NCBI GenBank assembly: GCA_009377375.1
Contig: WHUE01000002.1
Location: 33,350 to 97,349, forward strand
DNA: 64,000 bases
Source: Alphaproteobacteria bacterium
GTDB lineage: Bacteria; Pseudomonadota; Alphaproteobacteria; MPNO01; UBA2964
Direction: 5' to 3'
Part shown: positions 1 to 64,000 of the stretch, piece by piece
Numbering within the stretch: position 1 is the first letter of the stretch
How the letters are laid out: each line of letters begins with the position of its first letter
Notes under the pieces: model-generated
Seen by the model: only the letters and a program-made list of their open reading frames with translations
The model's database searches: none
What the model was told of the DNA's origin: nothing
Translations under genes and position numbers: made by a program

Positions 1-834
1 GAGATCGCCGCCGCGCGCCGCTGCCTGCCGCAGGCCTTCGCCGGCCCGTCGCAGGGCGCGCTGCTCTGCTGGCTCTGCTGGATCGCGCTCGCCCTGCTGA
101 CGGTCTACTGCCTGGCGCGGTTCGATTTTTCTCCGGCCCGGCTGCTGGGCGGGATGGACCAGCTCGGCATCGTCGTGCGCGAGATGTTTCCGCCCAGCCA
201 GGGCGACGATCCGGGGGAAATCCTCTGGGCGCTGCTGGAGACGCTGGCGATGGCCTTCCTCGGTACGCTCCTCGCCGCGGTTGCGGCGGCGCCGCTGTCC
301 TTCCTCGCGGCGCGGAATACCTTTCCGTTTCGCCTCCCGCGGTTCGGCGTGCGCCGGTTCATGGATATGCTGCGCGGGGTGGACCAGCTCATCTGGGCCC
401 TGATCTTCGTGCGTGCCGTGGGACTCGGCCCGCTCGCCGGCATCATGGCGATCTTCATCTCCGACACCGGCACCCTCGCCAAGCTGTTCTCGGAATCGGT
501 TGAGAACATCGAAAAAAGGCAGATCGACGGGGTGCGATCCGCCGGCGCGGGCCAGGTGCAGACCCTGCGCTTCGCGGTCCTGCCGCAGGTGCTGCCGATG
601 TTCCTCTCCAGCGCGCTGTACATGTTCGAGTCCAACGTGCGCTCGGCGACCATACTCGGCATCGTCGGCGCCGGCGGCATCGGCTTCCAGCTTTCCGACC
701 GCATCCGGGCGCACCGCTGGGAAGAGGCGTGCTTCATCCTGATCCTGATCCTGGTCACGGTGGCGATTATCGACCGGATCTCGAAACGGCTGCGCGAGCG
801 GCTGATCGGTCCGGAAACGGCAACGGCCGGATAG
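1..834 (+). CDS. phnE: phosphonate ABC transporter permease PhnE (5'-partial, enters from upstream of window)
   Basis: Frame 1 is open from nt 1 with no stop (EIAAARRCLPQAFAG..LLCWLCWIALALLTVYC..). The ATG-started ORF 154..834 has multiple TM stretches and an ABC-permease loop (SNVRSATILGIVGAGGIGF). It is typical PhnE and sits directly upstream of the C-P lyase genes. Confidence 0.8.
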   Translation, partial: EIAAARRCLPQAFAGPSQGALLCWLCWIALALLTVYCLARFDFSPARLLGGMDQLGIVVREMFPPSQGDDPGEILWALLETLAMAFLGTLLAAVAAAPLSFLAARNTFPFRLPRFGVRRFMDMLRGVDQLIWALIFVRAVGLGPLAGIMAIFISDTGTLAKLFSESVENIEKRQIDGVRSAGAGQVQTLRFAVLPQVLPMFLSSALYMFESNVRSATILGIVGAGGIGFQLSDRIRAHRWEEACFILILILVTVAIIDRISKRLRERLIGPETATAG

Positions 835-864
835 CACGGCTTCCTGCGTGCGTGCGACCCTGCG

Positions 865-1632
865 TTACCGCGCCCGACCCGCCGTCGCAGCGCCTGCGCA
901 GGCGGGCGATCCGTCCTGCCTGCCCGGCGCCGATTTTGGTGCGCCCAGCACGTGCTGCTCGACGGCGCGGAACTGCGCCCCGAGGCGGTTCTGCTCGAAC
1001 AGCCACAGGCAGTCTACCGCCACCGGCCGGCGCAGGGTTTCGCCGAACCGGTCCCCGATCGCCGCTTCCATCGACGCCGCCTCGTCCGGCCGCAGCGGCC
1101 CGGTCAGGCTCAGGTGAAAGCGGAACTCGTCCATCACATAGGGATAGCCCCATTCGCAGAGCATCGCCTCCTGGCGCGGCGTCAGCCCGGCACGGCGTCG
1201 GCGCGTGAACTCTGGCTCGGTCGGCGGGCCGCGGAACGACTCGAACGCGCGCATCGCGTCCGCCGCCAGCGCATCCATCGCCCTGCTGCGCGGGACCGGA
1301 GCCAGTGCGAGGAACCGGCCGATCCGGACGACTTTCATTCCGCCCAGGCGGAACGGCAGCTGCCGGGCGGCGAAGGCGGCGACGGCCGCGCGCAGCATGC
1401 CGCGCGTGGTGTCGGGGGCGAGGCGGAAGGGCGGCTTCAGCGTGCCGTGAAACCCGTACTTGCGGGGTTCGGAGGTCACCTGGAACAGCCGGTCCGGCTC
1501 TATCCCGGACATCAGCGGCTGGGCGACGGTCTCGCCGGTGAAGGCGTCGCGGCCGAGCCATGCGCTGCCCCATTGCCAGAATGCGCTGTCACGGCGCGGC
1601 GCGAAGAAGATGGCATAGCGGTACGCAGTCAT
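865..1632 (-). CDS. DUF1045-family (2H-phosphoesterase-like) phosphonate metabolism-associated protein
   Basis: 255-aa ORF (MTAYRYAIFFAPRRDSAFWQW..) matching the DUF1045 proteins that accompany phn operons. It is divergent from phnG across an intergenic region that carries a Pho-box-like repeat. Confidence 0.6.
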   Translation of the reverse strand: MTAYRYAIFFAPRRDSAFWQWGSAWLGRDAFTGETVAQPLMSGIEPDRLFQVTSEPRKYGFHGTLKPPFRLAPDTTRGMLRAAVAAFAARQLPFRLGGMKVVRIGRFLALAPVPRSRAMDALAADAMRAFESFRGPPTEPEFTRRRRAGLTPRQEAMLCEWGYPYVMDEFRFHLSLTGPLRPDEAASMEAAIGDRFGETLRRPVAVDCLWLFEQNRLGAQFRAVEQHVLGAPKSAPGRQDGSPACAGAATAGRAR

Positions 1633-1726
1633 TGGACCTCCGACAATACGACGCTTCGATGACAGAAATATTGCGTGCGATACCGCGCGGCGCAGCGGAT
1701 GAAGGCGTCTTGAAACTTAAACCCTC

Positions 1727-1744
1727 CTGTCACATTCGCGTCAC
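1727..1744 (+). promoter_or_regulatory. Pho-box-like direct repeat (CTGTCAC-ATTC-GCGTCAC) in the phnG / DUF1045 divergent promoter
   Basis: 7-4-7 direct repeat resembling the PhoB consensus CTGTCAT-N4-CTGTCAT, about 50 bp upstream of the phnG start codon. Confidence 0.4.
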
Positions 1745-1795
1745 CCAGGACTGTTTGATTGCAGTTCCGCAATCGCTTTGTCCGAGCCGCCCTTC

Positions 1796-2269
1796 ATGCC
1801 TGCCCAGCACCCTGAAACAGCCGCACCCGTCGAGCGAAGGCGCTGGATGGGGCTGCTCGCACGGGCCCGGCTGCCGGAGCTCGAGGAAGCCTGGGCCGCG
1901 CTGGACGACGCGCCCGCTTTCGAGGCGCTGCGCCGGCCGGAAACCGGTCTGGTGATGGTGCGCGGCCGGGCCGGCGGGTCCGGCACGGCCTTCAACCTGG
2001 GCGAGATGACGATGACGCGCGCTTCGGTGCGGCTGGCCGACGGCCCGGTCGGGCACGGCTATGTCGCCGGGCGCGACGTCCGTCACGCCGAGCTGGCCGC
2101 GCTGTTCGACGCGCTGATGCAGCTGCCGGCGCGGCGCGGCGCCATCGACGCGGCGCTTCTGCGGCCCGTCAGCCGCCGCATCGAGAATGCAAGGCGGCGC
2201 GCCCGCGCGAAAACCATGGCGACCGCGGTCGATTTCTTCACCCTGGTCCGCGGCGAGGACGAGGCATGA
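1796..2269 (+). CDS. phnG: C-P lyase core complex subunit PhnG
   Basis: Translation (..VMVRGRAGGSGTAFNLGEMTMTRASVRL..) is PhnG-like. ATG at 1796; a TTG at 1778 would extend it by 6 aa. Its stop overlaps the phnH ATG. Confidence 0.8.
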   Translation: MPAQHPETAAPVERRRWMGLLARARLPELEEAWAALDDAPAFEALRRPETGLVMVRGRAGGSGTAFNLGEMTMTRASVRLADGPVGHGYVAGRDVRHAELAALFDALMQLPARRGAIDAALLRPVSRRIENARRRARAKTMATAVDFFTLVRGEDEA

Positions 2270-2868
2270 GCGCCGCCGTGCTCGCCCCCGGATTTGCCGA
2301 TCCGGTGTCGGATGCTCAGGCGACGTTCCGCGCGGCGCTGCATGCCATGGCGCATCCCGGGCGGGTGATGGAAGCCGGCGTCGGGCTGGCGCCGCCTGCG
2401 CCGCTGTTTCCGGCCACGGCGGCCATCGCGCTGGCGCTGCTCGACATGGACACGCCGCTCTGGCTGGACGTCGCGGCGGACACCGATGAAGTGCGCGGCT
2501 GGTTCGCGTTCCATTGCGGCTGCCCGGTGACCGGCGATGCGGCGGAGGCTGCTTTCGTCATCGTCGCGGCGCCGGGCGTCTCGACCGGCTTCGGCGATTT
2601 TCCGAGCGGCAGCGACGAGGCGCCGGAACGGGCGGCCACGCTGATCGTACAGGCCGCGCGGTTCCGTCCGGGGCAGGGGCGGCTTCTGTCGGGGCCGGGG
2701 ATCGACGGCGCTTCGCTGTTGCAGGTCGACGGCGTGCCGGAGGCGTTCTGGGCCTGGCGCGGGGGGCAGGAAGGCGCGTTCCCACGCGGAGCGGATGTGC
2801 TGTTCACAGCCGGTTTCGCGCTGTGCGCGCTGCCGCGCACCACCATCGTTTCCGGTGCGGAGGGCTGA
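2266..2868 (+). CDS. phnH: C-P lyase subunit PhnH
   Basis: 200-aa ORF, ATGA overlap with phnG, conserved operon position between phnG and phnI. Confidence 0.8.
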   Translation: MSAAVLAPGFADPVSDAQATFRAALHAMAHPGRVMEAGVGLAPPAPLFPATAAIALALLDMDTPLWLDVAADTDEVRGWFAFHCGCPVTGDAAEAAFVIVAAPGVSTGFGDFPSGSDEAPERAATLIVQAARFRPGQGRLLSGPGIDGASLLQVDGVPEAFWAWRGGQEGAFPRGADVLFTAGFALCALPRTTIVSGAEG

Positions 2869-2871
2869 CCG

Positions 2872-3966
2872 ATGTATGTCGCGGTCAAGGGCGGCGAAAA
2901 GGCGATCTCGGCGGCGCACTGCTTGCTCGCCGAGACGCGGCGCGGCGACGTCGCCGTGCCGGAGCTCACGCTCGAGCAGATCGGGCAGCAGATGGCGCTG
3001 GCGGTGGACCGGGTGATGACCGAAGGCTCGGTCTACGACCGTGACCTCGCGGCGCTCGCCATCAAGCAGGCGCGCGGCGACCTGGTGGAGGCGATCTTCC
3101 TGCTGCGCGCCTATCGCACCACCCTGCCGCGCCTTGCCGCCTCGATGCCGATCGACACCGCGGCGATGGACGTGCGCCGCCGCATCTCGGCCACCTACAA
3201 GGACCTTCCGGGCGGGCAGGTGCTGGGGCCGACCTTCGACTATACCCACCGGCTGCTCGATTTCGCGCTGGCGGCGGAGGGCGCGCCGCCCGCCAAGGCG
3301 CCGACCGCGCCGGCGGACAATACCTCCGCCATGCCGCGCGCGCTCGACATTCTCGACCGCGAGGGGCTGATCGAGCCGCCCGGCGAGAGCAAGGGTGGGG
3401 CCGCACCCGGCGACCTGACGCGCGAGCCGCTCGCCTTTCCCGCGGACCGGGCGGTGCGGCTGCAGAACCTCGCGCGCGGCGACGAGGGCTTCCTGCTGGC
3501 GCTGGGCTATTCCACCCAGCGCGGCTACGGCAACACCCACCCCTTCGCCGGCGAGATCCGCATGGGCGAGGTGGCGGTGGAGATCGTGCCCGAGGAACTG
3601 GGATTTGCCGTCGAGATCGGCGACATCACCGTCACCGAATGCGAGATGGTCAACCAGTTCCTCGGTTCGGAGCGCGCGCCGCCCCGCTTCACCCGCGGCT
3701 ACGGCCTCGCCTTCGGCGAGCAGGATCGCAAGGCGATGGCGATGTCGCTGGTCGACCGCGCGCTGCGCGCCGCCGAGCTGGGCGAGGACGCGGATACCCC
3801 GGCGCACGACGCCGAGTTCGTGCTCTACCACAGCGACAACGTCGAGGCGCAGGGCTTCGTGCAGCATCTGAAGCTGCCGCACTACGTGGATTTCCAGTCC
3901 GAGCTGGAGCTGATTCGCCGGCTGCGGAAAACCTATGCGGCGGACGCCCCGGCGGCAGCGGAGTGA
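2872..3966 (+). CDS. phnI: C-P lyase subunit PhnI (alpha-D-ribose 1-methylphosphonate 5-triphosphate synthase)
   Basis: 364-aa ORF; MYVAVKGGEKAI..LRAYRTTLPR.. is strongly PhnI-like. Confidence 0.9.
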   Translation: MYVAVKGGEKAISAAHCLLAETRRGDVAVPELTLEQIGQQMALAVDRVMTEGSVYDRDLAALAIKQARGDLVEAIFLLRAYRTTLPRLAASMPIDTAAMDVRRRISATYKDLPGGQVLGPTFDYTHRLLDFALAAEGAPPAKAPTAPADNTSAMPRALDILDREGLIEPPGESKGGAAPGDLTREPLAFPADRAVRLQNLARGDEGFLLALGYSTQRGYGNTHPFAGEIRMGEVAVEIVPEELGFAVEIGDITVTECEMVNQFLGSERAPPRFTRGYGLAFGEQDRKAMAMSLVDRALRAAELGEDADTPAHDAEFVLYHSDNVEAQGFVQHLKLPHYVDFQSELELIRRLRKTYAADAPAAAE

Positions 3967-4841
3967 TGGCGATGGACGGAATGCCGGCGCAGAGCGGATA
4001 CAACTTCGCCTATCTGGACGAGCAGACCAAGCGCATGATCCGCCGCGCCATCCTCAAGGCCGTGGCGATCCCGGGCTACCAGGTGCCGTTCGGCAGCCGC
4101 GAGATGCCGCTGCCCTATGGCTGGGGCACCGGCGGCATCCAGGTCACGGCCAGCGTGATCGGTCCGGCGGACGTGCTCAAGGTGATCGACCAGGGCGCGG
4201 ACGACACCACCAACGCGGTCAGCATCCGCGCCTTCTTCGCCCGCACCACCGGCGTCGCTACCACCGAGCGCACGGCGGAGGCGACTCTGATCCAGACCCG
4301 GCACCGGATTCCCGAGACTCCGCTGAAGGAAGGCCAGATCCTGGTCTACCAGGTGCCGACCCCCGAGCCGCTGCGCTGGCTGGAGCCGCGCGAGTCCGAG
4401 ACGCGCAAGATGCACGCCCTGCAGGAATACGGCGTCATGCATGTGCGGCTGTACGAGGACGTGGCGAAGTTCGGCCGCATCGCGATGTCCTACGACTATC
4501 CGGTGCGGGTGAACGGCCGCTACATCATGCGCCCGTCGCCGATCCCGAAATTCGACAATCCGAAGATGGACCGCTGCCCGACCCTCCAGCTCTTCGGCGC
4601 GGGGCGCGAGAAGCGGATCTACGCCGTGCCGCCCTATACCGAGGTGCGCAGCCTGGATTTCGAGGACCACCCGTTCGAGATCCAGAAATGGGACGAGGCC
4701 TGCGCGCTCTGCGGCGCCGAAGACAGCTTCCTCGACGAGGTCGTCACCGACGACGCGGGCGGGCGGATGTTCGTCTGCTCGGACACCGACTACTGCGCGG
4801 AGCGTTGCCGGGCCGCCGAAGCCGATGGAGACGCGGCATGA
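3966..4841 (+). CDS. phnJ: C-P lyase PhnJ (radical-SAM-like, Cys-rich C-terminus)
   Basis: ATG overlaps the phnI stop (TGATGG). MAMDGMPAQSGYNFAYLDEQTKR.. and the C-terminal CxxC..C..C cluster (CPTLQ..CALCGAEDSFLDEV..CSDTDYCAERC) are typical PhnJ. 291 aa. Confidence 0.9.
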   Translation: MAMDGMPAQSGYNFAYLDEQTKRMIRRAILKAVAIPGYQVPFGSREMPLPYGWGTGGIQVTASVIGPADVLKVIDQGADDTTNAVSIRAFFARTTGVATTERTAEATLIQTRHRIPETPLKEGQILVYQVPTPEPLRWLEPRESETRKMHALQEYGVMHVRLYEDVAKFGRIAMSYDYPVRVNGRYIMRPSPIPKFDNPKMDRCPTLQLFGAGREKRIYAVPPYTEVRSLDFEDHPFEIQKWDEACALCGAEDSFLDEVVTDDAGGRMFVCSDTDYCAERCRAAEADGDAA

Positions 4842-5623
4842 GCGCCGCCGCGGAATCGCCGCTGCTGCGGGTGCGCGGGCTCGCGCGCCACTACGGCGCC
4901 ATCGTCGGCTGCCGCGCGGTGTCGTTCGATCTGTGGCCGGGCGAGGTGCTGGGCGTCGTGGGCGAATCCGGCTCCGGCAAGTCCACCCTGCTGAACTGCC
5001 TCTCCGGCCGCCTGGGACTGACCGTGGGCACGGTCGAATTCGACATGCGGGGCAGGGGGCTGACCGATCTCGCCGCGCTGTCGGAGGCCGAGCGCCGCAT
5101 GCTGATGCGCACCGACTGGGGCTTCGTCTTCCAGAGCCCGCGCGAAGGGCTGCGGATGAACGTCAGCGCGGGGGCCAATATCGGCGAACGGCTGATGGCG
5201 GTCGGCGCCCGCCACTACGGCGCGATCCGCGCGGAGGCGGCCGACTGGCTGGAAAAGGTGGAGTTCGACCTCGCCCGCATCGACCACATGCCGGAAACCT
5301 TCTCCGGCGGCATGCAGCAGCGGGTGCAGATCGCGCGCACGCTGGTGACGCGTCCCCGGCTGGTGTTCATGGACGAGCCGACGGGCGGGCTCGACGTCTC
5401 GGTGCAGGCGCGGCTGCTCGATCTCGTCCGTGCGCTGGTGGAGGAGTTGCGGCTGGCGGCGATCGTCGTCACCCACGACCTGGCGGTTGCACGGCTGATC
5501 ACCCACCGGCTGATGGTAATGCGCGGCGGCGCGGTGGTGGAGACCGGGCTGACCGACCAGTTGCTGGACGATCCGCACCATCCCTACACCCAGCTTCTCG
5601 TGTCCTCGGTGCTGCAGCCGTGA
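4838..5623 (+). CDS. phnK: C-P lyase-associated ABC-type ATPase PhnK
   Basis: ATGA overlap with phnJ. Walker A GESGSGKST, ABC signature FSGGMQQR, Walker B LVFMDEPT. Confidence 0.85.
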   Translation: MSAAAESPLLRVRGLARHYGAIVGCRAVSFDLWPGEVLGVVGESGSGKSTLLNCLSGRLGLTVGTVEFDMRGRGLTDLAALSEAERRMLMRTDWGFVFQSPREGLRMNVSAGANIGERLMAVGARHYGAIRAEAADWLEKVEFDLARIDHMPETFSGGMQQRVQIARTLVTRPRLVFMDEPTGGLDVSVQARLLDLVRALVEELRLAAIVVTHDLAVARLITHRLMVMRGGAVVETGLTDQLLDDPHHPYTQLLVSSVLQP

Positions 5624-5640
5624 GCGCGGCGGGCGAGGCG

Positions 5641-6330
5641 ATGCTGCAGACAGAGGGGCTGAAAAAGAGCTTCCTGCTGCACACCCAGGACGGGGTGCGG
5701 CTGGACGTGCTGCGCGGCGTCAATCTTGAAGCGCGCGCGGGCGAATGCCTGGCGCTGCACGGACCGTCCGGATCCGGCAAGTCGTCGCTGATGCGCTGCC
5801 TCTACGGCAACTACCGCGCCGAGTCAGGGCGCATCCTGGTGCGCCATGACGGGCGCGAGGTGGACATCGCCGCCGCCGCGCCGCGCGAAATCCTGGCCGT
5901 GCGACGGACCACGATGGGCTATGTCAGCCAGTTCCTGCGCGCGGTGCCGCGCGTGCCCGCTCTGGACATCGTCGCCGCGCCGCTGCGCAGCGCCGGGGTG
6001 GCGGCGGCGGACGCCCGCGCCCGCGCCGGGGCGATGCTGGAGCGGCTCAATATCCCGTCGCGGCTGTGGCCGCTGGCCCCGGCCACGTTCTCCGGCGGCG
6101 AACAGCAGCGTGTCAACGTTGCCCGCGGGCTTCTCGCCGATTTCCCGATCCTGTTGCTGGACGAGCCGACCTCCGCGCTCGATGCCAGGAACCGCGAGGT
6201 CGTCGCCGCCATGATCCGGGAGAAGGCGGAAGCGGGCTGCGCCGTCGTCGGCATCTTTCACGATGCCGAGGTGCGCGACGCGGTGGCGGACAGGCTGTTC
6301 GAAATGAAGGCGGGGAAGGTCGGGGCATGA
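5641..6330 (+). CDS. phnL: C-P lyase-associated ABC-type ATPase PhnL
   Basis: Walker A GPSGSGKSS, FSGGEQQR, LLLDEPTS. A GTG at 5620 overlapping the phnK stop is an alternative start. Confidence 0.8.
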   Translation: MLQTEGLKKSFLLHTQDGVRLDVLRGVNLEARAGECLALHGPSGSGKSSLMRCLYGNYRAESGRILVRHDGREVDIAAAAPREILAVRRTTMGYVSQFLRAVPRVPALDIVAAPLRSAGVAAADARARAGAMLERLNIPSRLWPLAPATFSGGEQQRVNVARGLLADFPILLLDEPTSALDARNREVVAAMIREKAEAGCAVVGIFHDAEVRDAVADRLFEMKAGKVGA

Positions 6331-7478
6331 ACATTCGGGCGGACACGGTGCTGACCAACGCGCGCATCGTGCTGCGCGACGAGGTGATCCGCGGCACGGT
6401 GCAGGTGAAGGACGGATGCATCGAAGCCGTCGATTCCGGCCGGTCCAACCTGCCTTCGGCGACCGACTGCGACGGCGACTACCTGCTGCCCGGCTTCGTG
6501 GAGCTGCACACCGACAATCTGGAGAAGCATTTCAGCCCCCGCCCCGGTGTCGCCTGGCCGGCGGTGCCGGCGGCGATGGGCCACGACGCGCAGCTTGCCG
6601 CGGCCGGCATCACCACCGTATTCGATGCGGTGTGTCTCGGCGACCTGTTCAAGGACTCGGGCCGCGTCGTCCACCTGCGCCGCATGATGGGCGCCATCAC
6701 GGCTGCGCAGGAGGCCGGGCTGCTGCGCGCCGATCACCGCATCCACCTGCGCTGCGAGCTGAGCTTCGACGGGGTGGTGGCACTGTTCGACGAACATGCG
6801 GGCAGCCCGCTGGTCGGGCTGATCTCGCTGATGGACCACACGCCGGGGCAGCGCCAGTTCGTCCACCCGGAAGCCTATCGCACCTACTACCAGAAGAAGT
6901 ACGGGCTGACCGATGAGGCGCTGGCGGAATTCACCGCCAGCCAGAAACGCGCGCATGAGGAACACAGCGCCCCCAACCGCGCCCGTATCGTCGAGCGCGC
7001 CCGTGCCCGCGGCCTCGCCATCGCCAGCCACGACGACGCGACGCCCGACCATGTGCGCGAGGCGGCTGCGCTGGGCGCTGTGATCTCGGAGTTTCCGACC
7101 ACGGTGGAGGCGGCGGAAGAGGCGCGGCGCCACGAGCTGAAGGTGCTCATGGGCGCGCCGAACCTGGTGCTCGGCGGTTCGCATTCCGGCAACGTCTCGG
7201 CGGCGGAGCTGGCGCGGCGCGGGCTGCTCGACGTGATCTCGTCCGACTACGTGCCCGGCTCAATGCTGCATGCGGTGTTCGGGCTGGCCGACGGGGACGA
7301 TGCCATCCGCCTGCCGGATGCCGTCGCCAAGGTCTCGGCCAACCCGGCCGACGCTGCCGGCATGGACGACCGGGGCGTGATCGCGCGTGGGCGGCGCGCC
7401 GATCTGCTCAGGGTCCGCCTGTACGGGGGCGTTCCCGCCGTCGCCGCGGTGTGGCGCCAGGGCGAGCGGGTGCTCTGA
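6327..7478 (+). CDS. phnM: alpha-D-ribose 1-methylphosphonate 5-triphosphate diphosphatase PhnM (amidohydrolase fold)
   Basis: ATGA overlap with phnL. MNIRADTVLTNARIV..LLPGFVELHTDNLEKH.. is the PhnM metal-dependent hydrolase signature. Confidence 0.85.
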   Translation: MNIRADTVLTNARIVLRDEVIRGTVQVKDGCIEAVDSGRSNLPSATDCDGDYLLPGFVELHTDNLEKHFSPRPGVAWPAVPAAMGHDAQLAAAGITTVFDAVCLGDLFKDSGRVVHLRRMMGAITAAQEAGLLRADHRIHLRCELSFDGVVALFDEHAGSPLVGLISLMDHTPGQRQFVHPEAYRTYYQKKYGLTDEALAEFTASQKRAHEEHSAPNRARIVERARARGLAIASHDDATPDHVREAAALGAVISEFPTTVEAAEEARRHELKVLMGAPNLVLGGSHSGNVSAAELARRGLLDVISSDYVPGSMLHAVFGLADGDDAIRLPDAVAKVSANPADAAGMDDRGVIARGRRADLLRVRLYGGVPAVAAVWRQGERVL

Positions 7479-8071
7479 TGGACAACGAAACGGGGAAACC
7501 GGAAATGGGCTCGGCGGATTTCCTGCTTGAAACGCTGGCGGTTCATGGCGAACGGTCTTACGGCACCGAGAAGGTGACCCAGCTCGAACACGCGCTGCAA
7601 AGCGCGGCACTGGCCGAGGCCGACGGCGCGGCCGACGCGCTGGTGATCGCGGCGCTGCTGCACGATATCGGCCATCTGCTGCACCGGTTCGAGCGCGACG
7701 CGATCCGGCGCGGCTTCGACGACCTGCACGAGGAGCGCGGCGCGGAGCTGCTGTCCCGGTGGTTCGGACCCGACGTGTCGGAGCCCGTGCGGCTGCACGT
7801 GCCCGCCAAGCGCTATCTCTGCGCGGTGGAGCCCGGCTATTGGGGCACGCTGTCGCGCGTCTCCGTGCGCACGCTGGAGCTTCAGGGCGGCCCGTTCGAT
7901 GAACATATGGCGGCCGCCTTCATCGCCCGACCCTATGCGCCGGATGCCGTCCGGCTTCGCCGCTGGGACGATCTCGCCAAGGCGCCGGGCCGGCGGGTGC
8001 CGGTTCCCGACCATTACCGCGGCCGCATGCAGGGGCTGATGCGCGGCACCCTGGCCGCCGCGATCCGTTGA
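7478..8071 (+). CDS. phn-operon-associated HD (HDIG) domain phosphohydrolase
   Basis: TGATG overlap with phnM. HD motif (AALLHDIGHLL). Proteins of this type occupy the 3' end of C-P lyase operons. Confidence 0.65.
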   Translation: MDNETGKPEMGSADFLLETLAVHGERSYGTEKVTQLEHALQSAALAEADGAADALVIAALLHDIGHLLHRFERDAIRRGFDDLHEERGAELLSRWFGPDVSEPVRLHVPAKRYLCAVEPGYWGTLSRVSVRTLELQGGPFDEHMAAAFIARPYAPDAVRLRRWDDLAKAPGRRVPVPDHYRGRMQGLMRGTLAAAIR

Positions 8072-8388
8072 CGCCTCGGGCGGGCTCGAGGCGCGGGCCG
8101 CGCGTGGAATCCTCCACAGCCTGCTATTTCGCCCGAATCCGATCGACGGGCACGCGGCGCCAACGGTTCCCGTAACCCGTCCTTCGCCTCCATCCGGCCC
8201 GGACCGCCCGCTGCAGGCCGATCCGTCCTCGGTCGAACGATCCTTGCCCCCGCCCCTAAACCGTTTGCGCCCCGCGGCTAAACCCGGTACGTAAACGCGG
8301 AAAAGGGGCGTTTCCCCGAAGAAGGATGTCATTCTCCCGCAACCGGCCGCGCATCGCGCCCGGGGGCGGGTCCGGACCCAAGCGCATC

Positions 8389-9549
8389 ATGAGCGATCTG
8401 GAACACAAGGCCCTGCTGCCGGCGGGGCTGCGCGACATGCTGCCGCCCGACGCGGCGTTCGAGGCGGAGATCGTCGAAAGGCTGGTCGCCTTTCTCGGCG
8501 CGCGCGGCTACGTGCGCGTCAAGCCGCCGCTGGTGGAGTTCGAGGACAGCCTGCTTTCGGGGGCCGGCGTCGCCGTGTCGCCCGACACGTTCCGCCTGAT
8601 GGACCCGGTATCGCAGCGGATGATGGGGGTGCGCGCCGACATCACGCCGCAGATCGCCCGCATCGCGCTCAGCCGGCTGGCGGCCGCCGCGCGGCCGCTG
8701 CGCCTGTCCTATGCCGGCGAGGTGCTGCGCGTGCGCGGCACGCAGCTTCGCCCCGAGCGCCAGTTCGTCCAGGTGGGCGCCGAGCTGATCGGCGCCGCCG
8801 GGCCGCTGGCGGATGCGGAGATCATCGTGACCGCGACAGAGGCGCTGGCCGCGATCGGCGTCGGCGGGCTCAGCGTCGATCTGACGACGCCCCGGCTGGT
8901 GCCGCTGGTCTGCGCCCGGTTCGGGCTCGAGGGCGAGGCGGGACGGATGGTGCGCGCGGCGCTCGATCGCAAGGATTCGGTCGGCGTGGCGGCGCATGCC
9001 GGACCGGCGGCGGAAACGCTGGCCGCGCTGCTGGCCGCCACCGGCCGGTTCGAGGACGTCTATCCGCGGCTCCAGACCGTGTCCCTGCCCGACGAGGCAG
9101 CGGAGGAGCGCGACCGCGTCGGCGCCATCGCCGCGCTGATCCGCAACGGCGCGCCCGACCTCCCGCTGACGCTGGACCCGGTCGAGCATCGCGGGTTCGA
9201 ATACCATACCGGCATCGGTTTCACCGTCTTCGCGGGCGGGGTGCGCGGTGAGTTGGCCGGCGGCGGGCGCTACCGCGCGCGCGGCGGCGAGGACGACGGC
9301 GAGGGCGAACGCGCCACCGGCTTCACGCTCTACGTGGATACCATCCTGCGCACGCTGACACCGCCGCCCGCGCAGCGCTGCATCCTGCTGCCGGTGGGCG
9401 TGGACGCCGCCGCGGCGCAGGCGCTGCACGAGGCGGGCTGGGTGACGGTGGCGTCGCTGGACGAAAACGCCGATCCGCGCGCCGAGGCGGCGCGGCTGGG
9501 CTGCGATCATGTGCTCGACGGCGGTGTGCCGTCGCCGGTAAGGGGTTGA
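8389..9549 (+). CDS. hisZ: ATP phosphoribosyltransferase regulatory subunit HisZ (HisRS paralog)
   Basis: Class II aaRS-like core without an anticodon domain (..RDMLPPDAAFEAEIVE..YAGEVLR..). ATG at 8389 is preferred over the upstream ORF start at 8326. Confidence 0.75.
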   Translation: MSDLEHKALLPAGLRDMLPPDAAFEAEIVERLVAFLGARGYVRVKPPLVEFEDSLLSGAGVAVSPDTFRLMDPVSQRMMGVRADITPQIARIALSRLAAAARPLRLSYAGEVLRVRGTQLRPERQFVQVGAELIGAAGPLADAEIIVTATEALAAIGVGGLSVDLTTPRLVPLVCARFGLEGEAGRMVRAALDRKDSVGVAAHAGPAAETLAALLAATGRFEDVYPRLQTVSLPDEAAEERDRVGAIAALIRNGAPDLPLTLDPVEHRGFEYHTGIGFTVFAGGVRGELAGGGRYRARGGEDDGEGERATGFTLYVDTILRTLTPPPAQRCILLPVGVDAAAAQALHEAGWVTVASLDENADPRAEAARLGCDHVLDGGVPSPVRG

Positions 9550-9552
9550 ATC

Positions 9553-10845
9553 ATGGCCAATGTGGCTGTCGTCGGCGCCCAGTGGGGCGATGAAGGCAAG
9601 GGCAAGATCGTCGACTGGCTGTCCAGTCGGGCGGACGTGGTGGTGCGGTTCCAGGGCGGGCACAACGCCGGCCACACCCTGGTCATCGAAGGCAAGGTCT
9701 ACAAGCTGAGCCTGCTGCCCTCCGGCGTGGTGCGCCAGGGCAAGCTCTCGATCATCGGCAACGGCGTGGTGATCGACCCCTGGGCGCTGTTCAGGGAGAT
9801 CGACGGGCTGGCGGAGCAGGGGGTGGACGTGACCCCGGATCGGCTGCGCATCGCCGAGAACGCTGCGCTGATCCTGCCGCTGCACGGCATCCTCGACCGC
9901 GCGCGCGAGGAAGCCAAGGGCGCGGGCAAGATCGGCACCACCGGGCGCGGCATCGGCCCGGCCTACGAGGACAAGGTGGCGCGGCGCGCGATCCGGATCT
10001 GCGATCTCGCCGACGAGGCGGAACTGCCCGCGCTGGTGGACGACCTGCTGCTGCACCACAACGCGCTGCTGACCGGACTCGGCGCGCCCAGGGTCGACGC
10101 GGCGTCGGTGCTCGATCCCCTGCGCGAGGTCGCGCCCCGGCTGCTGCCCTATGCGGACAGCGTCTGGCGCTGCCTCGACGAGGCGAAGCGCGCCGGAAAG
10201 CGCGTTCTGTTCGAGGGCGCGCAGGGCGCGATGCTGGATGTCGACCACGGCACCTATCCCTACGTCACCTCGTCCAACACCCATGCCGCGCAGGCGGCGG
10301 TTGGCTCGGGCATCGCGGCCAGGGCGACCGGCTTCGTGCTCGGCATCACCAAGGCATACACCACCCGCGTCGGCAGCGGTCCGTTCCCGACCGAGCAGGA
10401 CAACGAGGTCGGCCAGCATCTGGGCGACCGCGGCCGCGAGTTCGGCACCGTGACCGGGCGCAAGCGCCGCTGCGGCTGGTTCGACGCGGTGATGGTGCGA
10501 CAGGCGGTGAAGGTCGGCGGCATCGACGGCATCGCGCTGACCAAGCTCGACGTGCTCGACGAGTTGAAGGAGCTGAAGGTCTGCACCGGCTACCGGTTCG
10601 AGGGCCGCGAATACAGCCATTTCCCGGCCAGCCGCGTGCTCCAGGCCGGGGTCGAGCCGGTTTACGAGACGCTGGAAGGCTGGTCGGACAGCACCTACGG
10701 CGCGCGCAGCTGGGCCGATCTGCCGGCGACTGCGATCAAGTATATCCGCCGCATCGAGGAGCTGATCGAGGCGCCGGTCGCCATGCTGTCCACCAGCCCG
10801 GAGCGCGACGACACCATATTGGTCCGCGACCCCTTCGCGAGCTGA
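9553..10845 (+). CDS. purA: adenylosuccinate synthetase
   Basis: [21 protein letters not shown].. and [20 protein letters not shown] motifs; 430 aa. Confidence 0.95.
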
Positions 10846-11045
10846 ACGCGCCGGGGCCGCCGCCGGTGGTGCGTGCCCGGGGGCAGAAGAACGTCCCACG
10901 CGGAACATTTTTAACGCCCCGGCCCGATTCCGCTCCGGAAACCGCCGGTTTCCGCCGCATGCGCCGCACCGGCATTAACGGTCTGTTTGCCCTCGCCGCC
11001 TAGACTGGTCCGGTTCCGGGAACTGTCTTTGCGGGAGTTGCGCGC

Positions 11046-13085
11046 GTGTCTGCTGAACCGGCGGCCACAGAGAACGACCGGTCGCCCGTGTTCGGCGGGG
11101 ATCGCGACACGGTGATCGCCAGGCGCTTTCGCCTCGCGCCCGATTCGCGCCTGCCCGAGCTGGATCTGGGCGCGGCGGAGGCCTACGCGGTGCATGACGA
11201 GCGCGCGCCGGACGACCCGCTGTTCGCCCGCGTGCTGCCCGGCGACGCCCAGCCGCGGCTGGTGATGATGAACAACCTGCGCCACATGCGCGAGGCCAAG
11301 GTGCTGCAGCCGCTCGACTGGGGGCCGGTGCGGGTGCCCGGCTCGCCCCGGCAGCATCTCGCGGTGGTGTTCCGCCGGCCCTCGAACCCGCCCCTCATGA
11401 CGGACTGGAAGGGCAGGATCGTGCCGATGTCCGGCGACGACATTTCCCGCCGGGTGCTGGCGCCGGCCCTGCTGACCCTGGCCTTTCTCGGCCAGCGCGG
11501 GCTGACGCACCGGTCGATCCGGCCCGAGAACATCTACTGGGACGGCGAGGTCAAGGCATCCGTGCTGCTGGGCGACTGCGTGACCAGCGCGCCGGCGGCG
11601 ACCCAGCCGGCGGTGTTCGAAACCATCGAATCCGCGATGACCCCGGCCTATGCGCGGGGCAACGGCTCGATCCAGGACGATTTCTACGCCTTGGGGGCGA
11701 CGCTGCTGATCCTCTCCATGGGACGCTGCCCCGTCGCCGAACTGAGCGACGACAAGATCAACATGCTGAAGCTCCAGAAGGGGTCCTATACGGCGCTGAT
11801 GGCCGGCGAGCGGCCGCCCTTCGGGCTGCGCGAGCTGCTGCGCGGGTTGCTGTCCGACGACATGAACGAGCGCTGGGGGCTGGAGGAGCTCGAACAGTGG
11901 CTCGGCGGCGGGCTGCGCTCCTCGGTGCAGGAGGTCCGCAAGGCCGCGGCCGACCGGCCGTTCCATTTCCAGGGACAGGACTATTTCAACTGCCGCGCCC
12001 TGGCTGACGGGTTCGGGCGCAACTGGAAGGCGGCGGCGAAGGTGCTGCGTGGCGACGGTATGGTCAACTGGCTTCGGCGCAGCGGCGGGGACGCCGAGCT
12101 GGCCGAGCGCGTCGTTGCCATCGTCGCCGCTTCGGAAGGCGGCAAGGGCGGCGAGGGCGACGCGGTCATGGTCGCCCATATCTGCATGCTGCTCGATCAG
12201 ACCGGGCCGCTCCGCTACAAAGGGTTGGTGGTGATGCCGAACGCGCTGGGCTCCATGCTCGCCGCGGCGTTCGACGCCGGCGATGCCACGCAGATACAGC
12301 TTCTCGCGGAAGCCATCAGCAACAATGTGGCGCTGGACTGGTTCCTCGCCCAGTCGGCCCGCAACCAGCTTCTGATGGAAGACCAGATGAAGGAGCTGAA
12401 ATCAGCCCAGGCCCTGTTGCGTCACAAGGGGCCGGGCTACGGCGTGGAACGGCTGCTCTACCAGCTCAACCCGGCGCTGCCCTGCCGCAGCGACCTGGTC
12501 GGCGGGGTCTATATCGACAACGTCCGCGATCTGCTGCCGGTGCTCGACCGGACGGTGGAGAAGCGCGGCGAGCTGAGCCCGCTGGTGGACCGCCACCTGA
12601 CCGCGTTCATCGCCGCCCGGATCAAGGGACAGATCGACCGCATCCTGTCGCGGCTCGAATCCGCCGGCGGGGCGTCGCTGGACATGAAGCTCGGCGTGCT
12701 GCGGCTGTTCGCCAAGCTGCAGGCCACCTACGGGCCCGACGAGGTCCCGTTCCTGACCCAGTGGCTGGCGGTCGAGCTGGAACAGACCGTGCAGCGGATC
12801 AACGGGCGCAGCATGCGCGAGGAGCTGCGCAAGCGGCTTTCGGCGGTCGGGCAGGGCGGCAGCCTTGTGCAGCTCAACGCCTATCTGAACAACGAGACCA
12901 TGCTGAAGCGCGACGAGGCCGGACGGCGGGGGGCGCAGCGGGAATTCTCCGCCGCGGCGCGCGAAATCTCGCAGCTCGAGTCGCACGAGTTCCAGGAATC
13001 GGCGCAGCGTCTCGGCTGGCGCCTCGCGTCCGGCATCAGCGGCGCGGTGTCGCTCGCCGCGATGGCCCTCGTCGTGCTGATATGA
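11046..13085 (+). CDS. membrane-anchored protein kinase-like (probable pseudokinase) protein
   Basis: 679-aa ORF with a catalytic-loop-like HRSIRPENIYWD. It has no clear Gly-rich loop or VAIK motif, and LLGDCV stands in place of DFG. A single C-terminal TM helix (ISGAVSLAAMALVVLI). GTG start; several in-frame ATGs lie downstream. Confidence 0.55.
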   Translation: MSAEPAATENDRSPVFGGDRDTVIARRFRLAPDSRLPELDLGAAEAYAVHDERAPDDPLFARVLPGDAQPRLVMMNNLRHMREAKVLQPLDWGPVRVPGSPRQHLAVVFRRPSNPPLMTDWKGRIVPMSGDDISRRVLAPALLTLAFLGQRGLTHRSIRPENIYWDGEVKASVLLGDCVTSAPAATQPAVFETIESAMTPAYARGNGSIQDDFYALGATLLILSMGRCPVAELSDDKINMLKLQKGSYTALMAGERPPFGLRELLRGLLSDDMNERWGLEELEQWLGGGLRSSVQEVRKAAADRPFHFQGQDYFNCRALADGFGRNWKAAAKVLRGDGMVNWLRRSGGDAELAERVVAIVAASEGGKGGEGDAVMVAHICMLLDQTGPLRYKGLVVMPNALGSMLAAAFDAGDATQIQLLAEAISNNVALDWFLAQSARNQLLMEDQMKELKSAQALLRHKGPGYGVERLLYQLNPALPCRSDLVGGVYIDNVRDLLPVLDRTVEKRGELSPLVDRHLTAFIAARIKGQIDRILSRLESAGGASLDMKLGVLRLFAKLQATYGPDEVPFLTQWLAVELEQTVQRINGRSMREELRKRLSAVGQGGSLVQLNAYLNNETMLKRDEAGRRGAQREFSAAAREISQLESHEFQESAQRLGWRLASGISGAVSLAAMALVVLI

Positions 13086-13099
13086 GGAGGCTCTAGGCC

Positions 13100-13657
13100 A
13101 TGGCGAAGCAGAACGCGGCCAGGAAGCGCCGCCTTGGCAGCCCGACCCTGATCGCCGTGACGCTGGTCGGGACGATCTTCGCCGCCCTGCCGACGGCGAC
13201 TCTGCTGTTCATCGGCATGGCGCCGACGCTCGTCGCCTTCATCGTCGACATGACGCCGGGCCGCTATCTGACGCGCTGCGTCGCCGGGATGAACCTGGCC
13301 GGGCTGGCCCCGTTCCTGCACAACCTGTGGATGAAGGGCAATACCATGTCGCTGGCGATGAACATCGTCACCGACGTCTTCGCCTGGTTCGTCATTTACG
13401 GCGCTTCGGCGCTGGGATGGCTGCTGTTCCTGGGCCTGCCGGGGGCGGTGGCGATGGTCCGCACGCTGAACGGCAGGCGACGCATCTACATGCTGCGCGA
13501 GAAGCAGAAGCAGCTCATCAACGAGTGGGGCGATTCGATCCTGCCCGGTGGCGAGGCCAAGGAGGAAAAGGCGGCGGACAAGCCGGCCGACGAAGCCCGT
13601 AGCCGCGCTGCCGCCGCCCTCGACTCCGCCATCCGCGCCGAGAAGGCGATCTCCTGA
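13100..13657 (+). CDS. small polytopic membrane protein (hypothetical), probably co-transcribed with the kinase-like gene
   Basis: 185 aa, 3-4 predicted TM helices, Lys/Glu-rich C-terminal tail. Starts 15 nt after the upstream stop and has coding-like codon usage. Confidence 0.5.
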   Translation: MAKQNAARKRRLGSPTLIAVTLVGTIFAALPTATLLFIGMAPTLVAFIVDMTPGRYLTRCVAGMNLAGLAPFLHNLWMKGNTMSLAMNIVTDVFAWFVIYGASALGWLLFLGLPGAVAMVRTLNGRRRIYMLREKQKQLINEWGDSILPGGEAKEEKAADKPADEARSRAAAALDSAIRAEKAIS

Positions 13658-13663
13658 ATCGAC

Positions 13664-13685
13664 GGCGGCCCCCGTGGGGGCCGCC
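13664..13685. terminator. perfect GC hairpin (GGCGGCCCCC-GT-GGGGGCCGCC) between convergent genes, candidate bidirectional terminator
   Basis: 10-bp perfect inverted repeat between the + strand membrane-protein gene (ends 13657) and rpoH (- strand, ends 13710). No U-tract, so possibly Rho-assisted. Confidence 0.4.
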
Positions 13686-13709
13686 GCACGCCGTCTCGCC
13701 GGGAACCTG

Positions 13710-14603
13710 TCAGTGCTGCAGCTCGGGCTGCTGCTCGACCGCGGCGTTGCGGATGGCCTTCTGCACCTTCTCGAAGGCGCGGACCTCGATCTGGCGCACG
13801 CGCTCGCGCGAGATGTCGTACTGCGTGCTGAGCTCTTCCAGCGTCTGCGGGCTTTCCTTCAGCCGGCGCTCGGTGAAGATGTGGCGCTCGCGCTCGTTCA
13901 GCATTTTCAGCGCCGCGCCGAGCATCTTGCGGCGGCTCGCCAGCTCCTCGCGCTCGGCCAGGATTTCCTCTTGGCTTTCCGAGTCGTCGACCAGCCAGTC
14001 CTGCCATTCGCCCTCGCCTTCCACGCGCAGCGGCGCGTTCAGCGAGTTGTCCGGCGCGGCGAGGCGGCGGTTCATCGAGATCACGTCCTCCTCCGACACG
14101 TTCAGCGCGGTGGAGATATGCTTCACGTGCTCGGGCGTCAGGTCGCCGTCCTCGATCGCCTGGATCTGCCCCTTCAGCTTGCGCAGGTTGAAGAACAGCT
14201 TCTTCTGCGCCGCCGTGGTGCCGATCTTCACCAGCGACCAGGTGTGCAGGATATATTCCTGGATCGAGGCCTTGATCCACCACATGGCGTAGGTGGCCAG
14301 CCGGAAGCCGCGGTCCGGATCGAACCGCTTGACCGCCTGCATCAGCCCGACATTGCCTTCCGAGATCAGCTCGCCCAGCGGCAGGCCGTAGCCCCGATAG
14401 CCCATCGCGATCTTCGCGACGAGCCGCAGATGGCTGGTCACCATCCGGTGCGCGGCTTCGGTGTCGCCCTCGTCGGCCCAGCGCTTGGCCAGCATGAACT
14501 CTTCCTGCGGCTCCAGGACCGGAAATTTCCGGATTTCCTGGAGGTACCGCGTCAGGTTCGTGCCGGGATCGAGAGACGGAACGGAGGGAACGTTGCTGGC
14601 CAT
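13710..14603 (-). CDS. rpoH: RNA polymerase sigma-32 factor RpoH
   Basis: Sigma-70 regions 2-4 plus an RpoH-box-like segment (QRKLFFNLRKLKG). ATG at 14603 is preceded by a GAAGGAGAAG RBS; the ORF-track start at 14645 is an upstream extension. Confidence 0.9.
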   Translation of the reverse strand: MASNVPSVPSLDPGTNLTRYLQEIRKFPVLEPQEEFMLAKRWADEGDTEAAHRMVTSHLRLVAKIAMGYRGYGLPLGELISEGNVGLMQAVKRFDPDRGFRLATYAMWWIKASIQEYILHTWSLVKIGTTAAQKKLFFNLRKLKGQIQAIEDGDLTPEHVKHISTALNVSEEDVISMNRRLAAPDNSLNAPLRVEGEGEWQDWLVDDSESQEEILAEREELASRRKMLGAALKMLNERERHIFTERRLKESPQTLEELSTQYDISRERVRQIEVRAFEKVQKAIRNAAVEQQPELQH

Positions 14604-14710
14604 TTCGTGCTTCTCCTTCGTAATTGGTCGGCAGTTGCCGCACATACACCGGCGGAGCGCCTGATGGCGCCCGGACCCCCTTCCCCCGACCTTCCTTGTG
14701 ATTGCCAGAA

Positions 14711-14739
14711 AGAATACCGGCTCGGCCCGCAGCGATCAA
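14711..14739 (-). promoter_or_regulatory. candidate sigma-70-type promoter of rpoH (TTGATC-N17-TATTCT)
   Basis: Minus strand reads cTTGATCgctgcgggccgagccggTATTCTttc about 100 nt upstream of the rpoH ATG, followed upstream by an AT-rich UP-like stretch. Confidence 0.3.
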
Positions 14740-14746
14740 GCTAAAA

Positions 14747-15772
14747 TTACACTATCTCTAAACTGTCGATTAAGCTCCTCATATCCTGTGGCAACTCTGA
14801 GGCAAAAATAAGCCACTGTTCGGTCACGGGATGGCGGAATCCCAGCGTACGGGCGTGCAGCGCCTGGCGGCCCAGCGCGCGGACGGCTGCCGCCGCGTCC
14901 TCGCCCAGCGCCCGCCGCCGCGCCGCGCCCGGCCCGCCGCCATAGGCCGGGTCGCCGAGCAGCGCGTGACCGATATGCGCCATGTGAACGCGGATCTGGT
15001 GGGTGCGGCCCGTCGCCAGCCGGCAATCGACCAGGCTTGCCGCCGGGCCCAGCGCGCGCACCGTCCGGTAGCGCGTCAGCGCCGGCTTGCCGCCGCGGGC
15101 CACCACCGCCATCTTCTTCCGGTTGTGCGGGCTGCGGCCGATATTGCCCTCGATCTCGCCGGCGGCGGGCGACGGCGCGCCCCACACCACGGCGCGGTAG
15201 AGGCGCTCTATGCTGCGGTCGGCGAACTGCGCCGCGAGGGCGGCGAGCGCCGGCTCGGTCTTGGCGACCACCATCAGCCCGCTGGTGTCCTTGTCCAGCC
15301 GATGGACGATGCCCGGCCGGCGCACCCCGCCGATCCCGGACAGGCTGTCGCCGCAATGGGCCAGCAGCGCGTTGACCAGCGTGCCGGTCGCGTTGCCCGG
15401 CGCCGGATGGACGACCAGCCCGGGCGGCTTGTCGAGCACCAGCAGCGCGTCGTCCTCGAACACCACGCGCAGGGCGATATCCTCCGCCTCGGGAAGGGCG
15501 GGGGTAGCCTCCGGTACGAAGACGGCGAAGCGCTCGCCCGGTTTGACCCGGCGGGAGGGCTCGGTTATCGTCGCGCCCGCCGCCGACACGTGGCCCGCCT
15601 CGATCAGCGCCTTCAGCCGCGAGCGAGACAGGTGCGGCAGCGCGGCCGTCAGCGCCCGGTCCAGCCGGGCGCCGGCCTCCGCCGCGGCGACGCGATGGAT
15701 CACGCCGCGCCCGGACGAGACAGGGCCGGCGCCGGCGGTTCCGGGCTCGGGGTCGGGCGTGGTTTCGATCAT
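14747..15772 (-). CDS. rluD: 23S rRNA pseudouridine synthase, RluD/RluC (RluA) family
   Basis: S4 domain (RLDRAL..SRSRLKALIEAGHV) and catalytic HRLDKDTSG motif. ATG at 15772; the ORF track begins at a TTG at 15790. The rpoH-rluD arrangement is common in alphaproteobacteria. Confidence 0.85.
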   Translation of the reverse strand: MIETTPDPEPGTAGAGPVSSGRGVIHRVAAAEAGARLDRALTAALPHLSRSRLKALIEAGHVSAAGATITEPSRRVKPGERFAVFVPEATPALPEAEDIALRVVFEDDALLVLDKPPGLVVHPAPGNATGTLVNALLAHCGDSLSGIGGVRRPGIVHRLDKDTSGLMVVAKTEPALAALAAQFADRSIERLYRAVVWGAPSPAAGEIEGNIGRSPHNRKKMAVVARGGKPALTRYRTVRALGPAASLVDCRLATGRTHQIRVHMAHIGHALLGDPAYGGGPGAARRRALGEDAAAAVRALGRQALHARTLGFRHPVTEQWLIFASELPQDMRSLIDSLEIV

Positions 15773-15793
15773 GAACGGAGAGTGGGGCAAACC

Positions 15794-16126
15794 ATGCGGG
15801 CGCTCAAGGCCTTGGTTATCGGAATGGGCGTGCTGATCGCCGCCGGTCTCGTCGTCATCGTCTATGCGGTGGTGGAGCGCGCCTCCGCGCCCAGCGAATC
15901 CGCGCCGGTCGCGGCCGGAGAAGGCACCGGGCCGGAAGCGGCGCGGTCGGCGGCCGAGGAATCGCGTATCGCCCTGCCCTGGGGGGCGGAGATCGCGGAG
16001 ACGCGGCTCGCCGGCGACCGGGTGCTGCTGCGGCTGCGCCTCGCCGACGGGTCGGAAACGGTCGAGATCTTCGAGGCGGCGACCGGCCGCCGGCTCCAGC
16101 GGCTGACCATCGACCGGACGCGCTGA
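15794..16126 (+). CDS. small signal-anchored hypothetical protein
   Basis: 110 aa with an N-terminal TM (ALVIGMGVLIAAGLVVIVYAVV) and a beta-rich C-terminal domain. Its stop lies 2 nt before the GTG of the MPN gene, so the two form an operon-like pair. Confidence 0.5.
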   Translation: MRALKALVIGMGVLIAAGLVVIVYAVVERASAPSESAPVAAGEGTGPEAARSAAEESRIALPWGAEIAETRLAGDRVLLRLRLADGSETVEIFEAATGRRLQRLTIDRTR

Positions 16127-16128
16127 CC

Positions 16129-16614
16129 GTGGCGGCGGCGACCGTGGAGCCCGCGCCCGATGCCGTCCTCCTGCCGCCCGGCATCGCGGGGGCGATCCGC
16201 GCCGCCGCCGAAGCCGCCTGGCCGGAGGAAGCCTGCGGCCTGCTCGCCGGCCGGCGGGACGGCGCGCCGCTCCGCGTGACCCGCGCCGTGCCCTGCGCCA
16301 ACCTCGCCGCCGACCGCCGACGCGCCTTCGAGATCGACCCCCAGGCCTGGCTAGACCTGCGCGCCGCGCTGGCCCGCGAGACGGAGGCGGGCGGGGGCGG
16401 GCAAGACATCGTCGGCTGCTGGCACAGCCATCCCGACGGCCGGGCCGGCCCGTCGCCCCGCGACCTCGCCGCCGCGTGGGAGCCCGGCTTCCTCTGGCTG
16501 GTCGTCGCCGTCACGGGCGGCCGCGCCGCCGCGCCGACCGCGCATCTGTTCGAGGCCGAGGGGCCGGGCCTGGCGCAGCGCCGCTTCCGCCGCCTCGCGG
16601 TGAAGGACGGCTGA
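16129..16614 (+). CDS. Mov34/MPN/JAMM-family metalloprotease-like protein
   Basis: JAMM-like E..HSHP..S..D arrangement (EEACGLLAG..IVGCWHSHPDGRAGPSPRDL). 161 aa. Confidence 0.6.
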   Translation: MAAATVEPAPDAVLLPPGIAGAIRAAAEAAWPEEACGLLAGRRDGAPLRVTRAVPCANLAADRRRAFEIDPQAWLDLRAALARETEAGGGGQDIVGCWHSHPDGRAGPSPRDLAAAWEPGFLWLVVAVTGGRAAAPTAHLFEAEGPGLAQRRFRRLAVKDG

Positions 16615-16704
16615 TCCGGGGCGCTGCGGCGACTATCGCGCCGCGGCCGCGGAATGGGCTTGATCGCCGGCGCCGCTTCTCCTATGAAGTGGGCCATCGG
16701 CCAC

Positions 16705-16780
16705 GTCCCCTTCGTCTAGTGGCCCAGGACGTCGCCCTCTCACGGCGAAAACAGGGGTTCGACTCCCCTAGGGGACGCCA
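16705..16780 (+). tRNA. tRNA-Glu (anticodon CTC)
   Basis: GTCCCCTTCGTCTAGTGGCCCAGGACGTCGCCCTCTCACGGCGAAAACAGGGGTTCGACTCCCCTAGGGGACGCCA gives a cloverleaf with a 7-bp acceptor stem, anticodon loop CTCTCAC, T-arm GGTTCGACTCC and an encoded CCA. Confidence 0.85.
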
Positions 16781-16798
16781 ATTTTTTCAATGCATTAG

Positions 16799-16820
16799 CC
16801 GCCTGCGGGCGGCTTTTTGT
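16799..16820 (+). terminator. Rho-independent terminator after tRNA-Glu
   Basis: GCCGCC-TGCG-GGCGGC hairpin followed by TTTTTGTT. Confidence 0.65.
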
Positions 16821-16865
16821 TGCCCTGTACGGAAAGTATACGGACAACCTGTTGACGCTCCACGG

Positions 16866-17231
16866 CTAGCCGCTGATCGTGCCGATCTCCCTGAGGGCCT
16901 CGAGGAGAGAGTCGCGCTCGAGCGGTTTCGTCAGCAGCGTGTGATGCATGAACCGCTCCGGCACTTCGGCGCCGCTATAGGCGGTCGCGAAAACGAACGG
17001 TACTCCGCGCTCCTTCAGTACTTCCGCGACTGGCCAGACCCGCTCGCGATCGAGGTTGATGTCGAGAACGGCGCCTTCGAGGCCAGTATATCCTGCTACG
17101 TGCAGCGCCTCGCTGACGCTCGCGGCGGGGCCGACCACCGCACAGCCGCACTCCTCCACCAGAGACTCCGTCTCCATGGCGATGAGCAGGTTGTCCTCGA
17201 CAACAAGCACGCGCGGCTGGCCCTGGTCCAC
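16866..17231 (-). CDS. single-domain response regulator (CheY-like receiver)
   Basis: Receiver hallmarks RVLVVEDN..D.., VLDINLDRE, TAYS..., and a K in LLTKPLE. The real start is most likely the GTG at 17231, preceded by a perfect AGGAGAAGCT RBS. The 169-aa ORF-track model adds 48 Arg/Pro-rich residues upstream. Confidence 0.7.
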   Translation of the reverse strand: MDQGQPRVLVVEDNLLIAMETESLVEECGCAVVGPAASVSEALHVAGYTGLEGAVLDINLDRERVWPVAEVLKERGVPFVFATAYSGAEVPERFMHHTLLTKPLERDSLLEALREIGTISG

Positions 17232-17569
17232 AGCTTCTCCTCTTCGTCTCGGCGCCAATCGGTGCGTCCTTGTGCCGGGGGGCGCGGATCGCCCCTTCTC
17301 CGGCGGAACGGAGAGCCGGCACCGCGAACCTTTTCGAGGTCGGGACGGGGCCCTCATGCGGCGCCATCGGCGCAATCCGGCCCATAGTCTTCAACAGCGC
17401 CTTCTCCAGAAAGTTCCCCGCCCGCCCTCAAATAATTCTGGGAATTTTGCCGCCCCCCGGTCGTCCGCCCTAGGCATGCGGGAGAGCAGGTGAGCGGTGG
17501 AGCAGGCAACGGCGGGCAAGCCGGAGCGCCCGTACCGAGCCCCGGCGCCATATCGAACGGGAGTAGACG

Positions 17570-18496
17570 TTGAGCATGCACCTCGCCAGGGAAGTCGTGA
17601 AAGCCTTCGTTCCGCGTCGCCATCGTTTTGCCCTCCGCAGAGCGACATTGGGGCTGGTCCACAAGGGGAACAGCCGGTTTTGCAGGTGCTGCCGAAGCAG
17701 GGTGCGCCGGTTCAGGAGCTTCGGCCACCGGAAGCGCGAGAATGCGCAATGTCCGGTGTGCGGCGCGCTCGAGCGCGACAGGGCCGTCAGCTACTATTTC
17801 GATCTTCACCCGGGGCTCCTCACCGGCACGCGCCGGGTTCTGCATGTGGCGCCGGAGCGGGCCATAGCCTACCGGTTGCAGCGCTGGGACCGGCGGTCCT
17901 ACGTGTCGATCGACATCGAGCCGGGGGCCGCGGACCGGGTCATGGACCTGACCGATCTCGACTTCCGCGACAACAGCTTCGACGCCGTGTACTGCAGCAA
18001 CGTGCTGGAGCACATCGACCGCGACCGAGAGGCGATAACGGAGATGCGCCGCGTGCTGACGCCCTTCGGCTGGGCGATGATCCTGGTGCCGCTGTTCGGC
18101 GAAACCACGCATGAGGATCTCTCGATCGCGGACCCGGCGGAGCGCGAGCGCCTGTACGGCCAGCCCGATCACGTGCGGGCCTACGGCATCGATGTGGCGG
18201 AAAGGCTCGCCGGGTGCGGGTTCGACGTCTGGGTCGAGCAGCCGGCGCGCGGACTCACACAGGAGGAGGCGGAGGCCCAGGGCGTAGCGCCGGACGAGGT
18301 GGTCTTCCTGTGCAAGAAGCCGGCCCCGGGCGAGAAGCCGGCCGCTCGCACGCTGCCGGGTAACTTCGTCCCGGCCTACAGCCGCCAGCCCGCGCTGCGG
18401 AACCGCTACACCGCGGCGTTCTACGTCAATCCTCCGCTAGAGCGGCTGCGGGAGCAGGAGGCGCCGCCTTCCGCTCGCCGGGCCGGTTGGGGTTAG
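17570..18496 (+). CDS. class I SAM-dependent methyltransferase with N-terminal Cys4 zinc-ribbon
   Basis: CRCC..CPVC zinc-ribbon motif followed by a Rossmann MTase core (VLHVAPE.., DAVYCSNVLEHI). TTG start 7 nt after GGGAG; an alternative ATG lies at 17576. Confidence 0.65.
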   Translation: MSMHLAREVVKAFVPRRHRFALRRATLGLVHKGNSRFCRCCRSRVRRFRSFGHRKRENAQCPVCGALERDRAVSYYFDLHPGLLTGTRRVLHVAPERAIAYRLQRWDRRSYVSIDIEPGAADRVMDLTDLDFRDNSFDAVYCSNVLEHIDRDREAITEMRRVLTPFGWAMILVPLFGETTHEDLSIADPAERERLYGQPDHVRAYGIDVAERLAGCGFDVWVEQPARGLTQEEAEAQGVAPDEVVFLCKKPAPGEKPAARTLPGNFVPAYSRQPALRNRYTAAFYVNPPLERLREQEAPPSARRAGWG

Positions 18497-18693
18497 CCGG
18501 CCGGGGCGCCGGTCGCCCGCAGCACGACGATCAGCGCCCCGTATGCGAGCGTCCCCACGATCAGGACATGTCCGATGCCGCCCCAGCCGTCGAAGAGCAT
18601 TATTTCCATCTTCTTCAGCCGCCGCCCCGCCGCGGTCTGACGGCAGCGGGCGGGGCCGGCCGGTTGCCGTCGCGCTGGCCGCCCGCGCCGGGA

Positions 18694-19095
18694 TCAGTGC
18701 ACCTCGGCCATGGCGTCGCGGCACGCGTCGGCGCAGCGGATGCAGGCATCGGCGCAGATGCGGCAGTGCTCATGCTGCTCCGCGTGCTTCCGGCACTCCT
18801 CGCCGCAGGTCCGGCAGGCGGTCTCGCAGGCCTGGATCGCGGCGCGCAGCACCTCGATGTTCGAGCCCGTGCGGCGCGAGGCCATCGCGCCGGCGGCGAT
18901 GCAGATGTCGGCGCAGTCGAGGTCGAGCCGGATGCACTGCTTCAGCTGCTCGACCTTCTGCTCGGCGAGGCAGGCATCGGCGCAGGCCGTGCAGGTCTGC
19001 GCGCAGCCGTAGCATTCCTCGATGCAGCGCAGCAGCCGGTCGGCGGTGCTGCCCTGGACATCGGGATGGGTGCTGATCATTTCCTGGACTTGCAT
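18694..19095 (-). CDS. Cys-rich four-helix-bundle copper-binding protein (DUF326 family)
   Basis: 133 aa with repeated CxxxC/CxxC spacing (CYGCAQTCTACADAC, CADICIAAG, CETACRTCGEEC, CRICADACIRCADAC). ATG at 19095 with a GGAGAACATC RBS. Confidence 0.75.
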   Translation of the reverse strand: MQVQEMISTHPDVQGSTADRLLRCIEECYGCAQTCTACADACLAEQKVEQLKQCIRLDLDCADICIAAGAMASRRTGSNIEVLRAAIQACETACRTCGEECRKHAEQHEHCRICADACIRCADACRDAMAEVH

Positions 19096-19208
19096 GATGT
19101 TCTCCGCTGTTGAGATCGTGGTTGCTCCCTCCCTGACTCCAACAGCGCCCCCCCGCCGGAAGGTTCCGCCTCCGGTCGCGGCCGGTCTCGAATTCGGCGC
19201 AAAGCCCG

Positions 19209-19670
19209 TTACGCCGGGCCCATGCCCTTGTTCGCCAGCTCCTTCCTGGCGCTGTCGGTCTTGGCGAGGTGCGCTAGCCCCATACCGCGCAGCACGTCCG
19301 GGGCCTTGGTGAACTGGATGTCGTCGTAGCCGACGATCTCGATCCGGTTGCCCCACGGGTCCATGAAATCGAGGAAGCGGCCGGGCAGCGGCTCGACCCC
19401 GGCCTCGATCAGTGCCCGGCGGACGGCTTCCCTGTCGTCGACGACGAGGCCGAAATGGCGGCCGTCGTCGGCCGGCTGGAGGCGGCCCTTCTCCAGCGCG
19501 AGAAACTGGTCGCCGAGGTCGATGAAGGCCGCGGTCACGCTCCTGCCGCGCAGCTCGAAGGCGAACAGCCCGCCGTAGAACGCCAGCGCCTCCTCGATAT
19601 CGCCGACTTCCAGCGCGACGTGGTTCAGTCCCACGGCGCGGGCCTTCCTCCCTTGGGTCGTATCGGTCAT
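19209..19670 (-). CDS. VOC-family (glyoxalase/bleomycin-resistance/dioxygenase fold) protein
   Basis: LNHVALEVGDIEEALAFY.. at the N-terminus and ..DPWGNRIEIV at the C-terminus fit the VOC fold. Confidence 0.7.
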   Translation of the reverse strand: MTDTTQGRKARAVGLNHVALEVGDIEEALAFYGGLFAFELRGRSVTAAFIDLGDQFLALEKGRLQPADDGRHFGLVVDDREAVRRALIEAGVEPLPGRFLDFMDPWGNRIEIVGYDDIQFTKAPDVLRGMGLAHLAKTDSARKELANKGMGPA

Positions 19671-19760
19671 GCGGTTTCTCCCTATCTTCACCGAGTTCTG
19701 CGATGATACGACTATGATGGGACCGCCCGGCGGGTTTTCCAGCCCTCCCGCTCCTGCGTC

Positions 19761-20963
19761 CTACCTTATTTCCATGCAGTTGGCGTAGAAGGTGGTCGTC
19801 GCGGGCCAGTCGGAGAACAGGCCCGCGATGCCGACCTCGCGGGCCAGCACGTCGATCACGGTCAGGATGTCGCCGTCGTTGCGCAGCGCGGCGCGAATCG
19901 ACCGGTAGTAGTAGCCGCCGTCGCCCCGCAGCACCTCCGCGCCGATGCGGCCCGACCGCTCGACGGTCCAGGAGAGGATCTCGAGCCCGGCCCGCTTCGC
20001 CGCCTCGGCGTAGCGCGAGGGTACGATCCTGCCGTTCCGGGTCGTCAGCAGGATCCAGATCGGCGGGGCGACGGCGCGCACGCCCAAGGCGCGGAGCTGC
20101 CGCATGTTCGGGTCGAGCCGGTCGTCGGAGGGATCGGCGGGGTCGATCTCCCGGTCGCGCCCCTCCAGGAACACGGCCCGGCGGCCGAACACGGGCTCCG
20201 TCCGCAACCAGAAGAGGATGTCGTCCAGGCTGAAGGACTGGGGGCGCACCCGCTCCGGCGCGATTCCGGCCTCCTTGTACTCGGCGATCATCCTGCGGGC
20301 GAAGTCCTCCCGGGTGAGGCCGTCGAACGGCATCGTCACCGCGGGCGCCTTGAGCTCGGGCGTGAAGCCGACGCCGAGCCGGTCGAGCAGCGCGATACTT
20401 TCGGCATGCGTCATCGGCCTGCCGCCGGTGGCGTAGAGATCGGTGCGCCAGCGCGGCGTCGGGCCCTTCGCGTCCATCCGGCCTTCGAGCGTGCGGAACT
20501 CGGCCAGGGTGATGTCGCTGGCGCAGCACACATCCTGCCGGCCGGTCGACCGGCCGCATCTGGCGGCGAGCGGCGTCTCCAGGATGTTCGTCGTGCGGTG
20601 CAGGTCGCACTGCGCATGGCGGCAGACCAGCGCCTTGTCGGCGGTGAAGGTCACGTCGCATTCAATGACGCCGGCGCCCATCCGCGCGGCCGCCTCGTAA
20701 GAGTCCTTCGTGTGTTCCGGGAACTGGAGCGGCGCGCCGCGATGGCCGATGGAGAACGCCGCCGGCGCGAAGGCCGTCCGCTCCGCCGCGCATTGCGCGA
20801 GCCTGTCCTTGAGCGCCCCCTCCGCCATCCGCTCGACCAGGTAGTAGGGGCGGGGGCCGAGCTGGACCGCCGGCCCGTCCTGCGCCGCGGCCGGCGTGAC
20901 GGCGAGGAGGAGCAGAAGCAGCGCCGCGCAGCGGCGCAGGGCGTGGAACGGATCTAACCGCAT
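19761..20963 (-). CDS. secreted glycerophosphodiester phosphodiesterase-family protein
   Basis: Signal peptide ([16 protein letters not shown]) and GDPD catalytic motifs (IGHRGAP..PEHT, IECDV). Confidence 0.8.
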
Positions 20964-21029
20964 CGCGTCGACTCGTTGCCTTTTCCGCACATAGTCTGGC
21001 GCGGAAACGTTACGGAACGACAGGCCGCG

Positions 21030-21656
21030 TCAGCCCTTCGGCCCGGCGATGGCCGGGTCGGGCACGACGACGACAATCACGTTCAGGTCGCCCGGCGGGC
21101 CGCCGCCGAAGCCCTCGATGCCGAAGCCGGGGACGGTGACGACGGCGCGGGGCCGGACCCCGGCGGGGATGTCCACGGCCACGGTCAGTCCGGTCATGGT
21201 GGTGACCAGCTTGCATGCGCCCTCGCGCGCCTCGGTCTCGGTGACGGTCGCGTCGGCGGCGACGTCCTGGCCCTTCATCCACAGCGAGGTCGCGGCGGCG
21301 CCCTTCACCCGCCCCATCCGCGTGCCGGCGACGTCGCCGTAGAGGTCGGCGATGCGCTCGCCGGTGGCCTCGTCCAGCTCGAAATCGTACCACGCGCCGC
21401 CTTTCTCCCATGGCTGCGGCGCCGCGCCCGGCGGCGCGTCGAAGGCGTTGGACGCGCGGTCGTACTCCGCCCGCTTTCGCCGGTCCGCGAGGATGTTGTA
21501 GGCCGCGGTGACGTCCTTGAACCGCTCGGCGGCGCGCGTGTCGCCGGCGTTGACGTCGGGATGCAGCTTCTTCGCCAGCCGGCGGTAGGCGCTCTTGATC
21601 GTCTCGATTCCGGCGTCGCGGGGCACGCCGAGCAGGTCGTAGAGATTCATCGCCAT
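21030..21656 (-). CDS. J-domain (DnaJ-like) protein
   Basis: N-terminal J-domain (NLYDLLGVPRDAGIETIKSAYRRLAKKLHPDVN) with a DnaJ C-terminal-like beta region and no zinc finger. Confidence 0.7.
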   Translation of the reverse strand: MAMNLYDLLGVPRDAGIETIKSAYRRLAKKLHPDVNAGDTRAAERFKDVTAAYNILADRRKRAEYDRASNAFDAPPGAAPQPWEKGGAWYDFELDEATGERIADLYGDVAGTRMGRVKGAAATSLWMKGQDVAADATVTETEAREGACKLVTTMTGLTVAVDIPAGVRPRAVVTVPGFGIEGFGGGPPGDLNVIVVVVPDPAIAGPKG

Positions 21657-21816
21657 CGCCGTTGCCGTTCCATCGGATTGCGTTCCGCGCGCCGGCCGGC
21701 ATTATCCCCGCAATGCCCCGCCGGCCGCAAGTTGCCGCCGCCCCCGCCTCCGCCTATCGTGCGCGGGCGCGGCATCGGCGGGGCCGGTGCACCCCATGAG
21801 CGAAAGGACTCCCTGC

Positions 21817-22284
21817 ATGACACTGGAAATCCGCCGGGTCGTCACCGGCCATGACGAGAACGGCAAGGCCGTCGTCAGCATCGACGAGATCTCGAAAAAC
21901 GTCGTCACGCGGCGGGCCAACCAGTGGTCCACCGTGATCTGGGCGACCGAAGGCATGCCGCCCAGCCTCGACGGCGACAGGGACATCTCCGCCGGTATCG
22001 AAAAGACGATCTTCCCCGGCGGCACGGTCTTCCGCATCGGCAAGCTGGAGCCCGGCGTCGCGCCACGCGTCCACCGCACGGCGTCGATCGACTACGCCAT
22101 CGTCATCTCGGGCGAGCTCGACATGGAGCTGGACGAGGGGGTGATCGTGCATCTGAAGCCCGGCGACACCGTGGTGCAGCGCGGCACGGTGCATAACTGG
22201 ATCAATAACGGGACCGAACCGGTGGTCATCGCCTTCATCCTGATCGGCGCGGACATGCCGGAGGGCTGGGAGGCGTTCGGCTGA
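21817..22284 (+). CDS. cupin-domain protein
   Basis: Cupin beta-barrel motifs (PGGTVFRIGKLEPG.., GTVHNWINNG). ATG at 21817 (AAGGAC 9 nt upstream) is preferred over 21787. Confidence 0.6.
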   Translation: MTLEIRRVVTGHDENGKAVVSIDEISKNVVTRRANQWSTVIWATEGMPPSLDGDRDISAGIEKTIFPGGTVFRIGKLEPGVAPRVHRTASIDYAIVISGELDMELDEGVIVHLKPGDTVVQRGTVHNWINNGTEPVVIAFILIGADMPEGWEAFG

Positions 22285-22389
22285 GCGGCCGCCGCCGCGC
22301 CCCGGCCCATTGAAGGGCAGGCGGGCGGGGGCTATCTATTGGCGCGACATGCGTGACCCCCACCCGCTCCACAGAGACTGCGCCCGCCC

Positions 22390-23484
22390 ATGGATTCGGT
22401 AACCCAGGCCGTTCTGGGCGCGGGCGTCGGCGTGGCGGTGATGGGCCGCCGCCTCGGGCCGCGCCGTGCCGCCGTCGCGGGCGCGGTGCTGGGGACCCTG
22501 CCCGATCTCGATGTCTTCATCCCGTCGCCGGGCCCGGTCGAATCCTTCGTCGGCCACCGCGGGCCCAGCCATTCGATCGTCGTGCAGGCCCTTGCCACGC
22601 CGCTGATCGGCGAGGCGTTGATTCGGATCTTCCGGGAGCTGCGCGACGCGCGGCTGCTCGCCTATCTCGCCGTCTATCTCTGCCTTGCCACCCATGCGCT
22701 GCTGGATGCCATGACGGTGTACGGCACACGGCTGTTCTGGCCGATCCTCGAGGGCCCGGTCGCGATGGGCTCGGTCTTCATCATCGACCCGCTCTATACG
22801 CTGCCGCTGCTGGCCGTCTTCATATGGGCGCTGTTCCAGGGGCGCTGGACGCGGCGGTTTCGGACAGCGCTGACCGTCTGCCTCGGTCTCTCCACGGCCT
22901 ATCTGGGCTGGAGCGTCGTCGCACAGGCGCTGGTGGCGCAGCGGGCGGAGGCGATGCTGGCCGACGCCGGGGTGCGCCATGTCCGGATGCTGGTCACGCC
23001 GACGCCGTTCAACACGCTGTTCTGGAAGGTCGTGGCGCTGGACGGGGACCGCTACCTGAACCTCTATCTGCCGGTTTTCGGCGGTGGACAGCCCTCGGCC
23101 TACGCCTATCCCTCGGGCGTGCGGCTCGCCGCCTGCCTGTCCGGCGTGCCGGCCTTCGAACGCCTGGCCGCGTTCGGCCGCGGCTTCTACCGGCTGGAGC
23201 GGATGCCGGACGGGCGGATCGTCTACGCGGATCTGCGGATGGGGCTGACGCCGAACTATTCCTTCCGCTTCGCCATCGCGCGGCAGGCGGAGGGCGGCGC
23301 CATCCGGCCGGTGCCGCCGCAACGCCTCGCGCGCGCCCGCCGCGCGCCGGGCGATCTGGACTGGCTGCTCGCCGCGCTGCAGGGCGATGTCCGGCCACGC
23401 CCGGCGGAGGCGGAGGCCGCGATCGCGCTGGCGGGCCCCCGCGCGGCGGCGGTCGCGCCGCCGCCGGGCAGCGCATGCGGATGA
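22390..23484 (+). CDS. membrane-bound metal-dependent hydrolase, YdjM/DUF457-like
   Basis: Polytopic N-terminal domain with conserved H/D residues (GHRGPSHS, HALLD) typical of DUF457, plus a ~150-aa soluble extension. Confidence 0.6.
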   Translation: MDSVTQAVLGAGVGVAVMGRRLGPRRAAVAGAVLGTLPDLDVFIPSPGPVESFVGHRGPSHSIVVQALATPLIGEALIRIFRELRDARLLAYLAVYLCLATHALLDAMTVYGTRLFWPILEGPVAMGSVFIIDPLYTLPLLAVFIWALFQGRWTRRFRTALTVCLGLSTAYLGWSVVAQALVAQRAEAMLADAGVRHVRMLVTPTPFNTLFWKVVALDGDRYLNLYLPVFGGGQPSAYAYPSGVRLAACLSGVPAFERLAAFGRGFYRLERMPDGRIVYADLRMGLTPNYSFRFAIARQAEGGAIRPVPPQRLARARRAPGDLDWLLAALQGDVRPRPAEAEAAIALAGPRAAAVAPPPGSACG

Positions 23485-23727
23485 CCGCCGGCAGGTCGGC
23501 GGGTTCCGCCCGGCCGGCCGCCTACGTGTAACGCGATGAAAAATAATCGAAAAAATGTGTCGGGATATTTTACAGTCGCGCCGGCCGTTAACCAGCGGCG
23601 ACTCGACAAGTCTTTGAAAAACAATGAATTAACCTGTTTGGCACGGTTCTTGCTTTAAAACCTGGTGCGACCTCAAGGACTGGAGTCTTCGGGGATTTTG
23701 GGCTATGTTGATGTGGGGACTGGGACG

Positions 23728-24606
23728 ATGCATGGAAAGCTGATTTCGGCGGTTGCCGGGCTTGCGCTCAGCATCGCGGCGGGGACGACGGCGGCCAAGG
23801 CCACCGAGATCACCTGGAATCTGGGCGGGAGCTGCGCCAGCGGCTATGCCTGCAATTCCACTGCGCGCACGTTCCTGGGCAGCGACGGCAGCACGACCGT
23901 CACCGCGAAGGCCTGGGGCCGCACCCAGAGTTACAACAATACCGAGTTCGAAAGCGCCTATCTCGGGCATTATTCCGGCAACGGCCTCGGCGTCACCAAC
24001 GACGAGGAGCCGAGCTACAGCCCGCATCACGCGGTCGACAATAACGATCGCTACGACATCGTCAGCTTCTTCTTCAGCGAGACGGTGGATATGCTGAGCG
24101 CATTCCTGGTGGCCTATGGCGACACCGACATCTCGGTGTGGATCAGCAATGTCGAGGTCATGCCGGATCTGACGGGCGAGACGATCACCGATCTCGACAA
24201 CATGTTCGGCGACCATTTCGACAACTACGGCGACTACAGCAACCGGACCGCCTATTTCGGCGCCGGCGGCGAGAGCGGGACCGAGGGCAACTTCCTGATC
24301 ATCGGGGCCAAGATCGGCAACAGCAACGACGACTTCAAGCTCAAGGCGCTGGCCGCCTCCTACACGGTCGAGGAACCGCCGGTTCCGGACACCGACGTTC
24401 CGGCCCCGGGCACGCTCTCCGTCTTCGGCCTCGGCGTGCTGGGCTTCATCGGGCTGCGCCGCCGCAACGCCCGTCGCGCGGACGGCCGCGCCGTCTCCAC
24501 CCGGACCCTGTTCGCCGGCCTGAAGGCCCTCGTCGCCCGCGCCAACAACGCCTTCGCGCTGGCCAGCGTCTCGAATGAGGGCTTCTTTCCGGTTCGCGCG
24601 CGCTGA
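23728..24606 (+). CDS. secreted protein with PEP-CTERM-like sorting signal (VPAP-TM-RRRNARR) near the C-terminus
   Basis: Signal peptide (MHGKLISAVAGLALSIAAGTTAA) and an Asp/Gly/Asn-rich body. VPAPGTLSVFGLGVLGFIGLRRRNARR matches the PEP-CTERM architecture (motif, TM, basic cluster) but is followed by about 40 more residues. AT-rich promoter region upstream. Confidence 0.6.
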   Translation: MHGKLISAVAGLALSIAAGTTAAKATEITWNLGGSCASGYACNSTARTFLGSDGSTTVTAKAWGRTQSYNNTEFESAYLGHYSGNGLGVTNDEEPSYSPHHAVDNNDRYDIVSFFFSETVDMLSAFLVAYGDTDISVWISNVEVMPDLTGETITDLDNMFGDHFDNYGDYSNRTAYFGAGGESGTEGNFLIIGAKIGNSNDDFKLKALAASYTVEEPPVPDTDVPAPGTLSVFGLGVLGFIGLRRRNARRADGRAVSTRTLFAGLKALVARANNAFALASVSNEGFFPVRAR

Positions 24607-24698
24607 GAGATACAACCTGAGATAGTCGTTCTACGGCGGTCCTGCACGGGTCGCTTTTATTTTGCCCGCCCGCCGGCCGGTTTCCCCAAGGTCCTTCC

Positions 24699-25466
24699 TC
24701 AGAACAGCCCGCTGTCCCGCGCCGCGCGCCACAGCAGCCGGAGCGCCAGCGCCGTCACCACCACCTGGAAGACGACCCGGAAGCCCTTCTCCGGCATGCG
24801 CGACAGCAGCCGGCTGCCGATCCAGTTGCCGAGCGTGGCCGAGGCGATCATCGCCAGCATCAGCGGCAGGTACGCGTGCAGCGCCACTCCCAGCAGTCCG
24901 AACGCCGCCAGCTTGGCGGTATGGACGATGGTCATCAGCGCGGCGAAGGTGGCGGCGTGGTTGCGCCTGTCCGGGCTGGACCCGGCGACGAAGGGCGCGA
25001 TCAGCGTGCCGGTGGCGCTGACGAACATGCCGAGAAAGGTGGCGCCGAACCCGATCGCGGCGAAACGGTTGCGGTCGCCGCCCATCCGCGTCAGTCCCGG
25101 CATCCAGGTCATCACGATGATGAAGCCGCCCAGGATGGCCTGCAGCGTCGCGGTGGACAGGCTGACGAACACCTGCGCCCCCAGCGCGGCGCCCAGCACC
25201 GATCCGACGAGGAAGGGCAGCACCGTCCAGCGCATCACCCAGGACCACATGATCGCCACCCGGGTCGCCCCGGCGCCCATCTGCACCACCGTATGCACGG
25301 GGATCAGCACCGCCGGGGGAAACACCAGGCTGAGCAGCGACAGCAGCAGCAGCCCGCCGGCGGAGCCCGTCACGATCCCCAGCGCCGCCGTGCCCACCGG
25401 CGCCAGCGTCAGCGCGGCGAAGGTCAGCATCGAGACGTCGGGGACGCCGAGAAACGAGGTTTCCAT
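24699..25466 (-). CDS. TauE/SafE-family sulfite/anion exporter (DUF81)
   Basis: About 8 TM helices and the internal repeat typical of the TauE/SafE family. ATG at 25466; the ORF track starts at an upstream TTG. Confidence 0.75.
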   Translation of the reverse strand: METSFLGVPDVSMLTFAALTLAPVGTAALGIVTGSAGGLLLLSLLSLVFPPAVLIPVHTVVQMGAGATRVAIMWSWVMRWTVLPFLVGSVLGAALGAQVFVSLSTATLQAILGGFIIVMTWMPGLTRMGGDRNRFAAIGFGATFLGMFVSATGTLIAPFVAGSSPDRRNHAATFAALMTIVHTAKLAAFGLLGVALHAYLPLMLAMIASATLGNWIGSRLLSRMPEKGFRVVFQVVVTALALRLLWRAARDSGLF

Positions 25467-25650
25467 CAGCTCTGACCGGGTTGGGGGCAAATGGCGCGCA
25501 CCGCGCGGCTGCGGCGGGCCGTATAAGGTTTCTACCCCGCCCGCCGCGCCGCCGCCACCCGCCGACGCGCATTATCGAAAAACGGGACGTTTGAGCCCGA
25601 TTTTCGGCTTTGTGCGCCCCGAGGCGGCGGATAGACTGCGACAGACCGCC

Positions 25651-25675
25651 GGGCATAACCGGGCATAACCGGAAC
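25651..25675 (+). repeat. tandem 10-bp repeat (GGGCATAACC x2 plus a partial copy) upstream of tctC
   Basis: gggcataacc gggcataacc ggaaccgg sits about 30 bp upstream of the tctC ATG at 25706 and its AGGGAGG RBS. Confidence 0.4.
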
Positions 25676-25705
25676 CGGCTTCGCACTGTCTTCAGGGAGG
25701 AACCC

Positions 25706-26743
25706 ATGACCGTCACTACATTCCGCCGCGGCGCGGCGGCAGCCGTGCTTGCCGCCGCCATGCTGACCGCGGCCCCGGCCGGGGCCGACGCCGTCTCCGA
25801 TTTCTATACCGGCAAGCAGGTCACCTGGATCGTGTCCTACGGCGCGGGCGGCAGCTACGGCCGCTACACCCAGATCGGCGCACGCCATCTCGGCAGGTTC
25901 CTGCCGGGGAATCCGGCGGTCACGGTCCAGTACATGCCCGGCGCCGGCGGCATCAAGGCGACCAACTACCTCTACAACGCCGCCCCGAAGGACGGCGGCA
26001 TGCTTGGCACCGTGACCAAGGATCTCGCCCTCGAACAGGCGCTGCGTCCGGAAAAGGCCAAGTACGACGCCCGCAAGTTCAGTTGGGTCGGCAGCTTCGC
26101 CGAGTACATCGCGGTCATCGCGGTGTGGTCGGCTTCCGGCGTCAAGACCATTGAGGACGCGAAGACGCGCAGCGTCATCATGGCGACCAGCGGCCGCGGC
26201 CATCAGGGCTCGCAGCTCGCCGTGCTGCTGAACGAATACGCCGGCACCAGGTTCAGGCTGGTGACCGGCTACCGCGGCGCGAAGGACATGAACCTGGCGA
26301 TGGAGCAGGGTGAGGCGCAGATGCGCATCAGCTCGTGGAGCGGTTTCAAGAGCCAGCAGGGCGACTGGCTGCGCGACGGCAAGGCCGCGGTGCTGGCCCA
26401 GGGCGGCAGCAAGCGCCAGCCCGACCTGCAGAACGCCTCCCTGTTCATCGACCTGGTGAAGGACCCGGAAGGCCGCAAGGTGCTCGCCATCGTGGAATCC
26501 GGCTCCAGCGTCGGCTGGCCCGCGCTGATGCCGCCCGACGTGCCCGCCGACCGGCTTGCGGCGATGCGCAAGGCGTTCGATGAGATGACGAAGGACAAGG
26601 CCTTCATCGCCGAGGTCGAGAAGAGCAAGCTGGAGGTCGCCCCGAAATCCGGCGCGGAACTCGCCAAGGTCATCGACGAGGTGCTGTCGGCTGACGAGAA
26701 GGTGCTGGCCCGCGCCCGCGCCATCGCCGGCATCAAGCCGTAG
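25706..26743 (+). CDS. tripartite tricarboxylate transporter substrate-binding protein (TctC/Bug family), orphan
   Basis: Signal peptide; conserved Bug-family signature (VSYGAGGSYGRY..PGAGGIKATNY). No adjacent tctAB genes. Confidence 0.8.
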   Translation: MTVTTFRRGAAAAVLAAAMLTAAPAGADAVSDFYTGKQVTWIVSYGAGGSYGRYTQIGARHLGRFLPGNPAVTVQYMPGAGGIKATNYLYNAAPKDGGMLGTVTKDLALEQALRPEKAKYDARKFSWVGSFAEYIAVIAVWSASGVKTIEDAKTRSVIMATSGRGHQGSQLAVLLNEYAGTRFRLVTGYRGAKDMNLAMEQGEAQMRISSWSGFKSQQGDWLRDGKAAVLAQGGSKRQPDLQNASLFIDLVKDPEGRKVLAIVESGSSVGWPALMPPDVPADRLAAMRKAFDEMTKDKAFIAEVEKSKLEVAPKSGAELAKVIDEVLSADEKVLARARAIAGIKP

Positions 26744-26827
26744 CCGATCGATCCGGGCTGGCGGGCGGGGCCGCGCGTCTCCCGCCCGCAGCCGCTTCCG
26801 GCCGCAACGATCCACGGAGCCGTCCCC

Positions 26828-27811
26828 ATGGCCACGTCCTATCGCACCCCGCCCGAAACCATGAAGGCGGAGCTCGATGCGCTCTACGCCCGGCTCGACC
26901 CGCTTTATCTCGACCCCGGCTTCCGGGTGATGGACGTCTCCATCTGGAAGGAGCCGAAGAAGGCGCTGGAGCCCGCCATCTGGAAATGGTCGGAGGGACG
27001 CGAGGCGCTGTCGGAGCTCGCCCGCGTCATCGGCACCGAGCACGCGGAGCGCCGCAACCTGATCATGCGCAACCCGGCCGAGGGCCATGTCTACGGCACG
27101 CTGCGCACCATGATCAGCGCCTACCAGCTCATGCTGCCGGGCGAATTCGCCCGCTCGCACTGGCATTCGCCGCACGCGCTGAGGGTGATCCTCGAGGGCG
27201 CGGGCAGCTATACCGTCGTCAACGGCGTGCGCATCGACATGCATCCGGGCGACGTGGTGCTGACCCCCGGCGGCGACTGGCACTGGCACGGAGTGGACGG
27301 CAGCGCGCCCTGCGCCTGGCTCGACATCCTCGACCGGCCGCTGACCATCATGCTGGAGCCGCTGTTCCAGGACTATCATCCGGACGGGCACGAGCCGATG
27401 CGCAACGCCGACCCTGACTCGCCGCTGCTGTTTTCCTGGGCCGATACCGTGGCGCGGCTGGACGGCGCCGCGCGCGATGCCGGCGGCTGCTTCGGCGCGC
27501 GGATCGAGTTGGGCGGGGCCGCGCCCGCCCTGCCGACGCTGGCGCTGCACATGCAGCGCCTGGCGGCGGGGGAGAGGACGACGCGGTTCCGGTCCTCGGC
27601 GAACTACCTGTACTTGCCGCTGGAAGGCGAGGGGCGGTCGGTCGTCGACGGCAAGGTGCTGGACTGGGCGCGGGGCGATGTGTTCGTGGTGCCCTGCTGG
27701 CGTCCGGTGGAGCACGAGGCGTCGTCCGACGCGATCCTGTTCTCCGCCACCGACGAGCCGTTGCAGCGCGCCTGCGGCTATCTGCGCGAGGAGCGCGGCC
27801 TGCCGGGCTGA
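26828..27811 (+). CDS. bicupin protein, gentisate 1,2-dioxygenase-like
   Basis: Two cupin modules with metal-ligand-like His clusters (HWHSPHALRV.., GDWHWHG). Convergent with senA. Confidence 0.6.
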   Translation: MATSYRTPPETMKAELDALYARLDPLYLDPGFRVMDVSIWKEPKKALEPAIWKWSEGREALSELARVIGTEHAERRNLIMRNPAEGHVYGTLRTMISAYQLMLPGEFARSHWHSPHALRVILEGAGSYTVVNGVRIDMHPGDVVLTPGGDWHWHGVDGSAPCAWLDILDRPLTIMLEPLFQDYHPDGHEPMRNADPDSPLLFSWADTVARLDGAARDAGGCFGARIELGGAAPALPTLALHMQRLAAGERTTRFRSSANYLYLPLEGEGRSVVDGKVLDWARGDVFVVPCWRPVEHEASSDAILFSATDEPLQRACGYLREERGLPG

Positions 27812-27826
27812 AGGCCCCGGCGGCTC

Positions 27827-29131
27827 CTACAGGGCGCAGGTGCGGAACCCGGAGAAGATGTCCCTCCGCGTCGGCTCGAAGAAGTTGCGGTAGGTGCCGG
27901 TGACCATGCGGCTCCGCGTCGTCCAGGCACCGCCCCGCAGCACCATGGTCGACCCGAAAAGCGGCTCGGAATACTCTCTGTAATCGTCGGGCGCGAAGCC
28001 GGGGAACGGCCGGAACGTGTCCGACGTCCATTCCCAGGCGTTACCCAGCATCTGCCGGCAGCCCCAGGCGTTGTCCCCCGCCTCGTGCGCCGCCACGCTC
28101 ACGCAGCCCAGCGCGAACCCGTCGAGATTGGCGTGCGCGGCGGTGGGCGCCGCGTCTCCCCACGGGTAGCGCGTCTTGACGAGCGCGCCGTGCGCGCCGG
28201 GGCGCATGGTCGCCGCGAACTCCCACTCCGCCTCGCCCGGCAGGCGCCGGCCGGCCCAACGGCACCAGGCGTCGGCCTCGTACCAGTTGACGTGGATCGC
28301 CGGCTCGTCCTCCTCCAGCGGCATCCACCGGTCGAAGCGGCGCGCCCGCCAGCCGCCGCCGGATTCCGGCTTCCAGTAAACGGGATGCTCCGCCCCGGCC
28401 TGCCCGCGCCAGCGCCAGCCGTCCTCGGACCAGAGGGCGCGGCGCCGGTAGCCGCCGTCCTCGACGAATGCCGCGAATTCGCGGTTGGTCACCGGCGCCC
28501 GCGCCATGCGAAACGGCGCGACGGTCGCCTCATGGGTCCATTTCTCGTTGTCGAACAGGAAAGGCGCATCGGGGGCGGAGCCGAGCGGGAAGACGCCGCC
28601 CGGTATCGCGGCGTCTCCGGAAAGCCCGCCGCGCTCCGGCACATGAGACCCGCCCGACCCGTCCGCGGCGAATTCCGGCGTCGGATAGGCGAGCGTCTGG
28701 CGGGTCCAGAGGAACGCCTCGTCGTGCATGTCCTCGTGAAAGGTGGTGAACTGGTAGAGATAGCTGTCGCGCTCGTCCGCCATGCCGGCCGGCAAACGGT
28801 CGAGCAGGGTGTCCTGGACGCGCTGCATGTAGTCGAGCAGTTCGCCGAGAGGATAGAGCGGGAGGTCCCAGCGCGTCTCGTGCGCGATCGCGATCGAGTC
28901 GTAGAGCGCGTCGCCGCGTTCCAGCAACGGCGCATGGCCATGCTCGCGGCGCAGGATGAAGTGCTCGTGGAACCAGGCGACGTGACCGATCTCCCACAGC
29001 ATCGGATTGACGGCGGCGAGCTTCGGCCCGATAAGCTGATCTTGTGTCAGCCCGGCCAGAAGCTCTAACGTGCGCTGCCGCGCGCTTTCCATCATCGCGG
29101 CCAGCCGGTCTGCAGTTACGGGTGTCGTCAT
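27827..29131 (-). CDS. senA: EgtB-family sulfoxide/selenoxide synthase (DinB_2 plus FGE-sulfatase domains); by gene context selenoneine synthase SenA
   Basis: N-terminal DinB_2 metal-binding domain (WEIGHVAWFHEHF..HEDMHDE) and C-terminal FGE-like domain (NAWEWT..RGGAW). 434 aa. Placed next to a GT-like gene and selD, as in described sen clusters. Confidence 0.75.
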   Translation of the reverse strand: MTTPVTADRLAAMMESARQRTLELLAGLTQDQLIGPKLAAVNPMLWEIGHVAWFHEHFILRREHGHAPLLERGDALYDSIAIAHETRWDLPLYPLGELLDYMQRVQDTLLDRLPAGMADERDSYLYQFTTFHEDMHDEAFLWTRQTLAYPTPEFAADGSGGSHVPERGGLSGDAAIPGGVFPLGSAPDAPFLFDNEKWTHEATVAPFRMARAPVTNREFAAFVEDGGYRRRALWSEDGWRWRGQAGAEHPVYWKPESGGGWRARRFDRWMPLEEDEPAIHVNWYEADAWCRWAGRRLPGEAEWEFAATMRPGAHGALVKTRYPWGDAAPTAAHANLDGFALGCVSVAAHEAGDNAWGCRQMLGNAWEWTSDTFRPFPGFAPDDYREYSEPLFGSTMVLRGGAWTTRSRMVTGTYRNFFEPTRRDIFSGFRTCAL

Positions 29132-29154
29132 GTCCTCGCGCTCTTTGCCGTTCC

Positions 29155-30132
29155 GTGAAGATTAGTCTCGTCACCCCGGCCGGAAAACAGTCGCGCGCCG
29201 GAAATCGCACCACCGCGGTCCGCTGGGCGCGCATCCTGCGCGCCCTCGGCCAGCGCGTCGCGATCTCGGAAGCGGACGAGACCGTCGACGCCGACATGAT
29301 GGTGGCAGTTCATGCCTGGCGCAGCGCACCCTCTATCCGGGCCTTCGCCGAGCGCCATCCCTCACGGCCGCTGGTGGTGCTGCTCGCCGGCACCGACATC
29401 TACCGCTTCCAGCACAGCAATCCGAACGAGACGCTCGCCTCGATGGAGCGGGCGACGGCGCTGGTCTGCCTGCACGATCTCGTCCACCGCGACATCCCGC
29501 GCCGCTTCGCGTCGAAGCTTCGGGTCATCCGCCAGTCGGCGTCGCCGCTGAGCGCGCCGCGGGCGCCGTCGCGGCGCGCCTTCGAAGTCTGCGTCGCGGG
29601 CCATCTGCGCGAGGAGAAGGATTCGCTGCGCGCCGCGCTCGCCGCCCGCCTGGTGCCGGTGGACTCCCGCCTGCGCGTCGTCCATCTCGGCAAGGCGCAC
29701 GACGAGAGCTGGGCGCGCGCCGCGGCGGCGGAGATGGAGCGCAACCGCCGCTACCTCTGGCGCGGCGAGGTGCCCGGCTGGCAGGTGCGCCGCCAGTTCG
29801 CGCGCAGCCACGCCATGGTCATCAGCTCGGTGATGGAGGGCGGCGCGAACGTCGTCTCGGAAGCCGTTGTGGCCGGCCTGCCGGTGGTCGCATCGCATAT
29901 CGCCGGCAATGTGGGCCTGCTGGGCGACGATTATAACGGCTACTTCCCGCCGGGGGATACCGCCGCGCTGGCGGCGCTGCTGCGCCGGGCGGAGACCGAG
30001 CCCGCCTTCCTGCGCGGTCTCGCCGCGCAATGCCGCAGGCTGCAACCCCTGTTCCGGCCCGCGCGCGAGCAGGCCGCCTGGCGCGGCCTCATGGACGAGC
30101 TCGTCGGCGGCGCCTTCAGGGCCGGATGCTGA
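29155..30132 (+). CDS. senB: GT-B fold glycosyltransferase-like protein; by context selenosugar synthase SenB
   Basis: C-terminal GT1/GT4-like nucleotide-sugar binding region (HAMVISSVMEGGANVVSEAVVAGLPVVAS). Start is uncertain: the GTG at 29155 is only 23 bp from the divergent senA start; the ORF track begins at 29044 and overlaps senA. Confidence 0.6.
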   Translation: MKISLVTPAGKQSRAGNRTTAVRWARILRALGQRVAISEADETVDADMMVAVHAWRSAPSIRAFAERHPSRPLVVLLAGTDIYRFQHSNPNETLASMERATALVCLHDLVHRDIPRRFASKLRVIRQSASPLSAPRAPSRRAFEVCVAGHLREEKDSLRAALAARLVPVDSRLRVVHLGKAHDESWARAAAAEMERNRRYLWRGEVPGWQVRRQFARSHAMVISSVMEGGANVVSEAVVAGLPVVASHIAGNVGLLGDDYNGYFPPGDTAALAALLRRAETEPAFLRGLAAQCRRLQPLFRPAREQAAWRGLMDELVGGAFRAGC

Positions 30133-32383
30133 CCGGCTCCAGCCGATCGCTCCGGGGCCGGACGCATCCGATGATGGCCGCGCGGCTGTAGCCCATCGCC
30201 CGCAGCTCCTCGACACATCGCTCCGCCTCCGCCTCGGGCACGCTCGCCAGCAGCCCGCCGGCCGTCTGCGGGTCGAAGATCAGCGGGTAGCGCGGATCGC
30301 CGGCGGCCTCGGCCGGATTGGCGATCGCGCGCCGCAGCCGCAGATTCTGCGGCTGCAGCGAGCTCAGGATGCCGGCGCGCACCGTCTCCTCCGCGCCGTC
30401 GAGAAACGGAATGGCGCCGAGATCGAGCTCCACGTCCACCTCGGAGGCGCGGATCATCTCCACCAGGTGGCCGAGCAGCCCGAACCCGGTGACGTCGGTG
30501 CAGGCATGCGCGCCGTGCGCCATCAGGCATTCGGCGCCCTTGCGGTTCGACTGAACCATGGAGTCCAGCGCCGCCGCGATCCAGCGGCCCTTGGCCTTGT
30601 GGCGCATGTCGGCGGCAAACAGCGTGCCGGTGCCGAGCGGCTTGGTCAGCACCAGACGGTCGCCGGGCGCCATGCCCGCCTTGCGCATGACCCTGGCGCG
30701 GTCGATCAGCCCGTTGATCGCGAAGCCGAGCGTCAGCTCCACGCCTTCGCTGGTGTGCCCGCCGACCAGCGCCGCGCCGGCGTCGCGCAGAACCTCCATC
30801 GCGCCGGTCATCATCTGCGTCAGCGTGTCCTCGATCTTCTCCTCGATGCCGAAGGGGATGGTGGCCACCGCGAGCGCGGTCTGCGGCTCGGCGCCCATGG
30901 CGTATATGTCGCCCAGGCTGTGGTTGGCGGCGATCTTGCCGAACAGGTAGGGGTCGTCGATCATCGTGCGGAAGGAATCGACGGTGTGCACCATCGCCTT
31001 GCCCGGCGGCACCTCCACCACGGCCGCGTCGTCCGGCTCGTGCAGCCCGATCAGAACGTCCGCCCGCGGGACCGGCTCGAGGCCGCCCAGGGCGCGTCCC
31101 AGCACAGTGGCCCCCACCTTGGCGCCGCAGCCGCCGCAGCGCATCGCGATGGCGGAAATCTCCTTGATCGCCTCGGCGCTGGCGAGGCCGCGCGGCAGGG
31201 CGGCCGGCGTCTCCTCGGCCATGTCGGGCAGGTCGTTGTACTTGCGCATGAATCGCCGGTCGATCCAGTCCTTCCACAACCACACCCAGCGTCCCTTGAC
31301 CGACCAGTCCCCGCGCCCGGCGACGGCGTAGCGGTCGCCGGTGGTGACCAGGCTGAGAAACTTCTCCTGCGGACGGAACGGGCGGGGCGCGCGTCCCCGC
31401 AGCGCGCGGTCCAGGTTGCGGGCGAGCGGCTTGCCCTGGCGCACGGCGAACACGCCGGATTTGGGGCGCGGGTGGTTCACCATGGAAGCGACATCCCCCG
31501 CAGCGAACACGTCGGCATGCGAGACCGATTGCAGCGTGTCGGAGACCTTGATGAAGCCGTGCGCGTCCACCTCCAGCCCGGCTTCGCCCGGCCAGGACGG
31601 TGCGCCGGCCGCGGTGACCCAGAGTATCTCGTCGGCCTCGATTCCATCGCCGCTCTCCGTGCGCAGCCGGTTGCCGCTGACCTCGACCACGGGCTCGCCC
31701 GCGTGCACGCTGACGCCGCGCGCCCACAGGACCTGCTCGAAGGCGCGCCGCGCGCGCGCATTGTGGGTCGGCAGGATTTCGGGCGAGTCGCTGAACAGGT
31801 CGAACGCGATGTCGTCGGCGGTGCGGCCGGCCTCGCGGCGCAGCGTCGCCAGCCGATACTGGATGGCGAGCAGGATTTCGACCCCGCCGGCGCCGGCGCC
31901 GACGACGGCGATGCGCATCGGCCCGTCGTGGTGCAGGCTGCGCTCGGCCAGGGCCTCCCAGCGATCGAGAAAGCGGTTGATCGGCTTCACCGGGACGGCG
32001 GCCTCGGTCGCACCGGGTACGTCCGACGTCCGCGGGGCGGAACCTGTATTGATCGATAGCACGTCGTAGGGCACGGGCGGGCGGTTGTCGCAGAGAACGC
32101 GCTTGCCCGCCAGGTCGAGCGCCGTCACCTCGCTGTGATAGAAGCGCGCGCCGGCGAAGCGTGCGAGCGCGCCGAGATCGATATGGGCGTCGTCGAAGCT
32201 GTAATGCCCCGCCACGTAGCCGGGCAGCATGCCCGAATAGGGCGTGTGCACGTCGCGGCAGATCAGCGTGAGCCGGACGCCCGGCACCGGCTTCATGCCG
32301 AAACGTTTGAGAACGGCGACATGGCTGTGCCCGCCGCCGGCGAGAACGAGGTCCTTAACGATGGGAGTATTGTCGTTTTTCAT
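30116..32383 (-). CDS. selD: fusion protein: N-terminal FAD/NAD(P)-binding pyridine nucleotide-disulfide oxidoreductase domain plus C-terminal selenide, water dikinase SelD (SenC role)
   Basis: N-terminus has Rossmann GxGxxG motifs (LVLAGGGHSHVAV.., IAVVGAGAGGVE). The C-terminal half is SelD, with the active-site loop MRCGGCGAKVG (a Cys-type, not Sec-type, enzyme) and the AIR-synthase-like fold. 755 aa. Overlaps the 3' end of senB (convergent). Confidence 0.85.
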   Translation of the reverse strand: MKNDNTPIVKDLVLAGGGHSHVAVLKRFGMKPVPGVRLTLICRDVHTPYSGMLPGYVAGHYSFDDAHIDLGALARFAGARFYHSEVTALDLAGKRVLCDNRPPVPYDVLSINTGSAPRTSDVPGATEAAVPVKPINRFLDRWEALAERSLHHDGPMRIAVVGAGAGGVEILLAIQYRLATLRREAGRTADDIAFDLFSDSPEILPTHNARARRAFEQVLWARGVSVHAGEPVVEVSGNRLRTESGDGIEADEILWVTAAGAPSWPGEAGLEVDAHGFIKVSDTLQSVSHADVFAAGDVASMVNHPRPKSGVFAVRQGKPLARNLDRALRGRAPRPFRPQEKFLSLVTTGDRYAVAGRGDWSVKGRWVWLWKDWIDRRFMRKYNDLPDMAEETPAALPRGLASAEAIKEISAIAMRCGGCGAKVGATVLGRALGGLEPVPRADVLIGLHEPDDAAVVEVPPGKAMVHTVDSFRTMIDDPYLFGKIAANHSLGDIYAMGAEPQTALAVATIPFGIEEKIEDTLTQMMTGAMEVLRDAGAALVGGHTSEGVELTLGFAINGLIDRARVMRKAGMAPGDRLVLTKPLGTGTLFAADMRHKAKGRWIAAALDSMVQSNRKGAECLMAHGAHACTDVTGFGLLGHLVEMIRASEVDVELDLGAIPFLDGAEETVRAGILSSLQPQNLRLRRAIANPAEAAGDPRYPLIFDPQTAGGLLASVPEAEAERCVEELRAMGYSRAAIIGCVRPRSDRLEPVSIRP

Positions 32384-32387
32384 GGCC

Positions 32388-33875
32388 TCAACGGTGTTTC
32401 AGCGTCGTCTGCAGGCGGAGCCGCGCGCGGATGGCGCGGGAGATCGCGTCGACGCATATGTTCAGCATGGCGGTGATCAGGATGAGGAACAGCGCGCGGT
32501 CGAAACGCAAATCGGCAAAGGCACTGTCCACGTAAAAGCCCAGCGTCGCGATTCCGAGTATGCCGAGTATCGCCGTCTCGCGCAGGATCACCTCCCAGCG
32601 GTAGAATAGCAGAGCCATCATCGGCCGGTAGATGCGGGGCGAGACCTCGTATACGTAGCGGTCGATTCCGCGCGACGCATCGGGACGCAGCTTCACGGTC
32701 TCGGTGAACCGGCCGATCAGGTGGCCGATAATGGCCCCGTTGTGCAGCGACAGCGCCACTATGGCCGGCAGCATCGACGGCCCCCAAAGCTGCAGCAGGA
32801 CGAAGGCAAGAATATATTCCGGCGTCGAGCGGACAACGACGAGGAAGACGTGACCGGCCCCCCGCGCCCACCGGCCGAGCAGCAGGGGCGAGACCAGCGG
32901 GAAGAAGAACATCGTGAGCACGCCCGTCGCGACCAGGGCGACCATGGTGAGCTGAATCGTCGCGGCGGCCCCGGGCAGGGCCTGCTCGAAGAGCATCAGA
33001 TGCAGCCAGTCGCCGAGCGCCGCCAGCGTGTCGCCCCCCGGCGCGCGCAGCGGATAAGGAACGATGTCATGGGTGAAGAAGCGGAGCATATTGGCAGCGG
33101 AGACGGTGAGCCCCCAGGGCAGGATCGCCGCCGCCGCGACCAGCCAGACCGGCAGCAGCGGCTTCCGCATCCACAGCCGCATGCTGGCGATGACGACGTA
33201 GAACAGGATCAGCAGCGCCGAGACCTCGGAATAGCGCCCCTGGCTGAACGACGATTCGAGATGGAACCCGAGCGTCGGCAGCCCCACGAATCCGAGCACG
33301 GCGCTCGAGCGCAGCCCGCATTCGAGCCGGTACATCGAATAGGTCCGGAAATGCGCCCACGCATCCGGCAGGCGGGCGAACAGGAAGGTGGAGATGAGTC
33401 CGCTGCCGAGCGGGACGGCGCGCAGCGGAGCGGGGTCCGCCTCCTCGAGTATTTCCGCATAGACCTTGGCGATGATGCCGGCATAGGGGATGCCGATCGC
33501 GAGGATGCCGGTCAGCGGCGACAGGCCGAAGATCTGCAGGAAGATGAGCGCCCAGAACAGCTCGTGGATCGCCCGCACGAAGGCGCAGCCGGTGCGCACG
33601 ATCCGGCTGAAGAACAGCAGCGCGAGACCGAAGCCGAGCACGTTGCCGAACGCGACGCCGAGCAGCGCGAAGGCGAGCGTGTAGGCAAGCGCGCTCCCCA
33701 GATTGTCGGTGGCGTAGAAATCGGGCGTGACGACGCCCGCGAGCAGGCGCACCAGTTCCTGGTACGGATTGACCGTGGTGACGGCCAGATCGGCGAACAG
33801 CGCGCAGACCAGCGCGACCGCGACGAACGCGAGCGTCGTGCGGGCCAGCGGCGAGGCTTCGCGCAGGCTGGCCAT
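32388..33875 (-). CDS. fused tandem PhnE-like ABC transporter permease (two permease modules in one chain)
   Basis: 495 aa with about 12 TM helices and two PhnE-like permease repeats. Its stop lies 4 nt from the senC start and its ATG overlaps the upstream ATPase stop (TGATG). Confidence 0.75.
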   Translation of the reverse strand: MASLREASPLARTTLAFVAVALVCALFADLAVTTVNPYQELVRLLAGVVTPDFYATDNLGSALAYTLAFALLGVAFGNVLGFGLALLFFSRIVRTGCAFVRAIHELFWALIFLQIFGLSPLTGILAIGIPYAGIIAKVYAEILEEADPAPLRAVPLGSGLISTFLFARLPDAWAHFRTYSMYRLECGLRSSAVLGFVGLPTLGFHLESSFSQGRYSEVSALLILFYVVIASMRLWMRKPLLPVWLVAAAAILPWGLTVSAANMLRFFTHDIVPYPLRAPGGDTLAALGDWLHLMLFEQALPGAAATIQLTMVALVATGVLTMFFFPLVSPLLLGRWARGAGHVFLVVVRSTPEYILAFVLLQLWGPSMLPAIVALSLHNGAIIGHLIGRFTETVKLRPDASRGIDRYVYEVSPRIYRPMMALLFYRWEVILRETAILGILGIATLGFYVDSAFADLRFDRALFLILITAMLNICVDAISRAIRARLRLQTTLKHR

Positions 33876-34537
33876 CAGCCGGCCGGTCGGTACAGGTGAT
33901 CGAGGTCGTCCGGTTTCATGCCCGCGGCCGGCTCGTCGAGGACGATCCGCCCGTTCCTCAGCCCGACGAGCCGGTCGGCGAAGGCGATCGCCAGCGCCCG
34001 GTCGTGCATCGCGAGGACGACCGTGCGCTTTTCGCCGTTCATCGTCTCCAGAATCTCGCGCGCCTGGTGTTCGTCCACGGCGGAAACCGGCTCGTCGGCG
34101 ATGAGGATTTCGCCGGGGTGATAGAGCGCGCGGCCGACTGCCGTGCGCTGCTGCTGGCCTCCCGAGAGCTCGCCGACCGCGGCGAACAGCTTGTCCTCGA
34201 GGCGGAGTTGGGAGAGCACGGCCCCGACCTCCCTGACCTCCGCCGGGGCCGGGCGGACGAGATTGCGCAGGTTTCGCCACGTCGAATGCCGGTGCAGCCG
34301 TCCCATATAGACGTTGTGGAAGACGGTCAGCGACTGGACGAGGCCGAGTTCCTGCGGCACCAGCGCCGCACCGTTCCGGCAACGCTCGTAGGCGAGGCGC
34401 AGGAGCGTCGACTTGCCCGCCCCGCTCTCGCCGACGACCGCTACCTTCTCGCCGGGCTCGATCCTGAGCGTGATCCCCTCGAGGATCGCCGTGCCGCCGT
34501 AGCCGGCGGTCTCGTCGCGGAAGTCGATCAGCGCCAT
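33875..34537 (-). CDS. PhnC-like ABC transporter ATP-binding protein
   Basis: Walker A GESGAGKST, signature LSGGQQQR, Walker B LIADEP. Translationally coupled on both sides. Confidence 0.8.
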   Translation of the reverse strand: MALIDFRDETAGYGGTAILEGITLRIEPGEKVAVVGESGAGKSTLLRLAYERCRNGAALVPQELGLVQSLTVFHNVYMGRLHRHSTWRNLRNLVRPAPAEVREVGAVLSQLRLEDKLFAAVGELSGGQQQRTAVGRALYHPGEILIADEPVSAVDEHQAREILETMNGEKRTVVLAMHDRALAIAFADRLVGLRNGRIVLDEPAAGMKPDDLDHLYRPAG

Positions 34538-35424
34538 CAGTCGATCAGGCCGAGCGACCGCGCCGTCTTCCGGATCGGCTCGTAGTCCGAGTTCTCGGCC
34601 GGGATGAAAGCGGAACGGGGGAATGAGTCGAGCAGGTCGGGATCCTTCATCGAAAGCAGCGCAGCCTTTACCCTTTGCGCGAAGCCGTTGCCGTAGCGCT
34701 CGTCCACGTCGCCCCGGATGGTCCACTGATAGTCGGGATAGGGCGGGGTGCGCCAGATCACGCGTACGCGCTTCGGATCGATCTTGCCGTCCTTCAGCTC
34801 CCGCTCCCACACCGCGAAATTGACCGCGCCCACCTGGTACGCCCCGGTCTGGACCAGCGCGAGCGTTCGCGAGTGATCGCCGCTGAAGCCTACCCGGCTG
34901 AAGATTTCCTCCGGCGCCTTGCCGAAGGCTTCGCGGATATGGAACTCGGGCATCAGCCGGCCCGAGGTCGATCCCTTGGAGCCGAAGGTGAAGGTCTTGC
35001 CCGCCATCTCCTTCGGCAAGCTCTTCGATTCGGAGAGCCCGGTGCTCTCATGGGCGATGAAGTAGGTCACGAAGGCGCGATCCTCCGCACCCTGTGCGAG
35101 CGCCCGGGAACCCGGCACCATGGCGCGGGCCCGCACCCCGGAGAGCCCGCCGAACCAGGCGAGCTGAACCTGGCCGTTGCGGAACGCCGTCACCGCCGCG
35201 GCGTAGGACTTGACCGGGATGTAGCGCGTCTCGACGCCGAGCGTCCGCGCGAGGTAGCGCGCGACCTTGTCGAACCGCGTGCGCAGCTGGCTCGCGTCCT
35301 CATCGGGAATGGCCGTGAAGACAAACGGTTCCGCCTGCGCCGCGCCCGCTCCGGGCAGGAGCCCCGACAGCGCCCCGAGGACGGCGTATATCGCCGCGAC
35401 CGAACGAATTCTCATGGTCATCAT
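34537..35424 (-). CDS. PhnD/SsuA-like periplasmic substrate-binding protein (phosphonate/phosphite-type)
   Basis: Signal peptide (MRIRSVAAIYAVLGALSGLLPGAGAAQA), then a PhnD-family fold (FTAIPDED..YIPVKSYAA..FGSKGSTSG). First gene of the SBP-ATPase-permease-senC string. Confidence 0.75.
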   Translation of the reverse strand: MMTMRIRSVAAIYAVLGALSGLLPGAGAAQAEPFVFTAIPDEDASQLRTRFDKVARYLARTLGVETRYIPVKSYAAAVTAFRNGQVQLAWFGGLSGVRARAMVPGSRALAQGAEDRAFVTYFIAHESTGLSESKSLPKEMAGKTFTFGSKGSTSGRLMPEFHIREAFGKAPEEIFSRVGFSGDHSRTLALVQTGAYQVGAVNFAVWERELKDGKIDPKRVRVIWRTPPYPDYQWTIRGDVDERYGNGFAQRVKAALLSMKDPDLLDSFPRSAFIPAENSDYEPIRKTARSLGLID

Positions 35425-36125
35425 GGTGCACCTTTCCTGTCCGACAGCCGGATGTCCCCCGGGCCCGCGCAAAGGCGGCTCGCCGGCGAATTCCTGCAAA
35501 CCGGCACGACGGATGACATCCCGTGACCCGAACGTAGCGCCACAGGAGGAAACCCGCAAAGGGAGGGAGCACAGCCGTGGACGGCGCGGCAGGCGGCTTC
35601 GACGTTTTACGCGAACCCGGCAACCGGGTCATGGCGGCGGTGGGCGCCGCCGCTGCGCCCGCGCCGGCCCTCAGCGTCGTTCGGGCGACGGGCATAGCCG
35701 CATCGGCACCGGCTTCTGGAAGCCGGGAAGGCACACCGGCCGCATCTCGCATTGGGCCGGGGCGGCGGGTATGGCGGCGCCGGTTTCCGTCGCATCCGGG
35801 CCTTCGCCGTCGGCGGCATCGGCAAGCGCGGTGCGGCATTCTTCCGAGATTTCCGTCTCGGAGACGCGGAGCGCTTCGGCGATCGTGGGATCGTAGCGGC
35901 CGTTCTGAGCGGAGGATTCCGGGCCGCCGGCCGCGTATTGCCGAGTTTCGGCGCATCCCCCGACCCGTCGATCAGCCCGGCGCCCGCCATCAGGGCCAGC
36001 GGGAGACAGCCGGCGGTCGTGCCGGCGCACAGCAGCATCGCGAAGATTGCACGGAGGCCGGGCGCGACCGGCGGCGGGTGGCGCACCAGACCGGATGTCG
36101 CGCCCGGCGGCATCTTTCCGCGCCG

Positions 36126-36689
36126 TCAGCGGAGATGGCTGAGCCCGCGCCGTTCCGTCATCTCGCGCCAGATCGCGGCCATGTCGGGCTGCATGAGCCG
36201 CTTCCGGGCCCAGGGGAAGAAGGTCTGTTCCTCCCAGTCCATATGCTGGCGGACCAGCTCTTCGGCACGGATGAGATTGACCGAAAACGTGGCCGGCATG
36301 ATGGGAATGACGCCTCCCATCAGAGCGCACAGCCTCTCCTCGATATCCGTCACCGCGTGCCGTATGAGGTCGTGATTCTGCCCCAGCGTCGTCTGCATGC
36401 GGCGCGCCGTCTCCGTCGCCCCCTGGCGGGCCAGCAGCCGCGGCATCAGGGAGTATTCCTCGTCATCCACGCGGAGCGGCCATTCCTCCTTGAAGAACGA
36501 GAGCACGGAATGGGCGTAGCACTCCCTGCCGCGTTGCCAGAGATCGTCGGCCAGAATGGACATCATCCCCGCCACGATGCGAACTCTCTCCTGCTCCTGA
36601 AGCAGCAGATCTATCGGCTCCCTGCTCGTCGCCGCCGAGCGGCGGGAAGAGGTGCCGTCTTCGAAGCATTCCTGCTGGCCCGAAATCAT
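36126..36689 (-). CDS. hemerythrin-like (HHE cation-binding) domain protein
   Basis: Repeated H-x3-E motifs (HSVLSFFKEE, HAVTDIEE, HMDWEE). 187 aa. Confidence 0.5.
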   Translation of the reverse strand: MISGQQECFEDGTSSRRSAATSREPIDLLLQEQERVRIVAGMMSILADDLWQRGRECYAHSVLSFFKEEWPLRVDDEEYSLMPRLLARQGATETARRMQTTLGQNHDLIRHAVTDIEERLCALMGGVIPIMPATFSVNLIRAEELVRQHMDWEEQTFFPWARKRLMQPDMAAIWREMTERRGLSHLR

Positions 36690-36899
36690 TTTGCCCCCCG
36701 TCTTTGCATGGCTCCGCGTCCCGGCGGAGCGTGCGCCGACTGTGGCATGACCTCACCATACAGAGAAGACTTCAAAAGAATGCATATATAGATATTTCTG
36801 ACTATAACCTATCCGTTGGTAGTAGTACTGAACCACAATATTAATAATAAATGACGTTATATACGATCACCGTGCCTGATTTCATGACGGGGCACGGAT

Positions 36900-37256
36900 A
36901 TGCGCAAGCTACTCCTCAGCGTCTGGATCGCAGTGGCCGTCGGCGCCGCCGGCGTCGTTCCGGATACTGCCGGCAACAGCGCGGCGTCCGGTTTCTCGAT
37001 GCTGCGGGCCGACGACCGCGGCCGGGTCCTTGTCGAGAGCCGCTGTCTCGGGTGCCATGCCGACGCCGATGTCGTCGCGCTTGCGCCCGGCGCAAGAGCC
37101 CCCGGTCTCGCCGAGATCGCGGAGCGGTACCGGAACCGTCCGGCGGAGATCGTGGATATCCTGCTGAACCGGCATCCGCCGATGCCGCGGTCTCTGCTGC
37201 GCGACGACGAGATCAACGACATCGTCGCCTATATCGGCACGCTGGACGGGTCCTGA
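36900..37256 (+). CDS. small secreted class-I c-type cytochrome
   Basis: Signal peptide, one CxxCH heme-binding motif (CLGCH) and a distal Met ligand region (HPPMP). 118 aa. AT-rich sequence lies immediately upstream. Confidence 0.6.
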   Translation: MRKLLLSVWIAVAVGAAGVVPDTAGNSAASGFSMLRADDRGRVLVESRCLGCHADADVVALAPGARAPGLAEIAERYRNRPAEIVDILLNRHPPMPRSLLRDDEINDIVAYIGTLDGS

Positions 37257-37327
37257 CGGCGCGATGGCGGCGGGTCGCCCCGCCGCCATCGATCACCGAT
37301 CAACCATCGAATCGGGCAGCCATCAAA

Positions 37328-37843
37328 TCAGGAAGCGTCGCTGTGACCGCTGTAGAGCTGCGATATCCAGCCGTCGATCGGCGACGACGCGGGGGACGAA
37401 TACGAAACCAGAGTCCCGCCGCTGTCCGGCAGGCCGTATTCGAGGCCGATCCCGGCGCCGAGGCCGACACCCCCGATGGAGAAGCCGATTCCCGCGCCCC
37501 CGCCGAACACCGGGAAGCTGCCGCCGGAACGGGCCACGCCCGCGCTGGCGCCGGGCAGGAACGGCGACGCCTGTTGCCGCGCGAAAGCCTGGTTGGACGG
37601 GCCGCGTTCAACCTCGAGCAGGGCGCCCGTCGCGTCGCGCAACAGGTTTTCCGGCCGCCGGTTGAACAGCTTCTCCTCGATGATCGCCTGCCGGTAGCCG
37701 AGGCTCATTCCGACCCCGCCGCCGCCTCGACGGCTGAACTCGAACGGCTTGTTGGAGATCAGCTGCGCGGCCGCGTCGCCGGCAATGCCGCTCAGAGCCG
37801 CCGCAAGCACGAGGGCGCTGAGAAAAGATCCTCTGGATGACAT
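37328..37843 (-). CDS. secreted glycine-rich hypothetical protein
   Basis: Signal peptide (LSALVLAAALSGIAGDAAAQ), then Gly-rich low-complexity sequence (GGGAGIGFSIGGVGLGAGIG). Confidence 0.4.
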   Translation of the reverse strand: MSSRGSFLSALVLAAALSGIAGDAAAQLISNKPFEFSRRGGGGVGMSLGYRQAIIEEKLFNRRPENLLRDATGALLEVERGPSNQAFARQQASPFLPGASAGVARSGGSFPVFGGGAGIGFSIGGVGLGAGIGLEYGLPDSGGTLVSYSSPASSPIDGWISQLYSGHSDAS

Positions 37844-38055
37844 CTGCTAAAATCCTTCCCGCCCATCGTCCGCGCATACAGGGAAGGCGAGCCGCCGGCT
37901 TTCTGCATGGCGCGCTCCTGCATGGCACGGGCGGTCGTGGGCTGATCGACCGGGCCCGTTCGTTGCCGGCTCGCTGGCAATATTCATGAACTGGGAACCC
38001 GCTGCGCAACCAGCAAGCCGGGTAATCCCTAATCGCCGCGCCGCCGGCTTCTTTT

Positions 38056-38742
38056 TCAGCGCCGGTCCGGCTTTCTCCCGGCCACGCGGTTCCATGCGCG
38101 CCTGAGGAAGGAGAGAAAGGAGCCAACGGGACCTTCGACGGGCCTGGCGGGCGCCGGACGGTGCGCGCCCTGCGGCACGCGATCGCTCGCCCCCGGTTGC
38201 GGCCGTTCGACCTGATCGGCGTGCGCATATATCGGGGCCGCGCCGTTCCCGCGATTGCGGTCTGTCCCCCGGGCCTCTGGCGCCGGGCGGGACAGCAGCT
38301 GTTCGACCAGTTCGCGCGGAAAGCTCCTCACCCCGCTTTTCGCCGACCGGACGATCTCGAGGGCCATGCCCCGATGCAGGTCCTGCAGCAGCACCGCGTC
38401 CACGCCTGGGAAATGCGTCCGGACGAGCTCTATCTCGTCCGAGGACGCGACGAGCACGACCGTGATGTCCGCAGAGAGACGCGCCCATCTCCGCCGGTGG
38501 TGCTCTGTCATGTCGGACAGGGAGCATCCGCTTATCAGCAGAACGGGATCGCCGGCGCTCGCCCCGAGAGCCCGGAAGATGTCCTGCACCCCGTCTGCCG
38601 TCCGAATCCGCCCCTGCCAGTCCGGGGCCAGCTCGGACACGATCCAACTGCGGATGGCGCCAGGTGCGACCGCCACGACCAGCAGCCTGCCGGGGGGCGT
38701 TTCGGGATCGGGCTGACGCGGGTTCGATGGTCCGGATGACAT
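38056..38742 (-). CDS. hypothetical protein with a degenerate receiver-like (CheY-fold?) core
   Basis: Alternating hydrophobic beta-strand/helix pattern (LLVVAVAPG.., VLLISGCSLSD, VVLVASSDE) without canonical phospho-acceptor residues, and a Pro/Arg-rich tail. Weak support. Confidence 0.3.
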   Translation of the reverse strand: MSSGPSNPRQPDPETPPGRLLVVAVAPGAIRSWIVSELAPDWQGRIRTADGVQDIFRALGASAGDPVLLISGCSLSDMTEHHRRRWARLSADITVVLVASSDEIELVRTHFPGVDAVLLQDLHRGMALEIVRSAKSGVRSFPRELVEQLLSRPAPEARGTDRNRGNGAAPIYAHADQVERPQPGASDRVPQGAHRPAPARPVEGPVGSFLSFLRRAWNRVAGRKPDRR

Positions 38743-39149
38743 GGCGGTCTACTGCGGGCGGGTGTCGCCTGAGCCTCTCTTGTCGCTTTTCCGGCTTGTC
38801 GCTTTTCCGGCGCATCCGGATCGGTGGCGCCGGACCGGAGCCGTGGCGTGGCGGGGCGATCAGCCGCGCGCCCGGTCCCGGATCATACCTTCGCCCGGGT
38901 CATCCGCTCCCGCCTATTATTGATTACACCCAAGGTGCTCATGTCCACCATAAATAGACGGAGTAAATAAGTGAGATTCATAAATATTCACAGGGGATTA
39001 ATCCGAATTTATGCGAGACGAGTACTAAAGGGCGCTTAGCCTGCCGCCCGTTCCCGTATACACCTGTTGCCGTAACTCTCTTCGGGGGGGGCGGGACGTC
39101 CGTCCCCCGGTTTTTCCGGCCGAGCGCCGGACCAGAAGGAGGAATTGTC

Positions 39150-39641
39150 ATGAAGTACACGTTCTTTGCCGCCGCGGCGGCACTGCTTGCGCTGGGTCCC
39201 GCGATCGAGGGGAACAGCGGACGGCTTTTCGGTGTCGGCGTTGCCTCCGCCCAGCAGATGGGAAGCCAGCCCTGGGGATTCTCGGGACGAAGCCGGAGCC
39301 TGGCCGCCCAGTTCCAGTTCCAGCGCGACCTCGTCAACGGTTCGGGTGCGGTGGACGGAATGGCGGCACTGCAGCAATACGTCACCCAGTACAACTCCAG
39401 CTCGACCTCGATCGGCAATTTGAACGAGGTGACGCAGGTTCTGTCCGGCGGGTCCACGGGCTCGGTGGGCCAGACCACCGACCAGACCTCGCAGGGCAAC
39501 CAGGGATCCTCCGCCACCACCGATACGACCGTCAACAACACCGCGGTTTCGGTCGAGGGCGGCGGTACTGCGCAGGGCACAGCCGCCCAGAACCAGACCG
39601 CCGATCAGTCGCAGAACGGCGAACAACCGGCCGCCCAGTAA
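39150..39641 (+). CDS. secreted Ser/Thr/Gln/Asn-rich low-complexity protein (hypothetical)
   Basis: Strong RBS (AGAAGGAGGAATTGTC-ATG), a signal peptide, and a T/S/Q/N-rich C-terminal half. Flanked by AT-rich DNA. Confidence 0.55.
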   Translation: MKYTFFAAAAALLALGPAIEGNSGRLFGVGVASAQQMGSQPWGFSGRSRSLAAQFQFQRDLVNGSGAVDGMAALQQYVTQYNSSSTSIGNLNEVTQVLSGGSTGSVGQTTDQTSQGNQGSSATTDTTVNNTAVSVEGGGTAQGTAAQNQTADQSQNGEQPAAQ

Positions 39642-39693
39642 TCCCGTCTGTTCCGTCCGGGACAGACGGATCGAGACCATTCCCTGTCTGGAG

Positions 39694-40066
39694 TTGAAAA
39701 TGTCGGTATCGAGCGATGTCATGCCCGCGAGGCTGTCCGTCTCCCCAACCCGCCGAACTCAGCGGGACGCCATCCGCAGGAGGCGGACCTGCGCAGCGGT
39801 CGTTCTCGCCTTTGCAGCCGTCCTCGGCCGATCCGGCGAAGGCATTCGAGTGGTACCGCCGCGCCGCCGTCGGCGGCGAAGCAAGGGCGCAATACAATAT
39901 CGGCCTTCTGTATCTGAGCGGAAAGGGCGTGGTCGCCGATCCGGTCCAGGCCGTCAAGTGGCTGGTTCTCGCTGCCTCCACAGCGGCGGGATCCCGACAT
40001 CAGGCGAAAGGCGCAGGCCACGCTGAACGGGATTTCACCCGCGCTGAAATCCGGCGATTTCCATGA
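39694..40066 (+). pseudogene. degraded Sel1-repeat (TPR-like) protein gene, frameshifted
   Basis: A signal-peptide-like N-terminus is in frame 39694 (RRRRTCAAVVLAFAAVLG) while Sel1 repeat units are in frame 39716 (AKAFEWYRRAAVGGEARAQYNIGLLYLSGKGV..AVKWLVLAA). The repeats decay after about 1.5 units. Confidence 0.3.
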
Positions 40067-40379
40067 AGGAGCCCAGGCCGCAAGGCTCTGGCTGGTGCGC
40101 CGGCAATGGACGAGCCGCTCGGCCGGGCGGAGCGGGGGCTGAGTCCGACTGCCCGCCGGCGGATCGCCGCGTCGCGGCCGTCGACTGTTCGGGGCGACGC
40201 GGAGGAAAGCGGGCGGGACGCCGATCCGGTCCTGTCCGCGCGAGGGGCGGCGCCTGAAGACCGGGCCGGCGGCCCCGACCCATAGCCCGTCCGGCTTCGG
40301 TGCTGTCCCTCGCACGCCGCGCCGCATTGCGGGCGGCGCGGTCTTGTTCCGTTTTCCCCGTTCCGTCCGCGCGGCAAGT

Positions 40380-40959
40380 ACAACCGTTGGTGATGCCGCC
40401 TGTCCACCATTTTTATGACAGGATTTTCTTGACAATCCTGATCTTTAAGTCTGCCTATAATATATATAATAATTTTTAATAAATATATACTCGAACATTT
40501 ATGTAATAAGTCATTTTAATCGAAGCATATCATGCTGTGACACAGATTTATCACAGACAAGAACCTTCCTCCTCCCCCATATGTGACCTAATGTAAGGCG
40601 GCTCGTGACATCTCGTGACATATCGTAAGTCCGATGGGCGGTATGGCGCGACTGGCTGCGGCCTCCCCCGTCGGAAGGTCAGGCGGATCTGTAAGAAGGA
40701 TTAGTCCCGATAGAGACATTAATCATTAAGCTTAGAGGAATACCCATTTTCCGTTCTCTTTAATAATCATCTTTAAGGTTAAACAATTATTTGTAGGGAC
40801 GCGTATTTTGGCTCTGTAAGAATTTGTGGTTAATCCTTCATGCTTGGTCCAATTTTGTAATGAGGCGCAAATCGGTGGTCGGCATGTTAAGTCTGCCGAA
40901 TCACGGGGCAAGACTCGGCGAATCCGATGATTCGTAAGAGTCGTATCAGAGGGTTGATC
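40380..40959. other. about 580-bp AT-rich intergenic tract (under ~40% GC in a ~68% GC genome) upstream of the LuxR-type regulator and the polysaccharide locus
   Basis: Runs such as taatatatataataatttttaataaatatatac; contains the 10-bp tandem repeat CTCGTGACAT x2 (40602-40621) and TGTGACACAG..TATCACAGAC (40536-40559). Confidence 0.6.
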
Positions 40960-41631
40960 ATGGCTATCCAGGAAGACTGCGCGCTGCGCGCAATGATTGT
41001 AGACCATAACCGCCTGTACCGGGCCGGTCTGAAGCTGACGCTGGAATCCGCGAATGTCAGGGTGGTTGCCGAAGGAGACGATCTCAAGGCTCTCATGGCC
41101 GGCTCGGATGAGGCCGGCGGCGACATCCTGCTGCTGAAGCTGCCGAGGGCGGCCGCCGTGGCGGAGGCGCTGGGAAACGCAAGACAGGCGTTTCCCGCCG
41201 CCAAGCTGGTGGTGATTGCGGATGCCAATCTGAATTCCGATGCGATGGTGACGGCGATTCAGGCGGGCGCGGACGGCGTCCTGCTGTCCGAGCTCTCTCC
41301 GGATGTGTTCCTGCAGTCGCTGCGTCTGGTCCGTCTGGGCGAGAAGGTCCTGCCTGCGCAGCTCGCCCGGATGCTCATCGGGGGCGACGCCCGTGTCTCG
41401 CATATGCCGAGCCAGATGCGTCAGCTGGGACTGTCGGCGCGGGAGATGGAAATCCTCCGGCTTCTGGTCGACGGCAGTTCGAACAAGGGCATTGCACGAC
41501 GCCTCGACATCGCGGAGGCAACCGTGAAGGTGCATGTCAAGGCCGTGCTGCGGAAGATCCAGGTGACGAACAGGACTCAGGCCGCGGTCTGGGCGCTCAA
41601 CCACGGGGTGGCCTGCGAGCAGGAGGCCTGA
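40960..41631 (+). CDS. LuxR/FixJ/NarL-family response regulator (receiver plus C-terminal LuxR HTH)
   Basis: C-terminal LuxR-type HTH (LSAREMEILRLLVDGSSNKGIARRLDIAEATVKVHVKAVLRKI) and an N-terminal receiver-like domain with an atypical acidic pocket. ATG at 40960 after a GAGGG RBS. Confidence 0.75.
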   Translation: MAIQEDCALRAMIVDHNRLYRAGLKLTLESANVRVVAEGDDLKALMAGSDEAGGDILLLKLPRAAAVAEALGNARQAFPAAKLVVIADANLNSDAMVTAIQAGADGVLLSELSPDVFLQSLRLVRLGEKVLPAQLARMLIGGDARVSHMPSQMRQLGLSAREMEILRLLVDGSSNKGIARRLDIAEATVKVHVKAVLRKIQVTNRTQAAVWALNHGVACEQEA

Positions 41632-41901
41632 GCGAATGGCCAGCGTTGCATGTCGTAGCGCGGGCGCGGCGATGTCTGACGCCGCGCGCCATACACGCCG
41701 GCCGGGGATGTCGCTCCGGCCGGCAGTGCGCTGTGACTGCCTCCCCGCCGGGGTCTGGGACGTCGCCCGCGTGCCGGAACCGCGTCGCCGCCGCCCCGAT
41801 ATGTTCTCAGAATGGTCACAGCCGCCATCGGCGCGCGCGGCTAGTGTTTGCGCCGACCGCCGCTCTTTCCCGTCGGGCACTCAAACACCGCGAAGGCGCA
41901 G

Positions 41902-43239
41902 ATGATCATCGTCGACACCGCACTGAATGACCTGGAAGCGAACGGAACGCCTGTCCGGGTGGGCCTGGTGGGGCCGGGCTTCATGGGATATGCCATCGCG
42001 CGGCAACTCATCCTTTATGCGAAGGGCATACGCCTTGCCGCCGTCTCCAGCCGGGATCCGGCAAGGGCGGCGAAGGCCTTCACCGATGCCGGCGTCGCGC
42101 ACCCCCGGTTCGCCGACGACCTGGCCGGCTTTTCGGAGGCCGTACGTTGCGGCATTCCCGTGTTCACGAGCAACTGGCGCCTGCTGTGCGAGAGCGACGA
42201 GATCGATGTCGTGATCGATGTGACGGGCGCGGTGGAATTCGGCGCCCACCTCGCCCTGGCCGCCATCGAACACGGCAAGCATCTGATTCTGAGCAACGCG
42301 GAGCTCGACGGCACAGTGGGGGCCCTGCTGAAGCGCAGGGGCGAGGAGGCCGGGGCGATCGTCACGACCTGCGACGGCGATCAGCCGGGCGTCCAGATGA
42401 ACCTGTACCGGTTCGTGCGCGGCATGGGCATCCGGCCGGTGCTCTGCGGCAACATCAAGGGGCTGCAGGATCGCTACCGCAACCCGACGACCCAGATTCC
42501 CTTTGCAAAAAAATGGGGCCAGAAGCCGGAAATGGTGTCCGCCTTCGCCGACGGCACGAAAATCTCCTTCGAGCAGGCACTGGTCGCCAACGCGACCGGC
42601 ATGACCGTGGCACGGCGCGGGATGACGGGCGCCAGCTTTGAGCTCGGCACCCCGCTGGAGGAAGCGATCGCGTCACTGCCCCTCGAGCGTGCGGCAGAAG
42701 GCACGGGTTTCGTGGATTACATTGTCGGGGCGTCGCCGTTGCCGGCTGTGTTCGTCGTCGGCACGACCGACGACCCCGTCCAGCAGCACTATCTGCGGCT
42801 TTACAAGCTGGGGGACGGCCCCTTTTACCTCTACTACACGCCGTACCACCTGTGCCACTTCGAGATGCCCAACACGGTCGGGCGCGTCATGCTGTTCGGC
42901 GACACGGTGGGCGCACCGATTTCCGGGCTCATGGTCGAGGTGGTCACGGCGGCGAAGACCGATCTGCGGGCAGGCGTCACGCTGGACGGCATGGGGCAGT
43001 ACATGACTTACGGCACCTGCGAGAACGCCGACGTCGCGCGGCAGGAAAACCTGTTGCCGATCGGCGTCGCCGAAGGATGCCGTCTGACCCGCGACGTGAG
43101 GCGGGACGAAGCCCTCACCTATGACGATGTCGAACTTCCTCCGGGCCGCCTGATCGACAGGCTTCGCCGCGAGCAGGATGACCTGTTTTGCGACCGCGCG
43201 CCCGCGGCGGAACGGCGGGAGAGCCAGGCCGTCGTCTGA
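41902..43239 (+). CDS. NAD(P)-binding oxidoreductase with C-terminal SAF domain (COG4091 'homoserine dehydrogenase-like' family)
   Basis: N-terminal Rossmann motif (VRVGLVGPGFMGYAIARQL) and Gfo/Idh/HSDH-like architecture. First structural gene after the regulator. Confidence 0.55.
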   Translation: MIIVDTALNDLEANGTPVRVGLVGPGFMGYAIARQLILYAKGIRLAAVSSRDPARAAKAFTDAGVAHPRFADDLAGFSEAVRCGIPVFTSNWRLLCESDEIDVVIDVTGAVEFGAHLALAAIEHGKHLILSNAELDGTVGALLKRRGEEAGAIVTTCDGDQPGVQMNLYRFVRGMGIRPVLCGNIKGLQDRYRNPTTQIPFAKKWGQKPEMVSAFADGTKISFEQALVANATGMTVARRGMTGASFELGTPLEEAIASLPLERAAEGTGFVDYIVGASPLPAVFVVGTTDDPVQQHYLRLYKLGDGPFYLYYTPYHLCHFEMPNTVGRVMLFGDTVGAPISGLMVEVVTAAKTDLRAGVTLDGMGQYMTYGTCENADVARQENLLPIGVAEGCRLTRDVRRDEALTYDDVELPPGRLIDRLRREQDDLFCDRAPAAERRESQAVV

Positions 43240-43250
43240 CGCGACATCCG

Positions 43251-44264
43251 TTACCGGTCATCCCAGATGTAGCGCCCGCGCTCGTGCCAATGGAGCCGCG
43301 TGCGAACGTGCTTGACGGCGAGAAGCGGACGCAGCACGGCGCGTTCCAGCTCTCCCATCGCGGCGCGCGCCAGATCGCCTGCGCCGGGCAGGCGGCCGAC
43401 CTGCCGCAGGGCGTTCACGTGAAAGTCGAAAAGCTGCCGCTCGCGCAGCAGGATCGCGCTGCGGATCAGGAACCGATAGTACCGACGCAGGAACCCCGCC
43501 TCGATCGCGGAGAGCTCGTCGGGCGCCAGGTAACGCGGGCCGAATTCGTGCAGCATGAGCAGGCTGTCCCGGAATTGCGTGCCCTTGCGGTCCGCCACGG
43601 TCGACGTCACCGAATCCTCATGCTCGCGGGAGAACATCAGCATCTCGTGGGCGAAGCCGAAATCCACGCGATCCAGCACGTCGAAGAACCCGGCTATGTC
43701 GGCGTGCAGGTAGCGATCGGGATAGAACGGCTTCGCGGGGTCGATCAGGTCGCGGCGGATCAGGCTGCCGGTCGGCGAAAACGCGAAGACTTCCTCCCGA
43801 AGAAACAGGCGCACGATCTCGCGGCCGCTGAAAACTTCCTGGTCCGGAGTCAGGCCGGCGCACTGGATCCGGCCCCCGCGCAGGCGCAGCGAGGCGACGA
43901 TTCCGACCGTCGGGTTCTGCTGTGCGATCGTCACCATTCGCGTCAGGCTGTCGCCTATCAGGGCGTCGTCCGCCGGCAGAACCCAGACGAACCTGCTCTC
44001 GTCGGAGATAAATCCGAGGGCCCGGTTCCAGTTTGCAACGACCGGCAGGTGATCCGTGCATTCCACGAGGCGTATGCGGGGACAGCGTGCGGCGTAGCCG
44101 GCGATAATGGCGCGCGTATCGTCGGTGCTCGCATTGTCCACGAAAACATGTTCGAAGCATGGATACTGCTGCGCCATCACGCTTTCAATGCATTCAGCAA
44201 GATAGCGACCGCCGTTGTAGACCGGCGTTACAATACTCACAAAGGGTAGATTCTGATTATCCAT
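43251..44264 (-). CDS. family-2 glycosyltransferase (GT-A fold)
   Basis: VSIVTPVYNGGRYLAECIESV.., DxD-like VDNASTDDT, and an acceptor-side ..PADD.. region. ATG at 44264 with an AGGGAGG RBS. Confidence 0.8.
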   Translation of the reverse strand: MDNQNLPFVSIVTPVYNGGRYLAECIESVMAQQYPCFEHVFVDNASTDDTRAIIAGYAARCPRIRLVECTDHLPVVANWNRALGFISDESRFVWVLPADDALIGDSLTRMVTIAQQNPTVGIVASLRLRGGRIQCAGLTPDQEVFSGREIVRLFLREEVFAFSPTGSLIRRDLIDPAKPFYPDRYLHADIAGFFDVLDRVDFGFAHEMLMFSREHEDSVTSTVADRKGTQFRDSLLMLHEFGPRYLAPDELSAIEAGFLRRYYRFLIRSAILLRERQLFDFHVNALRQVGRLPGAGDLARAAMGELERAVLRPLLAVKHVRTRLHWHERGRYIWDDR

Positions 44265-44347
44265 GGAACAGATCCCGCTGCCTCCCTTTAGTCGCAATCT
44301 AGGAGGTAGTCGATTTTAAGCTCCGGGCCAACCGGAATCCACGTGGC

Positions 44348-44453
44348 CCCTGAATGCTCACAGCAGATCACAGTTCGGCCACGGGTCCTTTCCGGACACC
44401 GCGCAGACCCTGAACGCTCACAGCTATCACAGTATGGCCACGGGCGCCTGTCG
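44348..44453 (+). promoter_or_regulatory. two about 46-bp imperfect direct repeats, each with paired (C)TCACAG elements, in the divergent GT2/rfbF promoter region
   Basis: cctgaatgCTCACAGcagaTCACAGttcggccacgggtcctttccgg (44348-44395) and cctgaacgCTCACAGctaTCACAGtatggccacgggcgcctgtcgg (44408-44453), spaced about 60 bp apart. Confidence 0.5.
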
Positions 44454-44626
44454 GCAAAATCCGATATCTACCTCTGACGAAAGCGCAACCGAATGTAACA
44501 CGCCATGTACGCACCGGGAGACGCATCACCAGATGGGAAGGGTCCGCACATGAAGGGAGTCGGCCGGCAGAAAAAGAATGTTTACGTGTTGATCAGAGGG
44601 CGAGCGCATCAAGGCGGAGCGGTGAC

Positions 44627-45400
44627 ATGAAAGTCGTGATCCTTGCGGGCGGCTATGGAACCCGCATCAGCGAAGAAACCACGGTGAAGCCGAAGCCGCT
44701 TGTTGAGATCGGCGGACGGCCTATTCTCTGGCACATCATGAAGATCTATTCGGCCTACGGCCTGACCGACTTCATCATATGCGGCGGATACAAGTGCTCG
44801 ATGATCAAGTCCTATTTCCGGGATTATGCGCTGGACTCCTCGGATGTGGAGTTCGACTACGCCAACGGGACGATGAACTTCCTCCGGCGCGAGGTCGAGC
44901 CGTGGCGGATCACCGTGATCGACACCGGCGAACACACCATGACCGGCGGGCGGATAAAGCGGATCCTGGATCGCGTCGACGACGACACGTTCTGCCTGAC
45001 CTACGGCGACGGAGTTTCCAACGTCGATATCCGCGACCTCATTCGCTATCACAAGGAGTCGGGGGCGCTGGCGACGCTGACGGCGGTGCAGCAGCCGGGC
45101 CGCTTCGGCGCCCTCGCGCTCGAACCGGACGACCGGCTCGTCCGCGCGTTCCGCGAGAAATCGAACGCCGACGGCGGCCTCATCAACGGCGGCTACTTCG
45201 TCGTCGACCGCGGGGTGGACGATTACATCGACGGAGACGACACCGTCTGGGAGCAGGAGCCGATGCAGTCGATGGCGCGCGACGGCATGCTCGCCGCGTA
45301 CCGCCATCTGGGCTTCTGGCAGAACATGGACACGCTGCGCGACAAGATGGTTCTCGAGAACCTCTGGCAGGAGAGTCCCCCGTGGAAGATCTGGCAATAA
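44627..45400 (+). CDS. rfbF: glucose-1-phosphate cytidylyltransferase (CDP-glucose pyrophosphorylase)
   Basis: [45 protein letters not shown] is a near-canonical RfbF/DdhA N-terminus. 257 aa. Confidence 0.9.
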
Positions 45401-45494
45401 CGCACGCCCGCGCCCCCGGCGCCGGCCGGGAGTCCTGCCTGGGCGTCGCGAAGCCCCGGCCCCTCCCATTGTCTGAACGGATTGAGAGACTGTC

Positions 45495-46787
45495 ATGGAT
45501 GCTGTCATGAATGTCGCCGCAAGCCCTGCAACCGAAGCGCAGCCCGATACCGGCCCGGGGCGTCCGCCCTGCCGGCTCTGCGGCGCGGCGCTGCACCGGA
45601 CATTCGTGGATCTGGGCGCCCAGCCGTCCGCCAACGCCTATCTGACCGCCAACCGGCTTTCGGGGATGGAGCCGACCTGGCCGCTGCACGCCTATGTCTG
45701 CGACGAGTGCCATCTGGTCCAGCTCGAGGCCCTGCACAACTCGGAGGAACTCTTCGCCGATTACGCCTATTTTTCCTCCTACGCGGATTCATGGCTCCGT
45801 CATGCGGAGATATACGCGGAACGGATGCTGGAGCGGTTCGCCCCGGACCGGCCGGAACTCGTGGTCGAGATCGCGAGCAACGACGGCTATCTCCTGCAGT
45901 ATTTCGTGCGCGAGGGCATCCCCGTGCTGGGGATCGATCCCGCAGCGAACGTGGCCGCCGCGGCCGAGGCGCGCGGCATACCCACCCTGGTCCGCTTTTT
46001 CGGACGCAAGCTGGCGACGGAGCTGGCGACGGGCGGGCGGTTCGCGGATCTGATCGTCGCCAACAACGTGCTGGCGCATGTCCCCGACATCAACGATTTC
46101 GCCGCTGGGTTCGCGCCGATCCTGCGGCCGCAGGGAATGGTGACGGTGGAGTTTCCCCATCTGCTCAGGCTGATCCAGGGCAACCAGTTCGACACGATCT
46201 ATCACGAGCATTTCTCCTATCTGTCGCTCGGCGTCGTGGAACGGCTGTTCGCAGCCCACGGGCTCGTCGTGTTCGATGTCGAGGAGCTGTCCACCCACGG
46301 CGGCTCGCTGAGAGTGTTCGCGGCGCGGCGCGATTCGGACCACGTCGTGTCGGAACGGGTCGCCGCCGTGCACGCGGACGAGGCCGCGGCGGGCATGGAC
46401 GGGCCGGAGGTCTACGACGCCTTCGCGGCGCGCGCGGCCCGCCTCAAGCGCGACCTGGTGCGGACCCTGATGGACCTGCGGGACGCCGGCAAGACGGTCG
46501 CCGCCTACGGCGCCCCGGCCAAGGGCAACACGCTCCTGAACTACTGCGGCATCGGCACCGACCTGGTGAAATTCACCGTCGACCGCAGCCCGCACAAGCA
46601 GGGGCGCTGGCTGCCCGGCAGCCGCATCCCGGTCTTCGAGCCTGAGCGGCTGCGCCAGGAGCGGCCGGACTACGTCCTGATCCTGCCCTGGAACCTGAAG
46701 TCGGAGATCATGATGGGCTGCGGTTTCATCCGCGAATGGGGCGGCAAGTTCATCGTGCCGATCCCCGCGGTCACGATCGTCCCATGA
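45495..46787 (+). CDS. NDP-hexose C-methyltransferase-family protein (zinc-ribbon, Methyltransf_13 and C-terminal C-MT domains; TylCIII/EryBIII-like)
   Basis: N-terminal CxxC..CxxC (CRLCGAAL..CDECHLV), a Rossmann MTase core (VVEIASNDGYLL), and a C-terminal C-methyltransferase-like domain. ATGA overlap with the downstream gene. Confidence 0.7.
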   Translation: MDAVMNVAASPATEAQPDTGPGRPPCRLCGAALHRTFVDLGAQPSANAYLTANRLSGMEPTWPLHAYVCDECHLVQLEALHNSEELFADYAYFSSYADSWLRHAEIYAERMLERFAPDRPELVVEIASNDGYLLQYFVREGIPVLGIDPAANVAAAAEARGIPTLVRFFGRKLATELATGGRFADLIVANNVLAHVPDINDFAAGFAPILRPQGMVTVEFPHLLRLIQGNQFDTIYHEHFSYLSLGVVERLFAAHGLVVFDVEELSTHGGSLRVFAARRDSDHVVSERVAAVHADEAAAGMDGPEVYDAFAARAARLKRDLVRTLMDLRDAGKTVAAYGAPAKGNTLLNYCGIGTDLVKFTVDRSPHKQGRWLPGSRIPVFEPERLRQERPDYVLILPWNLKSEIMMGCGFIREWGGKFIVPIPAVTIVP

Positions 46788-47332
46788 TCTTCCAGGCGAC
46801 GGAGATCGACGGCGCGTTCATCGTCGGCCTGGAGCGTCACGAGGACGAGCGCGGCTTCTTCGCCCGGACCTATTGCGCCGAGGAGTTCGGACAGCGGGGC
46901 CTGAACACGCGCTGGCCCCAGTGCAACCTGTCGCATTCCGACCGCACGGGCACGCTGCGCGGCATTCATTATCAGGCGCCCCCGGAGCCGGACGCCAAGC
47001 TGGTCCGGGTGACCCGGGGACGGATCTTCGGCGTGGTGGTGGAGCTTCGGCCGGATCGTCCGGCCTTCGGGCGTTCCCTGTGCCGCACGATGTCCGAGCA
47101 CGACGGCGCGATGTTCTACATCCCTGCCGGCTGCGGCTTCGGCTTTCAGACCCTGGCGGACGGAACCGAGCTGTTCTACCAGATGTCCGTCTCCTACCGC
47201 CCCGAGCTCGCGCGCGGCGTCCGGTGGGACGATCCGGATCTCGGGATAGAATGGCCGCTCGCGCCGAGCTGCGTGTCGGCCCGGGACGCCGCGTTTCCGC
47301 GGCTGCGCGACATCGCGCCGGCGCCCGTCTGA
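46784..47332 (+). CDS. dTDP/NDP-4-dehydro-6-deoxyhexose 3,5-epimerase-family (RmlC-like cupin) protein
   Basis: RmlC signature (..ERGFFARTY..NLSHSDRTGTLRGIHYQ..KLVRVTRGRIFGVVVELR..). 182 aa. Confidence 0.75.
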   Translation: MIFQATEIDGAFIVGLERHEDERGFFARTYCAEEFGQRGLNTRWPQCNLSHSDRTGTLRGIHYQAPPEPDAKLVRVTRGRIFGVVVELRPDRPAFGRSLCRTMSEHDGAMFYIPAGCGFGFQTLADGTELFYQMSVSYRPELARGVRWDDPDLGIEWPLAPSCVSARDAAFPRLRDIAPAPV

Positions 47333-47353
47333 ACCCGTCCCGCGCCGGCGGCG

Positions 47354-48808
47354 TCAGCGCGCCGCGGCCATCGTCTTGATCGTGCTCAGCGCGAAACGCT
47401 GAAGCGTCGGGCTCAGAATCCGGATCGCGATCCAGTAGACCAGCATCCCGACGGCGACGTCGAGCGAGAGCGCCGCCAACGCGCCGACCTTGCCGGAAAG
47501 CCACCGATCCGCGCCGAACACTGCTGCCCCCATGATCAGGCTGGCCGCCGCCGGCACATAGACGGGCTGCAGTAGCCAGGCGGCTCCGACGCCGAGCAGG
47601 CGGCGCAGAAGGAGCACGTGGACGGGCATCCAGGCAAAGGCCTTGCACACCCAGAACGCCGCCACCCAGACCACCGGCTCATGACGGAGCGCCAGGATGC
47701 CGGCGATCGTCAGCACGAGGTCCACGGCCATGAGGTACAGCACCCAGTCCGCGCGGCCCTTCGCGCGGTAGCACGCCGTGAAGAACATGGCGAAGAAGAC
47801 CGGGATGAAGTGCAGCGCGAGCCAGGCGAGGATCGGGACGCTCGCGGCCCACTTTGCGCCGTAAAACGCGACGATCAGGTGAGGCGCCACCAGGGCGAGG
47901 CCGATGCCGAGGGGGAGGCCGACCAGGCAGCTGAGCTGCGTGGCCTGCAGAAAGCTCGACCGCAGCGCCTCGCTGTTGTCCTGCAGGCGGGAGAACATGC
48001 TGAACCCGACCTGGTAGAGCGCGCTCGCGATCAGGGACCGCAGAAGCTGCATGGTCCGCCAGGCGATGTTGAAATAGCCGAGCACGACCGGCCCGTACAG
48101 AATGCCGAGCATCAGGTTGACCGCCTGCTCGGCGATGCCGGAGATCAGCTGGCCGGCCGAGACATGCAGGCCGAACCCGGCCATCGAACGAAAGCACGAC
48201 GTCGAGAAGCGAAGGCGCGGCATCCACCGGTACACCAGCGCCAGCGCGGCGTTCGTCGTCACCGCCGCGGCCAGCTGCTGTCCCACGAGGCTCCATGCGC
48301 CGCCGCCCAGAGCCGCCATCGTCAGCCCCACGACGGCGCCCGCCGTGCGGCCGACCAATGTCGCTCCCGCGACGTCGCGGAACCGGAGGTCGCGCCGAAG
48401 CATCGCCGTCTGCACGCTGCCCATCGCATTCAACGGCAGGATCAGGGCAAGCCAGTGCAGAATATCGGTGACCGCCGGCTCGCCTGTGATTCGGGCGATC
48501 GTGCCCGCGCCCGATGCCGTGGCGGCGGCCAGGAGAAGGGCGATGGCCAGCGTGCTCCAGAACGCGGTGTGGACATGATCGGGGCCGATCTCCCGCGCTT
48601 GCACCAAGGCGTCGGGAAAGCCATGGCCGATGACCAGGTTGAGCATCAGCACGACGGCGCCGGCCATGGCGACGATGCCGAAATCGACCGGCTCCAGGAG
48701 CCGGGCCATTCCGAGAAACGCGATCAGCGAGATGACGGCCGCGCCGGTACTCTCCGAAAGCGCCCAGAAGACGCTCCCCAGGCTGCGGTGTTTCAGACTT
48801 TCAGCCAT
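47354..48808 (-). CDS. wzx: polysaccharide/O-antigen flippase Wzx (MOP/PST superfamily)
   Basis: 484 aa with about 12-14 TM helices, typical of the Wzx/PST 'polysaccharide biosynthesis protein' family. Confidence 0.75.
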   Translation of the reverse strand: MAESLKHRSLGSVFWALSESTGAAVISLIAFLGMARLLEPVDFGIVAMAGAVVLMLNLVIGHGFPDALVQAREIGPDHVHTAFWSTLAIALLLAAATASGAGTIARITGEPAVTDILHWLALILPLNAMGSVQTAMLRRDLRFRDVAGATLVGRTAGAVVGLTMAALGGGAWSLVGQQLAAAVTTNAALALVYRWMPRLRFSTSCFRSMAGFGLHVSAGQLISGIAEQAVNLMLGILYGPVVLGYFNIAWRTMQLLRSLIASALYQVGFSMFSRLQDNSEALRSSFLQATQLSCLVGLPLGIGLALVAPHLIVAFYGAKWAASVPILAWLALHFIPVFFAMFFTACYRAKGRADWVLYLMAVDLVLTIAGILALRHEPVVWVAAFWVCKAFAWMPVHVLLLRRLLGVGAAWLLQPVYVPAAASLIMGAAVFGADRWLSGKVGALAALSLDVAVGMLVYWIAIRILSPTLQRFALSTIKTMAAAR

Positions 48809-48920
48809 CCCTGGCCGGACCCTTGTGGACGCCGGGCGTCATGGCCGGCCGCTGCCTATTCATAACCTGAACTGCCTCAAAAAAGAGTAATGAATTTAGG
48901 CATTTAATACCTATGCCCGG

Positions 48921-48960
48921 GTCACAACGTAGTCACATAGGATCACAACGTAGTCACATG
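48921..48960 (+). promoter_or_regulatory. four TCACA elements at 10-11 bp phasing (2x tandem 20-bp unit) in the divergent wzx/maoC promoter
   Basis: gGTCACAacgtaGTCACAtaggaTCACAacgtaGTCACAtgg, preceded by AT-rich aaaaaagagtaatgaatttaggcatttaatac. Confidence 0.5.
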
Positions 48961-48983
48961 GAAGTTTCTGTGAAACCGGTACC

Positions 48984-49439
48984 ATGTCTCCATATCTACC
49001 GCGTCCAGTATACGGTGGAGCAGAGATGGGTATCGACGGACAGAAAGCTATTGCGGAATTCCGGATTACGCACGCGGAAATGGATGTCTTCCGCGCGCTG
49101 AGCGGAGACACCAATCCGATTCATGATGAATCCGACTATCCGCGCCGGCACGGGTTCGACGGCGCGGTGGTCTACGGCGGACTCCTGGTCGCGCAGATTT
49201 CGCGCTTCCTGGGCACCCGGCTGCCCGGGCCCGGCTGCGTCGAGCGGTCGATCACGCTGCGATACCGCGCCCCGCTCTATGTCGGTGAGCCGGCGCGTCT
49301 GATTGTCGAGGTTGTTCACGCGAACGAGGGGCTCGGGCTGGTCGACATGAAGCTCCGGATCGAATCCGGTTCACGCCGCATCGCGGAAGGCGAGGCGGCC
49401 GCGATGCTGGCCCGCGAGCGCGTCCTTGTGGAGGCATGA
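48984..49439 (+). CDS. MaoC-like (R)-specific hot-dog dehydratase
   Basis: MaoC dehydratase motifs (FRALSGDTNPIHDESDY.., GAVVYGGLLVAQISRFLG). An alternative ATG at 49026 has a better RBS (GGTGGAG). Confidence 0.7.
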   Translation: MSPYLPRPVYGGAEMGIDGQKAIAEFRITHAEMDVFRALSGDTNPIHDESDYPRRHGFDGAVVYGGLLVAQISRFLGTRLPGPGCVERSITLRYRAPLYVGEPARLIVEVVHANEGLGLVDMKLRIESGSRRIAEGEAAAMLARERVLVEA

Positions 49440-49475
49440 CCGGAACGGTCGCGTCTTCTCCGTAATCTGAATCGA

Positions 49476-51419
49476 ATGAGGCCCTGCGAAATGAGTGGCT
49501 CGCATTCCCCCTGCTCCCTCCACTGGCTGCCCCCGGCGGATCGCTTCGCGGCGCGGGTGGCGGAACTCCGCGACCGGACGGATGACGATCCGGAGCAGCG
49601 CTTCGCCGCGCTGCGCGCGGTCGCTGACCACCGGCTCGACTTTCTTGAAACCCGGCGCCTCGACCGCTTGCTCGAGGAGACGGCGGACACGGTGCCCGCC
49701 GACGTTCCGCGTCTCCGGTTGTCGCTGCTGGGCAGCGCGACGCTCGACCACCTGGTTCCGGCAATCCGCGTAGCGGCACTCCGGCGGGGCCTGGTCGTCG
49801 ATGTCGATGTCACGCCCTTCGGGCAGTGGCGCCAGCAGATACTGGACCCGGAATCCGCCCTCTACGCGTTCGAGCCCGGCTGCGTCCTCCTCGCGCCCGA
49901 CCTGTCGGCCCTCCTGTCCGAGCTGCCGCTGGACGCCACGGCCGCAGAGGCCGCGCTGGCGGTGGACGAGGCCGTCGACGATCTGGCGCAGCTCTGGCGC
50001 ATGGTCCGGGACCGGACCGGCGCCGCCATCCTGCAGGAGACGCCGTGGCTCGACGCACCGCCCCTTTACGGACATTTCGAACGGCACGTGCCGGGCTCGC
50101 CGGGCGCGGTCGCCCGCCGGCTGGACCGCGCACTGGACGAGGCGGCCGCCAAGGAAGGCGTGCTGCTGCTCGACCTGCGCAGCGCCGTCTACGGGATCGG
50201 CGCGCACCACGTTTCCGACAGCGCGTTGTGGCATCACGCGAAACAGGCGGTGTCTCCCCTCGCGGCGCCCTGGGTCGGCGATCACATCGCGCGAATCCTC
50301 GCCGCCATTCGCGGGCTGTCGAAGAAGGTCCTGGTGCTCGATCTCGACAACACGCTGTGGGGCGGCGTGATCGGGGACGACGGCCTGGACGGCATCGTCG
50401 TCGGTCAGGGCTCCGCCGCAGGCGAAGCCTTCGCCGCCTTTCAGCGCTACCTGAAGCGGCTCGGCGGGCGCGGCGTGGTGCTCGCGGTCAGCTCCAAGAA
50501 CGACCGGGCGGTCGCGCGCGCGGCGTTCACCGACCATCCCGAGATGGTGCTGCGGATCGACGACTTCGCATCCTTCGAGGCGGACTGGAACGACAAGCCG
50601 GCCGCGCTGCGGCGGATAGCGGAGGAGCTTTCGCTCGGCCTGGACTCGTTCGTCTTCGTGGACGACAACCCGGCGGAGCGGGCGCTCATGCGGCAGATCC
50701 TGCCGCAGGTCGCCGTCCCCGAGCTGCCGGAAGCGCCGGAGCTTTATGTCCGGTGCCTCGCCGATGCGGGGTATTTCGAGGCGGTCTCCTTCACCGCGGA
50801 AGACACCAGGCGGAACGCACAGTACGTGGCGAACCGGGAGCGGCGCGAGCTGGAGTCCTCGACGCAGGACATCGAGAGCTTCCTGCGCGACCTCCGGATG
50901 ACGCTGCAGGTCTCTCCCTTCCGTTCCGCGGACGTGCCCCGGATCACGCAGCTCATCAACAAGACCAACCAGTTCAACATGACGACGCGGCGCTATACCG
51001 AGGCCGAGGTGCGGGGCTTCATGCAGGATCCGAAGGTGCTCACCTTCGCCGCTCGCCTCAGCGATCGCTTCGGCGACAACGGGCTGACGAGCGTCGTCAT
51101 CTGCAGGCCATCCGACGACGGCCGCACGGAAGCGGGGCTGGAAATCGACACCTGGCTGATGAGCTGCCGCATTCTCGGCCGCCGCATCGAGCAGGCCATG
51201 CTGGCGGTGGTGGCGGAGAAGGCGTCGGAAGCGGGGGCGGACGTGCTGCTTGGCCGCTACCGTCCCACCAAGAAGAACGGCCTGGTGAAGGAGCTCTACC
51301 GGAACCTGGGCTTCGAGCTCCGCGAGATCAACAACCGGACCGGCGAGTCGACCTGGGCGTTTCCCCTCTCGATGCCGGCCCGTCCCGCCACGGATCATCT
51401 CCAACTGCAATACGAGTGA
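49476..51419 (+). CDS. FkbH-like / HAD-IIIC family protein (glyceryl-ACP-forming type) with about 280-aa N-terminal extension
   Basis: HAD-IIIC core (KVLVLDLDNTLWGGVIGDDG..VLAVSSKND..FVFVDDNPAE) typical of FkbH-like enzymes that load a glycerate-derived unit onto a carrier protein. 647 aa. Confidence 0.7.
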   Translation: MRPCEMSGSHSPCSLHWLPPADRFAARVAELRDRTDDDPEQRFAALRAVADHRLDFLETRRLDRLLEETADTVPADVPRLRLSLLGSATLDHLVPAIRVAALRRGLVVDVDVTPFGQWRQQILDPESALYAFEPGCVLLAPDLSALLSELPLDATAAEAALAVDEAVDDLAQLWRMVRDRTGAAILQETPWLDAPPLYGHFERHVPGSPGAVARRLDRALDEAAAKEGVLLLDLRSAVYGIGAHHVSDSALWHHAKQAVSPLAAPWVGDHIARILAAIRGLSKKVLVLDLDNTLWGGVIGDDGLDGIVVGQGSAAGEAFAAFQRYLKRLGGRGVVLAVSSKNDRAVARAAFTDHPEMVLRIDDFASFEADWNDKPAALRRIAEELSLGLDSFVFVDDNPAERALMRQILPQVAVPELPEAPELYVRCLADAGYFEAVSFTAEDTRRNAQYVANRERRELESSTQDIESFLRDLRMTLQVSPFRSADVPRITQLINKTNQFNMTTRRYTEAEVRGFMQDPKVLTFAARLSDRFGDNGLTSVVICRPSDDGRTEAGLEIDTWLMSCRILGRRIEQAMLAVVAEKASEAGADVLLGRYRPTKKNGLVKELYRNLGFELREINNRTGESTWAFPLSMPARPATDHLQLQYE

Positions 51420-51427
51420 GGATTCCC

Positions 51428-51676
51428 ATGGACGTTCCAGACATCCAGGCCAGTCTCGCAGAGATCATACGCGATGTTCTCGACGACCCCGACTTCGAGG
51501 TCACGCCGGAAACGTCCGCGGCCGATCATTCCGACTGGGATTCCTTCAGCCACATTTCGATCATCGTCGCGGCCGAGATGCGGTTCGGCATCAAGTTCCA
51601 GACCGCCGAGATCGAGAGCGCCTGCAATGTCGGAGACTTCGCCGCCCTGATTGCCCGGAAGTGCCAGGCGGCCTGA
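51428..51676 (+). CDS. acyl/peptidyl carrier protein (phosphopantetheine attachment site)
   Basis: 82 aa, acidic, with a DSxS-type attachment motif (DHSDWDSFSHISIIVAAE). RBS GAGGAT. Lies directly between the FkbH-like and MBOAT genes. Confidence 0.7.
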   Translation: MDVPDIQASLAEIIRDVLDDPDFEVTPETSAADHSDWDSFSHISIIVAAEMRFGIKFQTAEIESACNVGDFAALIARKCQAA

Positions 51677-51699
51677 GCCGGTAAAGGCGGGCCCGCAAG

Positions 51700-53322
51700 A
51701 TGCTCTTCAACGCCCCGGAGTTTCTCGTCGGTTTCCTTCCCGTCACGCTGATCGGCTTCTTCGCCATCGGCGCGTTCGGACGACCTTATCTCGCCATCCT
51801 CTGGCTGGTTGCCGCGTCGCTGTTCTTCTACGGCTGGTGGCGGCCCGAATTCGTGCTTCTGATCCTCGGCTCCGCGAGCTTCAACTACCTGGTCGGGCTC
51901 CGGCTCGGCCGGACGCCGAGCAGGAGCCTGCTGACCTTCGGCATCGCCGGCAATCTCGTCCTGTTGGGCTGGTTCAAGTATTCCGGCTTTCTGGCGGAGC
52001 TGATGAACGACCTTTCGGGCGCCGGTCTGCCGATCCCGTCGGTGGTGCTGCCGCTGGGAATTTCCTTCTATACCTTCCAGCAGATCGCCTACCTCGTGGA
52101 CGCCCATTCCGGCGACGCCCACGAAAAGAGCTTCGCCCATTACGCGCTGTTCGTGACGTTCTTTCCGCAGCTGATCGCGGGTCCCATCGTGCACCACCGC
52201 GAGATGCTGTCGCAGTTCCATCTGCCGGAAACGTACCGGCCGAAGCTGTCCAACCTGATCCTCGGCCTCGCTACGTTCTCGATCGGGCTGTTCAAGAAGG
52301 TGTTTATCGCCGATCCGCTCGGGGGGCAGGCGCAGCTGGCCTTCGGGCCGGCGGCGGAGGGCATCGTGCCGATGTTCGCCGATGCCTGGTTCGGCACGCT
52401 GGCCTACACGCTGCAACTCTACTTCGATTTCTCCGGTTACTCGGACATGGCCGTCGGGCTTGGCCTCATGTTCGGCATCCGGCTTCCCCTCAACTTCGCC
52501 TCGTCCTTCAAGTCGGGCAGCATCATCGAGTTCTGGTCGCGCTGGCACATGACGCTGACGCGGTTCCTGACCGCCTACATCTACAATCCTGTCGTCGTGG
52601 CGATCACGCGGCGCCGTGTGGCCGCCGGCAAGCCGGTCCTGCGCCAGAAGCGTCCGGAGGCGGTGCCGTTCGCGGTCCAGCTCGCGTTCCCGACGCTGCT
52701 CACCATGGGCCTCGCCGGGATCTGGCACGGCGCGGGCTGGCAGTTCCTCGTCTTCGGGCTGTTTCACGGCATGCTGCTGGTCATCAACCATGGCTGGCGC
52801 GCACTCCGTCGCGTTTACGGCGTCGACCGGAAATTCGGGCGCCCGGGGCAGATCGCGGCCGTGCTCGTGACGTTCCTGTCGGTGACCGTCAGCTTCGTCT
52901 TCTTCCGCTCGGACAGCCTCGAACACGCGCTGCTGATCGTGCAGGCCATGGCAGGGTTCGGCGGAGAGTTCCGGGGCATCCCCTCCGCGACCGGACCAGA
53001 TCTCGCGGCCATGGGCGGATCCGAGATGCTGCTCTGGCGCTTTACCACCTTGCCGGGGATTCTCGTGATCGCCGGCCTGGCCATCGTGTGGACGCTGCCC
53101 AACACCGCCCAGATCATCGAACGCATCGCCGCCGGGGCGGAGCGGCCGACGGAGGCCGCCCGGCGCGTGATCCGCTGGCCGCTGCTGCGCTGGGACATGC
53201 CGGTCCGGCTTCCGTTCGAGAATCGCTTTCTGCAGGGGTCTTGCGTCGGCGCCCTGCTCGCCCTGGCCCTGCTCCGGGTTCTTTCCGCTGCGCCCACCGA
53301 GTTCCTTTACTTTACCTTCTAG
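51700..53322 (+). CDS. MBOAT-family membrane-bound O-acyltransferase (AlgI/DltB-like)
   Basis: 540 aa, polytopic, with conserved MBOAT His region (..WSRWHMTLTRFL.. and GIWHGAGWQFL). Confidence 0.85.
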   Translation: MLFNAPEFLVGFLPVTLIGFFAIGAFGRPYLAILWLVAASLFFYGWWRPEFVLLILGSASFNYLVGLRLGRTPSRSLLTFGIAGNLVLLGWFKYSGFLAELMNDLSGAGLPIPSVVLPLGISFYTFQQIAYLVDAHSGDAHEKSFAHYALFVTFFPQLIAGPIVHHREMLSQFHLPETYRPKLSNLILGLATFSIGLFKKVFIADPLGGQAQLAFGPAAEGIVPMFADAWFGTLAYTLQLYFDFSGYSDMAVGLGLMFGIRLPLNFASSFKSGSIIEFWSRWHMTLTRFLTAYIYNPVVVAITRRRVAAGKPVLRQKRPEAVPFAVQLAFPTLLTMGLAGIWHGAGWQFLVFGLFHGMLLVINHGWRALRRVYGVDRKFGRPGQIAAVLVTFLSVTVSFVFFRSDSLEHALLIVQAMAGFGGEFRGIPSATGPDLAAMGGSEMLLWRFTTLPGILVIAGLAIVWTLPNTAQIIERIAAGAERPTEAARRVIRWPLLRWDMPVRLPFENRFLQGSCVGALLALALLRVLSAAPTEFLYFTF

Positions 53323-53331
53323 GTGCGTGTG

Positions 53332-54330
53332 ATGAAGAAGTTCGGCTACGGCATTCTCGCGGGGCTCCTCGCCGTTCCTCTCTGCATCGTCGCGGCGTTC
53401 GCCGGCCTTGCGGTCTTCGCGCCGGCCAGCATGCCGGCGCCGGCAATCTCGAGCCTTGTTCATCTGGACGAGAAGTTCCGGTTTCTGCGCGAGCACCCGG
53501 AATTCGACCCGAGGATACTCGCCGTGGGATCGTCCATCACATGGCGCCAGCTGGCCGGCAAGGCCCTCGAGGCGGAGGCCGGCGGCCCGCACGGCTTCCT
53601 GAACGGCGGCACCGGCTATCTCCGGGTTCACCAGACGCATGCCTTGACGCGGTTCTACCTTTCGCGCTTCCGGAACGTCCGTGTCGTCCTCGTCATGATC
53701 GGCCCGCCAGATTTCCGGGGCTGCACCGAGGACCCGGCGGAACTCTTCGTGCAGAAGGACGCGGCGCGTTATGCGTTCGAAGGCTGGCCGGCGCTGTATT
53801 TCTACCTGCGCTACTTCACGCCCCGGCGCTACCTGGAGACAACGATGAAGCTGGCCGGCCGGCAGGCGCCGCTCGGCGGCGATCTCTATCTCGATCCCTA
53901 CGGCTCGGGTCCCGTTCAGTTGCCGGACGGCGTGAAAACCGGGCTCCGCTACGGCAAGCTCGACAAGGATCCTGCCTGTGTCGACGCGCTGGTCGGGCTG
54001 GCGCAGGATTTGAAGGACCGGGGTATCCACCTGATGCTCGTCTTTCCCCCGGTCCACCCGGAATACCGGGCGCGTTTCCCCGACGAAATGCGCTGGCTCG
54101 AGAATGCGGCTGCGCGCATGGAGCGTGAGCGGCAAAAGAACCCCCGCCATCTCACGGTTCTCCGAATGTACGGCGACAATTCGTTCGCGGCGCGGGATTA
54201 CTTCGATGCCTTTCACCTGCAATGGCCGGCGGTGAAAATTCTGTCGACACGCATCGCCCAGGCGATGGCGGTCAGGCCGTTCGTTCCGCCGGAGGAAGGA
54301 CTCTACTCGCAGAGGAAAGGCAGCAGCTGA
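53332..54330 (+). CDS. signal-anchored DltD/AlgJ/AlgX-like (SGNH-type) periplasmic acyl-transfer partner of the MBOAT
   Basis: N-terminal anchor (FGYGILAGLLAVPLCIVAAFAGLAVFA) and SGNH-like block (ILAVGSSITW). Position immediately after the MBOAT mirrors dltB-dltD and algI-algJ. A GTG at 53323 is an alternative start. Confidence 0.5.
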   Translation: MKKFGYGILAGLLAVPLCIVAAFAGLAVFAPASMPAPAISSLVHLDEKFRFLREHPEFDPRILAVGSSITWRQLAGKALEAEAGGPHGFLNGGTGYLRVHQTHALTRFYLSRFRNVRVVLVMIGPPDFRGCTEDPAELFVQKDAARYAFEGWPALYFYLRYFTPRRYLETTMKLAGRQAPLGGDLYLDPYGSGPVQLPDGVKTGLRYGKLDKDPACVDALVGLAQDLKDRGIHLMLVFPPVHPEYRARFPDEMRWLENAAARMERERQKNPRHLTVLRMYGDNSFAARDYFDAFHLQWPAVKILSTRIAQAMAVRPFVPPEEGLYSQRKGSS

Positions 54331-54488
54331 GGGCAAATCTGCCTCGCCCTGTCGCGGCCTTCCTGCGCCGGGCGGCCGCTTTTCTGCCCTTGCGCAAATT
54401 TAGCCCCGCCGGGCTGTTTTTCGGGGGCCGGTTCGCATTAGACTGCGCGCGCCGCATCGGGCAGACCGGTACGAAGGAAAGACCGCGG

Positions 54489-55157
54489 GTGATCGACAAG
54501 CAGGTGCATGATTTCGACGCCGCCCTGGCGGGGGTCGGCGACGGGGCGACAATGATGGTCAGCGGGTTCGGCGCCGCCGGCGCGCCGCAGGACCTGATGG
54601 AGGCGATTCTCGACCGCGGCTGGCGCGACCTGGTGGTGATCTCCAACAACGCGGGCGAGGGCGAGCGCGGGCTGGCGCAGCTGATCCGGGCGGGACGGGT
54701 GCGCAAGGTGGTGTGCTCGTTCCCCACCTCGTCCAATGCCGAATATGTCCGCGACGCCTGGGCGCGCGGCGCGCTGGAGCTGGAGATCGTGCCCCAGGGC
54801 ACGCTGTCCGAGCGCATCCGCGCGGCCGGGGCGGGGATCGGCGGGTTCTACACCCGCACCTCCGTCGGCACGCCGCTGGCGGAGGGCAAGGAGCAGCGGT
54901 GCTTCGACGGCGTGGATTACGTGCTGGAACCGCCCCTTCGCGCCGGTTTCGCTTTCGTCAGGGCGCGGCTCGCCGACCGCTGGGGGAACCTCACCTACAA
55001 CAAGTCGGCGCGCAATTTCGGCCCGTCGATGGCGATGGCGGCCGACGTGACCGTGGTGCAGGTGGACCGCGTCGTCGGGCTGGGCGAGATCGACCCCGAG
55101 CAGGTGGTCACGCCCGGCATTTTCGTCGATCGCGTGATCGAGGTGGCGGCGACATGA
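54489..55157 (+). CDS. scoA: 3-oxoacid CoA-transferase subunit A
   Basis: ..MVSGFGAAGAPQDLMEAI.. and SENG-region motifs of the family I CoA-transferase alpha subunit. GTG start after an AAGGAAAG RBS. Confidence 0.85.
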   Translation: MIDKQVHDFDAALAGVGDGATMMVSGFGAAGAPQDLMEAILDRGWRDLVVISNNAGEGERGLAQLIRAGRVRKVVCSFPTSSNAEYVRDAWARGALELEIVPQGTLSERIRAAGAGIGGFYTRTSVGTPLAEGKEQRCFDGVDYVLEPPLRAGFAFVRARLADRWGNLTYNKSARNFGPSMAMAADVTVVQVDRVVGLGEIDPEQVVTPGIFVDRVIEVAAT

Positions 55158-55831
55158 CCGCGGCCAAGCTGACCCGCGCGCAGGTCGCCTGGCGGATCGC
55201 GCAGGACATCCCCGACGGCGCCGTCGTCAATCTGGGCATAGGCGCGCCGGTGATGGTGGCCGACTACCTGCCCGCCGACCGCGAGATCGTGATCCACAGC
55301 GAGAACGGCATCCTCGGCATGGGCCCGACCCCGCCGGCGGGCGAGGAGGACCCGGACCTGATCAATGCCGGCAAGCAGCCTGTGACGCTTCTGGCCGGCG
55401 GCAGCTATTTCAACCACACCGATTCCTTCGCGATGATCCGCGGCGGGCATCTCGACTGCTGTGTGCTGGGCGCGTTCCAGGTGGCGCAGAACGGCGATCT
55501 CGCCAACTGGTCGACCGGCGACAACGCGCGTCCGCCCGGCGTCGGCGGGGCGATGGATCTGGCTGTGGGGGCGAAGCGGGTGCTGGTGATGACCGACCAC
55601 TGCACCCGCGACGGTTCGCCGAAGCTGCTGGAGGTCTGCACCTATCCGCTGACCGGGCGCGGCGTGGTCGACCGGGTCTATACCGACCTTGCCGTGATCG
55701 ATATCGCGGACGGTCGCTTCGTCGTGCGCGAGATGGTCGCGGGGCTGGATGCGGACGGGCTGGAGGCGCTGACCGGCGCGCCGCTGGATTTCGCCGACGG
55801 CTGCGGCGTGCTTTCCGCCGCCATCGGCTGA
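55154..55831 (+). CDS. scoB: 3-oxoacid CoA-transferase subunit B
   Basis: ATGA overlap with scoA. Active-site Glu region (IHSENGILGMG). Confidence 0.9.
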   Translation: MTAAKLTRAQVAWRIAQDIPDGAVVNLGIGAPVMVADYLPADREIVIHSENGILGMGPTPPAGEEDPDLINAGKQPVTLLAGGSYFNHTDSFAMIRGGHLDCCVLGAFQVAQNGDLANWSTGDNARPPGVGGAMDLAVGAKRVLVMTDHCTRDGSPKLLEVCTYPLTGRGVVDRVYTDLAVIDIADGRFVVREMVAGLDADGLEALTGAPLDFADGCGVLSAAIG

Positions 55832-55894
55832 TCCGCTCCGACGCCGCCCGTCCCCGTGCTATGCTGGCGCCGGACGAGAACCGGCGGTCCGACC

Positions 55895-56935
55895 ATGTCT
55901 GAACGGCATCCCTTCGCGGTCTTCATCCGCACCATCGGCACGGGGCCCGGCCGCGCGCGGCCGCTGACGGAGGACGAGGCGCGCCGCGCCGCGTCCATGA
56001 TGCTCGACGGCTCGGCCGAGGAGGCCCAGTGCGCGGCGCTTCTGATGCTGCTGCGCTACCGCAAGGAAACGCCGGAGGAACTGGCCGGCTTCGTCCGCGC
56101 GGTGCGCGACGGCATCGCTCTGCCCGATCCGGCGCCCGCGGTCGATCTCGACTGGCCGTCCTATGCCTTCTCGCGCAACCGCGGCGCGCCGCTGTTCCTG
56201 CTTTCGGCGCTGCTGCTCGCGGGCGCGGGCGTGAAGGTGCTGATGCACGGGCTCGACGCGGCGGCGCCCTATGCCGGGCCAACGGCGTCGGCGCTGGCCG
56301 AGCTCGGCATTCCCGCCGCGCCCGGACCGGAGGAGGCCGCGCGGCGGCTCGCCGCTTCCGGCTTCGCCTTCCTGCCGCTGTCGGCGTTCCAGCCGGGGCT
56401 GCAGCGGCTTCTGAACCTGCGCGCGCTGATGGGGCTGCGCTCGCCCGCCAACACCGTGGCGCGGCTGATGAACCCCTTCGCGTCGGCGGCGACCGTCGGC
56501 GGCGTGTTCCACCCGGCCTACCGCGATCTGCAGCAGAGGACGGCGGGGCTCCTCGGCGACACTCGAATCGGCGTGTTCAAGGGCGGCGGCGGCGAGGCGG
56601 AGCGCAACCCTGCCAAGGAGTGCGAGCTGTTCGTGGTGGAAGGCGGCGACGCCGCGACCGAGATCTGGCCGGCCCTGCTCGGCGGGCCCGCGCGCCGCGC
56701 GATGGATGCGCCCGCGCCGCCGTCCCTGGCGGCGCTGTGGCGCGGCGACTGGACCGACGATCACGCGGTCGCCACGGTGACGGGCACGGCGGCGATCGCG
56801 CTGCGGCTCGCCGGCCGGGCCGACGGGGCGGAGGCCGCGGACAGGGCGGCGCACGATCTGTGGGAGGCGCGCGACCGGGCGCGCCTTCCCGCATCCTCCG
56901 GACTGCCGCCGCACCCCGCGCGCGCCCGCGCCTGA
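55895..56935 (+). CDS. anthranilate phosphoribosyltransferase-like (TrpD2/glycosyl-transferase family 3) paralog
   Basis: Glycos_trans_3N helical domain plus the TrpD-fold core (..HGLDAAAPYAGPTASAL.., VFKGGGGEAE). It is not in a trp operon context. Confidence 0.6.
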   Translation: MSERHPFAVFIRTIGTGPGRARPLTEDEARRAASMMLDGSAEEAQCAALLMLLRYRKETPEELAGFVRAVRDGIALPDPAPAVDLDWPSYAFSRNRGAPLFLLSALLLAGAGVKVLMHGLDAAAPYAGPTASALAELGIPAAPGPEEAARRLAASGFAFLPLSAFQPGLQRLLNLRALMGLRSPANTVARLMNPFASAATVGGVFHPAYRDLQQRTAGLLGDTRIGVFKGGGGEAERNPAKECELFVVEGGDAATEIWPALLGGPARRAMDAPAPPSLAALWRGDWTDDHAVATVTGTAAIALRLAGRADGAEAADRAAHDLWEARDRARLPASSGLPPHPARARA

Positions 56936-57173
56936 TCCCGCCGCGGCGGGACGGATTCGCCGCTTCCGCGCGCGGCCGTCGCGGCGCCGATCTTCCCCGC
57001 CATCGGAAAATTCACATTCTCGCCGGTTGTTTTCTGTGCCATCCTTTTTGCATGTCGAAGAAATAACGGCGGCAATAACCGCGCTGTCTCGACTTTGTTC
57101 TGGGAGGAACGCACACAGCCCGATCCGACTCTGCGTTTCCGCACGACGTACCGGCTACTGGGAGGAGCTTGTC

Positions 57174-59306
57174 ATGTCTCGAAGCAGAATTCGTGGGTCC
57201 CTGGCCCGCCTTGCCGTCTCAACCATGGCGATTGTCGCGCTCGGCGCGGGCGCCGCGCAGGCGCAGGACGTCGCCATCGACAATGACGATATCGGCGGCG
57301 TGGTCACCGGACCCTCGGGCCCTGAGGCCGGCGTCTGGGTCATCGCCGAGAGCGAGGATTTCGAGACCCGCTTCATCAAGGCGGTCGTGACCGACGACCG
57401 GGGGCGCTACGTCCTGCCCGACCTGCCCAGCGCCAACTATCAGATATGGGTGCGCGGCTACGGGCTGGTGGACTCGCCCAAGCGGCGCAGCGGGCCTGGC
57501 CGCATCGTCAATCTGACCGCCGTGCCCGCGCCGGACGAGGCGACGGCGGCGCAGTACTACCCGGCGATCTACTGGTACTCCATGATGAAGGTTCCGCCGA
57601 AGGAAGCCTTCGGCGGCGAGGGCGACATTCCCCAGGGCATCGCCCAGCACGACTGGCTCGCCAACCTGAAGAACCGCAGCTGCGTCGGCTGCCATCAGCT
57701 CGGGAATCTTCGCACGCGAACGATCCCGCACCAGTTCGGGACAGGCGAGGACGGCTGGATGCGGCGGACGCAGTCCGGCCAGGCCGGCGAGTCGATGACC
57801 GGCGTGCTGGCGGGCAAGCTGGGGGGCGTTCCCTACAAGTACCTGGCCGACTGGACCGACCGCGTCGCCAAGGGAGAGCTGCCGCACACGAAGCCGGAGC
57901 GGCCCCAGGGGGTGGAGCGGAACGTCGTGGTCACGGTGCGCGACTGGCTGACGCCGAAGCACTACCTGCACGACCTGATATCGACGGACAAGCGCAACCC
58001 GACCGTCAATGCCAACGGGCTGCTCTATGGCTCGCCCGAATTCAGCACCGACCACCTGCCCATCCTCGACCCCGTGAAGAACAGGGCGTGGAGCTTCGAG
58101 GCTCCGACCATGCCGGGCACCGACTATGCCCGCGCCGGCCATGCGAAGGCGGAACCGGTGGCGCCGTCGGCCTACTGGGGCGACGAGGCGATCTGGAACA
58201 GCAGGACCAGCAATCACAACCCGATGCTCGACGAGGCCGGCCGCGTCTGGTACGCGGCCCGGGTGCGCAACGACGCCAATCCGGATTTCTGCAAGAAGGG
58301 CTCGGACCACCCGTCGGCGAAGCTGACCTCGCTTGAGAAGAGCGACCGGCACCTCGCCGTGTACGACCCGAAGACCAGGGACTACAAGTTCGTCAACACC
58401 TGCTTCTCCACGCATCACCTGCAATTCGACAGGAACGGCATGCTGTGGACCAGCGGCGGGCGGTCCGTGATGGGCTGGCTCGACACGAAGAAGTTTCTCG
58501 AGACGGGGGACGCCGCCGCCTCGCAGTACTGGAGCGCGATGGTGCTGGACACCAACGGCAACGGCAAGCGCGATGAGGGCTACGTCGGACCCAAGGACAA
58601 GGTCGACCCGTCGAAGGACAAGCGGGTTATGGCGGGCTTCTATGCGGTGATGCCGAATCCTGCGGACGGCTCGGTCTGGGGCACCGCCGGCGTGTTCGGA
58701 GGCAGGGGCATGATCGTGCGCGTCGTGCCCGGCGACAATCCGCCGGCGACGACGCTGACGGAGATATTCAAGGTGCCTGCCCCCTATTTCGGGGTGCGCG
58801 GCGGCGACATCGACAAGAACGGCGTCGTCTGGGTCTCGCTCGGCAGCGGCCACATGGGCAGCTTCGACCGGCGCAAGTGCAAGGGGCCGCTCAACGGCCC
58901 CAAGGCCACCGGCGATCACTGCCCCGAAGGCTGGTCGTTCCACAAGTACCCCGGTCCGGGCTTCGAAGGGATCGGGGACAACAGCGCGGAGTCCAGCTAC
59001 TACAGCTGGGTCGACCAGCACAACACGGCGGGGCTCGGCGAGGACGTGCCGATGTCGACTGGCAACCTCAATGACGGGCTGATCGCGCTGAAGGACGGCA
59101 GGATGGTCACGCTGCGCGTGCCGTACCCGATGGGCTTCTACGCCAAGGGGTTCGACGGGCGCATCGACGACCCGAACGCCGGCTGGAAGGGCCGTGGGCT
59201 GTGGACCACCAGCGGCGACCGCACCCCGTGGCTGATGGAAGGCGGCAAGGGCTCCAAGCCCCTCGTCGTCCATTTCCAGGTCCGGCCCGACCCGCTGGCC
59301 AAGTAG
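57174..59306 (+). CDS. large secreted protein with N-terminal carboxypeptidase-regulatory-like domain and a single CxxCH heme-binding motif
   Basis: GGGAGGAG RBS and signal peptide (LAVSTMAIVALGAGAAQAQ). CarboxypepD_reg-like beta sandwich (GVVTGPSGPEAGVWVIAES..DDRGRYVLPDLPSANYQIWV). CVGCH at about residue 165. Gly/Trp-rich repeats in the C-terminal part suggest a beta-propeller. 710 aa. Confidence 0.55.
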   Translation: MSRSRIRGSLARLAVSTMAIVALGAGAAQAQDVAIDNDDIGGVVTGPSGPEAGVWVIAESEDFETRFIKAVVTDDRGRYVLPDLPSANYQIWVRGYGLVDSPKRRSGPGRIVNLTAVPAPDEATAAQYYPAIYWYSMMKVPPKEAFGGEGDIPQGIAQHDWLANLKNRSCVGCHQLGNLRTRTIPHQFGTGEDGWMRRTQSGQAGESMTGVLAGKLGGVPYKYLADWTDRVAKGELPHTKPERPQGVERNVVVTVRDWLTPKHYLHDLISTDKRNPTVNANGLLYGSPEFSTDHLPILDPVKNRAWSFEAPTMPGTDYARAGHAKAEPVAPSAYWGDEAIWNSRTSNHNPMLDEAGRVWYAARVRNDANPDFCKKGSDHPSAKLTSLEKSDRHLAVYDPKTRDYKFVNTCFSTHHLQFDRNGMLWTSGGRSVMGWLDTKKFLETGDAAASQYWSAMVLDTNGNGKRDEGYVGPKDKVDPSKDKRVMAGFYAVMPNPADGSVWGTAGVFGGRGMIVRVVPGDNPPATTLTEIFKVPAPYFGVRGGDIDKNGVVWVSLGSGHMGSFDRRKCKGPLNGPKATGDHCPEGWSFHKYPGPGFEGIGDNSAESSYYSWVDQHNTAGLGEDVPMSTGNLNDGLIALKDGRMVTLRVPYPMGFYAKGFDGRIDDPNAGWKGRGLWTTSGDRTPWLMEGGKGSKPLVVHFQVRPDPLAK

Positions 59307-59458
59307 CCGCCGCGCCGCCGCGAACGACGAAGGGCCTGCCCTTGGGGGCGGGCCCTTTTCCGTTGCCGTCCCTGTCCCCGGGGGACGTTACAATGTTCCA
59401 CGTGGAACATTCTTGATGTGTAGCGTGAAGACCGGCCGGATAAGGTCGCGACACGCCG

Positions 59459-60340
59459 TCAGCCGAACCAGGCCATCGCCACGAGCCCGGCCATGAGCGC
59501 CAGCAGCCCCCAGGACGCCGGATCGCGCGCGGCGAAGACGATGGGGTCGTCCGTCATCCGGCCGCGCCGCGATGCCAGCCACATGCGGGCGATCCAGTAC
59601 AGCATCACCGGGCAGACCCCCCACAGCAGGGCGGGCCGCGCGTAGATGTTGCCGACGACGGCGCTGTTGATATAGAGGGCGAGCGTGATCACCGACGCCA
59701 TCCCCGCGGACGTGCCGAACGACATCAGCAGCCCCTCGTCGTCCGCCTGGTAGCCGCGCCCGTCCACCGACAGCCGGCCGGCATCCGCCATCTCCGTCAC
59801 CTCCGCATGGCGTTTCAGGCAGGCGAGGCTGGTGAACAGGAACATCGAGAACGCCAGCAGCCAGAGCGTCATCGGGTTCCCCGTAGCCGCGCCGCCGGCG
59901 ATCACGCGGACGGTATAGAGCCCGGCCAGCACCACCACGTCGAACAGCGCGATGCGCTTGAACCAGAACGAGTAGCCCAGCGTGGCCGCGACATAGACCG
60001 CCAGCCAGGCGGCGAATTCGGCGGCGACGAACGGCGCCGCGCCGAGTCCCACCGCCACCAGCGCGACCGCCGCGGCCCGGCCCGCACCCGCCGGCAGTCG
60101 CCCGGCGGCGAAGGGACGTTCGCGCTTTCGCGGGTGTGCCCGGTCGGCCTCCAGGTCGCGCAGGTCGTTGATCAGGTAGGCGGCGGAGGCGCACAGCCCG
60201 AAACAGGCGAAGGCGGCGACGCCGGCGATCGCCGCGTCGGCCGAGACGTCATGCGCCGCCACCATGGGCACGAAGACCAGCAGGTTCTTGACCCACTGGT
60301 AAAGCCGCATCGCGCGCAGAAATTCTGTGGCTGTGCTCAT
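59459..60340 (-). CDS. UbiA-family prenyltransferase (decaprenyl-phosphate phosphoribosyltransferase-like)
   Basis: NDLRDLEADRAHPRKRERP (first Asp-rich motif) and a second D-rich region, 8-9 TM helices. Start ATG at 60340 (MSTATEFLRAMRLYQWVKN). The ORF track's N-terminal extension is Arg/Ala-rich and non-coding-like. Confidence 0.75.
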   Translation of the reverse strand: MSTATEFLRAMRLYQWVKNLLVFVPMVAAHDVSADAAIAGVAAFACFGLCASAAYLINDLRDLEADRAHPRKRERPFAAGRLPAGAGRAAAVALVAVGLGAAPFVAAEFAAWLAVYVAATLGYSFWFKRIALFDVVVLAGLYTVRVIAGGAATGNPMTLWLLAFSMFLFTSLACLKRHAEVTEMADAGRLSVDGRGYQADDEGLLMSFGTSAGMASVITLALYINSAVVGNIYARPALLWGVCPVMLYWIARMWLASRRGRMTDDPIVFAARDPASWGLLALMAGLVAMAWFG

Positions 60341-60435
60341 CGACCCCGGCGGCGCAGGCGGGACGGCCCCAGCGTCCCCTGACAACGCAACGATAGCCGG
60401 AAAAGCGGGGAATCGGTATGGGAAGGTCCGTGGGG

Positions 60436-60921
60436 TCAGGCGTGCTGCCGCGCCCGCCGCCGCGCGGCGGCCCGGCGCACGGGCCAGCCGGCCGCGTCCC
60501 ACAGCGCCCAGCCCACCACGATCCCGGCGACCGTGAAGACGATGCTCGGCGTATCGACGGGGATGGACGGGGTGAAATGCTCCATCGCCGCGTCGGCGAT
60601 GGCGGGATCGAGATGGGTGGCGAGCTGCCACGGGCGGGCGAACGGGCCCGCCTGGCCGATCGCGTCCCGCGCGGCTTCGAGCTCGGCCAGACGGTGGCTG
60701 AAGGAATCGACCAGCTGCTGCCGCGTCGCATCGTCCTTGATGGCTTCGCCGATGGACCCCGACCTGATCCCGGCCAGGGTATGGCGGGTCTCGTCGATAT
60801 GCCCGCCGAGGCGCTGCAGATAGGCCTGGATATAGGCCATCGTCTGCGACGCGCCCGCGCCCGCCGTGCCGGCCACCGCGGCGCCCATCAGCGCGCCGAA
60901 CTTGCGAAACAGCCATCTCAT
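60436..60921 (-). CDS. hypothetical membrane-associated protein
   Basis: 161 aa with coding-like composition, an N-terminal hydrophobic segment and a C-terminal TM (IVFTVAGIVVGWALW). Directly upstream of the UbiA gene on the same strand. Confidence 0.4.
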   Translation of the reverse strand: MRWLFRKFGALMGAAVAGTAGAGASQTMAYIQAYLQRLGGHIDETRHTLAGIRSGSIGEAIKDDATRQQLVDSFSHRLAELEAARDAIGQAGPFARPWQLATHLDPAIADAAMEHFTPSIPVDTPSIVFTVAGIVVGWALWDAAGWPVRRAAARRRARQHA

Positions 60922-61032
60922 GACAGCCTATATGGGGACGACGCCGAACCGGGCCAATCGGCTCGGCTTGCGCGATGCCCCGCCCGCCGATAGCGTGCGC
61001 GCATCGCGGGCGGGAGAAACAGGGAGAAGACC

Positions 61033-61896
61033 ATGCACTGGGGCGATCGGCGGGCGCGGTTCCGCGCCATTCTCGAAGGCGGCAGATGCGTGCATCCGGG
61101 GTCCGTGTTCGATCCCGTCTCGGCCCGCATTGCCGAGGAGGTCGGGTTCGAGGCGATGATGTTCGCGGGCTCCGTCGGCTCGCACGCGGTGCTCGGCGCG
61201 CCCGACCTGATCGTGCTCACCCTCACCGAATTCGCCGACCAGGCCTACCGCATCAACCGCGCCGGCAGCCTGCCGCTGCTGGTGGATGCCGACCACGGCT
61301 ACGGCAACGCGCTCAACGTCAAGCGCACGGTGGAGGAGCTGGAGACCGCGGGCGTCGCCGCGCTGACCATCGAGGACACCGACCTGCCGGAGCCGTTCGG
61401 CGCGGGCGGCAAGGCGCGGCTGATCCCGATAGAGGAAGGCGTCGGCAAGATGAAGGCGGCGCTGGCCGGGCGGCAGGATCCGGCGCTCTGCGTCTGCGGC
61501 CGCACCAGCGCGCCGTCGATCGCCGGCATGGACGAGGCGGTGAAGCGGGCGAAGGCATACGAGGCGGCCGGGGTGGATGCGATGTTCCTGTCCGGCGTCA
61601 AGACGCTGGACGAACTGGACGCCGTGGCGGGCGCGGTGGAGATTCCGCTGATCCTCGGCGGGGGCGCGCCGGGGCTCGGCAGCCTCGACGACCTCTCAGC
61701 CCGCAACGTGCGCGTCTGCCTTCAGGGGCACCATCCGTTCATGGCCTCGGTGCAGGCGACCTATGACACGCTCAAGGCGCTGCGCGACGGGGTGAAGCCC
61801 GCCGACCTGCCGCGCGTGGCCTCCGGCGACACCATGAAGCGGCTGCTGCGCGACGGCGACTACCGAAGCTGGATGAAGGACTTTCTCGGCGGGTGA
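61033..61896 (+). CDS. isocitrate lyase/PEP mutase-superfamily enzyme (oxaloacetate decarboxylase / carboxyvinyl-carboxyphosphonate phosphorylmutase-like)
   Basis: AGGGAGAAG RBS. ICL/PEPM motifs (..LLVDADHGYGNALNV..VAALTIEDT..). 287 aa. Confidence 0.75.
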   Translation: MHWGDRRARFRAILEGGRCVHPGSVFDPVSARIAEEVGFEAMMFAGSVGSHAVLGAPDLIVLTLTEFADQAYRINRAGSLPLLVDADHGYGNALNVKRTVEELETAGVAALTIEDTDLPEPFGAGGKARLIPIEEGVGKMKAALAGRQDPALCVCGRTSAPSIAGMDEAVKRAKAYEAAGVDAMFLSGVKTLDELDAVAGAVEIPLILGGGAPGLGSLDDLSARNVRVCLQGHHPFMASVQATYDTLKALRDGVKPADLPRVASGDTMKRLLRDGDYRSWMKDFLGG

Positions 61897-61976
61897 CGGG
61901 GCTGCGAATCCGCGTGCGCGGCGGCGGGTTCGGGAGGATAATCCGGTTTCGTCCCAACTTTCGGGGAGTGCGGACC

Positions 61977-62513
61977 ATGGGCATCATGCGGAATGCCACC
62001 ACGGCGGCTTCGTGCATCTGCGTTGCGCTTTTCGTTTCCGGTGCGGCGCGCGCCGCCGATATCACCGTCACCATGAACGCCATCGACGGCGACGGCGTCG
62101 GCAAGAAGCTCGGCACGGTGCGCGCCTTCGATACGCCGAAGGGGCTGCGGCTGGCGCCGCGGCTCAAGGGGCTGGCGGCCGGCCCGCACGGGTTCCACGT
62201 GCATGAGAAGAAAAGCTGCAAGCCGGGCATGAGCGACGGAAAGAAGGCCGCCGGTCTCGGCGCCGGCGGTCATTACGATCCGGCCGGCGCGGGCAAGCAC
62301 GGCGGACCCGACGGACAGGGCCATCTCGGCGATCTGCCGGTGCTGGTGGCGAAGGCGGACGGCTCGACCGGCGGCTCGCTGCTGGCGCCCCGGCTCAAGG
62401 TCTCCGATCTCAGGGGCCGGGCGCTGATGATCCATGCCGGCGGCGACAACTTCTCCGACCAGCCCGCTCCCCTCGGCGGCGGCGGCGGCCGGATCGCCTG
62501 CGGCGTGATGTAA
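61977..62513 (+). CDS. sodC: periplasmic Cu/Zn superoxide dismutase
   Basis: Signal peptide. Cu/Zn ligand motifs (GFHVHEKKSC.., GGHYDPAGAGKHGGPDG..HLGDLP..) and a C-terminal disulfide Cys (RIACGV). Confidence 0.85.
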   Translation: MGIMRNATTAASCICVALFVSGAARAADITVTMNAIDGDGVGKKLGTVRAFDTPKGLRLAPRLKGLAAGPHGFHVHEKKSCKPGMSDGKKAAGLGAGGHYDPAGAGKHGGPDGQGHLGDLPVLVAKADGSTGGSLLAPRLKVSDLRGRALMIHAGGDNFSDQPAPLGGGGGRIACGVM

Positions 62514-62517
62514 CGGC

Positions 62518-63423
62518 TCACCGCCCGTTATAGTCGTCCCGGTCGCCCCACCAGCGGCGGCTCTGGCGCTCGCCGGCATCGCAGGGCGGCGCCGTACGCG
62601 GTTCCGCAGTGCCGGGTCCGGCGGCGAGGCGCGAGCCCGCCCAGCGCGCCGCGCGCGGCGGCTGCGGCGCGAGCCCCCGCAGCAGCGCATGGCCGGAGTC
62701 GCGCACCGGGTGCAGCCCGGCGATCTCCAGGATCAGCTTGCGCAGCACGGCGCGGGAGAAATCCTCGAAACTGCTGGCGACGATCAGGAAGGCGCGGGGT
62801 CCGCCGATCACGCAGTCGCGGTAGTACAGGTCGAGATCGGGCATCGGCGGCCGGCCGGAGAAGCTCGGCCGGTCGTTCACGATCGGCAGGCCGTTGATCG
62901 TGATGCGCCTGGCGACCGCGCGGTCGCGGGCGACGCTGACCAGATCGCCCCAGTTGTTGGGCCCGTCTCCGGACAGGTCGATCACGCGCCGCAGGCCTTC
63001 GACGCCGTTCCTGTCGAAAAGGTTCGCGCCGAAATCGATGGCCGCCGAGAGGCCGGTGCGGCTGCCGATTTCGGGCTGGTTCGCGGCGAGGGCGTCTGCG
63101 AACCCGTTGGCCGAGGCCATGTCCCCGATCACCGTCCAGTTGGCGACGATGCGCTGCTCGTAGCCGGACCACTCGTAATAGGCGACCGCGATCCGCCCCA
63201 TCATGCCGGCGCGGATGGCGGCGTGCACCTTGGGGTGGCGAAAGGCGGCGACATAGCCGTTGCGCTGAAGCTGCGCCTCGTCGGGATCGATGCTGCGGGA
63301 GATGTCGACGCCCAGGGCCAGCTCCAGGTCCACAGGCGTCTCCGGCCCCGCGGCGCGCGCGTCCGGGACCGCCCAGGCCAGCGTGGCGCACACCGCCATA
63401 CCCGTGATCCAGCGCCGTCCCAT
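62518..63423 (-). CDS. DUF1194 (vWA-like) secreted protein
   Basis: Signal peptide (MGRRWITGMAVCATLAWAVPDARAAGP) and the DUF1194 conserved core (LELALGVDISRSID..VAYYEWSGY..DLSGDGPNN). GGAGG RBS. Confidence 0.6.
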   Translation of the reverse strand: MGRRWITGMAVCATLAWAVPDARAAGPETPVDLELALGVDISRSIDPDEAQLQRNGYVAAFRHPKVHAAIRAGMMGRIAVAYYEWSGYEQRIVANWTVIGDMASANGFADALAANQPEIGSRTGLSAAIDFGANLFDRNGVEGLRRVIDLSGDGPNNWGDLVSVARDRAVARRITINGLPIVNDRPSFSGRPPMPDLDLYYRDCVIGGPRAFLIVASSFEDFSRAVLRKLILEIAGLHPVRDSGHALLRGLAPQPPRAARWAGSRLAAGPGTAEPRTAPPCDAGERQSRRWWGDRDDYNGR

Positions 63424-63517
63424 GCCTGCCTCCAGCTCGTCCGCTGATGGTAAATGTACGCCTTCGGCGTCTCCATCAACAGCAATTGCGGCGGATGGAC
63501 GACACGCAGCCGACGGG

Positions 63518-63895
63518 TTATGGCGATTTCGGTCCCTGGACCAGCGCCGCCGCGACGAGCGCGAGCCAGCCCGTCGCCAGCATGATTCCGCCGAGCGGGG
63601 CAATGAAGGCGGCGCGATCCGCGATGACCATGGCGTAGAGCGCCCCCACGAAGACCGTCGTCCCCAGCACGAACAGCACGCCCGCCGTGTGAAGCAGCCA
63701 GAGCCGCGCCCCGGCGCTCTGGGCGACGAGCGCGGCGACCGCCGCCAGCGCCACGGCGTGCAGCGCATGCCACATTACGGCGGTCTCGTACCAGTGCGTG
63801 CGCTCAGGCGTGGTTTCCAGCCCGTGGGCGCCCAGCGCGCCCATAATCACGGACGAAGCCCCGCCCAGCCCCGCAGCGATCAGCCATATTCTCAT
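63518..63895 (-). CDS. DUF423-family small membrane protein
   Basis: Four TM helices with the DUF423 His-containing pattern (GALGAHGL, WHALHAVAL). ATG at 63895 with a GGAGA RBS; a GTG at 63919 is the alternative start. Confidence 0.6.
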   Translation of the reverse strand: MRIWLIAAGLGGASSVIMGALGAHGLETTPERTHWYETAVMWHALHAVALAAVAALVAQSAGARLWLLHTAGVLFVLGTTVFVGALYAMVIADRAAFIAPLGGIMLATGWLALVAAALVQGPKSP

Positions 63896-64000
63896 TTCGG
63901 CGTCTCCATTTGCCGCCACCCGGCGCGGAGCGTAAAACCGTGCAACCCGACGGGGAGGCCAGAACGATGCCCGAACTCTACCATCATCATAGCGCCGTCC

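Follow-up and report, generated by a model that had tools for sequence, protein, structure and literature searches.

The phased TCACA repeats found in a 64,000-nt stretch of DNA from an uncultured alphaproteobacterium (contig WHUE01000002.1, positions 33,350 to 97,349, forward strand; hereafter the window, in whose coordinates all positions are given) are very probably bound by a single common regulator of the polysaccharide locus encoded there, and their sequence properties make a shared cis-regulatory signal for the locus a well-founded conclusion. The sites all lie on the plus strand, ahead of plus-strand genes, at four, possibly five, promoters. A preliminary description of this DNA had proposed that such repeats recur at several promoters, which was borne out, and we noticed the following arrays:

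48922..48958, plus strand: four TCACA half-sites (48922-26, 48933-37, 48943-47 and 48954-58) at a spacing of 11/10/11 bp in the wzx/maoC promoter
48919-48938 and 48940-48959: the two 21-bp units of the maoC array, GTCACAAcgtaGTCACATagg and aTCACAAcgtaGTCACATgg, 95% identical
44357..44373, plus strand: CTCACAG-N4-TCACAG with half-sites 10 bp apart, within 60-bp unit A (44332-44391) between the divergent GT2 and rfbF genes
44417..44432, plus strand: CTCACAG-N3-TCACAG with a half-site spacing of 9 bp, in 60-bp unit B (44392-44451) of the same region
40540..40556, plus strand: direct repeat ACACAG-N5-TCACAG with an 11-bp period, about 410 bp ahead of a regulator gene and on the border of an AT-rich tract
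41805..41821, plus strand: direct repeat TCTCAG-N5-TCACAG with an 11-bp period, ahead of a DRL-type oxidoreductase gene
38978..38993, plus strand: TCATAA-N4-TCACAG, the candidate fifth site, in an AT-rich tract upstream of a plus-strand gene at 39150

The strict phased pair, TCACA-N4-7-TCACA, occurs five times in the window versus 0.12 times expected from 1000 composition-local shuffles (0 of 100 shuffles reached the count), a raw number inflated by internal tandem duplications (21 bp twice and 60 bp twice), with the independent events amounting to about two strict and two relaxed sites. All five strict pairs have plus-strand orientation and fall into two intergenic regions, at 44.4 and 48.9 kb, and the chance of at least one such pair is about 0.0015 per intergenic region. 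When one mismatch was allowed, 13 matches were found versus 3.2 expected, with 11 of the 13 falling within 38.9-49 kb, including the pairs upstream of the regulator gene and the oxidoreductase gene. In 1.25 Mb of DNA around 80 unrelated FkbH loci, which were used as background, there were 3 isolated strict pairs and 32 relaxed ones. The preliminary description had named a similar density and phasing of TCACAG in random intergenic regions of the genome as evidence against its proposal; the hexamer by itself is not enriched in the window (16 versus 16.6 expected), whereas the phased pairs are. Neither is GTCACA by itself enriched in the window, and the TCACA pentamer by itself is rarer there than expected (37 versus 54).

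Every strict and relaxed pair is a same-strand direct repeat with half-sites arranged head-to-tail. The spacing between half-sites is 11/10/11 bp in the maoC array, 11 bp upstream of both the regulator and the oxidoreductase genes and 11/11 bp in the metagenomic relative L095, with the rfbF spacings of 10 and 9 bp being a partial exception. The rule of orientation includes three cases without a divergent gene, i.e., the sites upstream of the regulator gene, upstream of the oxidoreductase gene and in L095.

At the wzx/maoC promoter, the four TCACA elements described previously are present, while the spacing of 11/10/10 and the unit of 20 bp given for them are replaced by the values above. Two repeats, each with CTCACAG and TCACAG, had likewise been recognized correctly in the GT2/rfbF region; their period is 60/59 bp rather than a length of about 46 bp, and their spacers are N4 and N3 rather than N4/5. 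A degenerate third half-site, GCCACGG, is found 11 bp further on in each of units A and B. Upstream of the regulator gene, positions 40536-40556 read TGTGACACAG-N5-TCACAG, so that the element reported there stands with a spacer of N5 instead of N6, and its conserved part is the direct repeat, not an inverted TGTGA arm. In an inverted reading, CTGTGA-N10-TCACAG (40535-40556), the left arm is lost in relative L084, whereas the direct reading is conserved. The CTGTGAC/GTCACAG pair suggested for the oxidoreductase gene was upheld for one member only: GTCACAG at 41815 is conserved and has a partner, TCTCAG, 11 bp upstream that had been missed, and CTGTGAC at 41731 lies in a stretch absent from relatives.

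In the metagenomic relatives, the half-sites persist and the spacers and flanks change. When the relatives were pooled, 1 of 68 motif columns varied versus 440 of 1263 other columns (Fisher p = 2e-11). All four pentamers of the maoC array are invariant in L086 and L092 (MaoC identity of 92% and 96%, respectively), where four spacer positions vary and every substitution within the array falls in a spacer. L095, whose MaoC is 75% identical and whose upstream gene is different, carries three phased half-sites, ACACAG-N5-TCACAA-N5-TCACAT, in upstream DNA that is otherwise unalignable. In the rfbF region, the site at 44417-44432 is identical in L081 and L082, and that at 44357-44373 is kept in both with one change, TCACAG to TCACAA. 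The sites upstream of the regulator and oxidoreductase genes are invariant out to an orthologue of 85% identity. The former does not vary in L081, L083 and L084, with changes in 0 of 12 motif columns versus 270 of 538 others (about 50% variable), and at the latter L081 and L084 share the block CCCCGATATGTTCTCAGAATGGTCACAG completely (100%) between flanks that are 37% variable. Recurrence at four promoters, co-orientation and this selective conservation agree with the earlier proposal that the repeats constitute a cis-regulatory code of the locus.

Two further elements were found downstream of the site that precedes the regulator gene:

40582..40596, minus strand: conserved block TGTGACCTAATGTAA (on the minus strand TTACAT-N4-TCACA with a 10-bp period), conserved in L081 and L084
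40602..40626, minus strand: CTCGTGACAT in 2.5 tandem copies (on the minus strand ATGTCACGAG, with TGTCAC at a 10-bp period)

The copy number of the tandem repeat varies, with one copy in L081 and L083 and a diverged version in L084.

The same comparisons bear on whether the arrays are neutral products of local tandem duplication and chance without any regulatory role. Both regions with strict matches are internal tandem duplications that inflate the counts, the TCACAG hexamer alone is not enriched, and the motif is absent from one close maoC relative (L093 and L094, MaoC identity of 81%), an absence that also counts against a shared operator. Duplication and chance would, however, leave unexplained the presence of the same word in one orientation at four separate promoters, the invariance of half-sites whose spacers and flanks change, the survival of the motif in L095 and L090 amid unalignable DNA and the constant distance of 26 bp to a conserved -10-like hexamer. 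We consider a neutral origin highly improbable.

This fixed offset places the arrays with respect to the following features of the maoC and rfbF promoters:

48980..48985, plus strand: TACCAT, a putative -10-like hexamer for maoC, with its start 26 bp beyond that of the last TCACA
48992..49000, plus strand: 9-mer ATATCTACC, a probable transcription-start region, shared with the rfbF promoter
44464..44472, plus strand: second copy of this 9-mer, following unit B in the rfbF promoter
48968..48974, minus strand: CTGTGAA (TTCACAG on the minus strand), an inverted fifth element 10 bp past the last direct half-site
49026..49439, plus strand: maoC-like dehydratase gene with a corrected start (137 aa, Pfam MaoC_dehydratas), which heads a maoC-fkbH-ACP-MBOAT unit

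L086 and L092 conserve TACCAT, and in L095 its aligned counterpart is TAGAAT, likewise at +26. At the oxidoreductase site, TAGTGT (41842-47) also starts 26 bp after TCACAG, and upstream of the regulator gene the +26 position is occupied by CCATAT, CAATTT or CAGATT in the window and relatives. There, the 40540-40556 repeat overlaps a -35-like CAGACA (40554-59), 17 bp before CCATAT (40577-82). The 9-mer lies 37 and 38 bp past the last TCACA in these two promoters, with the variants ATATTTAC in L086 and L092 and ATATCAACC in L081. Transcription is predicted to start near 48992, 41854, 40589 and about 44467. L086 and L092 retain CTGTGAA between flanks that both bear substitutions, and it is not found in L095. 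TACCAT contains the ATG at 48984 that was earlier taken as the start codon of maoC. The start was moved to 49026 because a 20-bp indel in L086 breaks the frame; the homologue P0121 also has 137 aa. An exact look-up of the 151-aa version of MaoC gave no match because the true protein has 137 aa.

The presence of TAnnAT 26 bp after the last half-site suggests, as far as can be read from the sequence, an activator site overlapping the -35 region. TCACAG itself as a -35 hexamer was rejected, since it would be separated from the -10-like hexamer by 20 bp, too long a spacer. We propose that two to four half-sites, one per helical turn and mostly 11 bp apart, would be occupied head-to-tail at the promoters of the regulator gene, the oxidoreductase gene, the rfbF operon and the maoC-fkbH-ACP-MBOAT operon, and perhaps at a fifth. 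Given that the promoter-proximal half-site, which starts about 26 bp before the -10-like hexamer, would overlap a weak or absent -35, the bound protein would most likely activate transcription through contact with RNA polymerase, in the manner of PhoB at pho boxes, and the extra upstream half-sites may provide for cooperative, oligomeric binding.

The architecture of the arrays also bears on the family of the binder. Direct repeats had been regarded as typical of NarL/FixJ/LuxR- or OmpR-type response regulators, a premise that is wrong for the former group, as they are the hallmark of OmpR/PhoB-family winged-helix proteins (PMC4832192, PMC4415409). By analogy with known operators, head-to-tail half-sites of 6-7 bp with an 11-bp period and the word TCACAG fit a regulator of the latter type. 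PhoP of Mycobacterium tuberculosis, a member of the OmpR/PhoB family, binds the direct repeat DR1-DR2, TCACAGC-N4-TCACAGC (PMC4832192). Its half-site word recurs here, with TCACAG in 8 of the 12 half-sites and TCACAGC in 3, as does the direct-repeat 11-bp period upstream of the regulator and oxidoreductase genes and at most maoC junctions; in the 7-bp framing, the spacer is 4 bp upstream of both genes and at 2 of the 3 maoC junctions, and promoters with three or four tandem motifs are found in both systems. PhoP is, however, from an actinobacterium, the window contains no PhoP-like gene, the maoC half-sites end in A or T rather than G, and the rfbF spacers (3 and 2 bp in the 7-bp framing) are poorly tolerated by PhoP; the 10- and 9-bp rfbF spacing, which speaks against an OmpR/PhoB-type binder, costs PhoP about 20-fold in affinity (PMC4832192).

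CenR of Rhodobacter sphaeroides, an alphaproteobacterial OmpR-family regulator, recognizes T[G/C]AC-N7-TGA direct repeats that read in the direction of transcription at envelope genes, exoP among them (PMC9275681). It shares with the arrays the 11-bp-period direct repeat, the orientation and the location near -35, and many of its listed sites start with TCAC. Its consensus, TGA-N8-TGA, is, however, low in information, with a second half that is usually GTGA and not TCACA; its activating sites are just upstream of -35 and do not overlap it, and no cenR gene was found in the window.

PHO boxes consist of 11-nt direct repeat units, CTGTCAT-N4-CTGTCAT (PMC4415409), and one of them is present in the window:

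1727-1744: PHO box of phnG, CTGTCAC-ATTC-GCGTCAC

The arrays resemble PHO boxes in their tandem 11-bp units, their co-orientation with transcription, their probable replacement of a poor -35 and the common sub-word TCAYA, and PhoB-dependent PHO boxes in the EPS II operons of Sinorhizobium meliloti provide a precedent for control of exopolysaccharide operons in alphaproteobacteria (PMC3131613). The arrays might therefore be read as divergent PHO boxes, bound by PhoB and conferring control by phosphate starvation like that of the EPS II genes. TCACA would correspond to positions 4-8 of the extended PHO half-site CTGTCAYA, which has the same period, orientation and tandem boxes (PMC4415409, PMC3131613); GTCAC is found in 4 of the 12 half-sites, as in the second half of the phnG box, and many genes of phosphorus metabolism are present in the window (phnGHI, a phosphonate-binding protein, GDPD and PEP mutase). 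The PHO core TGTCA, in contrast, is found in 0 of the 12 half-sites, the positions conserved across relatives are shifted 3' (TCACA plus G, not TG), and the spacers (CGTAG, GGTAG, AGGA, CAGA and CTA) are not A/T-rich. The proximal half-site, moreover, ends about 21-22 bp before the putative -10 (TACCAT or TAGTGT), not about 10 bp, which puts the array about one helical turn further from it than the phnG box. Binding by PhoB itself is improbable.

With these comparisons, TCACA(G/A/T) would represent the half-sites of an operator for one transcription factor, most compatible with an OmpR/PhoB-family winged-helix response regulator encoded outside the window, an assignment to which we give slightly less than an even chance. 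Binding of such a protein would involve dimers or tetramers arranged in tandem, head-to-tail, and the gene of the NarL-type regulator would also be under its control. No OmpR/PhoB-type (Trans_reg_C) gene was found in the 64-kb window by tblastn with PhoB and OmpR or by Pfam searches of called ORFs. Confinement of the motif to a locus beside a different regulator, which is the usual signature of an autoregulated pathway-specific regulator, also speaks against an OmpR/PhoB-type binder, as does the presence of the motif upstream of a 52% homologue of that regulator.

The regulator in question is encoded within the set of sites:

40960..41631, plus strand: gene of a NarL/LuxR-type regulator with a degenerate receiver domain, a candidate binder that is itself a target

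Its GerE domain was detected at 8e-22, while the Response_reg score of 25.4 is below the Pfam cutoff of 30.2. NarL is its best match in both NCBIfam and PDB, i.e., its closest solved homologue, and in the alignment with NarL the residues D59, K109, D13 and S87 are replaced by K, S, V and A, respectively. These receiver residues are also lost in orthologues P0002 to P0010. As judged from these residues, the protein lacks the phospho-acceptor Asp and is not a normal response regulator.

The preliminary description considered this protein the obvious binder. It is not obvious, given the replacement of Asp by Lys and a family that usually works on inverted repeats, but it is a live candidate, being, apart from a sigma factor, the only linked transcription factor found and one with the motif on its own promoter. 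If it were the binder, it would regulate its own gene from about 410 bp upstream and switch on the neighbouring operons, with an activity set by abundance, ligand or a partner protein rather than by phosphorylation; head-to-tail assembly on direct repeats, uncommon in its family, would also be required of it. We regard this role as possible, if doubtful. Apart from a sigma factor, no other transcription factor was found in the window by Pfam on called ORFs or by tblastn, and all sites are within 8.5 kb of the regulator gene. The motif is found upstream of the gene in the window and in L081, L083 and L084, with orthologues of 93% and 85% identity carrying it about 410-460 bp upstream, at a GC-rich/AT-rich boundary. 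It is also found with an Asp-less homologue of 52% identity (L090 and L091). In L090, where the gene is beside an unrelated polysaccharide-export operon, GTCACA-N5-GTCACA (GTCACAAAACTGTCACAC) is located at the same place as in the orthologues, with a chance of about 0.0014 per 600 bp. The 80 FkbH loci (best FkbH match of 63%; Ferrovibrio, Rhodospirillaceae) contain neither a homologue of the regulator nor a phased pair beside maoC/fkbH. The recognition helix, TVKVHVK, is the same as that of NarL and is identical across the homologues compared. MalT provides a precedent for the use of directly repeated asymmetric boxes by a LuxR-type HTH, and a class II position (site centre near -41) is used by LuxR and TraR, as it would be here.

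Other observations argue against the adjacent regulator. NarL/LuxR-type proteins, whose GerE-type HTH domains dimerize, normally sit on inverted repeats, and the solved NarL-DNA complexes are on inverted heptamers. The arrays, in contrast, are direct repeats without conserved dyad symmetry that match neither the NarL 7-2-7 operator nor the 20-bp lux-type box, and the only inverted reading, at 40535, is not conserved in L084. Despite the NarL-like helix, the window shows no enrichment of NarL heptamers (TACYYMT; 9 versus 7.4 expected) and no 7-2-7 pairs of them. In L085, whose 71% orthologue has an identical helix, the corresponding position shows no more than a degenerate GTCACG-N6-TTCACC, and homologues that retain the Asp and the same helix (Azospirillum canadense and others), whose gene context is different, have no motif within 20 kb. 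L087 was left out, as its upstream DNA of 325 bp is short of the expected position of the motif.

Several other readings of the repeats were rejected. A CRP/FNR site (TGTGA-N6-TCACA) is absent and no CRP homologue was found in the window; CRP-like inverted pairs occur with N10 only, and of these the one at 40535 is not conserved and that at 48954/48969 is conserved only in near relatives. The alphaproteobacterial LexA motif (GTTC-N7-GTTC), the DnaA box (TTATNCACA), LytTR 9-mer pairs, sigma-54 and ECF -35/-10 elements were rejected on sequence, and GGA motifs of the CsrA type are not conserved in L086 and L092. A scan of 38.5-49.5 kb with Rfam revealed no RNA family, and a search of a plasmid collection with the locus gave distant gene-level matches only. 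The published ChvI motifs, GCC-N8-GCC and TTGC-N3-GCAA, do not match (PMC9731502).

The repeats are a new instance of an already known kind of control element. Should an Asp-less NarL/LuxR-type protein bind TCACA direct repeats head-to-tail, with an OmpR-like architecture read by a GerE-type HTH, and autoregulate from about 400 bp upstream as the master switch of an acyl-modified polysaccharide locus in an uncultured Rhodospirillales-like clade, a scenario that we put forward only tentatively and as rather unlikely, this phosphorylation-incompetent protein would represent a binding mode unusual for its family and more than routine. Otherwise, the arrays are a well-supported, ordinary case of direct-repeat operators for a response-regulator-type activator. 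If confirmed, the motif would supply an explicit operator sequence as bait for the regulator and would define a small regulon in this uncultured alphaproteobacterial lineage, comprising the regulator gene plus three or four operons for the synthesis and probable acylation of a surface polysaccharide.

The TCACA-type repeats occur in a polysaccharide locus in high-GC DNA (~69% GC over the window) of an uncultured alphaproteobacterium. The genes of the locus, assigned from Pfam and NCBIfam, are arranged as follows.

Genes of the polysaccharide locus
40960-41631, + strand, NarL/LuxR-type regulator
about 41848-43239, + strand, DRL-type oxidoreductase
43251-44266, - strand, GT2 glycosyltransferase
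44627-45400, + strand, rfbF, glucose-1-phosphate cytidylyltransferase
3' of rfbF, + strand, methyltransferase
after the methyltransferase, + strand, sugar 3,5-epimerase
47354-48808, - strand, wzx-type flippase
between wzx and the FkbH-like gene, + strand, maoC-like dehydratase
49476-51419, + strand, FkbH-like protein
about 51431-51676, + strand, small ACP-like ORF (82 aa), concealed at the end of a long, spurious ORF
51700-53322, + strand, MBOAT acyltransferase

The regulator is identical to P0001 (NCBI entry "MAG: Alphaproteobacteria bacterium"), and the best relatives of the FkbH-like protein (63%) come from Ferrovibrio, Rhodospirillaceae and Thalassobaculum MAGs. The start of the maoC-like gene is most likely ATG 49026 (137 aa, RBS GGTGGAG) and not 48984, because the frame from ATG 48984 is broken by a 20-bp indel in the metagenomic relative L086 and the homologue P0121 is 137 aa long; ATG 48984 sits within a -10-like hexamer of the maoC promoter. 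The cassette of maoC-like, FkbH-like, ACP-like and MBOAT genes (49026-53322), which suggests that the polysaccharide is modified with acyl or glyceryl groups, is kept in the relatives L092, L093 and L095. The Sel1-repeat gene preceding the regulator in L081 and L085 (352-353 aa) is reduced here to a C-terminal remnant with a frameshift (39824-40142), and the CsgG-like gene and 362-aa gene of L085 are absent from the window.

The phased TCACA(G) repeats of the preliminary description are present, although it contained one-base errors in spacing and unit length. In the wzx/maoC region (48921-48960, GGTCACAACGTAGTCACATAGGATCACAACGTAGTCACATGG), TCACA starts at 48922, 48933, 48943 and 48954 (spacing 11/10/11), in two copies of a 21-bp unit with 95% identity. 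The GT2/rfbF region has two units with a 60/59-bp period, which hold CTCACAG-N4-TCACAG and CTCACAG-N3-TCACAG, and the sequence upstream of the regulator reads cTGTGACACAG-ATTTA-TCACAG. With one mismatch allowed, 13 matches were found versus 3.2 expected, 11 of them within 38.9-49 kb, and three sites were added.

Sites added by the one-mismatch scan
40540-40556, + strand, ACACAG-N5-TCACAG, upstream of the regulator
41805-41821, + strand, TCTCAG-N5-TCACAG, upstream of the oxidoreductase
38978-38993, + strand, TCATAA-N4-TCACAG, candidate

All sites are on the + strand, 5' of + strand genes. Neither TCACAG (16 versus 16.6 expected) nor TCACA (37 versus 54) is enriched alone in the window, but the phased pair TCACA-N4-7-TCACA occurs five times versus 0.12 expected, and composition-local shuffles agree. 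The chance of at least one such pair in any one of these intergenic regions is ~0.0015, and 80 unrelated FkbH loci (1.25 Mb) contain three. The five strict pairs represent only two independent events, since each of the two regions is itself an internal tandem duplication.

Other tandem repeats lie nearby. A 10-bp repeat (CTCGTGACAT x2.5, 40602-40626; TGTCAC on the - strand) downstream of the regulator-upstream site differs in copy number among relatives and is single in L081 and L083. A perfect 16-bp repeat (CTTGTCGCTTTTCCGG x2.1, 38779-38811) lies in the intergenic DNA that separates the genes at 38056-38742 (-) and 39150 (+), and a further AT-rich tract (38900-39010) comes after it. A 12-bp duplication (CTGTCATGGATG / CTGTCATGAATG, 45490-45513) across the start codon(s) of the methyltransferase gene creates two CTGTCAT words that resemble PHO half-sites, although their period is 12 bp; TGTCA-N5-7-TGTCA occurs twice versus 0.07 expected.

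Close relatives are represented solely by short contigs from metagenomes. In L081 and L082, whose regulator is 93% identical, synteny extends from the regulator through wzx. L084 (85%) has the regulator and next gene in common with the window, the wzx/maoC region is present in L086 and L092 (MaoC 92% and 96%), and in L095 (MaoC 75%) the epimerase gene is immediately 5' of maoC, without wzx. All four TCACA pentamers of the maoC promoter are unchanged in L086 and L092, while the spacers differ (TCACAACGTAG to TCACACCCTAG or TCACAGGGTAG; TAGG to TCGG). The L095 intergenic DNA is unalignable apart from three half-sites with an 11-bp period (ACACAG-CCTAC-TCACAA-GGTAG-TCACAT-GGAAG). Upstream of the regulator, GACACAGnTTTATCACAGA is unchanged as far as L084 amid DNA with half of the columns variable, and CCCCGATATGTTCTCAGAATGGTCACAG upstream of the oxidoreductase is unchanged in L081 and L084. 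Both 60-bp rfbF units are retained in L081, with one TCACAG changed to TCACAA, in a region too similar (90%) to be informative. The motif is absent from L093 and L094 (MaoC 81%). Pooled variable columns number 1/68 in the motif versus 440/1263 at other aligned positions (Fisher p = 2e-11), and the contrast is still extreme (1/56 versus 362/1054) without the oxidoreductase site, which was partly recognised by its own conservation. The cis-element is real and almost certainly functional; repeats without function are highly improbable. It is very probably a transcription-factor operator.

The four-way alignment places TACCAT (48980-48985) against TAGAAT of L095, both at +26 from the start of the last TCACA. 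At the same distance are TAGTGT at the oxidoreductase site, kept in three sequences, and CCATAT, CAATTT or CAGATT at the regulator site, where CAGACA overlaps the half-site as a putative -35 with 17-bp spacing to the hexamer. The rfbF promoter fits more poorly (CAAAAT at +28). If these hexamers are -10 elements, the proximal half-site would extend from about -38 to -33, with the centre of the pair near -41, where class II activators bind and where PhoB-type boxes substitute for a poor -35. The 9-mer ATATCTACC, common to the rfbF (44464-44472) and maoC (48992-49000) promoters at nearly equal distances from the last TCACA (37 and 38 bp), may be a transcription-start region or second operator. 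At about 520 bp and 42% GC (versus 69% for the genome), the region upstream of the regulator (40436-40959) is unusually long and AT-rich. A transcript beginning near 40589 would have a 5' leader of about 370 nt. The final 125 nt of this leader are kept as far as the 85% orthologue and can fold into hairpins, with compensatory changes at two pairs only; the leader has no Rfam match.

OmpR/PhoB-type winged-helix regulators as a rule bind direct repeats of 6-7-bp half-sites, one per helical turn (PMC4832192, PMC4415409). The half-site word here matches the consensus of Mycobacterium tuberculosis PhoP, TCACAGC-N4-TCACAGC, to which a tandem dimer binds, more tightly when the motif is present as tri- or tetra-repeats (PMC4832192). 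In alphaproteobacteria, the direct repeats bound by CenR (T[G/C]AC-N7-TGA) point in the same direction as the promoters of envelope genes, among them exoP (PMC9275681); the sites do not fit the ChvI motifs in the literature (PMC9731502). Mechanistically, the predicted operator would work like an OmpR/PhoB-type tandem operator in class II position. The window encodes neither an OmpR/PhoB nor a CRP homologue, and Pfam scans of its called ORFs found no transcription factor besides the adjacent regulator and a sigma-70-family protein (13710-14645). We tentatively favor a winged-helix regulator encoded elsewhere, at somewhat less than even probability.

PhoB itself could be considered because TCACA is positions 4-8 of CTGTCAYA, and S. 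meliloti EPS II operons are under PhoB control (PMC3131613). The window also has a canonical PHO box (CTGTCAC-ATTC-GCGTCAC, 1727-1744) upstream of phnG. However, all 12 half-sites lack the TGTCA core, conservation falls on TCACA plus G, and the array spacers are not A/T-rich; PhoB is an improbable binder. The PHO box precedes the phnGHI (C-P lyase) operon, with a -10-like TTGATT about 10 bp beyond it, and provides an in-window reference for how a PhoB site looks in this organism.

The adjacent regulator, which the preliminary description considered the obvious candidate, combines a GerE HTH with a degenerate receiver (relative to NarL, D59 to Lys, K109 to Ser, D13 to Val and S87 to Ala by alignment). 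The phospho-acceptor Asp is also missing in the orthologues P0002 to P0010, and orthologues down to 52% identity lack both this Asp and the conserved Lys; the L087 orthologue nevertheless has a PAS-HisKA histidine kinase gene next downstream. NarL is the closest solved homologue and has the same recognition helix, TVKVHVK. Linkage speaks for this protein: all sites flank its gene, its own promoter carries the motif, and a 52%-identical Asp-less homologue (L090, L091) carries GGTCACAAAACTGTCACAC on the same strand, about 460 bp upstream (chance expectation ~0.0014 per 600 bp), although NarL/GerE proteins normally act on dyad-symmetric sites and the repeats are direct. The sole inverted reading, CTGTGA-N10-TCACAG, is not conserved, and NarL heptamers are neither enriched nor paired. 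The linkage is weakened by the 71% orthologue in L085, where the corresponding site is just a degenerate GTCACG-N6-TTCACC, and by Asp-containing cousins, which share the helix but lack a motif in their vicinity. We consider this protein a genuine candidate, though a less probable one than a winged-helix regulator; the remaining probability falls to other transcription-factor families. The neighbours of the L090/L091 homologue are a Crp-like gene and a polysaccharide-export operon unrelated to the locus studied here; in L090 (8524-10804) the homologue is divergently paired with a Crp/Fnr-type gene, which heads an operon for polysaccharide export and biosynthesis (Poly_export, Bac_transf, WecG, Wzz), and therefore the regulator clade recurs beside different polysaccharide loci.

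The finding, a new instance of a regulatory element of known kind in an undescribed organism, is sound but only moderately surprising; binding by the adjacent NarL-type protein would be the more interesting outcome.

Follow-up and report, generated by a model that had tools for sequence, protein, structure and literature searches.

Five genes lie in a tight row on the plus strand between positions 48984 and 54330 of the window, as we call the whole 64,000-nucleotide stretch of alphaproteobacterial DNA analysed here; separated by gaps of 8-36 nt, they encode, in order, a MaoC dehydratase, a 647-aa FkbH-family protein, an 82-aa carrier protein, a 540-aa MBOAT, and a membrane-anchored SGNH-fold protein (Table 1), each at the place given in a first-pass annotation of the sequence. 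The tight spacing and the terminator-like site 3' of the SGNH gene, ahead of a group of CoA-transferase genes, support an operon structure. At the other end, the region between MaoC and the divergent Wzx gene of a small glycan set (43251-48808) carries a tandem direct repeat, which is unique within the window (none expected), is also kept upstream of MaoC in a close relative (locus L088), and is a candidate operator of the operon.

Table 1. Features of the operon and of the adjacent glycan set, in window coordinates.
Feature	Position	Strand	Basis or remark
GT2	43251-44297	-	adjacent glycan set
Glucose-1-phosphate cytidylyltransferase RfbF	44627-45400	+	adjacent glycan set
Sugar C-methyltransferase	45495-46787	+	adjacent glycan set
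RmlC-like epimerase	46736-47332	+	adjacent glycan set
Wzx/MOP flippase	47354-48808	-	adjacent glycan set, divergent from MaoC
Tandem direct repeat, 2 x 20 nt, 21-nt register	48919-48959		Wzx/MaoC intergenic region
MaoC-type single hot-dog (R)-specific hydratase/dehydratase	48984-49439	+	PF01575, E 2.6e-9
Three-domain FkbH-family loader	49476-51419	+	TIGR01686 FkbH, TIGR01681 HAD-IIIC, PF21211 FkbH_N
Discrete 82-aa acyl carrier protein	51428-51676	+	PF00550, 22.9 bits (cut-off 20.8)
540-aa MBOAT	51700-53322	+	PF03062, E 1.1e-22
Codons for C-terminal FLYFTF (FxYxxF acyl-shuttle motif)	53302-53319	+	sequence; motif definition from PMC12148441
Membrane-anchored extracytoplasmic SGNH-fold acyltransferase partner	53323-54330	+	likely start ATG 53332
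Terminator-like GC hairpin and T-run	54401-54426	+	end of operon

The FkbH-like protein scores 303.5 bits against TIGR01686 (cut-off 146.65). Its N-terminal domain of about 280 aa, first described as being of unknown function, is catalogued as PF21211 (FkbH_N, here residues 81-275) and has a degenerate SGNH/GDSL-like fold, solved in PDB 3SLR; 3SLR, the sole solved relative of long-form FkbH, is an unannotated structural-genomics entry. The protein further contains HAD-IIIC phosphatase motifs (D289-L-D291-N-T293, S340-K-N, K374, D396-D397) and a GNAT-fold C-terminal domain with an invariant M-S-C564-R. Conservation is 99-100% for the HAD nucleophile motif and for the cysteine of MSCR (99% for the latter), a combination that fits a substrate bearing an acyl phosphate plus a phospho-ester. 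To our knowledge, no long-form FkbH protein (about 640 aa, with FkbH_N) has a demonstrated substrate; the characterised FkbH enzymes that we know of are about 360 aa long and lack this domain. The C. johrii orthologue is already named D-glyceryl-ACP synthase in one source, by an automated name.

The carrier protein contains the DSxS phosphopantetheine site that had been noted in it, within HSDWDSFS; W37-D38-S39 are 99-100% conserved among 80 FkbH-adjacent carrier proteins, and Ser39 of this invariant W-D-S is the predicted phosphopantetheine site. The MaoC protein has human HTD2, an ACP-thioester dehydratase, and the PhaJ (R)-hydratases as its best solved relatives and keeps the hydratase-2 Asp/His motif intact (Asp42/His47 in GDTNPIH); its proposed role is the dehydration of glyceryl-S-ACP, with the enol of pyruvoyl-S-ACP as product.

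The MBOAT has a DltB-like core (aa 116-402) with His283 (RWH) and His343 (WHG), as aligned to DltB (6BUG/8JEM), and a C-terminal extension, which adds two hydrophobic segments (about 443-473 and 510-536) and ends in FLYFTF; its only match in the curated library is the DltB model TIGR04091, at 176.5 bits where the cut-off is 375. In PatA/PatB, the Tyr of FxYxxF carries the acyl group between MBOAT and SGNH protein, and in the Dlt pathway the same motif is located on DltX (PMC12148441); Tyr537 of the window's protein is the predicted acyl-Tyr intermediate. Such a shuttle ending is found in 40 of the 66 MBOAT reading frames in FkbH loci, and, one interrupted reading frame set aside (L027), the full-length MBOATs by an FkbH-ACP pair that are at least 40% identical to the window's all end in F[LI]Y[FW]xF. 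The fifth protein has homologues in 1390 cluster representatives (E<=1e-3) and the invariant residues G69-S70-S71, N94, D295, and H298, which include the catalytic Ser/Asp/His set, plus Cys134 and Cys219. It matches no Pfam or NCBIfam family, the DltD and AlgJ/AlgX models included; its initial label, DltD/AlgJ-like, is thus apt for fold and role and wrong for family membership, while the expected models TIGR01686, PF00550, and PF03062 were matched by the other proteins.

A synteny search for FkbH-ACP-MBOAT triads, proposed with the first-pass annotation, was made with the FkbH protein alone as query and gathered 80 genome loci, 65 of them with adequate flanks. Of these 65, 54 have a carrier protein next to FkbH and an MBOAT no more than 4.5 kb away, so that the grouping is not a chance juxtaposition. 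The 54 cassettes span at least eight phyla or classes, among them Proteobacteria, Acidobacteria, Verrucomicrobia, Planctomycetes, Cyanobacteria, and Elusimicrobia; the cassette is present in two laboratory model species, in Cereibacter sphaeroides 2.4.1 and on Sinorhizobium meliloti pSymB. Across phyla, the ACP-MBOAT linkage is kept in two different gene orders. The second architecture comprises FkbH, an ACP, a protein of ~370 aa, a microprotein of 41-45 aa, a short MBOAT, MaoC, and an SDR; the microprotein, separate from the MBOAT, is a DltX-like single helix ending in xVYxGF, and the whole has the layout of Dlt with FkbH replacing DltA. Profile comparison of the partner proteins of other cassette subclasses gave no tie to the SGNH family. 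In one locus (L003), the loader is swapped: downstream of an MBOAT that is 49% identical to the window's and ends in FLYFTF, and of a protein of the same SGNH family, lie an amino-acid adenylation enzyme (345.7 bits to TIGR01733, cut-off 317.4) and a carrier protein.

FkbH cassettes of both architectures repeatedly include MaoC and SDR, MaoC usually with SDR, and free-standing MaoC, SDR, FkbH, and ACP genes occur together in six of them (L004, L006, L009, L011, L013, L090). This suggests that the carrier-bound unit is tailored from glyceryl over pyruvoyl to lactyl, and lends indirect support to the pyruvoyl thioester envisaged in the first-pass annotation, whose formation from glyceryl-ACP by MaoC is chemically plausible. 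In the window, as in L088, MaoC occurs without an SDR, so that the final acyl group here could be glyceryl, pyruvoyl, or lactyl via a reductase encoded elsewhere; we know of no envelope polymer that bears an O-pyruvoyl or O-lactyl ester.

The closest parallel in layout is the Dlt system (DltA-DltC-DltB-DltX-DltD), which D-alanylates teichoic acid in Gram-positives: as in the proposed pathway, a cytoplasmic loader charges a small phosphopantetheinyl carrier, and the acyl group passes from the MBOAT to the Tyr of FxYxxF outside the membrane, on to a membrane-anchored SGNH protein, and thence to the polymer (PMC12148441). The operon differs in its loader (an FkbH-type HAD/GNAT enzyme instead of the adenylating DltA), in the shuttle motif (fused to the MBOAT C-terminus instead of residing on the DltX microprotein), in an MBOAT under the DltB cut-off and an SGNH protein with no match to DltD, and in an added on-carrier tailoring enzyme, MaoC. 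Teichoic acid is not expected in the alphaproteobacterial host. Dlt-derived, carrier-protein-dependent envelope modification in Gram-negatives is represented by AlmE-AlmF-AlmG of Vibrio cholerae (glycine onto lipid A) and by the Bordetella dra locus, which have adenylating loaders and use amino acids; AlmG, whose target is lipid A, does not belong to the MBOATs. L003, with its adenylation enzyme, carrier, and MBOAT-SGNH pair, is of the same general kind. The Gram-negative O-acetylation systems built on an MBOAT-SGNH pair (PatA/PatB on peptidoglycan, AlgI/J/F/X, and the WssH/I type) "lack a similar carrier protein" and rely on acetyl-CoA (PMC12148441), whereas the operon has a dedicated carrier and loader.

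With FkbH, OzmB, and the tetronate glyceryl-ACP synthases, the loader shares the TIGR01686 match, the HAD motifs, the conserved Cys, and a neighbouring discrete ACP; the PF21211/3SLR domain is extra. FkbH-type polyketide enzymes convert 1,3-bisphosphoglycerate to glyceryl-S-ACP (PMC7489565), an activity that we assume for the operon loader; the consumer of the product is a synthase in the polyketide pathways, whereas here we propose a membrane acyltransferase. The six cassettes with a full MaoC-SDR-FkbH-ACP set recall modules of the BryA type, with dehydratase, ketoreductase, FkbH, and carrier. In BryA (bryostatin), the DH-KR-FkbH-ACP loading module of a trans-AT PKS reportedly is proposed to turn glyceryl-ACP into D-lactyl-ACP; the cassette proteins, however, are discrete and not domains, their dehydratase is of the MaoC type, and their product would go to an MBOAT instead of a ketosynthase. 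Flagellin of C. jejuni 11168 bears di-O-methylglyceric-acid pseudaminic acid (PMC3068675), and its glycosylation locus contains the FkbH-domain gene cj1302 (PMC7099621), to which the glyceroyl group may be linked; the parallel lies in the location of an FkbH-domain gene in a glycan locus, in a strain with a glycerate-derived acyl group on its glycan. There, it is presumably the cytoplasmic nucleotide sugar that is modified, and no MBOAT-SGNH pair takes part, unlike in the operon.

In the pathway that we propose, Cys564 of the FkbH-family enzyme would capture the acyl phosphate of 1,3-bisphosphoglycerate from glycolysis, the HAD domain (Asp289) would strip the 3-phosphate, and the glyceryl unit would be handed to the phosphopantetheine at Ser39 of the carrier, as family membership and the conserved residues lead us to expect. 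From gene co-occurrence and chemistry, MaoC would dehydrate glyceryl-S-ACP, with tautomerisation to pyruvoyl-S-ACP; relatives with an SDR would go on by reduction to lactyl-S-ACP, and those with neither MaoC nor SDR would transfer glyceryl itself. The acyl-ACP would dock at the cytoplasmic face of the MBOAT, where the conserved His343 would catalyse the move of the acyl group to Tyr537 of FLYFTF on the periplasmic side, a step modelled on the shuttle motif and on the PatA and DltB/DltX mechanisms. The SGNH protein, judging from its fold and conserved residues, would be acylated at Ser70 or Ser71, assisted by His298 and Asp295, and pass the group to an acceptor hydroxyl.

This acceptor is most likely a glycan and here possibly the product of the neighbouring CDP-glucose/GT2/Wzx genes, as had been suggested for the adjacent locus. 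RfbF (62% identity) directly adjoins the SGNH gene in Cereibacter sphaeroides (L006), with GT2 next to it; RfbF and the C-methyltransferase are again neighbours of the cassette in one genome each of Burkholderiales and Aridibacter (L017, L067); the S. meliloti cassette lies about 5 kb from the capsule export genes rkpR/S/T; and Wzx is the divergent neighbour of the cassette in the window and probably also in L088. All this speaks against the same chain from ACP over MBOAT Tyr to SGNH Ser serving a general envelope component, such as LPS core or O-chain, periplasmic glucan, peptidoglycan, a lipoprotein, or a lipid head group, to which we nonetheless accord a chance somewhat short of even: close relatives of the cassette sit in other contexts (L001 flanked by LolA, L,D-transpeptidase, and porin genes; L003 next to photosynthesis genes; L004 among fatty-acid genes; L090 beside ribosomal and chemotaxis genes), and the window's glycan set comprises only one GT besides a flippase, with no polymerase or initiating transferase found in the annotated part. 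Linkage of the cassette to glycan genes is recurrent, not universal, and the adjacent-locus polysaccharide is thus weakly supported as the acceptor.

As to the acyl group, the long-form enzyme may not use 1,3-bisphosphoglycerate but load a different one, with some other acyl phosphate or phospho-ester as its source and perhaps with help from the extra N-terminal domain, in which case the decoration would not stem from glycerate. In favour of this are its size relative to characterised FkbH enzymes and the pairing of MBOAT and SGNH protein with an aminoacyl loader in L003, where this pair also works and so does not dictate the acyl group. We think this unlikely in view of a TIGR01686 score twice the cut-off, the conserved HAD nucleophile and MSCR Cys, the recurrent MaoC and SDR, which fit a beta-hydroxy acyl thioester such as glyceryl, and the automated name of the C. 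johrii orthologue. The transfer of plain glyceryl, with MaoC serving as a thioesterase that edits mis-loaded carrier protein or being a fatty-acid enzyme that merely shares the promoter, would accord with a weak match to the hot-dog thioesterase PF13622 (E 2e-4, below cut-off), with cassettes that have no MaoC (L001, L089, most Acidobacteria) or MaoC without SDR, and with the downstream CoA-transferase genes; the intact Asp/His motif, the dehydratases and hydratases among the solved relatives, and the place of MaoC within cassettes of both architectures make it quite improbable. That FkbH and ACP feed secondary metabolism (tetronate, methoxymalonyl, or glycerate-primed PKS/NRPS), with MBOAT and SGNH protein as unrelated neighbours, would surprise us greatly: it is the only experimentally established FkbH-ACP role (PMC7489565), and an MBOAT is absent from 11 of the 65 FkbH loci with adequate flanks, but no ketosynthase or other PKS gene and no FabH-like, FkbI/K/G-like, or NRPS gene was found among the 23 scanned window genes or in the close relatives' gene tables, the ACP-MBOAT linkage holds across phyla, and shuttle motif and SGNH partner complete a known transfer chain.

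The core of the first-pass proposal, a Dlt-like transfer from ACP to MBOAT to SGNH protein with an FkbH-type loader, is strengthened by FLYFTF, the invariant SGNH residues, the FkbH motifs, the loader swap in L003, and the DltX-like microprotein; for the identity of acyl group and acceptor, we infer from gene content and family resemblance. We found no published description of this FkbH-loaded variant of known envelope-acylation machinery. Against our explanation count the fifth protein's lack of a curated-family match together with an MBOAT under the DltB cut-off, the varied genomic context of the cassettes, the partner proteins of other subclasses that profile comparison did not tie to the SGNH family, and the reactive alpha-keto thioester that would result here from the missing SDR; the glycerate-derived acyl group on the C. 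jejuni glycan is a precedent in its favour. On balance, we hold it to be reasonably probable that the five proteins form an MBOAT-SGNH system which depends on a carrier protein and by which an extracytoplasmic polymer of the envelope is O-acylated with a glycerate-derived three-carbon acyl group.

The five reading frames of the operon are separated by gaps of 36, 8, 23 and 0-9 nt and are taken, from the sequence, as one transcription unit, preceded in a window of about 66-70% GC, from a metagenome-assembled alphaproteobacterium, by an AT-richer intergenic region of 175 nt that is common to the divergent Wzx flippase gene. The direct repeats of this divergent promoter region (see the table) have a 17-nt core that is unique in the window, and the same repetition of the core is found 5′ of MaoC in L088, the closest relative of the cassette; the pair looks like a candidate operator for a tandem-binding regulator. 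No Rfam family was found in or around the operon. The CoA-transferase genes that follow it could be read as part of the module, supplying for example a 3-hydroxybutyryl or acetoacetyl route; this is rejected because a terminator-like site intervenes and because, among the cassettes, only the closest relative L088 has these genes alongside, while they do not occur 3′ of more distant ones, and the shared neighbourhood is probably synteny by descent, not function.

Positions of the operon, its flanking elements and the related cassettes (L numbers are genome loci)
Feature	Location	Strand	Content
Direct repeats	window 48919-48959		two 20-nt repeats, GGGTCACAACGTAGTCACAT and GGATCACAACGTAGTCACAT, in 21-nt register in the divergent Wzx/MaoC promoter region, 25 nt 5′ of the MaoC start
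Operon	window 48984-54330	+	MaoC, FkbH-like, carrier protein, MBOAT, SGNH-fold protein
Terminator-like site	window 54401-54426		GC hairpin and T-run, 3′ of the operon
CoA-transferase genes	window 54489-55831; L088 6944-8286		3-oxoacid CoA-transferase A and B subunits, after the terminator-like site
Operon neighbours			divergent Wzx flippase, then RmlC-like epimerase, sugar C-methyltransferase, glucose-1-phosphate cytidylyltransferase, GT2
Second architecture	L066 6233-9031; L072 11685-14443; L048 11966-14473; same layout in L075, L077, L084		FkbH, ACP, ~370-aa protein, 41-45-aa DltX-like microprotein (xVYxGF), short motif-less MBOAT, often MaoC and SDR
Loader swap	L003 7455-11998		window-type MBOAT (49% identity, FLYFTF end) and window-type SGNH, then amino-acid adenylation enzyme (585 aa), 80-aa carrier
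Second transferase pair	L001 1793-4495	-	MBOAT (515 aa, 41% identical, FLYFRF end) and a 377-aa partner of its own; the FkbH-ACP-MBOAT-SGNH operon lies divergently
Paroceanicella profunda plasmid pD4M1C	L092 7708-17273		ACP, FkbH-like, then SAM methyltransferase, VOC-family protein, hypothetical, MprF, AcvB/VirJ lysyl-PG hydrolase
Sinorhizobium meliloti cassettes	L091, strain 1021 pSymB 622289-642042; L093, strain ml28		between lsr (AI-2 uptake) and rkpR/S/T capsule export genes

Elsewhere the window carries a LuxR-type response regulator gene (40927-41631) and a selenium-metabolism cluster resembling the selenoneine (sen) genes (27827-32383 and 34537-35559), which includes a 755-aa flavoprotein fused to a selenophosphate-synthetase-like protein (AIRS/AIRS_C), an EgtB-like DinB_2 and FGE-sulfatase protein and a GT1 glycosyltransferase; near it stands a 'putative selenate ABC transporter substrate-binding protein' (TIGR04553, 394.8 bits).

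Both its model score and its catalytic residues place the loader in the FkbH family. It scores 303.5 bits against TIGR01686 (FkbH; cut-off 146.65) and, in its HAD-IIIC part, 63 bits against TIGR01681 (cut-off 35.75); D289-x-D291-x-T293, which in the window protein reads D289-L-D291-N-T293 (HAD DxDxT), S340-K-N, K374, D396-D397, NQFN and M-S-C564-R are either invariant or conserved at 99%, in one set of 78 homologues as well as in another of 42. In the C-domain, of GNAT fold, the conserved Cys564 is presumably the residue that holds the acyl group as an acyl-S-enzyme, as in OzmB. HAD nucleophile and cysteine together fit the two-step FkbH chemistry, and glyceryl-ACP synthesis is predicted. The 280-aa N-terminal domain, which the first-pass annotation gave as a domain of unknown function, is catalogued and structurally solved (PF21211, 3SLR), with a degenerate SGNH-like fold; almost no polar residues are conserved in it across the same two sets. 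The 82-aa carrier protein, whose gene begins 9 nt past the stop codon of FkbH, lies above the PP-binding threshold, and its W37-D38-S39 is conserved at 99-100% in 80 carrier proteins adjoining FkbH homologues.

The MBOAT matches PF03062 (E 1.1e-22), and with it the family assignments proposed earlier for loader, carrier and MBOAT all stand. DltB is the sole curated bacterial model that it matches (TIGR04091, 176.5 bits, cut-off 375); residues 116-402 align to DltB structures, with RWH (His283) and WHG (His343) both kept. The DltB-like core is followed by two extra hydrophobic segments and then by the C-terminus PTEFLYFTF, which ends in an FxYxxF hexapeptide. In PatA, the invariant Tyr of a C-terminal FXYXXF hexapeptide is auto-acetylated and PatB takes the acyl group from it; in the Dlt pathway the motif is located on the microprotein DltX, and in other MBOATs it is borne on two extra C-terminal helices (Anderson et al., PMC12148441).

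The fifth protein has no family match in Pfam or NCBIfam, DltD and the AlgJ/AlgX types included; a hypothetical protein deposited in GenBank under 'Alphaproteobacteria bacterium' is 100% identical to it. Its model (pLDDT 93) shows one N-terminal helix and then an SGNH fold, with the polymer O-acyltransferases OatA-C, PatB and DltD among its structural neighbours, and G69-S70-S71, N94, D295, H298 and two cysteines are invariant in 41 homologues; it is, by sequence and model, a separate and putatively extracytoplasmic SGNH-fold partner with a predicted Ser-His-Asp triad. The DltD/AlgJ-like identity first given to it thus holds for the modelled fold but not for the family. Clustered at 50% identity, the family comprises about 1,390 representatives; PF27429 is precomputed for two of its members, and a Pfam scan of one of these two returned no match. 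The proteins 3′ of the MBOAT in other subclasses (in Acidobacteria, in cyanobacteria, the ~370-aa protein of the second architecture and the 409-aa protein of S. meliloti) likewise gave nothing in Pfam, and hhalign of such partner proteins to the profile of the fifth protein gave no significant result, with only a GDS-like block aligned.

The nature of the acyl group would depend on the enzymes that accompany loader and carrier. The MaoC protein (151 aa; PF01575, 37.2 bits, cut-off 27) keeps the hydratase-2 Asp/His motif as GDTNPIH at residues 41-47, and among solved structures its best relatives are the PhaJ (R)-hydratases and HTD2, a dehydratase of ACP thioesters. Dehydration of glyceryl-S-ACP would give the enol of pyruvoyl-S-ACP, from which a ketoreductase would then yield lactyl-S-ACP; for the loading module of the bryostatin synthase, DH-KR-FkbH-ACP, the same dehydrate-then-reduce logic has reportedly been put forward. 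Neither MaoC nor SDR is found in the closely related cassettes L001 and L089, MaoC alone in the window cassette and its 89-94%-identical relative L088, and both in L004 and L090 and in the Cereibacter sphaeroides loci L006, L009, L011 and L013; in the second architecture the two recur after the MBOAT. Where the two enzymes were mapped by tblastn, their counts are lower bounds. The predicted donors are glyceryl where neither enzyme is present, pyruvoyl or lactyl with MaoC alone and lactyl with both. As the whole 64 kb encode no SDR of the cassette type, the acyl end product of the window cassette is uncertain. An acyl group derived from glycerate is already known from one bacterial glycan, that of Campylobacter jejuni 11168, which carries di-O-methylglyceric-acid pseudaminic acid (PMC3068675); the glycosylation locus of this strain contains an FkbH-domain gene, cj1302 (PMC7099621), which may be linked to that glyceric-acid group.

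Eighty loci were retrieved from one-genome-per-species contigs with the FkbH protein alone, the other components being mapped by tblastn; their lineages include Alpha-, Beta- and Gammaproteobacteria, Myxococcota, Acidobacteria, Verrucomicrobia, Planctomycetes, Cyanobacteria, Elusimicrobia and Chloroflexi. The FkbH-ACP-MBOAT triads for which the first-pass annotation had proposed to look are common: among 65 adequately flanked loci, 54 have a carrier protein adjacent to FkbH together with an MBOAT no more than 4.5 kb away, and the other 11 have no MBOAT. The 54 divide into 27 and 27 by whether the identity of the MBOAT to that of the window reaches 39%, not by presence of the motif. In the closer group the C-termini read F[LI]Y[FW]xF, except in L027 (interrupted frame) and L057 (weaker, split match); in the other the MBOATs are 25-33% identical, mostly shorter and motif-less, and five (L051, L053, L058, L059, L079) retain an FxYxxF-like C-terminal hexapeptide. 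Where motif-less loci were inspected (6/6), a micro-ORF of 41-45 residues, forming a single helix and ending in xVYxGF or FIYFAF, lies beside the ~370-aa protein. This second architecture, hosted by Pyrinomonadaceae, Verrucomicrobia and Myxococcaceae, is in its predicted components the Dlt layout with FkbH replacing DltA.

Further loci vary the loader or the transferase. The L003 cassette, directly after puf/photosynthetic reaction-centre genes, is a putative Dlt-like aminoacylation system in a phototrophic proteobacterium; in L001 a single loader and carrier may serve both transferase pairs; and FkbH-ACP pairs may also feed membrane-lipid modification, as at L092, where there is no MBOAT. Cultured carriers include C. 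sphaeroides 2.4.1, ATCC 17029 and KD131, C. johrii, Sphaerothrix gracilis, Kiloniella spongiae and two Paraburkholderia species. In C. sphaeroides 2.4.1 (FkbH orthologue ABA77676.1) the cassette runs MaoC, SDR, FkbH, ACP and MBOAT, and the SGNH gene is divergent. On pSymB of S. meliloti the order is MBOAT (PPFLYQGF end), 409-aa protein, ACP and FkbH-like, about 5 kb from rkpR/S/T; the FkbH gene of strain 1021 matches in two frames (an apparent frameshift) and is intact in 2011, Rm41 and others. Public annotations call the cassette proteins 'HAD-IIIC family phosphatase', 'MBOAT family protein' or 'hypothetical protein', and one record names the 409-aa partner a 'TonB-dependent receptor', a label that looks wrong.

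Among characterised systems, the nearest are those in which an MBOAT with conserved His, a C-terminal FxYxxF motif and an SGNH partner occur together, features by which MBOAT-SGNH systems are recognised in sequence (PMC12148441) and which the operon shares by sequence and model. The 2025 account divides them into Dlt, with a carrier protein and a separate DltX, and all others, with an acyl-CoA donor, no carrier protein and the motif fused to the MBOAT (PMC12148441). The operon has a dedicated carrier protein, like Dlt, and a fused shuttle motif, like PatA and AlgI. Unlike Dlt, it has no DltA, no DltD and no separate DltX, its MBOAT stays below the cut-off of the DltB model, and its loader is a TIGR01686 FkbH; neither do the five operon proteins match an AMP-binding family nor did a search of the window yield an AMP-binding homologue, which supports the earlier proposal that an FkbH-type enzyme replaces the D-alanine ligase. 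It differs from PatAB in possessing a carrier protein, and from AlgI/AlgJ/AlgF/AlgX in a fifth protein that has no AlgJ/AlgX-type match, and none of the 23 window genes scanned is an alginate gene. The system is thus predicted to work like Dlt and PatAB, yet is a member of neither.

FkbH proteins are otherwise known from polyketide or non-ribosomal synthesis, and the operon could belong to a secondary-metabolite pathway; this reading is rejected because no synthase genes were found among the 23 window genes scanned or in the gene tables of the close relatives. The FkbH protein would be used here outside such synthesis. In the full-text literature, where most subscription-journal papers lie outside coverage, no description of an FkbH-ACP-MBOAT cassette was found, in agreement with the first-pass annotation, which could not place the arrangement in any characterised system; FkbH and MBOAT are mentioned together only in cyanobacterial natural-product work, where the two genes are uncoupled.

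As for the acceptor, the best guess in this genome, and one that we think somewhat likelier to fail than to hold, is a glycan with a CDP-glucose-derived sugar. The glucose-1-phosphate cytidylyltransferase beside the operon scores 387 bits against TIGR02623 (cut-off 300); in C. sphaeroides the SGNH gene is directly followed by a 62%-identical RfbF orthologue and by a GT2, and a Burkholderiales and an Aridibacter genome likewise have RfbF and the C-methyltransferase beside the cassette. Other close relatives of the cassette lie among unrelated genes, and the glycan set of the window has a single glycosyltransferase, with no polymerase seen among the genes annotated. A 313-aa protein encoded at window 23665-24606 has a PEP-CTERM sorting motif, a sign that the organism has an exosortase system and, by association, makes exopolysaccharide.

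On the mechanism as a whole, which we infer from gene linkage and models as well as from homology and motifs, many Gram-negatives, C. sphaeroides and S. meliloti included, would have an unrecognised class of envelope modification, acting outside the cytoplasm, in which 1,3-bisphosphoglycerate serves as direct acyl donor without ATP or CoA, the carrier-bound group is tailored to glyceryl, pyruvoyl or lactyl, and an MBOAT acyl-tyrosine shuttle passes it to a surface polymer; we hold this tentatively, at just short of an even chance. The window operon represents a third combination, of carrier-protein donor and fused shuttle motif, and its relatives a fourth, in which an FkbH loader goes with a DltX-like microprotein of its own; on this comparison each of the four parts, from loader and carrier to shuttle and transferase, is an exchangeable module. 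The usual substituents of envelope polymers are acetyl, succinyl, D-alanyl and ketal-pyruvyl groups, a list on which hydroxy- and keto-acid esters do not stand; if the FkbH assignment holds, envelope polymers would be decorated with such esters straight from glycolysis. The expected substituents, O-glyceroyl and O-lactoyl esters, have to our knowledge no known biosynthetic genes, and the cassette might account for glycerate esters such as those of gellan. Two sets of proteins would also gain a role: the large SGNH family of about 1,400 cluster representatives, so far without annotation, and the FkbH proteins of the long form, for which 'HAD-IIIC family phosphatase' is the only annotation. The cassette is widespread, and its occurrence in two genetically tractable model organisms makes the prediction directly testable.
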